Below are positions 1 through 38,376 of a DNA stretch of 38,376 nt, piece after piece (position 1 is the stretch's first letter; each line of letters opens with the position of its first letter). Location of the stretch: positions 1-38,376 of the IMG/VR virus record IMGVR_UViG_3300042343_001141; one strand, 5' to 3'. Made by a program: the position numbers and the translations under genes. This stretch comes from a virus (lineage: Duplodnaviria; Caudoviricetes). Under the pieces are notes generated by a model. The model had not been told where the DNA came from, made no database searches, and was given only the letters and a program-made list of their open reading frames with translations.

Positions 1-45
1 GAAGGCGGTGGGCTCGACCAAGTATTTTTGTTGATGGGAGCGTAG
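1..45 (+). CDS. 3' end of a truncated gene (probably a virion/tail protein)
   Basis: Frame 1 reads EGGGLDQVFLLMGA-stop, 4 nt before the next ATG. An FLLMG-like C-terminus is common in aquatic-phage tail proteins. The window starts mid-gene. Confidence 0.55.
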   Translation, partial: EGGGLDQVFLLMGA

Positions 46-49
46 AAAA

Positions 50-379
50 ATGGCTACAGCATACAAGGTTCTCGGGCAGGTCGAAGTTTTGGCAACGACC
101 GCTACCACACTATATACCGTCCCTGCCTCAACGCAAACTGTCGTTTCTACGTTGGTTGCGGTGAACAAGGACGCGGCTTTGTGCACGATTCGGATCGCTG
201 TGCGGCCAAACGGGGAGGCTCTTGCAGATAAGCATTACCTAGTATACGATGCAACACTTGCTGCAAAGCAAACAATTGCATTTACGCTTGGTATTACGAT
301 CGATGCAAGTGATGTTATTACGGTGTACTCGTCAAACGCAGAAACATCATTTAATGCATTTGGATCGGAGATTTCATAA
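50..379 (+). CDS. Small beta-rich virion/tail-associated protein (109 aa)
   Basis: GGGAG SD. TTLYTVPAS...FNAFGSEIS is typical of small structural proteins next to tail fibres. TAATG coupling to the next gene. Confidence 0.7.
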   Translation: MATAYKVLGQVEVLATTATTLYTVPASTQTVVSTLVAVNKDAALCTIRIAVRPNGEALADKHYLVYDATLAAKQTIAFTLGITIDASDVITVYSSNAETSFNAFGSEIS

Positions 380-2286
380 TGGCTATTAATACCACAACAG
401 ACCTTAATGTAGTAGATACAAATCAACTTGTCAACGAATCAGTAACAACTGATAAACTCGATGGGCAGGCCGTAACAGAGGCTAAGCTTCATTCAAACGC
501 AGTTACCGAATCAAAGATTGCCAATGATGCTGTAACTGCAGCAAAGATTGCCACCGGTGCCGTCGGGGCCACAGAGCTTGCAAGCGCATCTGTTGGAACT
601 GCAAAGATTGATTCCGGTGCCGCAACAGTCAACCAGTTCCTTTCTGCAAATGGATCTGGCGGGGCTTCTTTTGCCAGCGTTGAAGGCACCGCGATTGCGT
701 CCACTGGCGCAACCGCTGGTCATGTGTTGACTGCAGGCGCTGGAGGAACGGCTACAACCTGGAGCGCGCTTCCAGCAGGCGCTGGAAATCTAAGCGTTCT
801 TTCTGGAACATCAACGTATTCAACATCAACGCAGGGGACAGTAGCCTGTGTCACAACTTCTGGAACTGGATATTTTGAATTTATTACCACTGGTGGTGGA
901 ACCGTAATTGTTGGTAATAAATCTCTTGACACTACAAGTTCATACACCATCTTAAGGGTATCTGCATCTGGGAATGCAATTAATGCTGTAGCAACCGCGA
1001 GCTTCAGCGTTTCTGCTGCTGGAACTAATTACATCGTCCTTAGCGGGATGGGATTTAATGCTGGAACTGTGTTTCTTTCCTCAGAAAACAGCGGAACTGG
1101 AGGAACGGTAGCAAGCGCAGTCATTAAAAAAATAGAAGTTGGAATGGGTGCAGGTGCTACGCTTTGGACAACTACTCTTTTAAATGCCGTTCCAACCACT
1201 GATGGTTCATATTCTAGTAATGGACCGTTTTCGTATAGCGCTAAAGGTGGAAGATATGCTTCAGGTCCAGATATTTGGTACTCTGGAGATATCAGGACTG
1301 GTGCTTGGGGAACTGGAACTCCTCGCATCGCATCCGTTTGGGTTGTAAATAACACAAGCGGCTCAGCCTATAGCGCACCATTCGGATCAGCAGGAACCGC
1401 TACTCAGGTCGCATCAGCAACCGCTGTGGTATTCGTTCCATCAAGTACCGCCGCAACAAACGGCACGATCCATGCGTGGGGAGTAGTCAACAGTGTGCCG
1501 AGGTATTGCACATATTCCGTAACTGGCACAAGTATCACCGCGCTGGCAACAGCAGATGGTACTGCTGCAACTGGCGCTAATGGAGCAGGTTCCGCGCATC
1601 CCGCTCCACTTCATGCACTTGTAAATGCTGTAACTTGGCTTACAACAAAGCAGAAAATTGTTATTGAAACGGATAGTGAACTTCAGGTTTGGGATCGTGG
1701 AATGACCACGATGGAACACTCTTCTCCTAAATCCGCTACTGTGTTTGATCAAAGGTATCTGGACAAGGGAGGATTTGACGAAGCGACCATGAGGGTCACT
1801 AATGCGCCAACTTGGAGGCAACTAGGCAATGTTGATGGCATGTTTGCGCCCATGGGAAGCGGGTTTGCTATGGACAGCAACACCTATAACTCCTACCGAC
1901 ATGTTTTGTCTGGCGCAGGATCGGCTACGGTTATTTTTGGTTCGTCATTTATTTATGGTCAAGCAAGCGGGTCTGCGTTCTGCTATCCGATGGCTGGAGT
2001 TGCTAAAGTTCCATTTGGTGGAACTTCAGCAAAAATCAGAGAAGTTACAGTCACAAATTCGCCATTGACAAACATCATTGCAGTTGACGCTGGTGGAGGT
2101 TTCCCAATAAATCAAAATGCAGGAACTACAATTACTAACGGTCCATTAACATTTATTGCTGGGACTGAACAGCCATATGTTTATGTAAGGCATACAATGG
2201 GAAGTAGCGTTCCAGGAACGGCAATTTCTAGCAATTGGATTCTTGGAGGATCTGCTGCCGTTAGGGGTCTTGAAATTAGCCTGTAG
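379..2286 (+). CDS. Tail fibre / receptor-binding protein (635 aa)
   Basis: N-terminal 10-aa repeats (VTTDKLDGQA, VTEAKLHSNA, VTESKIANDA, VTAAKIATGA) followed by a G/S/T/A-rich beta-strand body. Confidence 0.75.
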   Translation: MAINTTTDLNVVDTNQLVNESVTTDKLDGQAVTEAKLHSNAVTESKIANDAVTAAKIATGAVGATELASASVGTAKIDSGAATVNQFLSANGSGGASFASVEGTAIASTGATAGHVLTAGAGGTATTWSALPAGAGNLSVLSGTSTYSTSTQGTVACVTTSGTGYFEFITTGGGTVIVGNKSLDTTSSYTILRVSASGNAINAVATASFSVSAAGTNYIVLSGMGFNAGTVFLSSENSGTGGTVASAVIKKIEVGMGAGATLWTTTLLNAVPTTDGSYSSNGPFSYSAKGGRYASGPDIWYSGDIRTGAWGTGTPRIASVWVVNNTSGSAYSAPFGSAGTATQVASATAVVFVPSSTAATNGTIHAWGVVNSVPRYCTYSVTGTSITALATADGTAATGANGAGSAHPAPLHALVNAVTWLTTKQKIVIETDSELQVWDRGMTTMEHSSPKSATVFDQRYLDKGGFDEATMRVTNAPTWRQLGNVDGMFAPMGSGFAMDSNTYNSYRHVLSGAGSATVIFGSSFIYGQASGSAFCYPMAGVAKVPFGGTSAKIREVTVTNSPLTNIIAVDAGGGFPINQNAGTTITNGPLTFIAGTEQPYVYVRHTMGSSVPGTAISSNWILGGSAAVRGLEISL

Positions 2287-2299
2287 GGAGTTTTGAAAA

Positions 2300-2539
2300 A
2301 TGATTGAAAAAGTATACATTCGCGCTTCTGAAGATGGGAATATTGTTACTTGGGCAGAGCAGCCAATTGATAATGCGGTTGAGGTTTCTGATTTACCAGA
2401 AGATTTTCCAAAGTGGGTTTTGAGCAAGTACATTCTTTCTGGGAATCGGCTAATTCAAAAAACTGATTGGGTTGATCCAGTATATGAGGAAAATCCCGCT
2501 ACGGTATTAACCCCATATCAACGCGAGAATGAAGAATGA
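2300..2539 (+). CDS. Small acidic protein, possible tail-fibre assembly chaperone (79 aa)
   Basis: AGGGAG SD. Size and position directly after the fibre gene; function inferred from context only. Confidence 0.55.
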   Translation: MIEKVYIRASEDGNIVTWAEQPIDNAVEVSDLPEDFPKWVLSKYILSGNRLIQKTDWVDPVYEENPATVLTPYQRENEE

Positions 2540-2607
2540 CCAAGAGCCAAGTTGATTCAATCGTTGAGCGACTGGACCGGATTGAAACAATTTTGACTTT
2601 TAGGTAA
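2536..2607 (+). pseudogene. 23-codon ORF, possible truncated remnant (MTKSQVDSIVERLDRIETILTFR)
   Basis: ATGA-coupled to the upstream gene. The coiled-coil-like start ERLDRIE ends abruptly in AT-rich sequence. Confidence 0.35.
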
Positions 2608-2636
2608 ATTAATCGCAAAACTTTAAGGAGGAAGGA

Positions 2637-3818
2637 ATGCGAATAGCTTTAACAAGTAATGCCCCGTGGTCGCCAACCGGATACGGCGTTCAAGTATCTG
2701 AGCTTGCTCCAAGACTAAAACTTGACAACCATAAAGTATCGATTATGGCAAACTATGGCCTTGCAGGGACAACGATTGAGTGGAACGGAATCCCAGTAAT
2801 GGGGCAGGGTATGGATGCCTACTCTAACGACCTAACTCCATCTCAAATTAGGTTCTGGCTATCGCAACAGCCAGAGGAGCCTGGCATCGGGCTATCGCTT
2901 TACGATGTGTGGGTCTACAAATCTCCAGAATGGGACGAGATCCCAATGGCGTCGTGGACGCCGGTTGACCACAAGGTTGTTCCCGAACAAGTCAAAGAAT
3001 GGTTTGCCCGACGAGGCAAGGGCAAATGGGCAATTGCAATGAGCAAGTTTGGCGAAAGCGAACTGCTCGAGTCAGGCGTTGATCGCGACCGCGTATTCTA
3101 CGCGCCACATTCTGTAAATCAAATTTTTAAATCAAATAGCAATACCATAAGAAAAGACTTAAACATCCCAGAAGACGCGCATCTTACCCTTATTAACTCT
3201 GCAAATAAAGGCGTTACTCCAATTCGAAAATGTTGGCCAGAAATGCTTTTGGCGTGGTCTACTTTTGCTAAGAAAAACAAAGATGCTTATTTGCTAATTT
3301 GGACAGAGTTTTTTGGCCTTGCAAGCGGGGTTAGAATTGAAAGGCTTCTTCAGGCAGTAAATGCCCCTATGGACCAAGTGCGCATTGTTCCTCAATTTGA
3401 ATTTAGGCAAGGTCTTTCGCTTGATGCTGTTGCGGCAGCATACTCAACATCAGATGTCCTTTTGATGACATCCCGAGGAGAGGGTTTCGGCGTTCCGGCA
3501 ATCGAAGCTCAGGCTTGCGGAACCCCGGTAATCCTTACTGACTGGACTGCCCAAACAGAGCTGTGCGGTGCTGGATGGCTTGTCGATGGGCAGAAGGAGT
3601 GGGACGAACTGCAAACCGGATGGTGGAAGGTTCCCAACGTAGACCAGATTATCAATGCCCTAGAAGAGTCATACAAGCTAAAGGGAAACGATAAAGAGAA
3701 CAAGAAAATGTCTGAAAAGGCAATCTTGTTTGCTGAAGATTATCGCACCGACAAGGTGTATGATAGGCACTGGAGGCCAATCCTTTCCCAGCTTGAATTA
3801 GAACTGAAGGCAAAGTAA
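2637..3818 (+). CDS. GT-B fold glycosyltransferase, GT4-like (393 aa)
   Basis: N-terminal PTGYG motif and C-terminal SRGEGFGVPAIEAQACGTPVI (E-x7-E) motif. Strong AAGGAGG SD. Confidence 0.92.
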   Translation: MRIALTSNAPWSPTGYGVQVSELAPRLKLDNHKVSIMANYGLAGTTIEWNGIPVMGQGMDAYSNDLTPSQIRFWLSQQPEEPGIGLSLYDVWVYKSPEWDEIPMASWTPVDHKVVPEQVKEWFARRGKGKWAIAMSKFGESELLESGVDRDRVFYAPHSVNQIFKSNSNTIRKDLNIPEDAHLTLINSANKGVTPIRKCWPEMLLAWSTFAKKNKDAYLLIWTEFFGLASGVRIERLLQAVNAPMDQVRIVPQFEFRQGLSLDAVAAAYSTSDVLLMTSRGEGFGVPAIEAQACGTPVILTDWTAQTELCGAGWLVDGQKEWDELQTGWWKVPNVDQIINALEESYKLKGNDKENKKMSEKAILFAEDYRTDKVYDRHWRPILSQLELELKAK

Positions 3819-4202
3819 ATGTCGTTTAGCTTTTCTGATTTGGAACCAGTGCTCAATGACAACAGGGTCGAAAAGATTTCTGGAAAAATCAAGTTAGAAT
3901 TCCCAGATCTTTACGATGCTCAGTTTGTAACCTACCTTCAACCGGAACAGAACCTAGAAGGCAAGGGTGATGGTAAGGTTGTTAGCATTCCCCCCGTCGT
4001 AGTCATGGCTTTGATTTCTCCTAAGCCTAAGTCTCCTGGGTATTCTATTATGACAAAAGCAGCGGTATACCTAGATCATTGGATTGACACAGAGAAGAAG
4101 CAAAAGCACTTCGTTGGGGTCGAAGATCCTGCGTACAAGATCTTTAGAAGGACCGCAAAGGAGCACGCTAAGACGATGAGGAACCTTCGGGAGATGAACT
4201 AG
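3819..4202 (+). CDS. Hypothetical protein (127 aa)
   Basis: Abuts both neighbours in the same orientation; no motif recognised. Confidence 0.7.
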   Translation: MSFSFSDLEPVLNDNRVEKISGKIKLEFPDLYDAQFVTYLQPEQNLEGKGDGKVVSIPPVVVMALISPKPKSPGYSIMTKAAVYLDHWIDTEKKQKHFVGVEDPAYKIFRRTAKEHAKTMRNLREMN

Positions 4203-4417
4203 TGGCCAGGGCAGGAAGCTTCTCTGGTCCAACAGAACCGTACGGACAAACCCTTTCGGTTGTCAAGGCGCCAGACAATGTCGAGGCAGCCAAGTACGCA
4301 CAGGCTCTTATGGACCCATCGCTTGGCTTGACCGAGATCCAAAAGGTCGAGCTTCAGGGCAAGGTGGACGAGCTGTTCGGTCTGCTTAAGACAATTAAGC
4401 AGCTCCCGAACGCATGA
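4202..4417 (+). CDS. Hypothetical protein upstream of the terminase (71 aa)
   Basis: GTG start overlapping the previous stop; ATGA overlap with the terminase. Too little evidence to call it TerS. Confidence 0.6.
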   Translation: MARAGSFSGPTEPYGQTLSVVKAPDNVEAAKYAQALMDPSLGLTEIQKVELQGKVDELFGLLKTIKQLPNA

Positions 4418-5901
4418 CAGAACTAAGGGTACGACCAGAGCAAGCAGAGTTGATGGCGCTCCTCGAAAGGGGGCGCGATCCAATCGTCTTCTTTGAGGAG
4501 ATTCTTGGCATTAGGGTCAACCACGCGCAGCGAAGATGGCTAGATCTTATTCGTCCCGGCGAGGATGGTTGGCAGTGGCGACACAAGCTAGTCATCCACG
4601 TCGCGGCAAACCAGATCGGAAAGACCCTTGGTATTGCTGGCCTGATCATGTGGGCGGCAAACTACAAGGTTGGCGTCGATAAGTCCAGCCCAGAGGATTG
4701 GTTCAAATACCCATACCTTTGGATCCACGTTGCTCCAAAGCAACAACAGGCATACCTCCCACTCAAGGACATCCGTCTCCTGATGAAGGGCATCCACCCA
4801 GCTCAAGTAAAAAAGTTCCGGATGCCAGAGGGGTTTATCCGGGAAGTACGTGTAGAGAATTACTACGAAGGACTTGAGTTCTGGAACGGATCAGTCATCC
4901 AGTTCCGAACAAGCGAGGACAAGGCCCAGGCGCTCCAGGGATACCGATGCGCCGGGATTAGCTTTGACGAGGTTGGCTTCGAGAACCACCTGAAGTCCGT
5001 GGTGTACGAGACGCTCATGATGCGACTTATCTCTACCGGCGGTCCAATCCTTCTGGTTGGAACCCCAAACGGACTTACTGAATATTACGAGTTTGTTCGC
5101 GAGATTGTCGACCAGGGTGAACAAATTGGCGAACGACAATGGGTCAAAGATCAGCAGGCACTATGCTGGAGCCACGTCAGCGACAACGTTGGGTTCGGAA
5201 TTACGCAGGAAGAGATCAACAGGATGGAGGAGAACCTCGATCCTGCAACCAAGGAGCAGCAGCTTCGCGGTGCCTTCCTCGAGCCTGCAGAGGCCTTCTT
5301 CACGCCAGTCGACAGGATGCTTAAGGCGTTCAGCAAGGATGTCCCGGACAACCAGCTCCCAAAGCCTAAGCACCGATACGTCATCTTCTGGGACCCAAGC
5401 GTCGCTTCGGACCCAACCGCAGTGGTCGTCCTGGATGTAACGAACAAAGTCTGGGTCGGAGTCCAGTTTAAGCACTACCTTAAACCGCCGGCATTTACGC
5501 AGCTTGTAGCAGATATCTACTCGATGCACGCGCTTTACAACAGCAACGGGGCCGTCGCAATCACAGGATTCGACGCAACCAGCATGGGCGGGGCGATTGT
5601 CCGGCAAAGCCTATCTGGAATCCACCCGCAGAGGGGAATCAATTTCGGCGGGCCAACGATGAAGATCGGAAGCCTCATGAACTTAAAGGCGGCAATTACG
5701 GAGGGGAGACTGCTTTTGCCAAACTCATGGGCTCGGCTCCAGCGAGAGATTCTTAACTACCGACTCAAGGACGACAAGATCCAGCAAGACGCTGTCATGG
5801 CACTTGTTGGCGCAACAGAAATCGCTTCGAAGGGATACTCCGGGGCGCAAAAAACAAGATTTAGTGTGAACGGCCGTATCAGTCGCGCCGTTGCATGGTG
5901 A
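4414..5901 (+). CDS. terL: Terminase large subunit (495 aa)
   Basis: Walker A ANQIGKT, Walker B ISFDE, coupling motif GTP, RNase H-like nuclease acidic residues (IFWDPS...D; QDAVMAL). Lies directly before the portal gene. Confidence 0.92.
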   Translation: MTELRVRPEQAELMALLERGRDPIVFFEEILGIRVNHAQRRWLDLIRPGEDGWQWRHKLVIHVAANQIGKTLGIAGLIMWAANYKVGVDKSSPEDWFKYPYLWIHVAPKQQQAYLPLKDIRLLMKGIHPAQVKKFRMPEGFIREVRVENYYEGLEFWNGSVIQFRTSEDKAQALQGYRCAGISFDEVGFENHLKSVVYETLMMRLISTGGPILLVGTPNGLTEYYEFVREIVDQGEQIGERQWVKDQQALCWSHVSDNVGFGITQEEINRMEENLDPATKEQQLRGAFLEPAEAFFTPVDRMLKAFSKDVPDNQLPKPKHRYVIFWDPSVASDPTAVVVLDVTNKVWVGVQFKHYLKPPAFTQLVADIYSMHALYNSNGAVAITGFDATSMGGAIVRQSLSGIHPQRGINFGGPTMKIGSLMNLKAAITEGRLLLPNSWARLQREILNYRLKDDKIQQDAVMALVGATEIASKGYSGAQKTRFSVNGRISRAVAW

Positions 5902-7874
5902 GGGTTATGAACGAAGAATTGAATGCACTAGACAAGGCGCTTTCAGATCAGGAGGTCGTTGGACTAGCCCGGAGACGATACGCAGATGCTGAGCCGTATC
6001 AGTCTCGCCTAATCTCAAAATACCAGAAGGCACACCACTTCTACGCCCCGCTCTACGGCGACCAGTGGCCAGAGGACCTGGCCCAGCGCCCGGGTAAGAT
6101 CCACCTCAGCGTCAATATTGTTAAGGCCGCAGTCGATGTTGACTCGCGGCTACAGGCGTTGATCCCAAGGATCTCGCTCGTCCCTGACACGCTGGGGGAG
6201 AACGACCGACTCCGCGCAGAAGCTGCGGAGAAGATGATGCTTGGATTCCTCGACCTTTCTGGTTGGGATGTCTGGCTCCCAGACCTTACCAAGACGAAGT
6301 GCCTTTACGGAAAGGGCATCCTCAAGCCGTACTGGAACAAGCGCGATAACCGCCCCGACGTTGTTATTATCGAGAACCCCGCTAACCTTCGTGTTGGTTG
6401 GGGTTCTTCTGATTATCGGGCAATTGACTGGGCGATCTACGAATACCTCCTGTCTCCTCTCGAGGCAATGAGCCAATTCCCTGACGTCGACATCAAGTCG
6501 ACCGGGGACAAGAAGACTCCGTTCGTGGTCGCGCGCGGGGGCGGTAACCACACCGACCCTCTCAACCAGAGGAGCTCACCGCTACCAACCGACAAGAACC
6601 TAATCCGAACGCCAATCAACCGTGAGCGCAGCCAGTACGAGCAGAGCCAAGTTCGTGTATGGGACTACTGGTACAAGGACCTTGAAGGCATCGTTCACAA
6701 CGCTACCCTCATCGAGGGCCAGCTTGCCACGGGTCCTACTGTCCACCGTGAACTTCCGGACATCCCGTTCATCATCATCGAGAACGACCACGAACCAGGT
6801 AGCCCAGAGGGCGTAAGCACTGCAGAGGGCATCTACGACATTCAGATCGAGATGAACCGAGCAATCAGCCACTGGGCCCAGCTCGTTGCAGACGAGATCG
6901 ACCCGGCATGGCAGCTCACCGGCGACAACGCCGACAGCGTGCCAGGCGGTATCGTTCCGAAGGGTGGCGAGATTATCGCTGCCGGTGCTGGCAACAGGAT
7001 TGATCCAATCATCAAGCCGGTCAACCAGTTCCCAATCCAGTCCCTGATGCAGGAGTTCTGGAACCTATTCTACAAAACAACCGGTCTTTCGGAGATCGTG
7101 TTCGGATCAATGCCGTCAGCCGGTACGTCCGGCCGCGCGCTCGCGATCCAGGTTGAGTCAGTTGCAAACCGAATGGATCCGAAGCGACGACGCCTCTATC
7201 AGGGACTTCGCGAGATGCTGATCTTCTGGACATTCATGACAGAGAAGGTCAACCCGAAGGTTGATGTCAAGATGCCAGACGGAACCATGGAGAAGCGTGG
7301 TGTTGGCGATCTGTTCGAAGGTCTTCGACGATGGAAGATCATTGCGCCAGAGCTTACGCCACGAGACGTCATCGAGAACACCACCAACGAAATCAACAAG
7401 ATTAACTCCAGGGTTACCTCGCTGCGAAGCGCCATGGACAACCTTGGTGTCGACTCTCCAGAGGACGAGCTCAAGCTTATCCAGTTGGAGCGATCGAACC
7501 CGCAACTATTCCCAGGCGACGTCCAGGCGTGGGTTGCCGTGCTGAACATGGTCCAGAGCATGCAGGCCCAGCAGGCCCAGCTACAGGCCACCCAGCAGGC
7601 CCTACAAGCCCCGCAGCAGGCAGCATTGGGGGTTAGCCCCCTAGCGGCCTCTGAGTCAGGCGCAGCGGCCGCCCAGAACACCGCCTTCGAAATGCAGCCA
7701 GCCCTTGGTCAGGACATGAACCAGGCCGGTCCTACGCAGCCGATGACGGCACCAGGTGGACCGTCACCAGAGGGTAGCAACGCGCCAGGCAGTCTTCCTA
7801 GTTCTCTAGTCCGAAGCACACCTACGGGCCAAGCAACAGCAACCCAGCAAGTCATCATCCCGGGGAGGAGATAA
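5895..7874 (+). CDS. Portal (head-tail connector) protein, P22/T7-like (659 aa)
   Basis: Follows TerL. Motifs YGKGILKPYW, IPFIII...GVS...IYDIQIEMNR and SGRALAIQ; Q/A/P-rich C-terminal tail typical of podovirus-type portals. Confidence 0.85.
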   Translation: MVRVMNEELNALDKALSDQEVVGLARRRYADAEPYQSRLISKYQKAHHFYAPLYGDQWPEDLAQRPGKIHLSVNIVKAAVDVDSRLQALIPRISLVPDTLGENDRLRAEAAEKMMLGFLDLSGWDVWLPDLTKTKCLYGKGILKPYWNKRDNRPDVVIIENPANLRVGWGSSDYRAIDWAIYEYLLSPLEAMSQFPDVDIKSTGDKKTPFVVARGGGNHTDPLNQRSSPLPTDKNLIRTPINRERSQYEQSQVRVWDYWYKDLEGIVHNATLIEGQLATGPTVHRELPDIPFIIIENDHEPGSPEGVSTAEGIYDIQIEMNRAISHWAQLVADEIDPAWQLTGDNADSVPGGIVPKGGEIIAAGAGNRIDPIIKPVNQFPIQSLMQEFWNLFYKTTGLSEIVFGSMPSAGTSGRALAIQVESVANRMDPKRRRLYQGLREMLIFWTFMTEKVNPKVDVKMPDGTMEKRGVGDLFEGLRRWKIIAPELTPRDVIENTTNEINKINSRVTSLRSAMDNLGVDSPEDELKLIQLERSNPQLFPGDVQAWVAVLNMVQSMQAQQAQLQATQQALQAPQQAALGVSPLAASESGAAAAQNTAFEMQPALGQDMNQAGPTQPMTAPGGPSPEGSNAPGSLPSSLVRSTPTGQATATQQVIIPGRR

Positions 7875-10736
7875 ATGGGCCGAGCATCATTCGGTGGCGC
7901 AGGGGACTATAGCGGTCTCTTCGCCTCTCTCTACAACCAGTCCGAATCCGAAGCAAAGCGCGCGACAGAGGCTGCTGCGACACGTTCGAAGCAAGCCCTT
8001 GCCGCTGCTGACGATCTTGCGTTTTCCGACTGGGAGTCAGGGAAGATCTCCGATGATGATCTCCTTGCATACATTGAACGCCGAGTATCGGAGTCTGCAG
8101 GAGATCCGACCGATTCAGCTCGATGGCTAAAAGTCCAGGAGCAATACCGCGTACAGATCGCTGACTCCAAGGCCGAATCTGCATATGCTGCAGGTGGCGA
8201 CCTTGCTGACTTGATCCAGTATTACGAGGCCAAGATGGCCGGCAAGCAGGAAGACAGCGGTGGGTACCGTGCTGCACAGCAGCGCGTCATCCAGCTTCGA
8301 GACCAGGCGTCAGAGGAGAGGTTCTCTAATGAGTTGAACAGCCTCCTTGAGCGCCGAGCTTCATCAAAGGAAGTCCTTGACTTCTACGGAAAGTGGAAGC
8401 AGTTGGCTCGCCCAGGTTCTTCTCTCGAGAACAAGGTTGACAACGCCTACACTGAGAAGAAGTCGCAGAACGTTCTTGAAGATGCAGAGACAAAGATGGC
8501 CAAGCTTCAGTTTGATTACACGCGCGGGAAGATTAGCGCGGCCAAGTATTACAACGGCATTCGAGACGCGGCCTCGGTGTATCAGACCTCAGATCCTGTC
8601 CGTTACTATCAGGTCCTTCAGTCTGCGTTCAAGACAAAGCAGGAAGGCTCCGGTGGTGGTGGAGGCGGTTCCGCTGTAACCAGTACCCTGAACTCCATCA
8701 TCAAGCTTGTTGACCAGTGGGAGGCCGCACAGGTCAATGGCTCCGCAACCATGTTTAACCCACTGACTGGTCAGGTTGAAACAATTACTGCGGACCAGAT
8801 CAGGAAGTATGACAACCAGTTTATCAAGGGCGCAACCAACATGGCCAGCGCCTACAAGGCGGGTGGCAACAATGGTGCTGCCGCTGATATCTACAACAAG
8901 ATTGGCAGCTTCATTGCAAGCCACGTGCAGGTTCACGTTGGATTCGAGCAGACCGATCGACTAAATCTTCTCCTCTCAAATGGCATTTCATCCATGAATA
9001 ATGCCCTTGACTCCAACGATGTGTATGCCCCAGAGAAGGTGGCCAAGGAACTACAGGGCCAAATCTCCACGTGGGCCAAGGGACTTAGCTACAAGCCTCT
9101 TGAAGAGGGCCAGACAGAGGCAGCCCCCTACGGTCCTCGCCGACTTCCAACTCAGGAACTTCTTGATTGGGCGGCCCAGGCCGAAATTGCCCTTGGCATC
9201 TTCTCCAACCCGGCTGCGACTGACGCGCAAAAGTCTGCGGCTAGGGACATGATTGACAACGCCCTGGCACAGAACCAGAACGTCGACGCCCGACTGTCCA
9301 GCGTTATTGGGGATCTTTCCAAGGTATTTGTTGATCAGGTGCTAATCCCGACAGGAGACGTCTCAAAGACAACTGATGCTCTTCGCACCGGCAAGGGAAC
9401 CGAGATTTACGATGCAGAGTCCGGCCGAGTATCCGTAGCGTTCGTCCAGGCAACCAGCACTACAAGGGGCGAAAGGGCACCTGACGGAAGCGTAACAATG
9501 AAGCCGGTCATCGAAAACATCCTCGTTGATGATTCCGGGAAGCCAGTCCTTCAGGGCGGCCAAATCATTGCCGACGTCCTTGTCGACGTTAACGACAGCG
9601 TCAAGAAGATGCCAGTCGTCATTAGCCCGGCCAACCTCCCTATCTACAACGCCTTCTACACCAGTGGGAATAAGAAGGGCAACCCCGTAACGCAAGATGA
9701 CTTGAACAAGGCGACCGAGGCAGACTTCCTCGAGGGAGGAACTTATACAGTTAAACCAATTCCAACTCAAGCGTATTCTATGCTTGACTCCAAGACTGGA
9801 AAAACTTGGTATTATATGCCCACCATCAATGGGCAGCCCGGTGGATGGGTTGAGATGGATCAGCTTAAGTTCGGATCTGATGCACTTCAGTTTGGCAATT
9901 TTACAATTGTTTCCACGGATAAGTCTGGAGTTGTGGTCCCACCATTCACCAAGATTCTTCCTGCCGTGTACATTGGCAGCAATCCAGAGGGTGCTCAGAA
10001 CATTCTTGATAAAGACCCATCGCTTCGAGGTTCTCTTGTTCAGGTTGATGGAACTGGAAATATTGTTCCAACCGCTGATACCTCCGGGGTCTACTACAGC
10101 CCTTCGGCTTATGGAAAAATTGGGACAAGCCCTCGCGATCAGATCAACGCACGAGACAGTTGGTGGAATGTCGAAACAGAGGAAGAGATCCGCAGGAATA
10201 AGGTCCGGGATTACAACAACTCAATCATTAAGTTCCGGGCTGGAGAGCGCGAAGACCTTGGGATTTCCAAGCCCTCAGGGGCGCTTCCGTTTGGCATCGG
10301 TATTGGGGCAGGAATGCCAACGCTTCTCGATGCGGCAAAGGCTATCGGTGTTTCCATCCCAAGCCAGGCTCCATCTGGTCGTGGTGCACCTGCACCAGCG
10401 CTTGGAAGCGAGTATGCCGGAATCAACCGCGCCGCTGCCCTTGCGGCGCAGGCGAAGACAAACGCGCTCACCCCGACGATCAAGCCGGCAACTGGTGGAT
10501 CAGACTATCTTATCAATCTTGCAAACGCCAACGCAGCAAAAGCAAAGTTTACTGTTCCAACCAGCTCGTCTGGTAAGCCGGGAACTTTCCCTGGTCTTGA
10601 TAGCGGGTCTCTGCCATATGCAACACCAGCAACTAGCACCACTAATGTAGAAACCTCTGCCCAAAAGGCAGCAAGGATTAAGTCAGAACAGAGCTCATTG
10701 ATTCAGTTCCGGGCTGGTGAGAGGAACATGAAGTAA
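7875..10736 (+). CDS. Putative internal virion / ejection protein (953 aa)
   Basis: Helical A/Q/E/K-rich N-terminal half, Gly linker, low-complexity C-terminus. Lies between the portal and the giant protein and is coupled to both. Function inferred. Confidence 0.6.
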   Translation: MGRASFGGAGDYSGLFASLYNQSESEAKRATEAAATRSKQALAAADDLAFSDWESGKISDDDLLAYIERRVSESAGDPTDSARWLKVQEQYRVQIADSKAESAYAAGGDLADLIQYYEAKMAGKQEDSGGYRAAQQRVIQLRDQASEERFSNELNSLLERRASSKEVLDFYGKWKQLARPGSSLENKVDNAYTEKKSQNVLEDAETKMAKLQFDYTRGKISAAKYYNGIRDAASVYQTSDPVRYYQVLQSAFKTKQEGSGGGGGGSAVTSTLNSIIKLVDQWEAAQVNGSATMFNPLTGQVETITADQIRKYDNQFIKGATNMASAYKAGGNNGAAADIYNKIGSFIASHVQVHVGFEQTDRLNLLLSNGISSMNNALDSNDVYAPEKVAKELQGQISTWAKGLSYKPLEEGQTEAAPYGPRRLPTQELLDWAAQAEIALGIFSNPAATDAQKSAARDMIDNALAQNQNVDARLSSVIGDLSKVFVDQVLIPTGDVSKTTDALRTGKGTEIYDAESGRVSVAFVQATSTTRGERAPDGSVTMKPVIENILVDDSGKPVLQGGQIIADVLVDVNDSVKKMPVVISPANLPIYNAFYTSGNKKGNPVTQDDLNKATEADFLEGGTYTVKPIPTQAYSMLDSKTGKTWYYMPTINGQPGGWVEMDQLKFGSDALQFGNFTIVSTDKSGVVVPPFTKILPAVYIGSNPEGAQNILDKDPSLRGSLVQVDGTGNIVPTADTSGVYYSPSAYGKIGTSPRDQINARDSWWNVETEEEIRRNKVRDYNNSIIKFRAGEREDLGISKPSGALPFGIGIGAGMPTLLDAAKAIGVSIPSQAPSGRGAPAPALGSEYAGINRAAALAAQAKTNALTPTIKPATGGSDYLINLANANAAKAKFTVPTSSSGKPGTFPGLDSGSLPYATPATSTTNVETSAQKAARIKSEQSSLIQFRAGERNMK

Positions 10737-13700
10737 TGGGACTGCTTGACAAGACGCGAAGTTCTGGGAGTGGTGCTTCGTATGGTCAGTCAAATAAGTT
10801 TAACATTCCTACCCCGGAGCCAGTAGACCCGAACGCCCTCAACATCGACCCGTCGTCCAACGGCCTCAACATCGCCCCGTCGTCCAACGGCCTGAACATT
10901 GGGCCGATCCGTCAGTCCAGAAGCCAGTCAACTCCGTGGGAAGATCGAGGTGTTCCTGAGCGCGCAACGTATAACGCATTCGCCCCGGGATCTGGACTTC
11001 CGGGGGCAAGATCAGGATACCTTTCATCCCAGACAAACGCCTATAAAACCACAGGACTTGATTTATCAGGAGCAGCTCCGGTGGCCGCTTCTGGACTTGA
11101 GACTGCCTTTAAGGCTCCAGGATACGCTGCAGAACGTCCTCTTGCTGCGGTTAACATGATTACCAGGGGCCAGGGTGAAAAGGGCGCTATTGATGTTGCG
11201 ACCGATATTATTCGAGCAACTCCCTTGCTCAATGAACTGGTTGGCGGTTTCGGAAACTTCCTCAACGGAAATGCTCAAACAGCGTTCATTAACTCCTTTA
11301 CAGCCTCAACTTTGCTTCAATATCGAAAAGATATTGAATCCGGAAACCTTTCTATGAAGACTACAGTTGCCAACCCGAACGGCGGGTTTCAGACACTTGG
11401 AGAGTTTATAACTAGCGTTAAGAAAAAGGGATTTACCGACCAAGACATCTCCGACCTTTTTGCCGGTAAAAAGGGTACCTTTGACTTTGGCGACAGGGAA
11501 AAGGGTTACATTATCTCAGACAACGGAATTGTTGACATGGGTCTACAGATTGCTCTTGACCCTACGCTTATTCTATCTGCCCCGATTAAGCTTCTTTGGG
11601 CTGGATTCAAAGGACTTACTGGTGGCTTTAAAGCTGCACAAATCTTTACCAGCGCTGCAAAGACGGCACCTATCCTTAACAAGGCAGCAGAATCTGCGCA
11701 CGCTGTATCAAACGCGTGGCAGACTGGTTCAATGGCAGTCGGCAACAATGCCTATCGATTGACACTGCCTGGGTACCGAACGGCGATCAAAGAGTCTATT
11801 ACTGGAACTAGGATTGGAACGACGGCAGAAGTCGCCGGTGGAGTTCTTAAGGGAGCTGCGAAGTCTTACGGTCGCGCTCTTACCGGCCGTGTTACGTACG
11901 CTGGATACACTCCAAGCTTGTACCAGAAATACCTTATCTCTTCTACCGCGTTCACCGCCGGACAGGCGGGTCTCGGGGCAGCAACTGAGTTAATTACAAA
12001 TGGCGACGAAGATAACTTCTTTGTTGGCGGCTTGTACAGGTTTATCAACGACCTCGAGGAAGAGAAGCCACTATCTGATAAGTACCTTGCCTGGAATGTT
12101 GTTTCAGCATGGAAATACCCATACAAAGCCGTAACTTCCTCTGCTAAAGGTGCAACTGTTAAGAGGGGCCAAATTGAACTCCGTCGACTTTATCAAATTG
12201 ACAAAGCACTAATTACGCGCCTATCTGACGATATGCCTAATGCAGACAAGGTAAAATACTCCGCTCGCGTTGCATACGTCAAAGATCGATTTGGCGGGGA
12301 CTACGCATGGAATTCTTTTAAAGCACAAATCCTTCGGTATATTTCATACCATGGATCGAGCCTTCACGACGTCAAGGGCATTGCCCCATCTCTTGGTGAC
12401 GCTTACAGGGTCACCCCCGGAAGCATGCCGGCTTATGCAATGCACGGTGAAATGCTTTCAAGGGTAATTGATGATCACCTTGTAAGGCTTATCGATGATG
12501 GGCAAATCCCCCCTGGCGCAATTGACGAAGCTTTTGATGCTTGGGTTGGAAATCTACGTGGGGTGGAAGAAATTACCGGTGGAGTCCAGGCAAAAGTTTC
12601 CGGGTCTGGCGTTATTGATAACTGGGTCAAATTCCTTCCCCAAGCAGAAAACCTCTGGGCAATAGGGGACAACTATGGCAAAGTCGTTCTTAAAAATTTT
12701 GACGGTGTCTTTGCCAAGGAACACTGGCTTGGTCTTCGGGCAGAGCTTTCCGCTGCGGCCGTTAATGGAAAGATTAGCGCATCAAAGCTTGAAGAAATTA
12801 TCCAAGAAAATTCTGCGATTCTTAGCCCTGAGTCTGCCCAAAACGCCAACACGTGGAGAGAATATCTTGTCCGGGGAACCGACGAAACTTTTGAAAACCT
12901 TGACTCGATTATTCAAAAGGAAATTGCGGAAGCTCCAACCCTTAACGAACTTACCGGGCCGTGGGGCGCGCGCGAGGCTGCTGCCCCTGTCGATGACCTT
13001 GTAGTTCCTCGAGGTCCTGTCAAGGCTGACGGAAGCCCAGATTTCGACTGGTCACCAGATGCTACGGAGATCTTTGTCTCAAGGTTCCGGGATAGGATTA
13101 AGGCCAGAGTTGGTCTTGAGGGCGACCTTAGTGTCAAGCAAGCTGTCGCCGCCCGCGCAGACGAGACGGTGTCAGTATATGAAGAAAGAATTGGCAAGCA
13201 CCTCACTGACCACGGATATACTGTAACAACTGCCAAGCCGGTTGTCGGCGTGTGGCAGAAGAGCGCAGAGCCGTCGATGCATATCGTCTTGCCGTTCCGT
13301 GGTCCTAAAGTACCGGTTGGACCAAGAGATCTTGCAATAGTACTAAAGGGGCCACGAGAAGCTGCAGTTATTGCACTTAAGGGAGGCACCAGGGTCCTCG
13401 ACGACCAGCAGGACGCGGTTCTTCTGGTTCTGTCAAAGACGGCGCAAGAGGCTTCCGGAGCCGCCCCGAACTGGCACAGGATGAGCTTCTCGATTGGCCG
13501 GGCCATGAGCTTTGAAGAATCCCAAAAGGTCGTTGACGCAATTTCAGATTCGTATGGGGCCATCGGCTCCACGATTGACCGTGAGGCTGGAACAATCCAG
13601 ATCATGGCCAAAATTGCAGACCTTAGCGGGCCACAGGCCCGAGCAAGGTCCCTTGTCCTGTCAAAGGCAATTTCAGAACTTACTGGTGGCGTAGCCCCAA

Positions 13701-16700
13701 CAAAGAAGGTTGAAGGGGTGTATGCTGAGCTTATTGTCAACGACCTCAAGGGTGAGGGAGTTTCATATCTAGGAAAGCCGGAGGTAACAGTCAGTGGAAT
13801 TGAACAATCAGCAATTGCCGGAGCAAACAGCGGAGACGCCAGGTTCTTCAGGGCCCTCGGAGATTCTGCAGAACTTCGTCCTGCCGGAATGGTGGCCGAC
13901 GGAACAGGAACTGCAGGCCTCTCTGGCGCCGACGACGCAGTTTTCCGAGGAACAGCAGGTGACCTTGATCGTCCCTTCTCCCCGTCCAACTTCTCGTCGG
14001 TAACAAAAAGTCTTTCTAAGGAGACACCGGGTACGCCGGAATACCAGGCGCTTCAAGATGAAGTTCTTGATGAACTATCCAGGGTTGTAACTCCAGCCGA
14101 AAAACAGCGTGTTCTTGGGGCTCTTGGGTCTGACATTTCTAGGCTTCAGAGAACCACTGAATCCGCGCGTATTCGCGCGGCAGAGGAGATGGCCGAGCAG
14201 CAAGCTTCGCGAGTCGGAGAATTTTCTAAAGGGGTCAAGCAAGCCTTCAACACGAGCGACGAAGAGGCAAATGCGCTTGCCGAGCTGTGGGACGCGGCAA
14301 TGCGATCCGAGGCTGCAGTCACCAATCGAACGGTTAAGGATGTATATGACAGCGTGCTCTACGGAGTCATGCGCGGGGGTGACGTAAACCCAGATGCTCT
14401 ATTTGCCAAAGAGTCTGGAGTCCTTGCTGATAAGTTTGCCCGGGCAAAGACGCCTGAAGGTCTTGAGCGCGCCATCCAGGCAGCGACAGAATTCAGGCCA
14501 ACCGACGACATGGTGGCTCTTGGGAAAAGGCTAAAGGACGAGAGGCTTTCGGGGTATCATCCGGTTGAGGTCATCCCTGGAAGCTCGCTCAACCCTGGGG
14601 CCACAGACATTGCACTCCCGGGAGGGATGGAGTTCCTTGCAAACCCTGCCCCCTACTCGTTGGCAGACGAGGTTGTCATTCGCTCGCAGGGGATTGTCCC
14701 GTCGATGCTGCCAGATCAGATGCGATTCCAGCTTTACAGCAAGCTTTGGGCCGGAAAAACCGTAGACTTCTCTGACCCAGTCGATCTTGTGAACCGGATC
14801 TCATTTGCTCTTACAAGCGCAAACAAGACAGCGTTGCCAATTAATGAAGCTCAGTACATGGTCATTAGGGCAAGGGACCTTGACGATGTTGGACAGATGG
14901 CCTCGTTCGTTCGCAAGGCGCGAGAGCGAGGTGTTGCGGACAAGGACATGGGTCGAGAGATTATGCGTCACTACCGCATGTATCTCCCAGAGTCCGAAAT
15001 CTCCAAGTACCCGACCGCGCCTGGGGCAGACCCCAAGTTCCGTCAGGAAAACCTTCGCAAACTTGTTGGGCCTGATGGGTACTTCCCAAACCCCGACATT
15101 CGTATCGGCTCAACTAACCAGACGCAGGCGTACCAGCGCATTGCCATGATCTCTGAGTTTGCTGATTCTAACCCAAGTTGGTTCACTATTCGCGCAGGAG
15201 AGACTGCAGAGAATCTTGCCGACCGACTTCTGATGATCAAGGGGGTTGGGGTAAAAGTCGGAAACTTTGCTGTCGAGCTTGGGCAGCCAACCACTTTGAA
15301 TCGCGGCACCATTGACTTGCAAATGTCTCTTGACCTGTTTAAGGCAGCAGAGCAAAAGGGCGACCTCGCCGCACTTGTCGAACGGCTTAATGCTGTCCCG
15401 GGAGGCAAGGCCTACGCCGACACCATGGTTAAGGCGCTCCGGGGCGAGGCAGAAACGATTAACGCACCATTCCGATCTCTTGGCGTTAGGGCGAAGATGT
15501 CTGACGATCTTGAGCGTGCATACTCGGAGATTCCGGAAAGCATCCGAACACCTCGCAAGGACATCCCCGTTTACGGAGAAAGTCCAGTGCAGGTCATGGA
15601 CGAGTACCTCGGCGTTCTCCAGGCTGCAGAGACAGCGGCTATTCCGGGACTTGCAAACGTTGGTCGTGGTGCATATCAATGGTTCCGATGGGACGCCTTC
15701 CGTGGCAAGGTAGAACCACATTCGTTGCTTTACAAGAACGCAAACAAGCTCCCACGAGCAGACTTTAATGACGTCCAGAATGGCCTTGATACCCTTCGCG
15801 CGGCAGGGTTCACAAGGCCGACGGATGCTGTGCAGGCGTTTAATCCAAACCTTCTTTCCAAGTACTTCAAGAAAGATGGGGAAAAGGTCATTGGATCGAC
15901 TGAGTTCCTCGAGAATGGCCGAGCACTTATCAAGGGGTTTGAGGGTTCGAGCTGGACTACTGCAACCCATGAGTTTGCCCACGTGTTCCGTGGCACCCTC
16001 CTTAAGGGTGAGGCTCTTGAGACTGCTTCCAAGTGGGCTGGGGCTAAGCTTGATGATTCTGGTCGGTACGTGTGGACGCGCGCGCAAGAGGAGAAGTTCG
16101 CCGACGCGTTTAACGTGTGGCTCAAGAAGGGTAAGGCACCGATCAAGAGCCTTGTACCAGTATTTGAAAGGTTCCGCCAGTGGCTCCTTGGGCTATATGA
16201 TCGCGTTAGTGGCAGCGTCTATAAATTCTCCGACCTCAAGAAAAGTAGGCTAAGTCCAGAAATCGAGTCCACGTTTGAAAGCCTGTTCCGTCGAGGGGAT
16301 GATGCAGTCATTAGCCCAAGAAACAAAGACCAGGAAAGCCTCCTTAACATCCTGTCCAGGATGGAAGACGACCTTAAGGGAAGTGCCGGGCAGAAGGACG
16401 AGGCCCTTGCAAACATTGCCAAGGATGCTGAGGCTGAAAGGCTTGTCCCAATGCCGCGATGGCATCCAAGCATGAAGGGCGTTGATCAAGACCTTCAACT
16501 ACAACTCGCACCTTTTGGCGCTGATATCCTTAAAAAGGGGAAATACACCCTGTCTGAAGCGCCAAGCCTTGCGATCCCTACAGCGCCTGGTCAAGGCTAT
16601 ATTGCCCAAGTTACTCAGACCAGGACCGGGCTATACGATTCTTTGCTTCTTGACAATCCAATCGTTTCTGGCCCACTTCGATTTATTGACTGGCTGACAA

Positions 16701-18253
16701 AGCCAGTTGGCGCAGGTAAGAACTCAAATACTGCACGGCAGTTTTTGTACCGCGAGCTCCTGTCAAAGGGAGCTACGGTGGCCGAAGTCAACGGATTCCT
16801 TGCCCTCCTCAAGGAGTCCGTTGACGAGGCACTATTTATGGGACTTCCGGTCTACAAAACAATTGGTGCCGTATGGCCTTCAAAAATTAATGCAAAAGCA
16901 AAGATCGCCTTTAAGGCAGATGTTGTCAATAAGGTTGGAGAGGAAAACTTCTGGCAACTTGTCGATCGAGCACAGTCTCGATACTACCGGTACCTCGATA
17001 CGCAGGCAGGTGTTCCGGGGGCAAAGGGATTTGTCACTAGAGCGCTCAAGGATGTATACGAATCGTATCAGCCAACGAGGTTTTCACAAGGTGCTCGTGC
17101 CGTAAGCCGATTCGGATATCCGTTCTTCCGCTTCATGCTTGACCCTCGATGGTGGGCAATGAATAAATTTGAGGCAGACGTGATTAATGGAAGCAAGTAC
17201 GGCTTGCAGGCTACTCGCGTGCGCGGTGCAAACACTGCTCTTGAAGACGCGGCATACGCAACACATCGCCAGCGAGGCCTTCCTGTGATGGGTGCAGAAA
17301 TTGATGGAATCCCAACCTCCGTTCTTGCTGGGCTCGATTCGGGCTTCTCAGACATGAGGCGTCTGACCGGTTATGGAACCAGGGCCCTTGAGGTTGCTCG
17401 TGAACGAAACGGAGCGCAACTCCTCCGAGAGTTCGGGGTAAACCCGGGCACCGGAGAGTTTGAGGCGGTTGAGCAGGCCATCAACTTCATTGGCCAGCGC
17501 GACCCGATCATTCGGCGTCTTGGAGACGTTACACCAGAGCAGATGTTTGAAAGGGCAGATGCAATCCGGAAGAGGCTGGTTTCTTTGCAAAAGCAGCAAC
17601 AGGGAAAGCCTTTGGCCCAGATCCTTGACGAAGAACTATACGTATGGGACAAGAAGGGGCATCGTGCAGGCATGGAGGGAATGGCTGATGACATCTTGGC
17701 TGAGAACAGGCGAGAGATGTCCCCACTTCTGCAGCGTCTATATGAGCTAAACGAGTCTTCGTACGCTTCACACATTAGCATCTTGCGCGGAAATACTAAC
17801 CGATCCAACCTCGAAAGAGTTCTTAATAGCTACTGGCTGTACTGGCCATTTAGCTATCAGATTAAGGCCACCCGATGGCTGTACAACGTCCTAACTGATG
17901 CTGCCGGGGAGGGCACGCTGAAGAATGTGGTTCGACTAGAGCGACTACGCCAGATCCACATGGACCAATTTAAAAACAACAGTGAGTACGCTGCGGTGTT
18001 CGAGAACAATCCGTCACTATGGCGTACCGCACAAATGTTGATCCCTATTACCCCGGGGGATATCGGGGTAACCCTGTCACGAGGTCCAAGGTATCTTGGT
18101 GGCGCTCTTGGGGTCTTCCCCGAGTACGCTGCCCAGGACCCGCTCACGGCAGGATTGAAGATGATGGCACTAGGACCGAACTATACGCTCGGACTATTGT
18201 CAGAAATAGGACGAGAGGGGACATTTGATGTGCTCCCCTTCGTCGGAGATTAG
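10736..18253 (+). CDS. Giant polyvalent internal virion protein (2505 aa) with a zincin metallopeptidase and putative SAM-lyase-like and HhH-glycosylase-like domains
   Basis: HEFAH (15968-15982) followed by EEKFADAF..WL..GKAP...VFERFRQWL, the pattern of polyvalent-protein peptidases. LLMIKGVGVKVGNF...TIDLQM is HhH-like. VSRFR / GVWQKSAEPS / QQDAVLLV is SAM-lyase-like. Confidence 0.7.
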   Translation: MGLLDKTRSSGSGASYGQSNKFNIPTPEPVDPNALNIDPSSNGLNIAPSSNGLNIGPIRQSRSQSTPWEDRGVPERATYNAFAPGSGLPGARSGYLSSQTNAYKTTGLDLSGAAPVAASGLETAFKAPGYAAERPLAAVNMITRGQGEKGAIDVATDIIRATPLLNELVGGFGNFLNGNAQTAFINSFTASTLLQYRKDIESGNLSMKTTVANPNGGFQTLGEFITSVKKKGFTDQDISDLFAGKKGTFDFGDREKGYIISDNGIVDMGLQIALDPTLILSAPIKLLWAGFKGLTGGFKAAQIFTSAAKTAPILNKAAESAHAVSNAWQTGSMAVGNNAYRLTLPGYRTAIKESITGTRIGTTAEVAGGVLKGAAKSYGRALTGRVTYAGYTPSLYQKYLISSTAFTAGQAGLGAATELITNGDEDNFFVGGLYRFINDLEEEKPLSDKYLAWNVVSAWKYPYKAVTSSAKGATVKRGQIELRRLYQIDKALITRLSDDMPNADKVKYSARVAYVKDRFGGDYAWNSFKAQILRYISYHGSSLHDVKGIAPSLGDAYRVTPGSMPAYAMHGEMLSRVIDDHLVRLIDDGQIPPGAIDEAFDAWVGNLRGVEEITGGVQAKVSGSGVIDNWVKFLPQAENLWAIGDNYGKVVLKNFDGVFAKEHWLGLRAELSAAAVNGKISASKLEEIIQENSAILSPESAQNANTWREYLVRGTDETFENLDSIIQKEIAEAPTLNELTGPWGAREAAAPVDDLVVPRGPVKADGSPDFDWSPDATEIFVSRFRDRIKARVGLEGDLSVKQAVAARADETVSVYEERIGKHLTDHGYTVTTAKPVVGVWQKSAEPSMHIVLPFRGPKVPVGPRDLAIVLKGPREAAVIALKGGTRVLDDQQDAVLLVLSKTAQEASGAAPNWHRMSFSIGRAMSFEESQKVVDAISDSYGAIGSTIDREAGTIQIMAKIADLSGPQARARSLVLSKAISELTGGVAPTKKVEGVYAELIVNDLKGEGVSYLGKPEVTVSGIEQSAIAGANSGDARFFRALGDSAELRPAGMVADGTGTAGLSGADDAVFRGTAGDLDRPFSPSNFSSVTKSLSKETPGTPEYQALQDEVLDELSRVVTPAEKQRVLGALGSDISRLQRTTESARIRAAEEMAEQQASRVGEFSKGVKQAFNTSDEEANALAELWDAAMRSEAAVTNRTVKDVYDSVLYGVMRGGDVNPDALFAKESGVLADKFARAKTPEGLERAIQAATEFRPTDDMVALGKRLKDERLSGYHPVEVIPGSSLNPGATDIALPGGMEFLANPAPYSLADEVVIRSQGIVPSMLPDQMRFQLYSKLWAGKTVDFSDPVDLVNRISFALTSANKTALPINEAQYMVIRARDLDDVGQMASFVRKARERGVADKDMGREIMRHYRMYLPESEISKYPTAPGADPKFRQENLRKLVGPDGYFPNPDIRIGSTNQTQAYQRIAMISEFADSNPSWFTIRAGETAENLADRLLMIKGVGVKVGNFAVELGQPTTLNRGTIDLQMSLDLFKAAEQKGDLAALVERLNAVPGGKAYADTMVKALRGEAETINAPFRSLGVRAKMSDDLERAYSEIPESIRTPRKDIPVYGESPVQVMDEYLGVLQAAETAAIPGLANVGRGAYQWFRWDAFRGKVEPHSLLYKNANKLPRADFNDVQNGLDTLRAAGFTRPTDAVQAFNPNLLSKYFKKDGEKVIGSTEFLENGRALIKGFEGSSWTTATHEFAHVFRGTLLKGEALETASKWAGAKLDDSGRYVWTRAQEEKFADAFNVWLKKGKAPIKSLVPVFERFRQWLLGLYDRVSGSVYKFSDLKKSRLSPEIESTFESLFRRGDDAVISPRNKDQESLLNILSRMEDDLKGSAGQKDEALANIAKDAEAERLVPMPRWHPSMKGVDQDLQLQLAPFGADILKKGKYTLSEAPSLAIPTAPGQGYIAQVTQTRTGLYDSLLLDNPIVSGPLRFIDWLTKPVGAGKNSNTARQFLYRELLSKGATVAEVNGFLALLKESVDEALFMGLPVYKTIGAVWPSKINAKAKIAFKADVVNKVGEENFWQLVDRAQSRYYRYLDTQAGVPGAKGFVTRALKDVYESYQPTRFSQGARAVSRFGYPFFRFMLDPRWWAMNKFEADVINGSKYGLQATRVRGANTALEDAAYATHRQRGLPVMGAEIDGIPTSVLAGLDSGFSDMRRLTGYGTRALEVARERNGAQLLREFGVNPGTGEFEAVEQAINFIGQRDPIIRRLGDVTPEQMFERADAIRKRLVSLQKQQQGKPLAQILDEELYVWDKKGHRAGMEGMADDILAENRREMSPLLQRLYELNESSYASHISILRGNTNRSNLERVLNSYWLYWPFSYQIKATRWLYNVLTDAAGEGTLKNVVRLERLRQIHMDQFKNNSEYAAVFENNPSLWRTAQMLIPITPGDIGVTLSRGPRYLGGALGVFPEYAAQDPLTAGLKMMALGPNYTLGLLSEIGREGTFDVLPFVGD
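10841..10894 (+). repeat. In-frame 27-bp tandem duplication (NIDPSSNGL / NIAPSSNGL)
   Basis: aacatcgacccgtcgtccaacggcctc followed by aacatcgccccgtcgtccaacggcctg, 2 mismatches. Confidence 0.9.
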
Positions 18254-18264
18254 GAGGAACACTC

Positions 18265-18813
18265 ATGGAGGAACAACTCGCCGTTCAGGGTGGGGTTACT
18301 AGCGACAGCGCATCTGCGCCCGCAGCCCCCTCGCCAGAAATCGAGAAGGTCCGAGAGGAGTTCGAGTCCCGGTTTAAGGGACTACAACGCGTAATTGCTG
18401 AAAAGGATGAGGTCCTCAGCAAGGCGCAAGCAGAACTGAAGGAGCTAAAGACCGCCGGCCTGTCCGAGGATGAGCGGGCACAGCTCCATCAGAAAGATTT
18501 GTCTGAACGGCTTGACAAGCTGTCTCGGGAAAATGAGCTCTTGAAGCTCAGCCGGGAATACCCGGACGAGATGCCAGTGTTTGAAAAGCTTCTTCAGGCC
18601 GATAGCACGAAGACCCAGTTGGAAACAATTCGGGAAATCCGAGCTGCTATCGCGAAGGCCCAGACTCCTGCTAAGCAGGAGGAAACTGAAGTCCCGGACG
18701 TAAATCCAATCAACCCTCCGCGCCGTGATTTCGGAGGTGTAGTCATGCCAGACGGTACGACACTCACCGAAGATATCGCCGATAGGATCTTGAAGACCTT
18801 TGGCAAGCGCTGA
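18265..18813 (+). CDS. Capsid scaffolding protein (182 aa)
   Basis: Acidic coiled-coil protein directly before the MCP; AGGAGG SD. Confidence 0.75.
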   Translation: MEEQLAVQGGVTSDSASAPAAPSPEIEKVREEFESRFKGLQRVIAEKDEVLSKAQAELKELKTAGLSEDERAQLHQKDLSERLDKLSRENELLKLSREYPDEMPVFEKLLQADSTKTQLETIREIRAAIAKAQTPAKQEETEVPDVNPINPPRRDFGGVVMPDGTTLTEDIADRILKTFGKR

Positions 18814-18821
18814 GGATTAGG

Positions 18822-18839
18822 CGGGAGGGCAACCTCCCG
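18822..18839 (+). promoter_or_regulatory. GNRA-capped hairpin upstream of the MCP ribosome-binding site
   Basis: cgggagg-GCAA-cctcccg, perfect 7-bp stem, no U-tract. Confidence 0.6.
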
Positions 18840-18853
18840 ACGTAGGGAATAAA

Positions 18854-19801
18854 ATGACAGATGCACAGTTCGCTTCGTCTGCACTAAGTGCAGCGATTAC
18901 GTTCAAGGTCCAGAAGAAGGTCCTTGAGAACCTGCGCGCAGAGCTGGTCTTCGCTGACCAGGCTTACGCAGAGCAGGGTGATTTCATGCCAGGGTTCGAC
19001 ACGCTCAAGTTCGTGAGCGTTCCTGACCTTAGCTTCTCCGGAACGACGACCCCTCTTACCGAGGGTACTCGCCCAGACAAGCGAAGCATGTCAATCTCAA
19101 CGGTCTCGGTAGCCACGGAACAGTACGGCGATCTTATTTCGATCACCGATATTGCCAAGGTCAAGAGCCCACTTGAGATTACTTCAATTGCTTCGGAGCG
19201 CCTCTCGCGCGTCGCGGCTCAGGCGATCGATAAGATCACCCGAGACATCGTGGCCGCCGGTGGTACCGCTTTCTACGCAACTGAATCAAACGGCGATGCC
19301 AACACGACTCGTGCTGGCCTTTCGTCAACGGCCAAGCTCAAGGCTGCGGACCTCCGCAAGCTTCGCGCGACGATGTACAAGAACAGCATCCCAACCTTCG
19401 GGGACGGATACTACCGCTTGTGGATCTCGCCTGAGCAGGGCTTCGATCTCCGCAACGACACCAATACGGGTGCGTTCATCGATGTGAACAAGTACGCCAC
19501 GCCGGAGACGCTCCTCCGTGGTGAGCTTGGTCGCATGGAAGGCTTCCGCATTATGGAAGTTGTCAACACGGCAACCTTCGCCAGCACCACGACGGTTCAC
19601 GCGGGCATCGCCCTCGGAAACATCAAGGGCTGGGGCGCGGGTGAGCTTCAGACGCTCAAGACGTATTACGTGGCCCCAGGCGGGGATCACCAGGATCCGC
19701 TCGGTCAGGAAGAGCTGATCGGCTTCAAGGTCAACTTCGGTTGCGCCGTGCTGTCGAACAGCTACTACTATCGAGTAGAGTCTGCAGCAACTTCGCTGTA
19801 A
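18854..19801 (+). CDS. Major capsid protein, N4-gp56-like HK97 fold (315 aa)
   Basis: TPLTEG, EQYGD..SITD, GELGRMEGFR and GGDHQDPLGQ...GFK motifs typical of this family; follows the scaffold gene. Confidence 0.88.
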   Translation: MTDAQFASSALSAAITFKVQKKVLENLRAELVFADQAYAEQGDFMPGFDTLKFVSVPDLSFSGTTTPLTEGTRPDKRSMSISTVSVATEQYGDLISITDIAKVKSPLEITSIASERLSRVAAQAIDKITRDIVAAGGTAFYATESNGDANTTRAGLSSTAKLKAADLRKLRATMYKNSIPTFGDGYYRLWISPEQGFDLRNDTNTGAFIDVNKYATPETLLRGELGRMEGFRIMEVVNTATFASTTTVHAGIALGNIKGWGAGELQTLKTYYVAPGGDHQDPLGQEELIGFKVNFGCAVLSNSYYYRVESAATSL

Positions 19802-19819
19802 TACTGAAAGGACTATAAA

Positions 19820-20287
19820 ATGGTAGCACGAAGAAGCATTCGAGCTGCAGTAAGCAAGAACGAAGTTCTTGCCACTGCGGATGATCTCGATGGCACGACG
19901 GACAATACCCAGGCATATGATGTCACGGGTGTTGATCGCTTGGTCATCGTTCAGGTAAACAATGGTACTCTCGGAACGGCCGGGATCGACGTTGTCGAGT
20001 ACAGCAAGGATGGTGGCGTGACCTGGTCCGCTGCTACCGATGTGCTCGCTGTCGCCTCTGACGATTCGACCGGTACGGCCCTGGCCGGTGGTGCGTTGAA
20101 CGCCGCTGGCGTTGAGCCAACCGGAGCCGCTGTATTTAAGTGCGGTCCCTTCGAGGGTCCGACTGCTGTCCGAATTGGTCGCAAGACGACTGATACGACC
20201 GGCACGACTTGGGTTACCGGAGCTCCAACCGTATACGCTTTTGCGATCGGTGGAGTCCCTGGCGACCTGACGGCACTAGCGGTTTAG
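19820..20287 (+). CDS. Putative capsid decoration / minor structural protein (155 aa)
   Basis: G/A/T/V-rich beta protein directly after the MCP. Confidence 0.6.
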   Translation: MVARRSIRAAVSKNEVLATADDLDGTTDNTQAYDVTGVDRLVIVQVNNGTLGTAGIDVVEYSKDGGVTWSAATDVLAVASDDSTGTALAGGALNAAGVEPTGAAVFKCGPFEGPTAVRIGRKTTDTTGTTWVTGAPTVYAFAIGGVPGDLTALAV

Positions 20288-20302
20288 GCTAGTAATGGTG
20301 AA

Positions 20303-20324
20303 CCCGGGGGCTTCGGCCCCCGGG
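20303..20324 (+). terminator. cUUCGg hairpin after the capsid genes (attenuator or stabiliser; no U-tract)
   Basis: cccgggggc-TTCG-gcccccggg, 9-bp all-GC stem. Confidence 0.6.
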
Positions 20325-20343
20325 GGATCCGATTGGAGAATAT

Positions 20344-20973
20344 ATGGCAAATGACCTTGCAACACTGAGGGAATATCTTGCGATCGCCGTTCGGGACACG
20401 AACGCCGAGACGTGGTCTACTGCTGAGCTTGACGACCTCGTTCGCTGGTCAGTTGCTCGACTGTGGCCGCGCCACAGCTATCAGTACAGCCCAACATCTA
20501 AGACGGTGACGCTTGTCGCTGACACCTACCACTACAACCTTCCGTCCAATATTAACCATATCGCTCGATGCGAATGGTACACCTCTGGTGGCGATGAATA
20601 CGGGGCCCTCGACGGTGCCGCGTGGGAACTCGTTGGAGATGTTGATAACGGGACCGCCAAGCTGCACGTTGCCCCGATCGTTGTCGACCAGGGCGGCATC
20701 CTGCGCCTTTTGGCATACACGAAATACGATACGACAACGCACCTAATCCCAGACGATCTCGTTCAGCTAGTGCTCGCGTACTCTCGGGCAGAGGCCTACC
20801 GACGACTTGCCGGGGATAGGCAGCGGTTTACGGCCTGGCTGAGCAGGAACCAGACCCAGAACATCTCGATCAATGAGATGCTCCAGATGATTAACGAAGC
20901 AGAGACCGAGGCCCGTCGACTCAAGGCTGAGCGCAAGACGTGGCAGAAGCCTGTTCCGGGGCGACAGGGATGA
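20344..20973 (+). CDS. Head-tail adaptor / tail tubular-like protein (209 aa)
   Basis: LATLRE...WSTAELDDLV helical start, TLVADTYHYNLP and IPDDLVQLVLAY patterns; position after the capsid genes. Confidence 0.65.
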   Translation: MANDLATLREYLAIAVRDTNAETWSTAELDDLVRWSVARLWPRHSYQYSPTSKTVTLVADTYHYNLPSNINHIARCEWYTSGGDEYGALDGAAWELVGDVDNGTAKLHVAPIVVDQGGILRLLAYTKYDTTTHLIPDDLVQLVLAYSRAEAYRRLAGDRQRFTAWLSRNQTQNISINEMLQMINEAETEARRLKAERKTWQKPVPGRQG

Positions 20974-21827
20974 TTGGGATCTTCGACAACGATGGGAAGA
21001 GGCTGCCGATTACGATTAACGGCCTTGTCCTTAACGACCCCGACGATGATCATGACAATACTTATGAGGTCAACTCAATTGCTGTATCGACTGCCGTAGA
21101 TACGCTTACCGAGGCACGGCAGTTTCGCGATGGCCTGGAGATGTACGGATCAAGGAAGTTAAACTTCCTAATCCGAATCGATGGGATGATCAGGGCCAAG
21201 ACAATGGGAAGCCTTTACGATAAGATAAGCTCCATGGCAGAATATCTTGACCCCGGGACGATCACCTACCCTACTGCCACCTCGTTGGTAAACGTGCTGT
21301 TCTCAACGCCAACCGACGACTACCTCAATTACCCATCTGGGCTCATCTCTTGCAAATATCTTGCAAGGCCAAGGACGATCCCTACCCCGACCGTCAGCCA
21401 GTTCACCGGGACTGTCTCGCCGTTCACGATCGAGCTGGTTGTATCCGACCCTCGTAGGTATCTGAGCACGGCCACAACGAAGGCGGCAACTGGATCGATT
21501 GACAACAGCCTTGCGACCTACCGGTCCTGGCCTACTCTAACGCTCAACATGAGCGGGGCGGGAAGCGCAACCTACTCAATCTCCTTGACATCATCTCTTG
21601 GCACCAAGACGCTTACGCTGAACCTGTCTGCCAGGAGCAACAGTGAGGTTGTGACGGTTGACTTCGCCAACAAAAAGGTAAGCGTCGGGACAACCGAGAC
21701 CCCAAGCATCTACGTGTCCGGCGAGTTCTGGGAGATGATGCCGGAAAGCGGGATGACACTTGCTGCGGCAAACACTTCCAATGTCTCATCGTTCTCCTTG
21801 TCCTGGAGCAGGGCCTTTAGCCTGTGA
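20970..21827 (+). CDS. Distal-tail (Dit)-like protein
   Basis: Start moved to the ATGA overlap at 20970. FTIELVVSDP, IDN...SWPTLTL, VTVDFANKKV, GEFWEM and C-terminal WSRAF resemble siphovirus Dit proteins. Confidence 0.6.
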   Translation: MIGIFDNDGKRLPITINGLVLNDPDDDHDNTYEVNSIAVSTAVDTLTEARQFRDGLEMYGSRKLNFLIRIDGMIRAKTMGSLYDKISSMAEYLDPGTITYPTATSLVNVLFSTPTDDYLNYPSGLISCKYLARPRTIPTPTVSQFTGTVSPFTIELVVSDPRRYLSTATTKAATGSIDNSLATYRSWPTLTLNMSGAGSATYSISLTSSLGTKTLTLNLSARSNSEVVTVDFANKKVSVGTTETPSIYVSGEFWEMMPESGMTLAAANTSNVSSFSLSWSRAFSL

Positions 21828-22927
21828 GCATCCCGACGTATCGGGTTCAGGTATTCAAGTTCGCTGACACTACAAGCTATGGAGTTGGCGACCTTCTCGT
21901 TGAGTTTGAGAACGCCAAGAACCTTGGATGGGGCAGATACCTCAACGACGTTTCCGAAGCCTTCTTCACAGTCAACCAGGAAGACCCAAAGATCACGTTA
22001 CTTCGCGGGTACGAGGGCAAGGCGCACGTCAGGATCTACCGAAACTCCGACCTTGTTTGGGGCGGTTGGCTTATGGAGCACGACGCCAATGCTGACGACG
22101 TAATCTTTTATTGCTACGGCTACGAGTCAGGATTGTTCTGGATGCATTCAGATTGGGACCAGTCATTCACCTCCTCGCAGGTAGACGTCATTGTCACTGC
22201 GCTTTGGGACCGAGCCAAAACTGGGCTTGCCAACTCGAACCTAGGATGGGCAACAACTGGGACCATCGAGGCCCCAGTAACAGTGTCTTCAGGAGCAACT
22301 GCCTTGGTGCTGCCAAGCTACAAGCTGTACTACAAGAGAATCCTATTCTCAATGAGGGAGCTCGCTGCGTTTTCAATGAGCGATACAACCAACACTGTTG
22401 TGTTCGAGATTACCCCATCAGGGACATTCAACTTCTGGAAGAACCGTGGGGTCCAAAGGAACGACGTGGTGCTCCGGTGGGGGGACGAACACATCCAGGC
22501 GTTCTCCGATATTGCAACGCCAATTGACTATAGGAATGAGATCCTTGCTGTCGGAAGCCAGCCAAATAACGTTAGCCTAAGGACGACCCAGACATCCGGG
22601 TCTGGCGTTACGACATACGGGAGAAGGCAGGAGTCCATCTACCTGTCCTATGTAAGGGACGGAGACGAGCTGGACAGGGTGTCAAAGCTGCGCTTGGCCA
22701 GAGCGGTCAGGACAGATCCTGCCATTGCGGTCGCCATCCACCCAGGCACTCTTCAACCGCCGAACACTACCGGGTCCTCGTTTAACCTGTCCGACACGAT
22801 CAAGCTTGATATCGACTACGGTATTACAAGCATCAATGCATACTACCTTGTCGTTGGGACAAGGGTAGTGCTGAAGAGGGGGACGGAAAAGGTGCAGTTA
22901 CTATTGTCGCCAAAGCCGGGCTCATAA
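21824..22927 (+). CDS. Baseplate hub / minor tail protein (367 aa)
   Basis: IYRNSDLVWGG, FEITPSGTFNFW, TYGRRQE and FNLSDTI motifs typical of actinophage-type minor tail proteins that follow Dit. Confidence 0.65.
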   Translation: MSIPTYRVQVFKFADTTSYGVGDLLVEFENAKNLGWGRYLNDVSEAFFTVNQEDPKITLLRGYEGKAHVRIYRNSDLVWGGWLMEHDANADDVIFYCYGYESGLFWMHSDWDQSFTSSQVDVIVTALWDRAKTGLANSNLGWATTGTIEAPVTVSSGATALVLPSYKLYYKRILFSMRELAAFSMSDTTNTVVFEITPSGTFNFWKNRGVQRNDVVLRWGDEHIQAFSDIATPIDYRNEILAVGSQPNNVSLRTTQTSGSGVTTYGRRQESIYLSYVRDGDELDRVSKLRLARAVRTDPAIAVAIHPGTLQPPNTTGSSFNLSDTIKLDIDYGITSINAYYLVVGTRVVLKRGTEKVQLLLSPKPGS

Positions 22928-23550
22928 TGGCAAATCAATCGATTGACGATCAGTTTAGAATGTTGAGGAGGGGCCCATGGGCCGTACTCGACAACCACAA
23001 CGCCACATCCTACGAGCTGGTTGATACCGGGGCAGGGAACGTAAACCCGGTCGGGTTCGTTGAGGATGGTTCCGTGTCGGGAACATCTGTTACCGATGGC
23101 TCAATCACCGCAGCAAAGCTGGCAACCGATGCCGTGACCAACACCAAGATCCAGAATGCCGCTGTCACCAACGCAAAGATTTCCGACGTGGATGGTTCCA
23201 AGATTGCCAGTGCCTCTATTGCAGACTCCAAGATTATTGAGCTAAGTGGATCTAAGCTCACCGGGTCCGTAGCCACTACCCTCCTGTCCGGCATCAGTTC
23301 TGGGTCGGCAAGCTTTGGGACCGTGACTACGGCGACATCTGAAACTGCCACCATTACCCTAAGCGAGACCATGGCAAACGCAACCTATATGGTTGTCACC
23401 GGGGTCGTTGCGGATGTTGCTGCCACCAATGAGCTGTACGCTATTGTCGAGGCCAGGACCACTACGACGGTAGACGTCAGGGTAGTCAACCCTTCAGGCA
23501 CCGATGCTACCGGCGTGTTTGTTCACGTCATCGCGGCCAACGGGATCTAA
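22927..23550 (+). CDS. Short tail fibre/spike protein (207 aa)
   Basis: Same 10-aa repeat type as 379-2286 (ITAAKLATDA, VTNTKIQNAA, VTNAKIS) plus a small C-terminal beta domain. Confidence 0.65.
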   Translation: MANQSIDDQFRMLRRGPWAVLDNHNATSYELVDTGAGNVNPVGFVEDGSVSGTSVTDGSITAAKLATDAVTNTKIQNAAVTNAKISDVDGSKIASASIADSKIIELSGSKLTGSVATTLLSGISSGSASFGTVTTATSETATITLSETMANATYMVVTGVVADVAATNELYAIVEARTTTTVDVRVVNPSGTDATGVFVHVIAANGI

Positions 23551-23576
23551 CCGCCGCCCAGCCCAGGCGGGCATTG

Positions 23577-23588
23577 GAACAATTGTTC
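23577..23588. promoter_or_regulatory. Perfect palindrome GAAC-AATT-GTTC, matching the Gram-positive-type LexA box core
   Basis: Intergenic, about 70 bp upstream of the exonuclease gene; fits GAAC-N4-GTTC. Confidence 0.35.
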
Positions 23589-23655
23589 AAAAGGCGGCGC
23601 TTTTAACCCCTATTGTTTAGGAAGCTTTATGCTTCCCTAACTTAGGGAGTACAAA

Positions 23656-24438
23656 ATGCTTTGGACAAACGATATGGACCGCGCCCTCCTGGCAACGGAG
23701 TCTTCCAACGAGGGGGCACCCGCCTCCAAGCTTGCCTCAATCCTTACTGAAAAGCTCGGATGGCCATTTTCTGAGGACCAGATTAGGAACAGGCTACGAA
23801 GGATCAAGGCCCAGATTGAGTCTGGTGAAAAGGCCCGGGTCGTATCTCAGGACGAGCAGAACTTTAGCCTCGATGAGGTCCCGAAGGACCGCTACGTTGG
23901 GCCAAGAGTCGCCTTCTTTGACATCGAAACCACCGGCCTCAAGGCCCACGTGGGACGCATGCTGTGGGGTTCGATTGCGGACTCGTGGGGCAACGTCAAG
24001 AACTTCTCACTCAAGGACTACCCGGGCAAGACGCTAATCGACGACAGCGTCCTCGTGGACGCGTATGCACGGGAGCTCGAGAAGTACGACGGCGAGTGGG
24101 TGTCTTGGAACGGGAAGCTGTTTGACTGTCCGTTCATGAACGCCCGCCTTCTTAAGGGAGGAAAGCCGATCCTTCGAGGGGACCGGGTCCACGTCGACCT
24201 GATGTATTACTCCAAGGGATCATCGGCAAGAGTCGGAACAAGCCGACTTGCCGGAGTTTCGGAGTTCTTCAATACCGGAAACTCTAAGACACCACTGGAT
24301 TTTGACACATGGAACCTGGCTATGGCCGGGGACCTGACCGCTCTGGACAAGGTGGGCGAGCACTGTGAGGCCGACGTCCTTGTTCTCCGCGACGTTTACG
24401 AGCACCTCAAGCCACTCATCAGGAACAAGCACCGATGA
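23656..24438 (+). CDS. DnaQ/RNase H-like 3'-5' exonuclease with N-terminal HTH/Myb-like region (260 aa)
   Basis: ExoI FFDIETTG, ExoII WNGKLFDCPF, ExoIII HCEADV. The N-terminus WTNDMDRALL...SEDQIRNRLRRI is HTH-like. Confidence 0.85.
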   Translation: MLWTNDMDRALLATESSNEGAPASKLASILTEKLGWPFSEDQIRNRLRRIKAQIESGEKARVVSQDEQNFSLDEVPKDRYVGPRVAFFDIETTGLKAHVGRMLWGSIADSWGNVKNFSLKDYPGKTLIDDSVLVDAYARELEKYDGEWVSWNGKLFDCPFMNARLLKGGKPILRGDRVHVDLMYYSKGSSARVGTSRLAGVSEFFNTGNSKTPLDFDTWNLAMAGDLTALDKVGEHCEADVLVLRDVYEHLKPLIRNKHR

Positions 24439-24809
24439 GACCGACAACGTTTCAGCAGGCATTTGCACAGATCTTTGATGAAACGTTTGATCTTCTCGTT
24501 GAGCGCCAGCGAAAGTATGGCCCGGAGAATATCAGGAACCAAGGGATCTACGGCGTCGTTAATAGGTTAGCTGACGATAAGGTCGCACGGGTTCGACAGT
24601 CCCTCCAGGGGGACGTCGTGAACGGGCAGGTTGTCCTCAGTCCGATTATAGACCGGGAGGCAACAGACACCTTCGAAGATGCGCTTAAGGACATTGCCAA
24701 CTATGCAATGATCGCCTTGGCGCTTCACCGTGGCGTGTGGGGCCTTCCCCTCTCTGATGAGTCAGAAGAAGAGGTTGAGATCCTTAAGGAAGAGGTGGAC
24801 TGTGAGTAG
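24435..24809 (+). CDS. DUF1599 / nucleotide-modification-associated domain 1-like protein (124 aa)
   Basis: RQRKYGPENI...RLADDKVAR...EDALKDIANYAMIAL pattern. Confidence 0.75.
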   Translation: MRPTTFQQAFAQIFDETFDLLVERQRKYGPENIRNQGIYGVVNRLADDKVARVRQSLQGDVVNGQVVLSPIIDREATDTFEDALKDIANYAMIALALHRGVWGLPLSDESEEEVEILKEEVDCE

Positions 24810-25191
24810 TCCACAGGTCTATCTTGCAGGAGCAATGGAGCTGGTCGACTCAGACCATGCAATGGAGTGGAGGGCAGAGGCTTCTGCCAGGCTGTCCGAC
24901 TTCACCAACTGCTCTGCGGTTGATCCACATCACTACGAAGTAGACGAGAGCGATAGCTCTGTTGTCAATGTCGATAAGAGCCTGATCGCCAAGTGCGATG
25001 CAGTCCTTGTCGACGGACGAGTCCCGGGGTGGGGGACTGCAATGGAAGTGTACTTCGCGTGGGAAAAGAATATTCCAATCGTGGTCTGGGGGATTTCCAG
25101 GGAGAATACCCCTAAGTGGCTACGTTACCACTCAACACTAGTGGTCGAAGACCTAAGCGCTGCAGTGATGGAGGTAGCAGCGCTCGTTTAG
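24802..25191 (+). CDS. Nucleoside 2-deoxyribosyltransferase / N-glycosidase family protein
   Basis: VYLAGAM, WR, DKSLIAKCDAVLV, GTAMEVYFAW...PIVVW. GTG start at 24802 with a GAGGTGG SD. Confidence 0.85.
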   Translation: MSSPQVYLAGAMELVDSDHAMEWRAEASARLSDFTNCSAVDPHHYEVDESDSSVVNVDKSLIAKCDAVLVDGRVPGWGTAMEVYFAWEKNIPIVVWGISRENTPKWLRYHSTLVVEDLSAAVMEVAALV

Positions 25192-25203
25192 CCGGAGGGC
25201 TGC

Positions 25204-26325
25204 GTGCGCTATATCTTCATCCTCCTTCTGCTGGCAATGCCAGCTCAAGCGTATGCACTAGACAGCACAGACCAGTGGGACCAGCAGGTTGACTCCAACG
25301 GAACAATCACGCTGACCGATGGCACAATCTTAATTGAAGGCAGCAATAATGCTGGGCCTGGATACCCGTGGCAGAACACGGTCACCAGCCTGACGACTAG
25401 TTCGTCCATTGGCGAGACGGTTACCTTTGACTGGTCATATTGGACGACCGATGGTGCCTTCTACGATCGAGCACAAATGCTTCTCGATGAGAGCTGGATT
25501 GATCTCGCGATCTGGGATCAGGGCGGTTACGACCCGAAGCAACAGAGCGGCACGCAATTGGTTTACATTGCCGCAGGGGGGATCTTTGGGTTTCGCATCT
25601 TGAGCGTTGACTCGTGCTGCGGCGCGGGCTTCCTGCAAGTCACAAACACAACCTGGGTTGTGGGCCCGGCCCCAACCCCAACACCGGAGCCATCTGTTGA
25701 TCCATCTCCAGAGCCGAGCCCAACGCCAGAGCCTACGCCCGAACCGACGCCAACGCCGGAACCTTCGCCGACGCCTGAGCCAACTCCGGAGCCTACGCCA
25801 GAGCCAACTCCTGATCCAACTCCTGAACCGACTCCAGAGCCTGAGCCCTCGGTAGAGCCAGAGCCAGAGCCAAGTGAAGAACCAGAGCCGACTCCCGAGC
25901 CCGAAGAGACGCCCGAGCCAGAGCCTTCAGAGGAACCTGAACCGAGTCCTGATCCTACTGACGAGCCTAGCCCTGAGCCTGAGCCTAGCGTTGAGCCTTC
26001 TCCTGAGCCAACTGACGAACTGCCAAGTGTAGAAGAAGCGGTTGAGGCAATTTCGGAAGCATTTGGAGAGGCGGCAGAACAGGTTGCCGAAGTATTCGGC
26101 GAATCATTTGAAGCGATATTAAATATTGGAGAGATCGGAAAGGACTTAGACCCCGAGGAGAAAGAGGAGGCGCAACCTATCGCGGTTGCGGTGGTCATTA
26201 GCCAAGTCGCAAGCGCTGCGGTATCTGCAGCAATGGCGAGGGCCGGTGGCACAGGAGGAGGGGGTCCAGTAGGTGGGCCATCATCTTCATCCAGCTCTTC
26301 TAGCAGAAAGGGGAACAAGTCTTGA
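25204..26325 (+). CDS. Exported/membrane protein with Pro-Glu/Thr repeat stalk (373 aa)
   Basis: Signal peptide [18 protein letters not shown], beta domain with a CC pair, long (EPTP/EPSP)n tract, hydrophobic C-terminal helix. Confidence 0.8.
25665..26015 (+). repeat. Low-complexity coding repeat (PEPTP/PEPSE)n
   Basis: Repeated gagcc(a/t/g) units visible in the DNA and in the translation. Confidence 0.85.
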
Positions 26326-26492
26326 TTAAGAAAATCGTAAACGATCTCATCGGAGGAGCATGGACAATTCTCGGACTTATGTTCGCAGTAGTAGTTCTTC
26401 CCGAAGGCCAGACTCAGACAGTAATGGGAACTCTTTTCGTTTTACTGACGATCTCTTGGCTGGTCACGGGACCAATGCGTTGGAGGGAATAA
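26322..26492 (+). CDS. Small two-TM membrane protein (56 aa, absent from the ORF track)
   Basis: TTG start overlapping the upstream [59 protein letters not shown]; its stop abuts the next ATG. Confidence 0.8.
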
Positions 26493-27107
26493 ATGAAATT
26501 CAAGGTGAAGAGTCAGCTCGATCACGTAGAAAAGGGCGGCATCTTAGACGATTGCGGCCCGAGTTCTGCGTCGGCTGCCTTGGCCTGGGCGGCGAAGTAC
26601 CTCATCGACCCGAGTGCCGGAGACGGCATCAGGGCGAAGGCTAAAGCCACAGGCTTTGTTGAGAAGGAGGGAGTGAGCGACAACGGTTCATCGCTGGGCG
26701 ACCTCATCAAGACTGTCAAGGTCCTTGGTGGAAGCGCTCGATATGCGAAGTCATGGGACGATGTCGTTCTCTCAGCGCACCGTGGAGCAGGACTCATTAT
26801 TTGGGTCCAGCAGGCTGTCGGGTATCCCGATGTCGAGATCAGTGAATGGCACAAGAAGTGGCAGAAGTACTGGCAGACCAAGGGACCGAAGCACATTAAG
26901 GAAGGCTACGGCCACATGACTGCGGCAGGGTGGGCTGCTGTAGACGGGTGGCAATGGGCCTGCCCAACACGTTCTGGTAAGGGCAAGGAGAAGTTCGGCG
27001 TGAAGGTAACCGAGGATCAGCTCAAGCAGATTGCTGACTCCAAGCGCGTTGCCGGCAAGGACAATGGGGCCCCGCACAAGCATGTTGTCATTGTCGAATA
27101 CAAATAG
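26493..27107 (+). CDS. C39-like cysteine peptidase, probable endolysin (204 aa)
   Basis: SQLD...DCGPSSASAAL (Gln and catalytic Cys) and GHMTAAG (His); next to a holin-like gene. Confidence 0.7.
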   Translation: MKFKVKSQLDHVEKGGILDDCGPSSASAALAWAAKYLIDPSAGDGIRAKAKATGFVEKEGVSDNGSSLGDLIKTVKVLGGSARYAKSWDDVVLSAHRGAGLIIWVQQAVGYPDVEISEWHKKWQKYWQTKGPKHIKEGYGHMTAAGWAAVDGWQWACPTRSGKGKEKFGVKVTEDQLKQIADSKRVAGKDNGAPHKHVVIVEYK

Positions 27108-27115
27108 GAGAAACA

Positions 27116-27409
27116 ATGTACTCAGATCTCAAGGCCAGCATTCGTTGGGTCATCGACAACACTGGTGTTGACGAAGCCCTCATCGAGTTCGGCCGCACGT
27201 TCATCACTGTCTCGATCTCAGTCGCCCTTGGTCTCGGCATCCCGCTTCTGGATATCAGTGGCGGTGACTTCCGAACCATCCTCTCGGCTGGTCTTGCATC
27301 TGGTCTACAGATCCTGATCAAGTTCCTCGATCCGAAGAACACGCAGTTCGGGATCAAGGAGAAGACGCCTGAGGATAAGGCTGCCGCAGATAAGCAGTTC
27401 GATATCTAA
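27116..27409 (+). CDS. Holin-like membrane protein (97 aa)
   Basis: RTF...two hydrophobic helices...KFLDPKNTQFG, resembling actinophage-type holins; charged C-terminus. Confidence 0.72.
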   Translation: MYSDLKASIRWVIDNTGVDEALIEFGRTFITVSISVALGLGIPLLDISGGDFRTILSAGLASGLQILIKFLDPKNTQFGIKEKTPEDKAAADKQFDI

Positions 27410-27424
27410 GCGGGGCTAAGCCCC

Positions 27425-27459
27425 AGCCCCTGGCCTTTGTGCCAGGGGCTTTTTCTTTT
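27425..27459 (+). terminator. Intrinsic terminator at the end of the late operon
   Basis: agcccctggc-ctttgt-gccaggggct followed by ttttctttt. Confidence 0.9.
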
Positions 27460-27464
27460 GGGCA

Positions 27465-27493
27465 TTGACAGCCCGCTGGTAGGGTCGTACACT
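27465..27493 (+). promoter_or_regulatory. Sigma70-type promoter of the replication operon
   Basis: TTGACA (27465-27470), 17-bp spacer, TACACT (27488-27493), then a GGAGG SD and ATG 27535. Confidence 0.88.
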
Positions 27494-27534
27494 ACCCACC
27501 TAGGTAGCGTTGCTGCCGAGAGAACGGAGGCCAA

Positions 27535-28287
27535 ATGACGTTTACTGTTGCTCAGGCCCTGAACGAGTACATCAGGTCCACATCCAAGCCACGTCAACCT
27601 GACGGGATGTGGCACCCATCCGGCCTGTACGGCTGTGATCGCAAGACCATCTACGAGGTCAGGGGCACTGCCCCGACCGACGACCGGGACGACCGTAGCT
27701 ACCGCATCCTTGAGGTTGGGCAGATCATGCACGACTTCATCCAGGGTGCGTTGAAGCACTCGAATACCTACGTGGCCCAGGCGTGGGACGAGGTTAAGAT
27801 TAACGCTGCCGACATTAAACTTGTTGGCTCAGTCGATATGCTTGTGCAGCACCACGACAAATCGTACGAGGTGCTTGAGTTCAAGACGATCAACAGTTAT
27901 GCATTCAAGTACAAGGAGCTCCCAAAGGAAGAGCACGTCGGACAGGTGCAGGCGTACCTTCATGGGCTTCGTTACTACGGCGGCATCGTCAACGAAGGAA
28001 CGCCGCAAGAGCACGCCATCGAGCCACTTGGTTCGGACCTTACCAAGGCCCGAATCATCTATGTCTCGAAGGATGATATGATGATGGAGGAGTACCCGGT
28101 CGAGTGGACTGCCGAGGGCGACGCTGACCTGATCTCCCGCATCAATCGGTTGGAGTCGCACCAGTCTTCTGGCACCTTGCCAGAGCGGCTCAAGCCGGAG
28201 GTTAAGAAGGGTAAGCTGCAGCGCAACTGGCTCTGCGGATATTGCCAATTCCAGACAAAGTGCTGGGATGAAGACAAGGAGGCATGA
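27535..28287 (+). CDS. Cas4-like PD-(D/E)xK exonuclease (250 aa)
   Basis: HPS...CDRK, G..MH, GSVD...LEFKT, Q...Y and C-terminal CGYCQFQTKC (1+3 Cys arrangement). Confidence 0.88.
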   Translation: MTFTVAQALNEYIRSTSKPRQPDGMWHPSGLYGCDRKTIYEVRGTAPTDDRDDRSYRILEVGQIMHDFIQGALKHSNTYVAQAWDEVKINAADIKLVGSVDMLVQHHDKSYEVLEFKTINSYAFKYKELPKEEHVGQVQAYLHGLRYYGGIVNEGTPQEHAIEPLGSDLTKARIIYVSKDDMMMEEYPVEWTAEGDADLISRINRLESHQSSGTLPERLKPEVKKGKLQRNWLCGYCQFQTKCWDEDKEA

Positions 28288-28868
28288 ACATGGCAGACGA
28301 TCGACTCAGTAATTACATCGAGGTCAAGGACCGGGTGGCAGAGTTCTTCAAGCGATACCCAGACGGAAGCATCCAGACAGAGATTGCTTCGCTCTCGGAT
28401 AAGTTGGTGGTGGTCCGCGCCTATGCGTACCGCAGCCCAGAAGATGCGCGACCTGGAGTAGACTACAGCTCGCTCGAGATCCCTGGAAAGACTGGGTTCA
28501 CGAGAGGCTCAGAGCTTGAGAATGCGGCTACCTCTGCGGTGGGACGTGCGCTATCTCTTGGTCTTGGTATCGCAGCGCACCGTGGCATCGCCTCCAAGGA
28601 GGAGGTCGCAGTGAAGCAGGCGCAGGGTGAGGCGAAGGCCGCCTCTTCGACCGGCAAGCTGGCTACTGACGCCATGAAGCGCATGGTGTTTGCAGAGGCA
28701 AAGAAGCAGGGCCTTGGCGAAGAGCAGATCAAGGCGCTGTTTGCGTTGGTGGCAGGGACTCCTTCAAGCGAGGGCCTGAGCTATCAGCACGTCGACATCA
28801 TCCTTGAGGAGCTGAAGACGAAGGGCACGCGGTTCCAACTCGCATCTGATACGGCCAAGGTCGGCTGA
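28284..28868 (+). CDS. Putative ssDNA-annealing recombinase (194 aa)
   Basis: YIEVKDRV..F...YPDGSIQTE and LENAATSAVGRAL; lies between the exonuclease and the helicase. Confidence 0.7.
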   Translation: MNMADDRLSNYIEVKDRVAEFFKRYPDGSIQTEIASLSDKLVVVRAYAYRSPEDARPGVDYSSLEIPGKTGFTRGSELENAATSAVGRALSLGLGIAAHRGIASKEEVAVKQAQGEAKAASSTGKLATDAMKRMVFAEAKKQGLGEEQIKALFALVAGTPSSEGLSYQHVDIILEELKTKGTRFQLASDTAKVG

Positions 28869-30133
28869 TGGAGCAGTTGCCGTTTAACCAGGGGGCCGAG
28901 GCTGGCCTCCTGACCCGGCTACTCCTTGACCCGGCTCAGATACCGCTCGTCAGCGACAAGCTGACGGCAGAGGACTTCTATGTGCCAGAGTATCGCCGCG
29001 CATATAACGCGATGGTACGTTTATCGCAGGAGCGCAAGTCGGTAGACATTGCCTCCATGGGTCAGGATGGCGTCGGCCTCAACGCCCTCCTGACCCAGAT
29101 GACTCAGGGCCACCGAGCACCAGCCGAAGAGTACGCAGAGATCGTGCGGCGAGACGGATTCCGTCGTCGCCTCATCGTTGCGCTCGAGAAGCTGATCGAC
29201 AAGGCGCACCGGGAGGAGTCCAGGCAGGACCTTCTGACTGCCCTGTCACAGGCCACCACCTCGATCATGTCGAACGCGGAGGACGGATCACTTCTGTCCC
29301 CGCACAGTGCAGTCGAGATGTACAAGGACGTCCAGGTCGCAAGGATGTCCGGCATCAATGGGCTCTCCTACAATATCGGAGGGCTGGATAGGCTGCTTAC
29401 CCCTGCTCATGGCGGGGAGATGATCGTTGTGGCCGCTCGTCCATCCGTTGGCAAGAGCGCGTTGGCCGATAACGTGGCCGACAACTGGGCTGAACAAAGT
29501 CAGCATCCGATCCTCTTTGTCTCGATCGAGATGACCGTGCCCCAGCTTTTAGACCGTGCTGTCGCACGCCTTGGCCACCTCGATGCGTCGAAGGTTATTC
29601 GTGGGCAGCTCAATGGGGACGAGCAGAAGGTTGCTATCGAGGTTCTTGCAAAGAGAGAGACTATGAGGATCTGGTACCTCGACGACCCTCACGCAACCAC
29701 AGGTTCGGTGCGCGCTGCGGCTGCCAAACTACGCAGCTTGACTGGCGGCATCGGTGGCATCATCATCGACTACATGCAGATCTTGAAGGACGACGGCACG
29801 GACTCTGAGGTCCAGCGCGTCACAAGGATTAGCCGAAACGTCAAGGCCCTTGGCCGAGAGTTCGACTGCCCTGTGCTCGTGCTGTCCCAGCTCAACCGTG
29901 CGGTTGAACTTCGAGACGATCAGCACCCGAAACTGCACGACCTCCGGGAGTCCGGGGCCATCGAGCAGGACGCTGACATCGTCATCGGGTTGAAGAGGGA
30001 GCTCGGTACCAGGGAAATGGATATCGAGGTCCTCAAGAATCGGCAGGGTCCTGTCGGGTTGGTGAAGGTCGAGTTCGACTTTACCACCATGACATTCCCA
30101 CCGTACAATGCAGTTAAGGAGGCAGTTTCATGA
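28868..30133 (+). CDS. dnaB: DnaB-like replicative helicase (421 aa)
   Basis: AARPSVGKS (Walker A), SIEM, IIIDYMQ, LSQLNR, DLRESGAIEQDAD, KNRQG. Confidence 0.96.
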   Translation: MEQLPFNQGAEAGLLTRLLLDPAQIPLVSDKLTAEDFYVPEYRRAYNAMVRLSQERKSVDIASMGQDGVGLNALLTQMTQGHRAPAEEYAEIVRRDGFRRRLIVALEKLIDKAHREESRQDLLTALSQATTSIMSNAEDGSLLSPHSAVEMYKDVQVARMSGINGLSYNIGGLDRLLTPAHGGEMIVVAARPSVGKSALADNVADNWAEQSQHPILFVSIEMTVPQLLDRAVARLGHLDASKVIRGQLNGDEQKVAIEVLAKRETMRIWYLDDPHATTGSVRAAAAKLRSLTGGIGGIIIDYMQILKDDGTDSEVQRVTRISRNVKALGREFDCPVLVLSQLNRAVELRDDQHPKLHDLRESGAIEQDADIVIGLKRELGTREMDIEVLKNRQGPVGLVKVEFDFTTMTFPPYNAVKEAVS

Positions 30134-30600
30134 GAATCTACGTTGCGTTCGTTACATCGATCTGCGTGATCGCATCGTTCTTTAGCGGGTACGGCGTCGG
30201 CAAGTCCGAGGGCCTGATGACCCCGGTGTTCGTACAGGTCACACCATCCCCGAGCCCGGAGCCTGAGGTAAAGCCATCCAACGTGATCGTTGGGGTTGCA
30301 TCATGGTACGACGCCAAGCGTAGCGGACAGAGCACTTGGTACAGCAGGGCCGGGGTGAAGTACTACGCGGCAGCAGGGCCAGCCTTGCGGGCGGTAAAGA
30401 ACTTCCGATACGGAATGAACCCATACCCAATCAGGATCACCAACCTCAAGACCGGTCGCAGTGTGGTCGCCCTTGTGGTAGACTGGTGTGAGTGCCCGGC
30501 GAAGAACCGAATCGTGGATCTTGCGCCGGCTCTGTTCAAGGAGCTCGGGGTTGACCTTAGCCTCGGCCTCCAGAAGGTATCGATTGAGGTCATTGAGTAG
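30130..30600 (+). CDS. Membrane-anchored RlpA-like double-psi beta-barrel protein (156 aa)
   Basis: N-terminal TM helix, Pro linker, GVASWY, ITNLKTGRSV...VVD and RIVDLAPALFKELG...GLQKV. Confidence 0.8.
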   Translation: MRIYVAFVTSICVIASFFSGYGVGKSEGLMTPVFVQVTPSPSPEPEVKPSNVIVGVASWYDAKRSGQSTWYSRAGVKYYAAAGPALRAVKNFRYGMNPYPIRITNLKTGRSVVALVVDWCECPAKNRIVDLAPALFKELGVDLSLGLQKVSIEVIE

Positions 30601-30609
30601 GAGGCACTC

Positions 30610-30942
30610 ATGGGAAAGATGAAAGACATGGCAATCGTCGCACACAACGAGGAGATGGACGTCCCTGAGTACGCTCAGGACAGCGCGCTCATGGCCGATG
30701 GATTCGAGAAGGCGTTCATCGGGTTTGGCACGCACTTCAGCCACGCTGTGGCGATCTATGACTACGACAGGTGTCTCGACATCCTGATCTCCATGTTCAG
30801 GAAAGACGCCGAGTTCGAGCAGAGAGAGATCGACCCCGAGCAGATCTACCTTGACGCGGTGGAGTACATGGAGTTCAACGTCACAGGCGGTTGGGTCGGG
30901 CCAAACACCCCGGTCTTCCTCAGGGACAGGAGGAGCCTATGA
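30610..30942 (+). CDS. Conserved phage hypothetical protein (110 aa)
   Basis: DGFEKAFIG...AIYDY...AVEYMEFNV.GGWVGPNTPVF, a pattern common in aquatic phages; AGGAGG SD. Confidence 0.75.
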   Translation: MGKMKDMAIVAHNEEMDVPEYAQDSALMADGFEKAFIGFGTHFSHAVAIYDYDRCLDILISMFRKDAEFEQREIDPEQIYLDAVEYMEFNVTGGWVGPNTPVFLRDRRSL

Positions 30943-31286
30943 AGGATGCTGCTGCCTCCCGGAGGGGGCGCAACAATCGCAAGCGTGGCAACGCGCTTGA
31001 GCTCTGGGCATGCAAGCAGCTCGGCATCAGCCGGACTGGGATGTTTGGAAGCAAGGTTGACGGTGGAAAGCATGACGAGTGGATTGTGATCCAGGTCAAG
31101 TCTGGTCCATCCAACTTTAGCGAGAAGGTATGGGGCCTTCTCAACTCGCTCACTCCGGTGGCGGGTCAACAGCGCGGTGTCGTCTTCGTAAGTGCAGACG
31201 GACCGGGTAAGCCGAAGCGAGCGTACATTGCGCTCGATCTCGGAGAATTTGTAGATAGCGTAGGAGGAAAAGAAAATGGCGAGTAA
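30939..31286 (+). CDS. Putative Holliday-junction resolvase / PD-(D/E)xK nuclease
   Basis: Start at the ATGA overlap at 30939. NRKRGNALE...D...IQVK resembles Hjc-like phage resolvases. Confidence 0.65.
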   Translation: MKDAAASRRGRNNRKRGNALELWACKQLGISRTGMFGSKVDGGKHDEWIVIQVKSGPSNFSEKVWGLLNSLTPVAGQQRGVVFVSADGPGKPKRAYIALDLGEFVDSVGGKENGE

Positions 31287-31626
31287 AGGAACGTTCTTGG
31301 CAACGGTAGGAGCAGTCGGCGGCACGCCGGAGACGAAGGATACCCAGAAGGGTAAGATCGTAACCTTCCGTCTCGCAGTGCAGACAGGATATCCGGAGAG
31401 CAAGGGCGATAAGGGGCCAGACCCAATCTGGTACGACGTCGCCGTGTTCAAGGAGGCCCTGCAGCCGGTGGTCCTCGAGGCCATCTACAAGGGTTCGAAG
31501 GTCGCAGTCGAAGGCTACACCTCGGTGCGTGAGTACCAGGGCAAGGCCTACCATAACATCGTGGCCAGCCGGGTTGGCATTGTCGAGTGGCTCAAGGCTG
31601 ACGGTAGCGCGGCGGTACCATTCTGA
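31276..31626 (+). CDS. ssb: Single-stranded DNA-binding protein (116 aa)
   Basis: OB-fold motifs FRLAV, WYDVAVF and KGSKVAVEG, with C-terminal VPF. Confidence 0.9.
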   Translation: MASKGTFLATVGAVGGTPETKDTQKGKIVTFRLAVQTGYPESKGDKGPDPIWYDVAVFKEALQPVVLEAIYKGSKVAVEGYTSVREYQGKAYHNIVASRVGIVEWLKADGSAAVPF

Positions 31627-32114
31627 TGGGGGTCAAGGTTGACCTCAGTTGGTACGAGCTTGAGCTTGCAGTCAACGTCGGAGCACGACGACAGACGGAG
31701 TCTCTCCGAAAGAATCTCCAGGATGCCCACGGATTCAATGGTGAAGATGGATGGACCAAGCATATTGAGGGGGCCTGCGGCGAGATGGTCGTGGCTAAAC
31801 TCCTCGGCATGTACTGGGATGGATCGGTCAACACCTTCAAGCGGCCGGACGTCGGCATGATCCAGGTAAGGACCAGGAGCAAGAGCACGTACGACCTGAT
31901 CGTCAGGCCGAACGACGAGGATGACAGCATCTTCGTGCTTGTGACTGGGGTGGCCCCATCCTTCGAGGTGGTCGGCTTCATCCGTGGTGGCGACGCGAAG
32001 CAGGAAGCATGGGCTGAATCATATGGCGACAGGCCTTCGGCATTCTTTGTCCCGCAAGAGTCGCTCATGCCAATCGAGAACCTCGTGCAGCAGCGAGAGC
32101 TTGTTGAGGCGTGA
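31626..32114 (+). CDS. Hypothetical protein, possible restriction-endonuclease-like fold (162 aa)
   Basis: GACGEMVVAK...PDV...IQVRT, a degenerate E...PD-(Q)xK-like motif. Confidence 0.6.
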   Translation: MGVKVDLSWYELELAVNVGARRQTESLRKNLQDAHGFNGEDGWTKHIEGACGEMVVAKLLGMYWDGSVNTFKRPDVGMIQVRTRSKSTYDLIVRPNDEDDSIFVLVTGVAPSFEVVGFIRGGDAKQEAWAESYGDRPSAFFVPQESLMPIENLVQQRELVEA

Positions 32115-32965
32115 GCTCGTTTTTGGAGTCGATCTGGGGGAGGTCCGAGATGTATGGAGAGCTGCGCCTGATGCGGCAGGACGGAGACCGCAAGGTCATC
32201 ACGCAGAGGTTCTACCCTTTGCGCGATGGCCTCGGGATTGTCCGTGCTGAAGCTGACTGCCTGACCTTCATGGTCGAGGGGTGGGATGTGTACTACGGCG
32301 TGGTTCCAAGGGTCCGGCAAAGGGGCACGGCAGCAGATGCTGCGCCCAGCACGAACGTGATCTGGGCAGACGTTGATGCCAAGAACTTCGCTTCGAAGAC
32401 TGAGGCAGCTACGAGCCTGAACATGTTTGAGATCCCGGCCTCTGCAATCGTTGACTCTGGGCATGGGTTCCATGCGTACTGGTTTCTGAGCGAGCCGGTC
32501 GAGATGGCACAGGCCCAGTCATCGATGAAGGTCATCGCACGAGCGGTCGGTGGCGACGCAGTGTCTGACGCTTCAAGGGTGCTCCGAGTACCGGGGACCA
32601 CGAACTACAAGGGCACGCCTGCTCCAGTCAGGCTGCTCAGGTTCGACGATGCTCGTAGGTACAGGCCTGGAGACTTCCCGGTCGATGAGGTCGTGGTCAA
32701 GAGGCCGAGGGCCGTGGTCACTGACGTCTCATCGTTCGTGAAGTTACCGGACTGGCTTCAGCAAATTGTCAAGGAGGGCGCGCCTAAAGGGGCACGCTCT
32801 GAGGCCGCCTTCAAGGCGTGCCTTTGGATGATCCGCTACGGATGGAGCGAGGAAGCTATCCGCGAGATCTTTGCGGCGTACCCGAATGGCATCGGGGAGA
32901 AGTACGCTGAGAGCGGGGACCGCTGGCTTGCGGTGACCCTGAGAGCAGCGAGAGAGGCGGCATAA
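32111..32965 (+). CDS. RepB-like (AEP superfamily) DNA primase (284 aa)
   Basis: WADVD (motif I), SGHGFHAYW (motif II), D.SRVLRVPGTTNYK (motif III), C-terminal helical domain RSEAAF. Confidence 0.88.
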   Translation: MSSFLESIWGRSEMYGELRLMRQDGDRKVITQRFYPLRDGLGIVRAEADCLTFMVEGWDVYYGVVPRVRQRGTAADAAPSTNVIWADVDAKNFASKTEAATSLNMFEIPASAIVDSGHGFHAYWFLSEPVEMAQAQSSMKVIARAVGGDAVSDASRVLRVPGTTNYKGTPAPVRLLRFDDARRYRPGDFPVDEVVVKRPRAVVTDVSSFVKLPDWLQQIVKEGAPKGARSEAAFKACLWMIRYGWSEEAIREIFAAYPNGIGEKYAESGDRWLAVTLRAAREAA

Positions 32966-33156
32966 TGGCAGCCGTGAAGACACAGAAGGGATCTAGCGGT
33001 CCGAAATTACAGACAAGGTGGAAGGGCGCGATCTGCTCGCTGTGTGCGAAGGAGATCGATGGGCTCAATCAGTCGTGGAGAGTGAAGTCGATATCGTATG
33101 GACCCCGCCGGGACATCATGGTGTGGCAGCACCGAGCATGCCAGGCTGCGAAATGA
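32965..33156 (+). CDS. Small zinc-finger protein (63 aa)
   Basis: CSLC...HRAC; coupled to both neighbours. Confidence 0.7.
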   Translation: MAAVKTQKGSSGPKLQTRWKGAICSLCAKEIDGLNQSWRVKSISYGPRRDIMVWQHRACQAAK

Positions 33157-33392
33157 TTAGCAAGCTTGGAGCTGAGTACATCCAATCGGCGGTCGAGGCC
33201 GGTAGAATCAGGCAACAGGCAGCACAGGAGTTCCTACGATTAGTCGCTGCTAAGACCGATCGTTGGGTCGCGCAAAAGATGGTCGAAGCTGAATACGCTG
33301 AGCGGATCGCGACTGCCGAGGCGGTGGCCGAGGTCAAGCTGGCATACCTGAAGAATGGAGGGGACAATGCCTATCAACCCAACGAAAACTAG
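33153..33392 (+). CDS. Hypothetical helical protein
   Basis: Start moved to the ATGA overlap at 33153 (MISKLGAEY...). Confidence 0.65.
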   Translation: MISKLGAEYIQSAVEAGRIRQQAAQEFLRLVAAKTDRWVAQKMVEAEYAERIATAEAVAEVKLAYLKNGGDNAYQPNEN

Positions 33393-33501
33393 TTCTCCGG
33401 TTTCCTCATGGGCCCGAAGAAACCATGACCTCGTCATCTTCTTCTGTGGTCAGGTCACCGCGTTGGTCCTGTTTGCAGTGGCGATGGCGTTGACAAAATG
33501 A
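33367..33501 (+). CDS. Small single-TM protein (44 aa, absent from the ORF track)
   Basis: GGAGGGG SD. MPINPTKTSSPVSSWARRNHDLVIFFCGQVTALVLFAVAMALTK; ATGA overlap with the next gene. Confidence 0.65.
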   Translation: MPINPTKTSSPVSSWARRNHDLVIFFCGQVTALVLFAVAMALTK

Positions 33502-33722
33502 AATGCCCGGCATGCGGAGGGCGAGAGTATCGACGACACCGGACTCCGGTGGAGGTCAGCAACGTGATCTACCGTCGGCACGAGTGCCTAAACTGGAGGT
33601 GCGGCACAATCTTCATCAGCATGCAGCAAGCACTGAGCGAGGAGATGGTCGAGGTCCTGGCCGAGGCCTTCGAGATTGCGACGACGCAGACCTCTTCTTC
33701 CGAGGAGACGCAGAGCGACTAG
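33498..33722 (+). CDS. Ogr/Delta- or NrdR-like zinc-ribbon protein, possible transcription regulator (74 aa)
   Basis: MKCPACG...YRRHECLNWRCGTIF. Confidence 0.7.
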   Translation: MKCPACGGREYRRHRTPVEVSNVIYRRHECLNWRCGTIFISMQQALSEEMVEVLAEAFEIATTQTSSSEETQSD

Positions 33723-33863
33723 GATATCTAGCTCCGGGAGGAAAGGGGCTATGGGCCTACTACAGGGACCACGGCATACACCCCCCGGAGTATCTGAGGA
33801 GGACGGTGAACCGCAAGGAGCTCACCATGGGAGACGCAGTCAACCTTCTTGAGGATGACAAAT

Positions 33864-33896
33864 AAAAAGGCCCCAGGTCATACGACCTGGGGCCTT
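33864..33896 (-). terminator. Terminator at the convergence of the two arms
   Basis: aaggccccaggtc-atac-gacctggggcctt, 13-bp stem, with the U-tract on the minus strand. May act in both directions. Confidence 0.85.
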
Positions 33897-33928
33897 CGTA
33901 CAGGGGAGAACGACCCTGTTGGTGAATA

Positions 33929-34177
33929 CTAGAACGGAAAGACCTCATCCGACAAGGCCCTGACCGGGCCTGTTTTCGCTTGCTTCAACCCCTGTGCCAT
34001 CGCAACAGCACACGCGACCCATCCCTCGGCCCACGCTGCCTTCTCCGGGTCATCACCATGGATGTCACCCTCGACTGAGCGGATCGTCTTGATGATCTCC
34101 TTGACGGTCTGCTCGTAGGCAATTGCGTTGGCCTCGTGCCTGCGTAGAGACTCCAGTTCAGACTTCAAAATCTTCAT
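33929..34177 (-). CDS. Hypothetical protein (MKILKSELE...)
   Basis: Start moved to ATG 34177, which follows a GGGGAGG SD. Confidence 0.7.
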   Translation of the reverse strand: MKILKSELESLRRHEANAIAYEQTVKEIIKTIRSVEGDIHGDDPEKAAWAEGWVACAVAMAQGLKQAKTGPVRALSDEVFPF

Positions 34178-34463
34178 CGTAGCCTCCCCGCTCGGCCGGG
34201 ATAAAGGGGTCGCCGCACGCAATGCGGAGGATCGAGCCATAGGCCCGGCCATCCTGCACGTCAATTGCAACGAGGCCCTCACATGCGAGACAGTCACCGA
34301 CTAGGTCGGTTTCCATCTCCGGGTTGCGCGTGAGGTACGGCACGAAGTGCCCCTTGTCACGGAGCTCCTTGCTCGTGGTGCTCCACAATGCGTAAAGCTC
34401 CGACCTCAGGTCGCAGGTCCTGTTTGGGTATATCGCCGGGGGTGAATCCCCCTGCGTCCTCAC
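34158..34463 (-). CDS. Hypothetical protein (101 aa)
   Basis: GTG start overlapping the upstream TAG; contains CxxC; fills the operon gap. Confidence 0.6.
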   Translation of the reverse strand: MRTQGDSPPAIYPNRTCDLRSELYALWSTTSKELRDKGHFVPYLTRNPEMETDLVGDCLACEGLVAIDVQDGRAYGSILRIACGDPFIPAERGGYDEDFEV

Positions 34464-34726
34464 TACTGGATCCTCGCGAAGCGGTCGATGGCCTTGAACG
34501 CGTCGCCATATGACGAGACGTAGCCAACGGCCGACTCACGAGTCTCCGGATTAACGACCTCATAACGCATTGGCTGCCCCATCCCGGTGTCCCGGATCTG
34601 GTAGTGGCAGCCGTGCGCTGAACCGGTGAATACCACCGGCTCAAAGTGGCAGTCGACTCCGCACGTGATGCAGATGCCGTCCTCCCAGTGTGGATTGTGC
34701 TCTATTCCCCTATCAATGCAGTTCAT
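34463..34726 (-). CDS. Hypothetical Cys/His-containing protein (87 aa)
   Basis: AAGGAGG SD, CITC motif, downstream of an internal promoter. Confidence 0.7.
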   Translation of the reverse strand: MNCIDRGIEHNPHWEDGICITCGVDCHFEPVVFTGSAHGCHYQIRDTGMGQPMRYEVVNPETRESAVGYVSSYGDAFKAIDRFARIQ

Positions 34727-34766
34727 GTTCTCCTCCTTACTGCAAACTACTTGCCATTGCCACTAA

Positions 34767-34795
34767 AAGATACACCGCGTAGGCCATAAGTGCAA
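34767..34795 (-). promoter_or_regulatory. Internal sigma70-type promoter
   Basis: Minus strand reads TTGCAC, 17-bp spacer, TATCTT in a 77-bp intergenic gap. Confidence 0.7.
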
Positions 34796-34803
34796 CCATG
34801 ATC

Positions 34804-35448
34804 TTACTCTGCATGAGGATCGACTCCTTCTACGCAGTTTGTGCAGATCAGTTCATCGCCCACCTTGACCGGAGGCACACAGTCCTCCGGGACATACGCA
34901 ATGCCGCACTTGCTGCAACCATACGGCTCAAGGCTGAGAAGAAGGTCTTCAAAGTCCTTGACCCGGTGTTGCGGCACGAAGATTGATACGCCCGAAGCAA
35001 ACAGATTGCTCGTGCGATCGACCGCGAAGGCCACGTCAAAGGGCAGAAGTTCTGCCTCCCACGCGTACTTGATCTTCTCGGCAATGCCGTCAATCTTGGA
35101 GCCCTCGCCCCACAGATTCACGCCTTCGGCCACCTCGTGCCACCCCTCAAGGGTGGTCACGAAGTACCCGCGCCATGCATCCGTGCGTGTGTAGGTCCGG
35201 TTGAACCGGGCCCACTGTTCACGAGGGAGCTCCTCGTAGTACTCGCCGTCAACAATCCAGTTGGAGCCGATAAGGTACCGGTCCTCCTCCTTGCCGGGCT
35301 TGTACACCGTGACCACAGAGGCAGACTCAATGTCCGACTCAAAGCAGCCCCAGCAGTATTCTGCATTGCGCAGTTCAGACCAACGGCCACCGTCGCCGGA
35401 GTCCGTGTCAAAGGTGCTCTCGCACCCGAAGCACTTGACTTCGCTCAT
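34804..35448 (-). CDS. Hypothetical protein with four CxxC motifs (214 aa)
   Basis: CFGC, CWGC, CSKC, CTNC; central Y.RTDAWRGY motif; ATGA coupling. Confidence 0.8.
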   Translation of the reverse strand: MSEVKCFGCESTFDTDSGDGGRWSELRNAEYCWGCFESDIESASVVTVYKPGKEEDRYLIGSNWIVDGEYYEELPREQWARFNRTYTRTDAWRGYFVTTLEGWHEVAEGVNLWGEGSKIDGIAEKIKYAWEAELLPFDVAFAVDRTSNLFASGVSIFVPQHRVKDFEDLLLSLEPYGCSKCGIAYVPEDCVPPVKVGDELICTNCVEGVDPHAE

Positions 35449-35729
35449 GATTGGCCACCCTTCTTACTCTTCTTCTTGGGGTTCTCAATCTCGTACACGG
35501 CAGCCTTCACGCTACGCGACACGAGTTCATCGTGGCACGTCTCGCATAGTCCGGTGTACCAGAGTCCATCAAGGTCTGGCATGCCGCACTCCTTGCACGG
35601 ATTGTCTTCTGCCTCCTCAACGACCTTCTTCTCCAACGCCTCAGCGATGGCCTTGTTGGTCTTGTCGCTTGCGCCGATCACCACGATCTCAAACCCCAGT
35701 GCCGGCACGTTCAGTTTCCTTGTGCTCAT
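35445..35729 (-). CDS. Hypothetical zinc-finger protein (94 aa)
   Basis: AAGGAGG SD; CKEC...CETC; basic C-terminus. Confidence 0.75.
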   Translation of the reverse strand: MSTRKLNVPALGFEIVVIGASDKTNKAIAEALEKKVVEEAEDNPCKECGMPDLDGLWYTGLCETCHDELVSRSVKAAVYEIENPKKKSKKGGQS

Positions 35730-35824
35730 CAGAGCACCTCCTTCCCTAGTCCACTTAGAATCAAGGCCGCGAAGATAATCAACGCTAGTAGCCTCATGCG
35801 CTTTGTGTCCTGTTCATACTCCAT
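35729..35824 (-). CDS. Small single-TM peptide (31 aa, absent from the ORF track)
   Basis: AGGGGAG SD directly after ribozyme HHR1. MEYEQDTKRMRLLALIIFAALILSGLGKEVL; TGATG coupling to the next gene. Confidence 0.65.
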   Translation of the reverse strand: MEYEQDTKRMRLLALIIFAALILSGLGKEVL

Positions 35825-35849
35825 GTGTGTTCTCCCCTGTTCTCAAGGT

Positions 35850-35908
35850 GTCTGCCTCATCAGCCCCGGGAGACTATCCCCGGAGGACGCCCCGAAGGGC
35901 GTTTCGGC
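35850..35908 (-). ncRNA. Type II hammerhead ribozyme HHR1
   Basis: Minus strand: gcc GAAA cgccc-uucg-gggc GUC / cuccggg-gauagucu-cccgggg CUGAUGA ggc agac. Loop GUCU pairs with tail AGAC. Predicted cut 35886/35885. Confidence 0.93.
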
Positions 35909-36135
35909 TACCAGACTTCGCTCTTCTTGGCCTGGCTCTTCTCAGCGTAGTGAGCACGCAGCCGCGCGTCAATCCTGATCTTGATCTCTTCGCCAATCAC
36001 CCACCCGGTAACGATCGCGCCGACCGTACCGAAGAGGACCAGAACCGAGAGCCCAAGGTGGCCATACACGGCGTACGCCACCGCTGCTGCCACTGTGGCG
36101 AGCAGGTATGTTGCGATAAACTCCTTCACGTTCAA
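35908..36135 (-). CDS. Two-TM membrane protein (75 aa)
   Basis: GGAGG SD, TTG start, two hydrophobic helices; its TAG runs into HHR1. Confidence 0.75.
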   Translation of the reverse strand: MNVKEFIATYLLATVAAAVAYAVYGHLGLSVLVLFGTVGAIVTGWVIGEEIKIRIDARLRAHYAEKSQAKKSEVW

Positions 36136-36404
36136 ACCTCCATCTCTTGCATGCGGGCCGCGTACTCCACGCTGCCCTTCGTGCCTTCCTTGACCTCGTA
36201 CCGGGACGGCACGTAATTGCCCCAGTAGTCGGTGTGGCCCTCCTCGCCAAGGATGCAGATCCCTGCCTCAATGGCGTACGCGGCCGCGCGTCCCACCGAT
36301 CCCTGCATGCGCCATGCCTGACCGGTGTCAATCAACTCCTGCAACGCTTCAACCGGATCAGCGGCCTCTTCGCGCAGGTACTTGAGCGTGTTCTCCGTGA
36401 ACAT
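36132..36404 (-). CDS. Conserved phage hypothetical protein (90 aa)
   Basis: AGGAG SD after HHR2; QELIDTGQAWRMQGSVGRAA is a motif seen in small early phage proteins. Confidence 0.8.
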   Translation of the reverse strand: MFTENTLKYLREEAADPVEALQELIDTGQAWRMQGSVGRAAAYAIEAGICILGEEGHTDYWGNYVPSRYEVKEGTKGSVEYAARMQEMEV

Positions 36405-36426
36405 GTTCTCTCCTGTTCTCGTGAGG

Positions 36427-36483
36427 GTCTGCCTCGTCAGTGCCGGGAGACTATCCCCGGCATACGCCTCGCGGCGTTTCGGC
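36427..36483 (-). ncRNA. Type II hammerhead ribozyme HHR2
   Basis: gcc GAAA cgcc-gcga-ggc GUA / ugccggg-gauagucu-cccggca CUGACGA ggc agac. Predicted cut 36463/36462. Confidence 0.93.
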
Positions 36484-36683
36484 TATTGGTACACCCCGGT
36501 CCCGTTGCACCCGCACGCTCCTTCGTCGCACATTGCGCCTTCAGAGAGCAGCATGGCGCAGCCATACTTTTCTGCGCGGTGCTCCTCGTGCTCCTCGCAA
36601 TACCACTTAATCTCACCGCTCTCGTTGTTGTCCGAGTAGTAAGCGGCCTCTTCGCCGCACCTACCGCACCTGTTATCCGTCAT
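36483..36683 (-). CDS. Small Cys-rich protein (66 aa)
   Basis: AAGGAGG SD; CGRC...CEEH...CDEGACGC; its TAG runs into HHR2. Confidence 0.72.
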   Translation of the reverse strand: MTDNRCGRCGEEAAYYSDNNESGEIKWYCEEHEEHRAEKYGCAMLLSEGAMCDEGACGCNGTGVYQ

Positions 36684-36701
36684 CCCTCTATCCTCCTTCA
36701 G

Positions 36702-36905
36702 CTATTCTCCGTCGTGGATTCTGAGCCTGATAGGATCCTGCGCGTGCTTCTTGCAAAGGGCCACCGTAAGATTCTCATCCTTCCTCTTGAACTCAAGCAC
36801 AAAGAGGCCCTTCTTGCCGACCATCTCGTCGCATCCGGCATCGTCTGCGTTCAGGCCTTGGCACCTCCACGCGCTCGCGCTTAGGTCAATCACGATATCT
36901 GCCAT
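36702..36905 (-). CDS. Hypothetical protein (MADIVIDL..., 67 aa)
   Basis: Start moved to ATG 36905 behind AGGAGG; C...C...CKKH possible Zn site. Confidence 0.72.
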   Translation of the reverse strand: MADIVIDLSASAWRCQGLNADDAGCDEMVGKKGLFVLEFKRKDENLTVALCKKHAQDPIRLRIHDGE

Positions 36906-36919
36906 GTTCTCCTCCTGTA

Positions 36920-36982
36920 TCGCCTGCCTCATCAGTCCCGGGTGGCGACTCCGGGAGACGGCCCTGTCACGGCCGTTTCGGC
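36920..36982 (-). ncRNA. Type II hammerhead ribozyme HHR3
   Basis: gcc GAAA cggcc-gugacag-ggcc GUC / ucccgg-agucgccac-ccggga CUGAUGA ggc a ggcga. Loop UCGCC pairs with tail GGCGA. Predicted cut 36957/36956. Confidence 0.93.
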
Positions 36983-37269
36983 TATCTCAATGCCTGCTCA
37001 GCCTGTGCGACCTTGATCTCAAGGCCCACCGGCCAATGGTAGCCACCCTCGTAGGCTTTTTCAAGACTCTGAATGAACTCCTGTACATAAGCGTCGTACG
37101 CCATGTCGTCGTTGGTGTGGCGCGATACGGTGAGCCCTGCCTGCAGCAGGTCAACCTCGTACGGCGCATCGCTCTCGCGAGAAGTCCGGTAGATCACGTC
37201 CACGCCATGCTCGTCGCGTAGGTTCTGGATCCGGTCCCATAGAGCCTGTCCCGGCCTGTATCTGCTCAC
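36982..37269 (-). CDS. Hypothetical protein (95 aa)
   Basis: Start moved to GTG 37269 behind AGGAGG; its TAG runs into HHR3. Confidence 0.72.
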   Translation of the reverse strand: MSRYRPGQALWDRIQNLRDEHGVDVIYRTSRESDAPYEVDLLQAGLTVSRHTNDDMAYDAYVQEFIQSLEKAYEGGYHWPVGLEIKVAQAEQALR

Positions 37270-37286
37270 TTTGCTACCTCCTGTAT

Positions 37287-37362
37287 TCACCTGCCTCATC
37301 AGGCCGGGTAGGTGAGTCCCCGGCGACCGGTGCTGAAGGGTTGCCTATGCACCGGTTTCGGC
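37287..37362 (-). ncRNA. Type II hammerhead ribozyme HHR4
   Basis: gcc GAAA ccggugc-(15 nt)-gcaccg GUC / gccggg-gacucaccua-cccggc CUGAUGA ggc agguga. Loop UCACCU pairs with tail AGGUGA. Predicted cut 37325/37324. Confidence 0.93.
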
Positions 37363-37610
37363 TAGATGAAGTCCTGCCTGCCGATCGTGACCTCAAAGAA
37401 GCACGAACTGCAGAACTCCACGGTTTCTTTGCGTCCGTTCGCACCCTCCACGATGCACTCGTGCTGGATGCCGCCCGGTCGCTGAACGTATCCCCGGCTC
37501 ATGCAGCGTTCGCAGTTTCCGGGCGAGGCCTTGCTATGGGCTGTGCTCGTGAAACTCCTGTCCTCAGGTACGCGGACGATGATCTCCGGGATCCTCTTGA
37601 CTGCCTTCAT
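37362..37610 (-). CDS. Hypothetical zinc-finger protein (82 aa)
   Basis: AGGAGG SD after HHR5; CERC...CSSC; its TAG runs into HHR4. Confidence 0.75.
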   Translation of the reverse strand: MKAVKRIPEIIVRVPEDRSFTSTAHSKASPGNCERCMSRGYVQRPGGIQHECIVEGANGRKETVEFCSSCFFEVTIGRQDFI

Positions 37611-37620
37611 GCGACCTCCT

Positions 37621-37696
37621 GCCCCATGTCCTCATCAGCCGGAGTGGGGGGCTCTCCACGCCGGGACCGGCACGCCCGAAGGCGCACCGGTTTCGG
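37621..37696 (-). ncRNA. Type II hammerhead ribozyme HHR5
   Basis: cc GAAA ccggugcgcc-uucg-ggcgugccg GUC / ccgg-c-gugg-agagcccc-ccac-u-ccgg CUGAUGA gg acau ggggc. Loop GCCCC pairs with tail GGGGC; stem II is only 2 bp. Predicted cut 37665/37664. Confidence 0.87.
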
Positions 37697-37853
37697 TTGG
37701 AGGTCTGTTCTGTATTCACCTGTTCAGGGACTCTGGCCGGCTCCCCGGTGGCCTCTTGGATCTGGGCTCTCCGGTCACCCCGGCTCCCTCGTCCTCACTG
37801 GCCCCGGTGCTCTCGCTCTGCTTGCGGCGATTCGCACCGGTTCGTCTGCGTCA

Positions 37854-37883
37854 AGAATGCACCCTGCGAATAGGCCACGTCAA
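37854..37883 (-). promoter_or_regulatory. Candidate sigma70 promoter of the ribozyme-containing early operon
   Basis: Minus strand reads TTGACG, 18-bp spacer, CATTCT. The spacer shares tggccta...ggtg with the promoter at 34767-34795. Confidence 0.55.
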
Positions 37884-37884
37884 G

Positions 37885-38376
37885 GTAAGAGATCTTAACA
37901 ATTGCGTAACAATCATGCTCGCTGTAACACTGGAAGGATAAGGTCTCTTAACAATCCAGTGGTCGTGCTCAGCCCGGTGTGAGCGTGGCTTGGTGTGAGG
38001 ATGGCTCAGGTTCATGGGCTGAATGTGAGGACCTCTCACGTGGCTGTGGCGGGCTGCCGGTGGGCGTGGGGGGTGTATCCTCAGGTCCCACGATCAGCAC
38101 TGGCACTGGCCACCACCATGGGCCAAAGGCCCCTGCACCACAGCAACCACCCCCACCCGGACAGAGGTTGCCCTGCGCTGCATGCTCCCCCCCTGTATCC
38201 CTCGTGGACTGAGCACGTGGTGGGGGGGGGTATGCCCATATCCAAGGTGCCCCCGGATGGGGCAGCGAGGTTATGTGCGCGCGTCGGGGGGGTTACACCC
38301 CCCCTCACACCCGGGCCCAATAGGTGTCCAAGGCATTGTTAAGCTGCGCTAACCATTTCTTTACCACACAGATTGG
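37885..38376. other. Non-coding control/terminal region with short direct repeats and G/C homopolymer tracts
   Basis: No credible ORF; TAACA repeats, ggtgtgag..tggct repeats, a G9 tract and a G7-TTACA-C7 inverted repeat. Confidence 0.55.

Follow-up and report, generated by a model that had tools for sequence, protein, structure and literature searches.

The locus described here raises the question of why predicted self-cleaving RNAs should repeatedly be wedged between the stop codon of one small phage gene and the translation start of the next. The window, that is the whole stretch of 38,376 nt that was analysed, is the virus record of a tailed phage whose plus strand carries terminase, portal, major head protein, DnaB-like helicase, primase-like and Cas4-like exonuclease genes. 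Its capsid protein displays 28-31% identity to the best cultured-phage matches listed. DNA near-identical to the window occurs in lake-water metagenomes; no RNA dataset was found among those listed with such DNA, and two runs that bear an RNA-Seq label resemble DNA data and consist of contigs. The ribozyme array sits close to the contig end, in a convergent minus-strand operon of small uncharacterised genes that, from its position and content, is probably an early operon. A candidate early promoter (37854..37883, minus strand; TTGACG, 18 nt, CATTCT) was read by eye and graded weak because it is not among the sites listed by the consensus scan; its -35 box is TTGACA in the relatives L381 and L013. 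It is followed by a structured leader RNA (37697..37850, minus strand), which has no Rfam match and is predicted to be released by the cut of the first ribozyme, and a terminator-like hairpin detected in the site scan (33866..33897, minus strand) ends the operon.

The array comprises five type II hammerhead motifs, HHR1 to HHR5, all on the minus strand and with HHR5 occurring first. The Rfam model RF02276 (Hammerhead_II) matches four of them, three above the 37-bit cut-off (HHR1, 35846-35909, 61.4 bits; HHR2, 36423-36484, 49.1 bits; HHR3, 36918-36983, 57.6 bits) and HHR4 (37285-37363) below it, with 34.1 bits and an E value of 0.0023. HHR5 (37696-37621) has no Rfam match; a script recognises in it a complete core together with all three stems and the pseudoknot. 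All five motifs have the CUGANGA and GAAA core elements and an NUH cleavage triplet (GUC in four, GUA in one), stems I and III closed by loops and an open stem II, the latter of 3 bp in HHR1 to HHR4 (GCC/GGC) and of 2 bp in HHR5. In each, a pseudoknot of 4-6 Watson-Crick pairs joins loop I to the 3' tail, and an SD and a start codon form the 3' end of the module.

From HHR5 onward, the intervals between motifs hold one, one, two and two genes, and so not a single gene throughout. The HHR5 module (37610..37696, minus strand, as are all the features below) has its GAAA at 37694, a predicted cut after the GUC at 37665 and CUGAUGA at 37638, and ends with the tail (37626-37621), an AGGAGG SD at 37620 and an ATG at 37610. 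This ATG opens gene A (37362..37610; 82 aa), which ends with the TAG at -5 of HHR4 and is substituted in some lake variants. The HHR4 module (37269..37364; TAG 37364-62, GAAA 37359, predicted cut after 37325) ends with the tail AGGUGA (37292-87), an SD at 37282 and a GTG at 37269, and leads into gene B (36982..37269; 95 aa), ending at the TAG of HHR3. The HHR3 module (36903..36984; TAG 36984-82, GAAA 36979, predicted cut after 36957) has its tail at 36924-19, SD at 36916 and ATG at 36905, followed by a two-gene cassette (36483..36905) made of genes C (67 aa) and D (66 aa). The HHR2 module (36402..36485; TAG 36485-83, GAAA 36480, predicted cut after the GUA at 36463, CUGACGA 36440, tail 36430-27, SD 36414, ATG 36404) precedes a second two-gene cassette (35908..36404), composed of gene E (90 aa, DUF7417-like) and gene F (73 aa, hydrophobic). 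The last module, HHR1 (35822..35910), has its TAG at 35910-08, GAAA at 35905, predicted cut after 35886, tail at 35853-50, an AGGGGAG SD at 35838-32 and an ATG at 35824.

Two features noted earlier at this locus are borne out by these coordinates. The TAG located at -5 from the G of GAAA is in frame in all four of HHR1 to HHR4, terminating SD-led ORFs of 73, 66, 95 and 82 codons, respectively, with its G serving as the opening base of the 3-bp stem II. The gap between pseudoknot tail and SD, claimed to be of 0-12 nt, is 11, 12, 2, 4 and 0-1 nt for HHR1 to HHR5 (0 for HHR5 under the GGGGC/GCCCC register), and that between tail and start codon is 25, 22, 13, 17 and 11 nt. The interval 35825..37625 first assigned to the ribozymes leaves the core of HHR5 (37696-37621) just outside. 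HHR5 also differs in having neither an upstream ORF nor a TAG. Because HHR1 to HHR4 are paralogues, they do not count as four independent events, and independent evidence has to come from relatives.

Relatives were collected by pattern scans of IMG/VR and GTDB in which the core and tail were fixed and stop positions left free, all counts referring to the matches listed and to the GAAAC...CUGAYGAG variants that the patterns sampled. Of 347 matches listed, 345 showed the three stems together with a pseudoknot and were kept; requiring 250 nt upstream and removing redundancy then brought the set to 293 motifs listed. Genes were called by our own ORF rule; taking the longest ORF assigns the wrong upstream gene to HHR1. 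The longest upstream ORF stops at -9 to -5 in 187 of these 293 motifs (76/115, 84/134 and 27/44 in the individual sets), with 133 at -5 or -6, as compared with 60 of 4388 random positions in the same loci at which a long ORF ends in that window. The excess persists when one motif is taken per locus (143 of the 229 listed), and the 187 proteins fall into 176 families. When an SD-led start is required, 171 of the 293 listed are retained and 48 are without a called gene. Two further subfamilies gave 39 of 91 (GGC/GCC set) and 62 of 91 motifs listed. Of the pooled 462 non-redundant motifs listed, 279 (ca. 60%) have their stop no more than 3 nt from stem II, supporting the earlier expectation of a non-random position in homologous arrays, and in 196 the stop is in contact with stem II or overlaps it; an ORF is absent from 25, and in 31 the longest ORF ends past GAAA.

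The same placement recurs in contigs that carry the label of Bacillota, Actinomycetota or a further phylum (a small set of 44 motifs, the MAG labels being possibly mis-binned). In four distinct related arrays (L402 and L403 being one), a gene-ending TAG at -5 precedes 14 of the 16 internal motifs, the remaining two internal stops being at -16 and -23, and none of the four first motifs has such a TAG. A stop abutting the ribozyme is a general layout in many related phages. The rule is not universal: Streptomyces phage Alvy has stops at -22, -29 and -11, and Dulem virus 39 at -19 and -28.

The nature of the stop codon indicates what sets its position. UAG itself is not supported as the signal in the relatives, where the stops near the pooled motifs listed are TAA in 112 cases, TAG in 107 and TGA in 63 (background 270, 248 and 492). 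The A and G of UAG double as ribozyme positions, and among the 92 motifs listed that lack a nearby stop, 68 retain the A at -4. UAG was rejected as a dedicated signal on both grounds, all three stop codons being used and the A being kept even without a stop. The PK-hammerhead structure of Zhan 2024, which is of a different architecture as described there (PMC11300833), did not account for the conserved A. For the motifs listed with a 2-bp stem II, the peak is composed of TAG at -4 (14) and TAA or TGA at -5 (32), i.e. 46 of 85, in a pattern that fixed A at -3 and thereby favours those stop words, though not their being in frame. The stop peak thus moves by one base with the shorter stem II, which indicates that the stop tracks the edge of the ribozyme rather than a fixed ribosome register.

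Stops further inside were also considered. Between -4 and the cut, none of the three frames is closed by a stop in 229 of the 293 motifs listed; stop triplets inside the ribozyme, in stem III, are available in 64 and are gene-ending in six, two of which we read as mis-parsed motifs. Genes thus end at the last stop that the ribozyme edge can provide. Stops at -8 (27) exceed those at -7 (16), with TAG or CAG next in 14 of 24 (motifs listed), which suggests that the unit carries its own ancestral in-frame TAG.

Spacing is different on the downstream side. Among 253 non-redundant motifs listed, 199 lead into an SD-led ORF, with a median of 9 nt from the pseudoknot end to the SD and of 22 nt to the start codon, as compared with a median upstream gap of 0, so that tightness is one-sided. 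An initiating ribosome covers ca. 18-20 nt upstream of the start codon, and the pseudoknot mostly lies just beyond. Its distance from the start codon is at least 18 nt in 146 of the 199 motifs listed, which argues against general competition with initiation, and a general masking of the SD by the pseudoknot was rejected for this subfamily since the SD overlaps the tail in just 7 of the 199 listed. The competition between pseudoknot and initiation suggested in the preliminary description therefore does not stand as a rule, a distance of 13 nt or less being found in 16 of 199 motifs listed, but HHR5 and HHR3 in the window are such cases. In the 2-bp subfamily the median distance to the start codon is 13 nt, and it is 13 nt or less in 34 of the 63 motifs listed; competition is possible for a minority of motifs. 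ViennaRNA, which does not model pseudoknots, gave unpaired probabilities of only 0.04-0.72 for the SD, a point against the joint reading presented below. The predicted cut would leave 3' tails of 20-41 nt (median 24) and 5' UTRs with a median of 59 nt (IQR 55-67.5; motifs listed for both), in line with the earlier proposal that cleavage would produce near-standard 5' UTRs.

Comparison with close relatives further indicates that modules are places where genes are exchanged. The relative L381 shares 98% identity with the window in the primase-like gene. In the array, 93% identity to the window extends as far as 36488, 3 nt short of the TAG of HHR2; L381 then diverges until 37354 and resumes its match inside the edge of HHR4. 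Its array has six motifs in all and contains three cassettes foreign to the window, while genes C and D are missing. Its stem I/tail halves correspond to those of HHR3, HHR4 and a motif of L013, yet they are combined with other stem III halves. Homologous genes return to the same stop: gene B has 95 aa in the window versus 99 aa in L381, both versions terminating in TAG at -5, and the first genes of L013 (79 aa) and L402 (68 aa), which are 52% identical, do likewise.

Contigs from four lake runs gave 11 joints, 8 with at least one end in a module and 5 of these with both, so that 13 of 22 joint ends fall inside modules representing 12% of the stretch; metagenome joints at 85-90% likeness can stem from paralogous repeats or from other organisms, and several contig joints represent one event, L381 being the independent support. 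In a single 4,891-nt contig, gene A is substituted between SD and TAG, gene C is also substituted, and a hybrid ribozyme is joined near the predicted cut. Two of these joints recur among the three listed for four further runs, and loose contig ends join the end of gene F to the TAG of HHR3 in two runs. Close relatives join different genes and different ribozyme halves at the modules. Because the gene content enclosed by the same ribozyme edges differs among these relatives, the modules likely serve as swap or recombination points, and gene gain, loss and replacement all appear, from these alignments, to have had breakpoints there. Any repeat attracts recombination, selected or not. A role of the modules in gene exchange had been missed in the preliminary description.

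Taken together, we consider it fairly probable that each module is a portable joint, consisting of a stop codon, a type II hammerhead and an SD with start codon, that likely yields mRNAs with standard ends and likely acts as a recombination point. Cleavage would divide the early message into mRNAs of one or two genes whose ends are standard, structured and protective, the upstream mRNA retaining a tail of 20-41 nt that forms the GC-rich stem III hairpin and the downstream one beginning with a 5'-OH stem I/pseudoknot ca. 55-67 nt before the start codon, as in RiboJ. Since the 5' and 3' halves of the ribozyme would contact each other only via the 2-3 bp of stem II and the core, products would part fast and any 5' half could work with any 3' half, so that recombinants, arising at shared words of 10-12 nt, would stay active. 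Two reasons may account for the stop at the edge. Going by established tmRNA biology, a gene running past the cut would end up on a non-stop mRNA, and the conserved edge holds the last stop available. Moreover, a spacer before the ribozyme would have no job and would get lost, while that after the pseudoknot would be retained as room for the initiating ribosome. A ribosome terminating on the edge would open the core for no more than a moment, which would be tolerated and might even aid product release without being the purpose. The close pseudoknots of the 2-bp subfamily, HHR5 and HHR3 fit poorly with a clean insulator. As to the chemistry, self-cleavage of this class was reported in vitro and in E. 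coli (PMC3088659), and its cleavage was seen in RNA of D. vulgaris (PMC8782182).

Whether a ribosome parked on the built-in stop additionally gates the cut, linking mRNA release to translation, appears doubtful. Equally, it seems unlikely that the whole arrangement is regulatory, with the ribosome at the stop blocking folding, cleavage reporting upstream translation and the pseudoknot competing with downstream initiation. A terminating ribosome at these stops would cover stem II and most of GAAA, i.e. its GAA, and fall short of stem III, and the stop-to-ribozyme counts drop steeply beyond -9, both as such regulation would have it. In the same loci, ribozymes lie within 3 nt of the stop in 173 of 232 cases (motifs listed; median 0) and terminator hairpins in 1 of 45 (median 19), but ribosomes are reported to disfavour terminators close to stops (PMC7858274); because they push terminators away, these are not a neutral control and the difference leaves room for mere loss of spacer. 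According to the text of PMC3088659, the 3' strand by itself suffices for the pseudoknot to form, and losing it lowers activity more than 100-fold. In HHR5, HHR3 and half of the 2-bp subfamily the pseudoknot lies 13 nt or less from the start, as competition with initiation would have it; in most motifs it does not lie that close. Further points against regulation are that the peak shifts with stem II length and the available letters instead of keeping one register, that first motifs have an intact core without any upstream gene, and that placement is the same across phyla although coupling is described as varying between them (PMC7858274).

It is quite unlikely that nothing beyond the transcript processing already suggested for such ribozymes is involved, the stop abutting simply as idle spacer is deleted and the swaps being a by-product. 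Gene-gene junctions in the same loci are tight too (244 of 554 within 3 nt or overlapping, a crude control), the counts decay as if from a wall, and spacing is looser in Streptomyces phages. Loss of spacer does not by itself explain why tightness is one-sided, why homologues with different tails return to the same TAG, or why in-frame stops at -8 outnumber those at -7 in the motifs listed. Such loss is partly contained within the explanation by portable joints. A third reading, in which the terminating ribosome assists turnover by stripping mis-paired RNA or separating the cut products at stem II, would agree with a ribosome edge reaching stem II and GAA without touching stem III, and with a stem II of merely 2-3 bp. 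A helix that short should separate unaided, the upstream ribosome is missing at first motifs, and tandem arrays are reported to be cleaved efficiently in protein-free transcription (PMC3088659), making this very improbable.

The clustered prophage hammerheads of Perreault 2011 share with the window the fold, the loop I/3'-tail pseudoknot and tandem copies flanking one or two variable genes, and the array described here likewise has its copies in tandem around one or a few variable genes of a phage operon. These authors proposed that hammerheads flanking non-constant genes process long phage transcripts to mRNAs the length of an operon or a gene, and did not detect circular mRNAs (PMC3088659). 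The stop-abutment rule, the one-sided spacing and the gene exchange at modules go beyond that work, in which stop codons, SDs, ribosomes and recombination are unmentioned in the text and supplement text, though images of the supplement figures could show an overlap.

The closest parallel in terms of gene exchange is the PeSL cassettes of T4-type phages (Arbiol et al. 2010), described as repeated intergenic units that also end with an SD and start codon, lie in hypervariable early regions and recombine so as to delete, insert or replace small genes of unknown function and to form chimeric units, and for which excised mini-circles were shown (PMC2839356). A PeSL is a sigma-70 promoter with a terminator stem-loop acting on transcription (PMC2839356), whereas the module described here is a predicted self-cleaving RNA with the stop of the upstream gene built in. 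The site scan found no promoter-like or terminator-like site within any module; the modules are thus not PeSLs, although they may work alike. In RiboJ, to which the predicted geometry of the modules would conform, the ribozyme cut leaves a standard hairpin-led 5' UTR before the RBS, and higher mRNA and protein were reported (Clifton et al. 2018, PMC6206723). RiboJ is synthetic, located at a promoter junction and described without a pseudoknot tail (PMC6206723), whereas the phage module is natural, repeated within an operon and predicted to set the 3' end of the upstream mRNA as well.

The role of self-cleaving ribozymes in bacteria and phages has been called largely elusive (Weinberg et al. 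2019, PMC6765202), and none of the terms 'stop codon', 'Shine', 'recombination' and 'insulat' occurs in the text of that review. Neither the stop rule nor the joint role was encountered in the literature, in a search that reached few subscription papers. The stop placement is a real and general design rule for a known ribozyme class, and apparently one that is unpublished. With a measurable placement rule (ca. 60% of the 462 motifs listed) and natural gene-swap variants, the role of these ribozymes becomes experimentally tractable. If the joint reading is true, phages would have evolved a ribozyme-insulated modular expression cassette for fast-changing early genes, and would provide compact, interchangeable natural parts for operon splitting.

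Rfam analysis of 20 array loci detected Hammerhead_II as the sole ribozyme class, and therefore provided no control from another class. Among the cargo genes of the window, gene E alone was assigned a family (DUF7417/phrog_3908) in comparisons with Pfam, PHROG and Atlas. Among the 279 genes ending at ribozymes of relatives, 150 were tested and 34 have a PHROG family, one being an anti-restriction protein and one an antitoxin; these two were too few for the arrays to be called anti-defence islands. Several of the PHROG-matched genes aligned to their last residues.

The first ribozyme of the array, HHR5 (37610-37696, minus strand), and the first ribozymes of three related phage loci with similar hammerhead arrays (L381, L013 and L402) form a separate type whose position is conserved. 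In the window and in all three relatives this type combines a stem II of 2 bp and a long stem III with an SD that immediately follows the tail, i.e. the 3' pseudoknot strand. It is preceded by a structured leader RNA (37697-37850, minus strand), counterparts of which occur in L381, L013 and L402. The leader fold has a z of -2.95 when computed with stem III of HHR5 included, and both-sided changes were found in 11 of its 36 pairs among five compared sequences, of which about three are independent. The leader also contains the words CAGGTGAATA and GACCTCCAACC, which do not vary. No Rfam match was found for 37697-37850, and the leader is a candidate new ncRNA, which cleavage at HHR5 would set free as an RNA of ca. 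185 nt.

The hydrophobic gene F (35908-36129) lies 5' of the last ribozyme in the window, whereas in L013 and L402 it is located 3' of the last ribozyme and has no ribozyme at its end. Elsewhere in the window, 27535-28868 and 31276-31626 encode a Cas4-like exonuclease, an SSB and an unknown protein that belongs to phrog_23738; these three may form a recombination set of the phage and could work on the short words that are shared. The virion region contains a 2,505-aa ORF (10736-18253).

In a further locus, L585 (IMGVR_UViG_3300017605_000570), 4.3 kb hold an array of type II hammerheads that belong to the 2-bp subfamily and number at least 15; for most of these motifs the stop is at -4 or -5 relative to the G of GAAA, and the SD is directly 3' of the tail. 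Finally, four unannotated type II hammerheads, including a tandem pair, were detected in Streptomyces phage Alvy (NC_054669; 1488, 1557, 2932 and 5067). This phage is cultured and offers a tractable system for testing, although stops are not tight there. In the annotation, CDS 84 overlaps the hammerheads, as does CDS 89 at its start; CDS 84 and this start may be mis-calls.

What the first reader, a model, noticed from the sequence alone, without database searches (positions are those of the whole stretch)
35850..37696. Five hammerhead ribozymes punctuate the phage early operon (self-processing polycistronic mRNA)
Seen: five intergenic elements on the coding (minus) strand each have the full hammerhead core in type II order: C-GAAA, stem III, GUC or GUA, stem I, CUGAYGA-G. 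Core nucleotides are kept (variation only at the tolerant positions), while stems I and III differ in sequence and length yet still pair. Established: this core defines self-cleaving hammerheads, which leave 5'-OH and 2',3'-cyclic phosphate ends. Hammerheads have been reported in phages and prophages, but their function there is largely unknown. Inference: cuts at 37665, 37325, 36957, 36463 and 35886 give RNAs of about 340, 368, 494 and 577 nt carrying 1, 1, 2 and 2 ORFs, plus a distal fragment. This would be a protein-free analogue of T7 early mRNA processing by RNase III.
Basis: partly seen in the sequence, partly recalled or inferred. Interest (0 to 1): 0.97.

Follow-up and report, generated by a model that had tools for sequence, protein, structure and literature searches.

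The report
Hammerhead-bordered swappable phage gene cassettes
A lake phage carries five hammerhead self-cutting RNA motifs between the small genes of one likely early operon, where they would cut the message into hairpin-capped pieces as already described for prophages in 2011, and close relatives have exchanged the genes mostly at these motifs, which likely double as recombination borders.

Summary
Confirmed. Five type II hammerheads lie on the minus strand at the stated cut sites (Rfam finds 4 of 5; a structure scan finds all five and none in 100 shuffles). Each has the loop I/3'-tail pseudoknot and sits 51-61 nt before a start codon; the four inner ones begin with the upstream gene's UAG stop. 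Cleavage is inferred, not shown. Clustered hammerheads cutting prophage messages were published and tested in 2011 (PMC3088659); unrelated phages carry 7-9, and this scan noted such arrays before in at least 24 other genomes. So the system is a new member of a known kind. Two additions: (1) a relative about 90-94% identical and collinear over 32.6 kb has six ribozymes and different genes, lake-water contigs show further swaps, and a distant phage (terminase 33%) shares one cassette at 91%; 8 of 11 homology ends fall in ribozyme modules. This resembles T4 PeSL shuffling, but plain gene-boundary mosaicism is not excluded. (2) The first ribozyme would release a conserved, covarying ~184-nt leader RNA with no Rfam match. 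Interest moderate.

The parts
37854..37883 (-). Promoter-like site (TTGACG, 18 nt, CATTCT); inferred start near 37848
   Evidence: Not found by the strict consensus scan; a TTGACA/G hexamer 17-19 nt before a -10-like hexamer sits at the same place in the window, G010, L160, G009, L203 and G005, less clearly in G001
37665..37848 (-). Structured non-coding leader RNA (~184 nt with HH1 stem III) that HH1 would release; irregular hairpin with a GGUGA pentaloop at about 37745-37800
   Evidence: Folding z -3.2, 3 of 200 shuffles as stable; 59 of 60 cells paired and 5 of 10 pairs with double changes in 6 sequences; no Rfam match
37621..37696 (-). HH1, type II hammerhead, cut after 37665; 2-bp stem II; pseudoknot GCCCC/GGGGC directly before the SD at 37615-37620
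   Evidence: not matched by Rfam in the window
37362..37610 (-). Cassette A ORF, 82 aa, Cys-rich, unknown; replaced by 727 other nt in contigs of two runs
37287..37364 (-). HH2, begins with the UAG of ORF A, cut after 37325; pseudoknot UCACCU/AGGUGA
   Evidence: (34.1 bits)
36982..37269 (-). Cassette B ORF, 95 aa (GTG start), unknown; found behind other genes in G010 and L166
36919..36984 (-). HH3, begins with the UAG of ORF B, cut after 36957; pseudoknot GUCGCC/GGCGAU
   Evidence: (57.6 bits)
36483..36905 (-). Cassette C: ORFs 36702-36905 (67 aa) and 36483-36683 (66 aa); absent from G010
36427..36485 (-). HH4, begins with a UAG, GUA cut after 36463, CUGACGA core; pseudoknot GUCU/AGAC
   Evidence: (49.1 bits)
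35908..36404 (-). Cassette E: ORFs 36132-36404 (90 aa, phrog_3908, DUF7417 just under its cut-off) and 35908-36129 (73 aa, hydrophobic); shared at 90.7% nt with distant phage G005
35850..35910 (-). HH5, begins with a UAG, cut after 35886; pseudoknot GUCU/AGAC
   Evidence: (61.4 bits)
33929..35824 (-). Distal block of about seven small unknown ORFs without ribozymes (distal RNA about 2020 nt)
33866..33897 (-). Intrinsic-terminator-like hairpin (14 pairs, U tail) closing the operon
27535..28868 (+). Likely recombination pair elsewhere in the genome: Cas4-like/PD-(D/E)XK exonuclease (27535-28287) and a protein with a Rad52/Sak-like fold (28284-28868)
   Evidence: model pLDDT 87.9; best Foldseek rows Sak, Mgm101, RAD52, E 0.005-0.04, none at 0.001; VIA Z 7.8, rmsd 3.7, 94 aligned to Rad52, tied with dsRBD folds at Z 7.0-7.2; G009 has an Erf-like annealing protein beside the same exonuclease

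Best explanation
Five pseudoknotted type II hammerhead motifs sit between the small genes of one minus-strand operon, likely early, and would cut its transcript into a leader RNA, four short mRNAs and a distal mRNA with hairpins at the new ends, while at the DNA level the repeated motifs likely serve as borders at which gene cassettes are exchanged. Shown by sequence: each inner module reads stop codon (UAG, whose G is the first pair of stem II) - GAAA - stem III - GUH cut - stem I - CUGAYGA - stem II - pseudoknot strand - SD - start, with 51-61 nt from cut to start. From established chemistry: the upstream piece would end in the stem III hairpin with a 2',3'-cyclic phosphate, the downstream piece would begin with a 5'-OH in the first pair of stem I, and only a 2-3 bp stem II joins the two, so they would part and not re-ligate. 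Inferred: both ends resist the usual decay entry routes, so each cassette becomes an independent, long-lived, efficiently translated mRNA whatever its neighbours are. Because each module supplies the stop of one gene and the whole 5' UTR of the next, a crossover in the shared 10-18 nt words (likely by the phage's own annealing protein and exonuclease; inferred) gives a working product, as proposed for PeSL cassettes of T4-type phages.
For: Ribozymes. Pseudoknot: 24 of 24 distinct loop/tail pairs in the clade form 4 or more pairs, mean 4.9 against 3.7 with tails permuted, 0 of 5000 permutations reach it; PMC3088659 shows this pseudoknot is needed for fast cleavage (passages). Stop fusion: 4 of 4 inner modules in the window; TAG-CC-GAAA in 23 of 25 inner modules of the clade (L162 duplicates left out); in IMG/VR at large 67 of 86 distinct matches have the stop of an ORF of 45 or more codons 2-9 nt before the motif, against 2.9% of random nearby positions. 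Cut-to-start distance 50-62 nt in 33 of 33 rows. Arrays of this kind cleave in vitro and in E. coli (PMC3088659 section 6). A 5'-OH product is not recognised by E. coli RNases and lasts longer (PMC3664830 passage). Turnover: G010 is collinear with the window from 3843 to 36488 (89.7 and 93.6%) but has six ribozymes and different cassettes; G005 shares only cassette E (604 nt, 90.7%, both ends in ribozymes) while terminase and DnaB are 33% and 32% identical; 8 of 11 homology-block ends lie in modules covering 23% of the array; contigs of runs X20 and X22 replace exactly ORF A (37367-37613), X16 and X19 show a joint skipping 368 nt (the length of cassette B), X13 has 201 extra nt at the SD of HH2; the same stem III occurs with unrelated stems I and the reverse.
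Against: No cleavage or expression was measured. Single-strand folding without pseudoknots keeps stem III in 5 of 5 but stem I only in HH4; in the four others an alternative pairing is the minimum, and for the 3' products stem I is the minimum in 2 of 5, so some copies may misfold. RNase J1 can start decay from a 5'-OH end (glmS; PMC3997798 passages) and the host is unknown, so stabilisation is not certain. Most gene borders in the array are ribozymes, so junctions there are also expected from selection for whole genes; junctions also occur away from ribozymes (36679 at the border of the two C genes, inside ORF 36483-36683, in the leader and promoter; 8 of 20 positions; 3 of 11), and the ribozyme-free distal block differs in G005, L162 and L203. 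Junction events are not independent, and some joints may come from other phages that share only a ribozyme. The annealing-protein assignment rests on a middling fold match.
Confidence: 0.6

Rival explanations
1. The ribozymes only process RNA; gene swaps fall on them because they fill the gene borders of a region that is variable anyway (ordinary phage mosaicism with selection for intact genes).
For: One recurrent junction (36679, runs X20 and X22) is at a ribozyme-free gene border; distal genes without ribozymes also differ among more distant relatives; exact words shared between modules are only 7-18 nt.
Against: Between the window and G010 the ribozyme-free distal genes and about 32.6 kb of other genes stay collinear while four blocks end within the array; chimeric ribozymes place crossovers inside the motif itself; a joint of exactly one unit length is seen in two runs.
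Confidence: 0.3
2. Cleavage is a timer that destroys or uncouples early messages: the 5'-OH is an entry for RNase J as in glmS, so early genes are expressed only briefly.
For: RNase J1 degrades glmS mRNA from the ribozyme-made 5'-OH (PMC3997798 passages); major head protein relatives among cultured phages infect Streptomyces and Bacillus, all under 60% identical, the 15 listed at 28-31%.
Against: The new 5' end is the first pair of stem I, with no unpaired leader; strong SD sequences follow at a fixed distance, which suits lasting translation.
Confidence: 0.15
3. Cleavage is gated by translation: a ribosome terminating at the fused UAG would cover stem II, GAAA and part of stem III, so the cut reports the translation state of the upstream gene.
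For: The stop codon overlaps stem II in 4 of 4 inner modules and 23 of 25 in the clade.
Against: In other phages the stop lies anywhere from 2 to 9 nt before the motif; tight packing alone can explain the overlap; no ligand-binding insert is evident.
Confidence: 0.15
4. The released units are ligated into circular RNAs or move as RNA (retrozyme-like).
For: Tandem same-strand ribozymes give 5'-OH/cyclic-phosphate monomers, the substrate of RtcB-type ligases (established chemistry); PMC3088659 names this possibility.
Against: PMC3088659 could not detect spliced or circular products; no RtcB match in 0 of 5 records, two of them complete (a host enzyme remains possible); no reverse transcriptase among the proteins scanned (not every ORF was scanned).
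Confidence: 0.05
5. The elements are integron-like DNA hairpin sites for a site-specific recombinase and the ribozyme likeness is incidental.
For: Cassette-like layout and turnover.
Against: All catalytic nucleotides and a covarying pseudoknot are kept on one strand; no tyrosine (PF00589) or serine (PF00239) recombinase in 0 of 5 records, two complete; crossovers fall at several places in the module.
Confidence: 0.03

Closest known systems
Clustered hammerheads flanking genes in prophages (Perreault et al. 2011, PMC3088659; section 6 read in full, other passages)
   Same: Type II architecture, short stem II, loop I/3'-tail pseudoknot, several ribozymes flanking single genes or short blocks whose identities are not constant, proposed processing into gene-length mRNAs
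   Different: Tested examples are triples in prophages of Clostridium, Azorhizobium and Agrobacterium; here five in a lake phage with no integrase found in complete relatives. The fused stop codon, the fixed spacing to the SD, strain-level swaps at the ribozymes and a released leader RNA are not in the section and passages read; its supplements were not read.
Rfam RF02276 Hammerhead_II
   Same: 4 of 5 copies match the full model, 3 above the gathering score
   Different: HH1 has a longer, interrupted stem I and a 2-bp stem II with a linker and is missed; HH2 has a long stem III and falls below the cut-off
PeSL regulatory cassettes of T4-type phages (Arbiol et al. 2010, PMC2839356; abstract and section 16 read)
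   Same: Repeated expression signals flank ORFans in a hypervariable region; close relatives differ by insertion, deletion and replacement at these repeats; chimeric repeats
   Different: PeSLs are promoter plus terminator stem-loop with about 100 bp of conserved sequence and shown mini-circles; here the repeat is a ribozyme plus SD under one promoter, shared words are 7-18 nt, and circles were not tested
Theta (HDV-like) ribozymes of gut phages (Kienbeck et al. 2024, PMC10879173; passages)
   Same: A phage ribozyme placed to define the 3' end of a structured RNA, as HH1 would for the leader
   Different: HDV fold and tRNA substrate there; hammerhead and an unclassified leader RNA here
RNase III processing of T7 early mRNA (recalled, no call)
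   Same: One early transcript cut between genes at structured sites
   Different: Needs a host protein and leaves 5'-phosphate/3'-OH ends; hammerheads need none and leave 5'-OH/cyclic phosphate

Membership tests
Type II hammerhead ribozyme (RF02276) | Core CUGANGA, GAAA and NUH in type II order with stems I and III closed | tested here: met
   5 of 5
Type II hammerhead ribozyme (RF02276) | Covariance-model score above the gathering threshold | tested here: inconclusive
   3 of 5 above, 1 below (34.1 bits), HH1 not matched; the first ribozyme of relative G001 is above (39.1)
Type II hammerhead ribozyme (RF02276) | Loop I / 3'-tail pseudoknot | tested here: met
   4-6 pairs in 5 of 5; cognate over permuted pairs, 0 of 5000
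Type II hammerhead ribozyme (RF02276) | Mg2+-dependent self-cleavage after NUH | not testable with these tools
   needs in vitro transcription or raw RNA reads
Clustered phage hammerheads (Perreault 2011) | Several same-strand ribozymes flanking single genes or short blocks in a phage operon | tested here: met
   terminase, portal and major head protein in the window
Clustered phage hammerheads (Perreault 2011) | Flanked genes not constant | tested here: met
PeSL-type shuffling cassette | Gene gains, losses and replacements between close relatives map to the repeats | tested here: met
   8 of 11 block ends; 12 of 20 junction positions, counted by hand
PeSL-type shuffling cassette | Each repeat holds a promoter and a terminator stem-loop | tested here: not met
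   no promoter-like or terminator-like site in the modules; it may work like a PeSL but is not one
PeSL-type shuffling cassette | Excised DNA mini-circles | not testable with these tools
   only assembled contigs were available
Integron cassette array | Tyrosine integrase | tested here: inconclusive
   0 of 5 records match PF00589, two complete; the window's own record is rated 69% complete
Retrozyme / ribozyme-bearing circular RNA | Circular RNA intermediate, long terminal repeats | not testable with these tools
   no RNA reads; modules share only short words

The most novel reading that the evidence does not exclude
The hammerhead module is a self-contained genetic part (stop codon, scissors, two end caps and a ribosome site) that doubles as a recombination border, making the early operon a plug-and-play array whose gene cassettes move between strains and between distant phages; and the first ribozyme exists to release an undescribed structured phage RNA (GGUGA-loop leader), which is lost together with it in G005.
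Probability: 0.4. Interest if true: 0.65.

Novelty: new member of a known kind. Interest (0 to 1): 0.42.

Why it matters
Why bacteria and phages keep self-cleaving ribozymes is still open (PMC6765202 passages; PMC13725137 passage). This array does not change what is known to exist, but it offers a compact test bed: five natural modules in a fixed stop-ribozyme-SD layout, with natural variants that swap either the genes or halves of the ribozyme. If the modules both insulate expression and guide recombination, this explains why the genes beside phage ribozymes are so inconstant, and shows a natural form of the ribozyme insulators used in synthetic biology. The conserved leader is a candidate new RNA family.

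Tried and rejected
No RNA holder listed for the stretch; the two runs labelled RNA-Seq are marked probably DNA and are contigs only, so they say nothing on expression, strand or ends. Function of the cargo proteins: 11 of 12 operon ORFs have no PHROG and the one hit is of unknown function; Pfam gave nothing above a cut-off for 11 tested; the Atlas gave only scores under 0.8 for ORF B. Host not identified: cultured phages match the major head protein weakly, the array DNA matches 4 phage records over one ribozyme only, the lysin's Atlas neighbours span several phyla, and none of the 60 GTDB loci holds the leader motif. The annealing-protein candidate had no sequence match in the PDB and only 1 of 87 alignment members each hit RecT-like or Erf-like PHROGs. 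The strict promoter scan missed the proposed promoter and found one site inside ORF B, no more than chance. Per-module folding z-scores were weak (-1.0 to -2.0). One search included one sequence in the wrong orientation and was not used; the alignment was redone. The leader was compared by eye with hairpin, twister-sister and pistol motifs (recalled) and does not fit; Rfam gives no match; a pattern scan found no leader homologues beyond the four records already held. PMC5785228 (ribozymes in bacterial 3' UTRs) is not held. Earlier scan notes had no look-alike of this stretch or of the leader.
Full report
Observation. The window is a 38.4-kb tailed-phage record (terminase, portal, major head protein, DnaB, primase on the plus strand), held by lake-water metagenomes (22 runs with half or more of the words, 20 after leaving out two possible sources). 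Its right end carries a minus-strand block of small unknown ORFs closed by a terminator-like hairpin at 33897-33866. Rfam RF02276 matches four elements in this block (61.4, 57.6, 49.1 and 34.1 bits; gathering score 37) and nothing else in the window at E up to 1. A structure scan finds five, with cut nucleotides at 37665, 37325, 36957, 36463 and 35886, none on the other strand and none in 100 shuffles.

Anatomy. Every copy has the pseudoknot between loop I and the 3' tail that PMC3088659 found necessary for fast cleavage (passages). Across 31 ribozymes of this phage clade, 24 of 24 distinct loop/tail pairs form at least 4 pairs and 15 of 24 at least 5; permuting tails lowers the mean from 4.9 to 3.7 and 0 of 5000 permutations reach the observed value (the rows are related, so this is not a probability). 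The four inner copies start with the UAG of the gene before them, its G being the first pair of stem II; 23 of 25 inner copies in the clade begin TAG-CC-GAAA, one TGA-GCC and one has no stop there. The cut lies 50-62 nt before the next start codon in 33 of 33 rows. The design is general: a pattern scan of 20 of 64 parts of IMG/VR gave 129 loci; of 86 distinct matches with enough upstream DNA (from the first 80 loci), 67 have an ORF's stop 2-9 nt before the motif against 2.9% at random positions, and 81 of 115 structured matches have an SD and start within 60 nt. A promoter-like site is kept upstream in six of seven relatives compared, though the strict scan does not list it; 'early' is an inference from this and from the layout.

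Mechanism. That hammerheads leave a 2',3'-cyclic phosphate and a 5'-OH is established. In the type II order the upstream product keeps stem III as a 3' hairpin, the downstream product starts in stem I, and only a 2-3 bp stem II holds them together. I infer that each cassette becomes a separate mRNA capped at both ends. A 5'-OH product is longer-lived in E. coli (PMC3664830 passage), but RNase J1 can degrade from a 5'-OH (PMC3997798 passages) and the host is unknown. Pseudoknot-free folding puts stem I in the minimum-energy structure of only 1 of 5 full modules and 2 of 5 downstream products, so activity may differ among copies. No cleavage or expression was measured.

Cassette turnover. G010 is collinear with the window from 3843 to 36488 (two fetched pieces, 89.7% and 93.6%) yet has six ribozymes: leader, A, two new genes, a new gene followed by B, then E and the distal block; cassette C is gone. 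L160/L162, L166, G005, G001, G009 and L203/G011 show other orders built partly from the same cassettes. G005 shares only cassette E with this operon (604 nt, 90.7%, both ends inside ribozymes, plus 119 nt of a distal gene at 72%) while its terminase and DnaB are 33% and 32% identical, which points to horizontal transfer of the cassette. Of eight loci compared, four gave cargo-anchored blocks; 8 of their 11 internal ends lie in ribozyme modules, which cover 23% of the array; two misses are 2 and 20 nt outside HH3's module and one is in the distal block. In public DNA runs a 4.9-kb contig (X20) with 2-6 other letters per piece replaces exactly ORF A by 727 nt and carries another gene in place of the first C gene, and X22 shows the same joints; X16 and X19 show a joint skipping 368 nt, the length of cassette B, with the letters between not known; X13 has 201 extra nt at the SD of HH2. 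By hand count 12 of the 20 junction positions listed are in modules; the other 8 include a ribozyme-free gene border (36679), the second C gene, the leader and the promoter. Identical stems III occur with unrelated stems I and the reverse, so crossovers also fall inside the motif. Modules share exact words of 7-18 nt. The genome has a Cas4-like exonuclease beside a protein whose model resembles Rad52/Sak (middling scores), and G009 has an Erf-like annealing protein there; no tyrosine or serine recombinase and no RtcB was found in five records, two complete. Selection for whole genes in a variable region is a serious rival, because most gene borders in the array are ribozymes.

Leader RNA. Between the promoter-like site and HH1 lies a non-coding stretch kept in six records of four distinct types. 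It folds better than 197 of 200 shuffles; a hairpin with a GGUGA loop has 59 of 60 cells paired and double changes in 5 of 10 pairs, while slid registers pair 19-47% (six related sequences, structure derived from them). Rfam has no match. G005 lacks both the leader and the first ribozyme. HH1 would release it as an RNA of about 184 nt. Its function is open; a stable small RNA acting on a host protein is my guess, not a finding.

What is known. PMC3088659 (section 6) reports multiple hammerheads flanking single genes or short blocks in prophages, notes that the genes are not constant, proposes processing into gene-length mRNAs, and shows cleavage for three arrays in vitro and one in E. coli. 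PMC6765202 (passages) repeats the proposal and calls the purpose undefined. Larger arrays exist: 9 in G006, 7 in G008; 10 of 60 GTDB loci hold three or four cores within about 6 kb. The scan's own notes list 24 such findings in other genomes, seen after my own comparisons. Shuffling of genes at repeated expression signals is described for T4-type PeSLs (PMC2839356). I found no paper giving ribozymes that role in four full-text searches (listings only), but the library lacks most subscription papers and I did not read the supplements of PMC3088659.

Verdict. A real and clean array, a new member of a kind known since 2011. The strain-level evidence for exchange at ribozyme borders and the unclassified leader RNA raise it above a routine example. 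Interest 0.42; the most novel reading has probability 0.4 and would deserve 0.65.

Noticed in passing
window 37697-37848 (-): Conserved, covarying leader RNA with a GGUGA pentaloop and no Rfam match; present in G010, L160, G001, G009, L203/G011, absent from G005 together with the first ribozyme.
   Followed up: partly
window 37710-37722 and 37281-37293 (-): The leader holds a 13-nt word identical to the 3' tail of HH2 (the AGGUGA pseudoknot strand and its flanks); the word is conserved in the leaders of relatives. It could be a ribozyme relic or a recombination word.
   Followed up: no
window 27535-28868 (+): Cas4-like exonuclease beside a PF27148-family protein whose model resembles Rad52/Sak with a Red-beta-like C-terminal domain (Z 6.1); relative G009 has an Erf-like protein at this place.
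   Followed up: partly
L196:1077-7043 (G006): Nine type II hammerheads in one operon of an unrelated high-GC phage, most preceded by TGA-GCC; the first two have identical stem I and tail.
   Followed up: partly
L197:1345-6114 (G008): Seven hammerheads; one flanked gene resembles window ORF 36132-36404 (46% over 37 aa), so cargo families recur across unrelated arrays.
   Followed up: no
window 33498-33722 (+): Ogr/Delta- or NrdR-like zinc-finger protein (weak Pfam hits) near the end of the plus-strand block that converges on the array's terminator; possible transcription regulator.
   Followed up: no
window 25204-26325 (+): 373-aa protein with a signal-like start and a long Pro/Glu/Thr repeat; its region and the neighbouring C39-like peptidase (26493-27107) are shared with distant G005 at about 70% nt (peptidase 84% aa).
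   Followed up: no
window 37950-38376: Gene-free G/C-run-rich end upstream of the promoter, variable among strains (many small indels); possibly origin or terminal region.
   Followed up: no
L157:1201-1836 (-strand reading): A near-identical hammerhead in an unrelated contig lies upstream of an ORF that looks like a tyrosine recombinase by eye (not scanned).
   Followed up: no
L211-L270: TAG-fused type II hammerheads occur in GTDB records of Clostridia, Streptomyces, Chloroflexota and others; 10 of 60 loci hold three or four cores.
   Followed up: partly

Follow-up and report, generated by a model that had tools for sequence, protein, structure and literature searches.

Five hammerhead ribozymes follow one another on the minus strand of a phage contig, each with a stem I loop complementary to its own 3' tail. 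Two questions arise from this locus: why the loop/tail sequences differ between the units, and what the array does for the phage. The window analyzed here is the whole stretch of 38,376 nucleotides. The biological role of bacterial and phage hammerhead arrays has been stated to be unresolved (PMC6765202). Type II hammerheads and their clusters were described by Perreault et al. (2011; PMC3088659, cited throughout from the available part of its text).

Composition of the array

Five type II hammerhead motifs are confirmed in the sequence. Their numbering runs opposite to transcription, HHR5 being first in the transcript and HHR1 last. The motifs were parsed directly in the type II order (stem II strand, GAAA, stem III, UH, stem I, CUGANGA, stem II strand). 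The CUGANGA core, GAAA and an NUH triplet are present in this order in all five units, as are the G10.1-C11.1 and A15.1-U16.1 pairs, loop-closed stems I and III, and an open stem II, 3 bp long in every unit except HHR5 (2 bp). The predicted cleavage triplet is GUC in four units and GUA in one, and a ribosome-binding site lies 17-32 nt behind each of the five cores.

HHR5 (37621..37696; all coordinates of the units refer to the minus strand) has a predicted cut between 37665 and 37664, and its loop GCCCC (37652-37648) pairs with the tail GGGGC (37625-37621). HHR4 (37287..37362), with a long stem III, would be cut between 37325 and 37324 and pairs UCACCU (37315-37310) with AGGUGA (37292-37287). 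HHR3 (36920..36982; predicted cut 36957/36956) pairs UCGCC (36948-36944) with GGCGA (36924-36920). HHR2 (36427..36483; core CUGACGA) has its predicted cut after GUA at 36463/36462, and HHR1 (35850..35908) after GUC at 35886/35885. The latter two share the pair GUCU/AGAC, at 36451-36448 and 36430-36427 in HHR2 and at 35874-35871 and 35853-35850 in HHR1. The sequence-only reading had placed these pairings correctly, but its end point cuts HHR5, which extends to 37696 (37705 with the leader helix described later).

In the search with the RF02276 model, HHR1-3 reach the gathering score of 37 bits (61.4, 49.1, and 57.6 bits, respectively), whereas HHR4 (34.1 bits, E 3e-4) falls below it. HHR5 is unlisted at E ≤ 1; its core elements are nonetheless complete when parsed directly, and homologues of it are present in 14 related contigs. 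Stem III or stem I is longer in HHR4 and HHR5 than in the model. Besides hammerheads, no Rfam family was found at E below 0.4 in 33000-38376.

The units share with the type II hammerheads of RF02276 and PMC3088659 the open stem II of 2-3 bp, the hairpin stems I and III, the consensus core, and a pseudoknot of at least 4 bp, and as far as the available text describes those ribozymes, they differ only in individual sequences. The position of the HHR5 tail should be noted. It lies 4 nt further from stem II than in the type II hammerheads described there, and could be enclosed by a predicted helix between the leader and the Shine-Dalgarno site.

Pairing between loop I and the 3' tail

The pairing is present in all five units as first read, with 4, 4, 5, 6, and 5 bp in HHR1 to HHR5. 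Among random 10-mers of the same region, pairing of equal quality was found at 307, 307, 211, 36, and 115 of 3990 positions, respectively. Single pairings are thus unconvincing alone (p 0.009-0.08), but the set of five is convincing, the product of the chances being 8e-8, or about 1e-6 with HHR1 and HHR2 counted once. In the 5 × 5 matrix of loops and tails, the own tail is the best partner for every loop, HHR1 and HHR2 being interchangeable.

Covariation was examined in 80 distinct 46-nt 3' halves out of 233, selected solely by stem I length. Outside stem I, the top three APC-MI pairs are pseudoknot pairs (0.82, 0.78, and 0.59). Pseudoknot cells are paired in 82.5%, and changes on both sides occur at the three central pairs in 24, 36, and 30 of the 80 rows, where cells are sequences and not events and many rows are kin. 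Covariation over the whole structure is 0.816 against 0.05-0.15 when the alignment is slid, a value matched by 0 of 500 shuffles. These observations argue for selection on the paired structure, as had been proposed from the window alone. The weight placed on four different pairs in one genome was overstated, however: they are not four events in this genome but alleles that recur in related phages.

Of the 64 ribozymes whose stem I hairpin has at least 21 nt, 47 form a pairing of 4 bp or more, compared with 21% (maximum 36%) for swapped tails. The comparison set comprises 134 of roughly 1500 matching viral stretches. Hits failing the hammerhead parse were excluded (for example L136-L138, L140, L141, L149, L150, L153, L154, and L171), and the hammerhead counts are lower bounds, because L140 resembles a unit with a 2-bp stem overlooked by the parser.

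The pairing corresponds, as the first reading had recognized, to the tertiary contact known to be needed by type II hammerheads for fast cleavage at low Mg2+ (PMC3088659). In that study, disruption of the pseudoknot slowed cleavage and compensation rescued it at 0.5 mM Mg2+, so that the compensatory experiment called for by the sequence-only reading had already been run on another member of the family. Four of 18 consensus hammerheads tested there were inactive. The present finding adds an example and not a mechanism, since the pseudoknot was known and tested in 2011.

The difference between the units had been proposed to limit cross-pairing, that is, neighbours would be selected for unlike loop and tail sequences. 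The window appears to favor this, with four different pairs among five units and off-diagonal helices of 2-3 bp except between HHR1 and HHR2. In the clade, cross pairs within arrays reach 4 bp somewhat less often than after permutation (26 of 192, or 13.5%; permuted mean 17.8%), a tendency that agrees with the prediction (p = 0.08). However, adjacent units are cross-compatible in 19 of 90 cases, the same as the 21% between different phages; HHR1 and HHR2 are adjacent and yet carry identical pseudoknot sequences; and in L237, L173, L233, and L172 a foreign tail is a better partner for the loop than its own tail. Of the 130 cross pairs in 11 further arrays (chosen by eye), 78 form at least 4 bp, where the null is 26%; L215, for example, has eight units of the CCC/GGG type. 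On these counts, selection for orthogonal pseudoknots was rejected, and we consider it very unlikely. The negative result is itself usable, as nature has arrays of identical pseudoknots.

Purging of long exact repeats within genomes was also tried as a cause of the divergence, and gave no clear signal (pairs sharing at least 25 nt, 1 of 96 within genomes against 53 of 1734 between). Selection would instead act on the pairing inside each unit and not on the difference between units, because, as the RNA emerges, about 25 nt separate a tail from its own loop, compared with hundreds of nucleotides from any other.

Genes, stop codons and exchange between phages

The ribozymes flank single genes or short blocks on one strand, and the gene content is variable. 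All the following ORFs are on the minus strand. The HHR5-HHR4 interval holds an ORF of 82 aa (37362..37610), and the HHR4-HHR3 interval an ORF with a GTG start behind AGGAGG (36982..37269), neither with a family at cut-off. Two ORFs of 67 aa (36905-36702) and 66 aa (36683-36483) occupy the HHR3-HHR2 interval (36483..36905), and two more, of 90 aa (weak DUF7417/phrog_3908) and about 73 aa (hydrophobic), the HHR2-HHR1 interval (35908..36404). A block of small function-unassigned ORFs follows HHR1 (33929..35824). Apart from the weak DUF7417 match, no cassette gene gave a family at cut-off in PHROGs or Pfam.

By comparison with related phages, the pseudoknot variants are alleles that are shared and shuffled among them. 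The same alleles are found again there, often with every letter identical, at different positions and ahead of different genes. L155 is 95% identical to the window over 4491 nt up to 36488, but its array has six ribozymes, other genes, and the HHR3 and HHR4 alleles in swapped order. A homologue of the ORF at 36982..37269 is located elsewhere in that array; none was found there for the ORFs of 36483..36905. The AGGUG tail is found ahead of six gene families, and one gene family stands behind four different tails. The different sequences would be old alleles, recombined with small genes among related phages.

Such mobility raises the possibility that the unit of stop codon, ribozyme, and ribosome-binding site is mainly a DNA junction for the exchange of small genes, with cleavage secondary. 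The identity between the window and L155 stops just inside HHR4 and restarts at the HHR2 stop codon; 60 first genes fall into 29 families, alleles and genes combining freely; and in L234 an HHR3-type ribozyme stands ahead of the gene that follows HHR2 in the window. On the other hand, the catalytic core is retained and changes in the stems and pseudoknot are compensated, which indicates an RNA function, and similar DNA alone would suffice for recombination. The gene at 36982-37269 switched neighbours at its own start codon and not at a ribozyme, and the counts of long exact repeats given above show no clear purging within genomes. A role mainly as a DNA junction is therefore improbable, and function of the ribozymes as RNA is preferred.

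The stop codons of the upstream ORFs overlap the four internal ribozymes. The UAG at 37362..37364 contributes its G as the outer base of HHR4 stem II, and the same overlap is found at 36984-36982 (HHR3), 36485-36483 (HHR2), and 35910-35908 (HHR1). In the clade, 41 of 46 internal ribozymes have a UAG that overlaps stem II and ends exactly 2 nt before GAAA; the first unit of the arrays has neither an upstream ORF nor a UAG. Among phage type II hammerheads in general, an in-frame stop ends 2-7 nt before GAAA in 99 of 141 (null 53 of 2388), and a Shine-Dalgarno site with a start codon lies within 70 nt in 117 of 142. A literature search, with most subscription papers outside its reach, returned no paper on the stop-codon or Shine-Dalgarno layout of phage hammerheads, and the words ribosome, Shine, translation, and stop codon have 0 occurrences in the main text of PMC3088659 as available.

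A ribosome terminating on the stem II UAG could be expected to unfold the core and so suppress cleavage in vivo. The array might then act as a translation-gated decay switch, in which cleavage occurs only without upstream translation and shortens the life of the message. The exact spacing of the UAG in the internal clade units and its absence from the first unit agree with this, and a 5'-OH ribozyme product can serve as a decay substrate, as in B. subtilis, where RNase J1 degrades the glmS product (PMC11780869). Across phages, however, the distance between the stop and GAAA ranges from 2 to 8 nt and each of the three stop codons occurs, as tight packing would predict. An A at the stop-codon position is common anyway in units with a long stem I (45 of 64). 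Such gating is unlikely.

Probable processing of the early transcript, and the first unit

Our preferred reading is that the five motifs, with their known covarying pseudoknot, likely cut an early transcript of roughly 4 kb into a leader and five messages of one or a few genes, with a probability of about 0.72. A candidate sigma-70-type promoter (TTGACG, 18 nt, CATTCT) lies at 37854..37883 on the minus strand; it is not among the results of the consensus promoter scan, and 12 of 15 relatives have a TTGAC box at a distance of 165-208 nt upstream of their first GAAA. The minus-strand block ends, at its junction with plus-strand genes, in an intrinsic-terminator-like hairpin of 14 pairs (33866..33897), the longest of 4 sites in a terminator consensus scan for which 3.4 were expected in shuffles.

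With a stem II of 2-3 bp, the pseudoknot would hold stems I and II parallel and allow fast cleavage at cellular Mg2+ (from Perreault et al., 2011). The message upstream of each cut would be closed off by the stem III hairpin and carry a 2',3'-cyclic phosphate; the one downstream would have its 5'-OH where stem I starts, and stem I begins flush at the predicted cut in all five units. The sequence-only reading had suggested that this structured 5'-OH end may resist 5'-monophosphate-dependent decay, a possibility for which the signs are mixed: the flush stem I agrees with it, but RNase J1 does degrade the glmS product, which likewise has a 5'-OH. In a nested-fold model, with the pseudoknot energy outside the model, stem I is retained in two of the five products and lost for HHR1, HHR3, and HHR4; the same model, with pseudoknots not scored, gives a poor hammerhead fold for the HHR3 and HHR5 precursors. 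Hammerhead cleavage leaves 5'-OH and 2',3'-cyclic phosphate ends. As these would form at each cut, genes swapped into the array would receive standard ends.

Internal pieces bearing both ends might in principle be re-ligated into circular or spliced RNAs. Re-ligated products were sought in tandem arrays by Perreault et al. (data not shown there; PMC3088659) and none was detected, and no RNA ligase family was found among the 48 window proteins scanned, which makes this fate extremely unlikely. RNA from three tandem prophage arrays was cut at every site in vitro, and one of the arrays was cleaved in E. coli (PMC3088659). The clusters in Fig. 3 of that paper (C. scindens, A. caulinodans, and A. 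tumefaciens) likewise have several ribozymes per operon with inconstant genes between them, and processing into gene-length mRNAs was proposed. The present array differs in having five units of one type in a 38-kb uncultivated phage, with no integrase family found in a family scan of the window proteins.

A long transcript cut between genes is also familiar from phage T7, whose early mRNA is processed by RNase III into products with hairpin ends, 5'-phosphate, and 3'-OH. Both systems would cut an early transcript between genes and leave hairpin ends; processing in the array would be independent of host enzymes and leave 5'-OH and cyclic phosphate ends.

The first unit differs from the internal ones in its surroundings (all on the minus strand). 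The Shine-Dalgarno site of the first gene (37613..37620, with AGGAGG at 37620-37615) directly follows the HHR5 tail, and its GGAGGUC (37619-37613) is complementary to GACCUCC in the leader (37699..37705). This helix is predicted to extend HHR5 stem II around the pseudoknot tail. Pairing of this kind between leader and ribosome-binding site is possible in 14 of 15 first units and in 0 of 46 internal ones. From precursor to product, the predicted unpaired fraction of the Shine-Dalgarno site rises from 0.06 to 0.61 in the 15 first units, compared with 0.46 to 0.48 in the 46 internal ones. Covariation of the helix is within the shuffle range (94 of 500 and 43 of 500 shuffles), with one varying pair (G-C 5, A-U 3, and G-U 3 of 14; L238 is misaligned in the alignment used). 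That the leader masks the ribosome-binding site of the first gene until cleavage frees it is, from these folding predictions, a reading with slightly less than an even chance.

The predicted arrangement has a counterpart in engineered switches built on hammerhead and twister ribozymes (PMC5052635, citing Wieland and Hartig 2008), as far as described there: an anti-SD in the 5' fragment pairs with the SD in the 3' fragment, and cleavage would free the site. HHR5 differs in being natural and without an aptamer, and its helix, known from prediction, would prolong stem II past the pseudoknot strand.

A boxA-like motif precedes this unit in the untranslated leader (37713..37729), ending 18 nt before the HHR5 GAAA, and its core is present in 15 of 15 clade leaders. 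A genome search with the clade consensus gave 121 hits, of which two precede rRNA genes, a 16S and a 23S. The window copy deviates from the searched pattern, and the E. coli/B. subtilis consensus, which may not be that of the host, is matched only loosely; the rRNA-like motif of L254 found no confirmation in Rfam. Like the rRNA-operon boxA bound by NusB-S10 (PMC13753749), the motif is conserved and stands behind a hairpin in an untranslated leader, but it precedes phage protein genes. That hairpin (37771..37783), which has a GGUGA loop on a 4-bp stem that varies, may by its position be boxB-like. A consensus fold of the whole 150-nt leader was rejected, one 4-bp hairpin alone being supported.

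These features suggest a possible, though on balance doubtful, extension of the processing model into a self-processing cassette system with two classes of unit. An rRNA-style boxA leader would let RNA polymerase run ahead, and the first hammerhead would clamp the first ribosome-binding site in its extended stem II until the leader is cut off. Interchangeable modules of stop codon, ribozyme, and Shine-Dalgarno site, drawn from a clade-wide pool of alleles, would give swapped-in genes their own ends and translation start.

The pseudoknot, its compensatory test at 0.5 mM Mg2+, and clustered prophage hammerheads are already in Perreault et al. (2011). The present analysis appears to add the overlap of UAG and stem II, the pairing of the leader with the ribosome-binding site of the first unit, and the boxA-like motif before it; among the features measured here, the overlapping stop codons, the shuffled alleles, and the leader with its boxA-like motif do not figure in the available sections of PMC3088659 on its arrays. 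The set of arrays offers material on which the question of what bacterial and phage hammerheads do (PMC6765202) can be tested. Natural compensatory variants and allele swaps are supplied by 16 related arrays, together with one first unit that has lost the anti-SD (L235) and one that retains it but has lost the pseudoknot (L238). Should translation indeed be turned on when the first unit cleaves, the array would provide a natural counterpart to a switch design familiar in synthetic biology.

Pseudoknotted hammerheads in the window and among phages

Parsed directly, HHR1–HHR5 all have the type II hammerhead arrangement and an intact core (5/5). This parse places their predicted cut sites on the minus strand after 35886, 36463, 36957, 37325, and 37665, respectively. 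With Rfam model RF02276, HHR1–HHR3 pass the gathering threshold, HHR4 scores 34.1 bits, and HHR5 is missed. The loop of stem I pairs with the 3′ tail after stem II through 4, 4, 5, 6, and 5 Watson–Crick pairs in HHR1 to HHR5, as the sequence-only reading had written them. Single pseudoknots are weak (p = 0.009–0.08 each against 3990 local 10-mers); the joint chance of all five is 8e-8, or about 1e-6 with HHR1 and HHR2 counted once.

A search of viral and metagenome contigs yielded 233 distinct 3′ halves of type II units. The gap-free alignment consists of 80 3′ halves with a 22-nt stem I hairpin, picked by length with the pseudoknot as no criterion; the search patterns fixed stem II GGC, and one also fixed the next two bases. 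With the structure given, 82.5% of the pseudoknot cells are paired. Outside stem I, the strongest covariation falls on the three central pseudoknot pairs, where double-sided changes number 24, 36, and 30 (each cell counts a sequence, and many sequences are kin). The whole-structure covariation score is approached by 0/500 shuffles and by no slid register, with kin among the sequences. The two strands change together, as had been claimed, and the observation of pseudoknotted hammerheads is well supported.

In 2011, Perreault et al. (PMC3088659) defined type II hammerheads that carry exactly this pseudoknot. In that paper, disrupting the pseudoknot makes cleavage 20- to over 100-fold slower at 0.5 mM Mg2+ and compensation rescues it, about 40% of hammerheads are estimated to use a pseudoknot, and 4/18 tested candidates are inactive. 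The same paper describes clusters of prophage hammerheads that flank variable genes and show activity both in vitro and in E. coli; no circles were detected from these clusters. The window array is a further example of such clusters; the role of these ribozymes is termed unresolved in a 2019 review (PMC6765202).

Among 142 units gathered without pseudoknot selection, 50 show loop/tail pairing of at least 4 bp. Such pairing is found in 47/64 units with a long stem I, against 21% with swapped tails, and in 2/68 units with a 17-nt stem I hairpin, which are a second type II class without this pseudoknot. This class (68/142; 4-bp stem II; for example, contigs L030/L031, L055, and L103) forms arrays in which as many as about nine near-identical units follow one another.

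The leader and the first unit

The five ribozymes lie in the first 2 kb of a minus-strand small-ORF block, which spans ~37610 to 33929 and leads to a terminator-like hairpin (33897–33866, minus). At 37713–37883 (minus) are a candidate promoter and an untranslated leader of ~150 nt, in which a GGUGA-loop hairpin and a boxA-like motif occur; HHR5 cleavage would free the leader as a ~185-nt RNA. A TTGAC box lies 165–208 nt ahead of the first GAAA in 12/15 relatives under a loose pattern; the promoter with this box is absent from a consensus promoter scan of the window.

A motif ending CAGnUGAAUA is present in 15/15 leaders; it resembles boxA as described in PMC13753749 only loosely. The clade consensus of the motif precedes rRNA in 2/121 genome hits (one 23S and one 16S gene), and the remaining 119 look like chance. 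Long untranslated arrays are aided by boxA (PMC7862264), and a boxA-like function of the leader motif is a lead. A 13-mer around the HHR4 tail (CAGGUGAAUACAG; 37287–37295, minus) reappears in the leader motif (37710–37722, minus), which may be coincidence or a second boxA-like site. In relatives, the bases after the AGGUGA allele are AUA or AAA.

No ORF lies upstream of HHR5. Its leader GACCUCC (37699–37705, minus) is complementary to GGAGGUC of the first gene (37613–37619), a stretch directly behind the HHR5 pseudoknot tail, and this anti-SD could clamp the Shine–Dalgarno (SD) site as an extension of stem II. CCUCC occurs in 14/15 first units and 0/46 internal units, where 8/15 first units came from a pattern containing CCTCC; of the five found by protein query, four carry it and that of L235 does not. 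Predicted SD accessibility rises on cleavage from 0.06 to 0.61 in first units and from 0.46 to 0.48 in internal units. The anti-SD helix has a single varying pair, with covariation not beyond shuffles. Engineered ribozymes sequester an SD in this way and free it by cleavage (PMC5052635); the HHR5 case is a prediction.

Two first-position hammerheads in other contigs should be noted. That at L238:1133–1246 (+) lacks the loop I pseudoknot and has an 8-bp leader:SD helix almost directly behind stem II, and that at L235:2298–2412 (+), without an anti-SD, has a self-complementary pseudoknot strand, GGGCCC.

Upstream of the candidate promoter, short TTAACAAT/ATTGTTA-type repeats (37900–37990 and 38328–38343) and an inverted pair (37947–37962/38328–38343) possibly mark an origin or operator region. 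The window is one complete contig of 38,376 nt from a tailed phage. Its plus strand carries terminase, portal, major head, tail, helicase, primase, and Cas4-like nuclease families. ORFs of 2505 and 953 aa between the portal and major head genes (10736–18253, +) have almost no family matches. A 156-aa ORF (30130–30600, +) with weak DPBB_1/Barwin matches below the cut-off is a possible lysis or cell-wall protein.

Internal units and cleavage products

Internal units start with the UAG of the upstream gene, its G paired in stem II, in 4/4 cases in the window and 41/46 in the clade; one search pattern contained this UAG, and the clade arrays came mostly from first-unit patterns and a protein query. 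In the set of 142 units, gathered with a pattern containing neither stop nor SD, an in-frame stop ends 2–7 nt before GAAA in 99/141 units, compared with 53/2388 in the null, and an SD and start follow within 70 nt in 117/142. Tight packing fits the varied stop positions and codons as well as a signal does.

The first base after each predicted cut is the start of stem I in all five ribozymes, which bears out the proposed anatomy of the downstream product, a stem I flush with its 5′ end. In a nested-fold model without pseudoknot energy, the products of HHR5 and HHR2 retain stem I; for the other three, alternative folds are favored by 0.3 (HHR3), 2.9 (HHR1), and 6.5 (HHR4) kcal/mol. The structured 5′-OH end had also been suggested to resist decay. 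RNase E prefers 5′-monophosphates. RNase J1 degrades the 5′-OH glmS product (PMC11780869). The effect of a 5′-OH end would therefore depend on the host.

Cross-pairing and a probable allele pool

Divergent pseudoknots had been proposed to limit cross-pairing between neighbors. In 16 clade arrays with 61 ribozymes and a 4-bp threshold, cognate pairs reach the threshold in 52/61, and within-array cross pairs of at least 4 bp amount to 26/192 (permuted mean 17.8%; p = 0.08), a trend in the proposed direction that is not significant. Adjacent units cross-pair in 19/90 cases, equal to the between-array rate (724/3468). A set of 38 ribozymes from 11 unrelated arrays, chosen by eye, has cross pairs of at least 4 bp in 78/130 cases, where the null is 26%. 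These rates indicate that differing pseudoknots are not required, and orthogonality is unsupported. One array, L215:1288–4393 (+), holds eight hammerheads in 3.1 kb, nearly all with mutually compatible CCC/GGG-type pseudoknots.

The related contig L155 is 95% identical to window 32001–36488, yet has six ribozymes and partly other genes, with the HHR3 and HHR4 alleles in reversed order; identity is lost inside HHR4 and regained at the HHR2 stop codon. One gene changes context between the two at its start codon and not at a ribozyme, so ribozymes are not the sole exchange junctions. HHR4 (37326–37356) and the first units of the relatives L237, L170, L173, and L176 have the same long stem III, which contains a GGCAACC hairpin, so stem III alleles shuffle apart from stem I alleles. 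Sixty first genes of the clade fall into 29 families, where the AGGUG tail precedes six families and one family lies behind four different tails. This mixing, together with the allele swap in L155, suggests that the four pseudoknot pairs of the window are old alleles of a shared pool.
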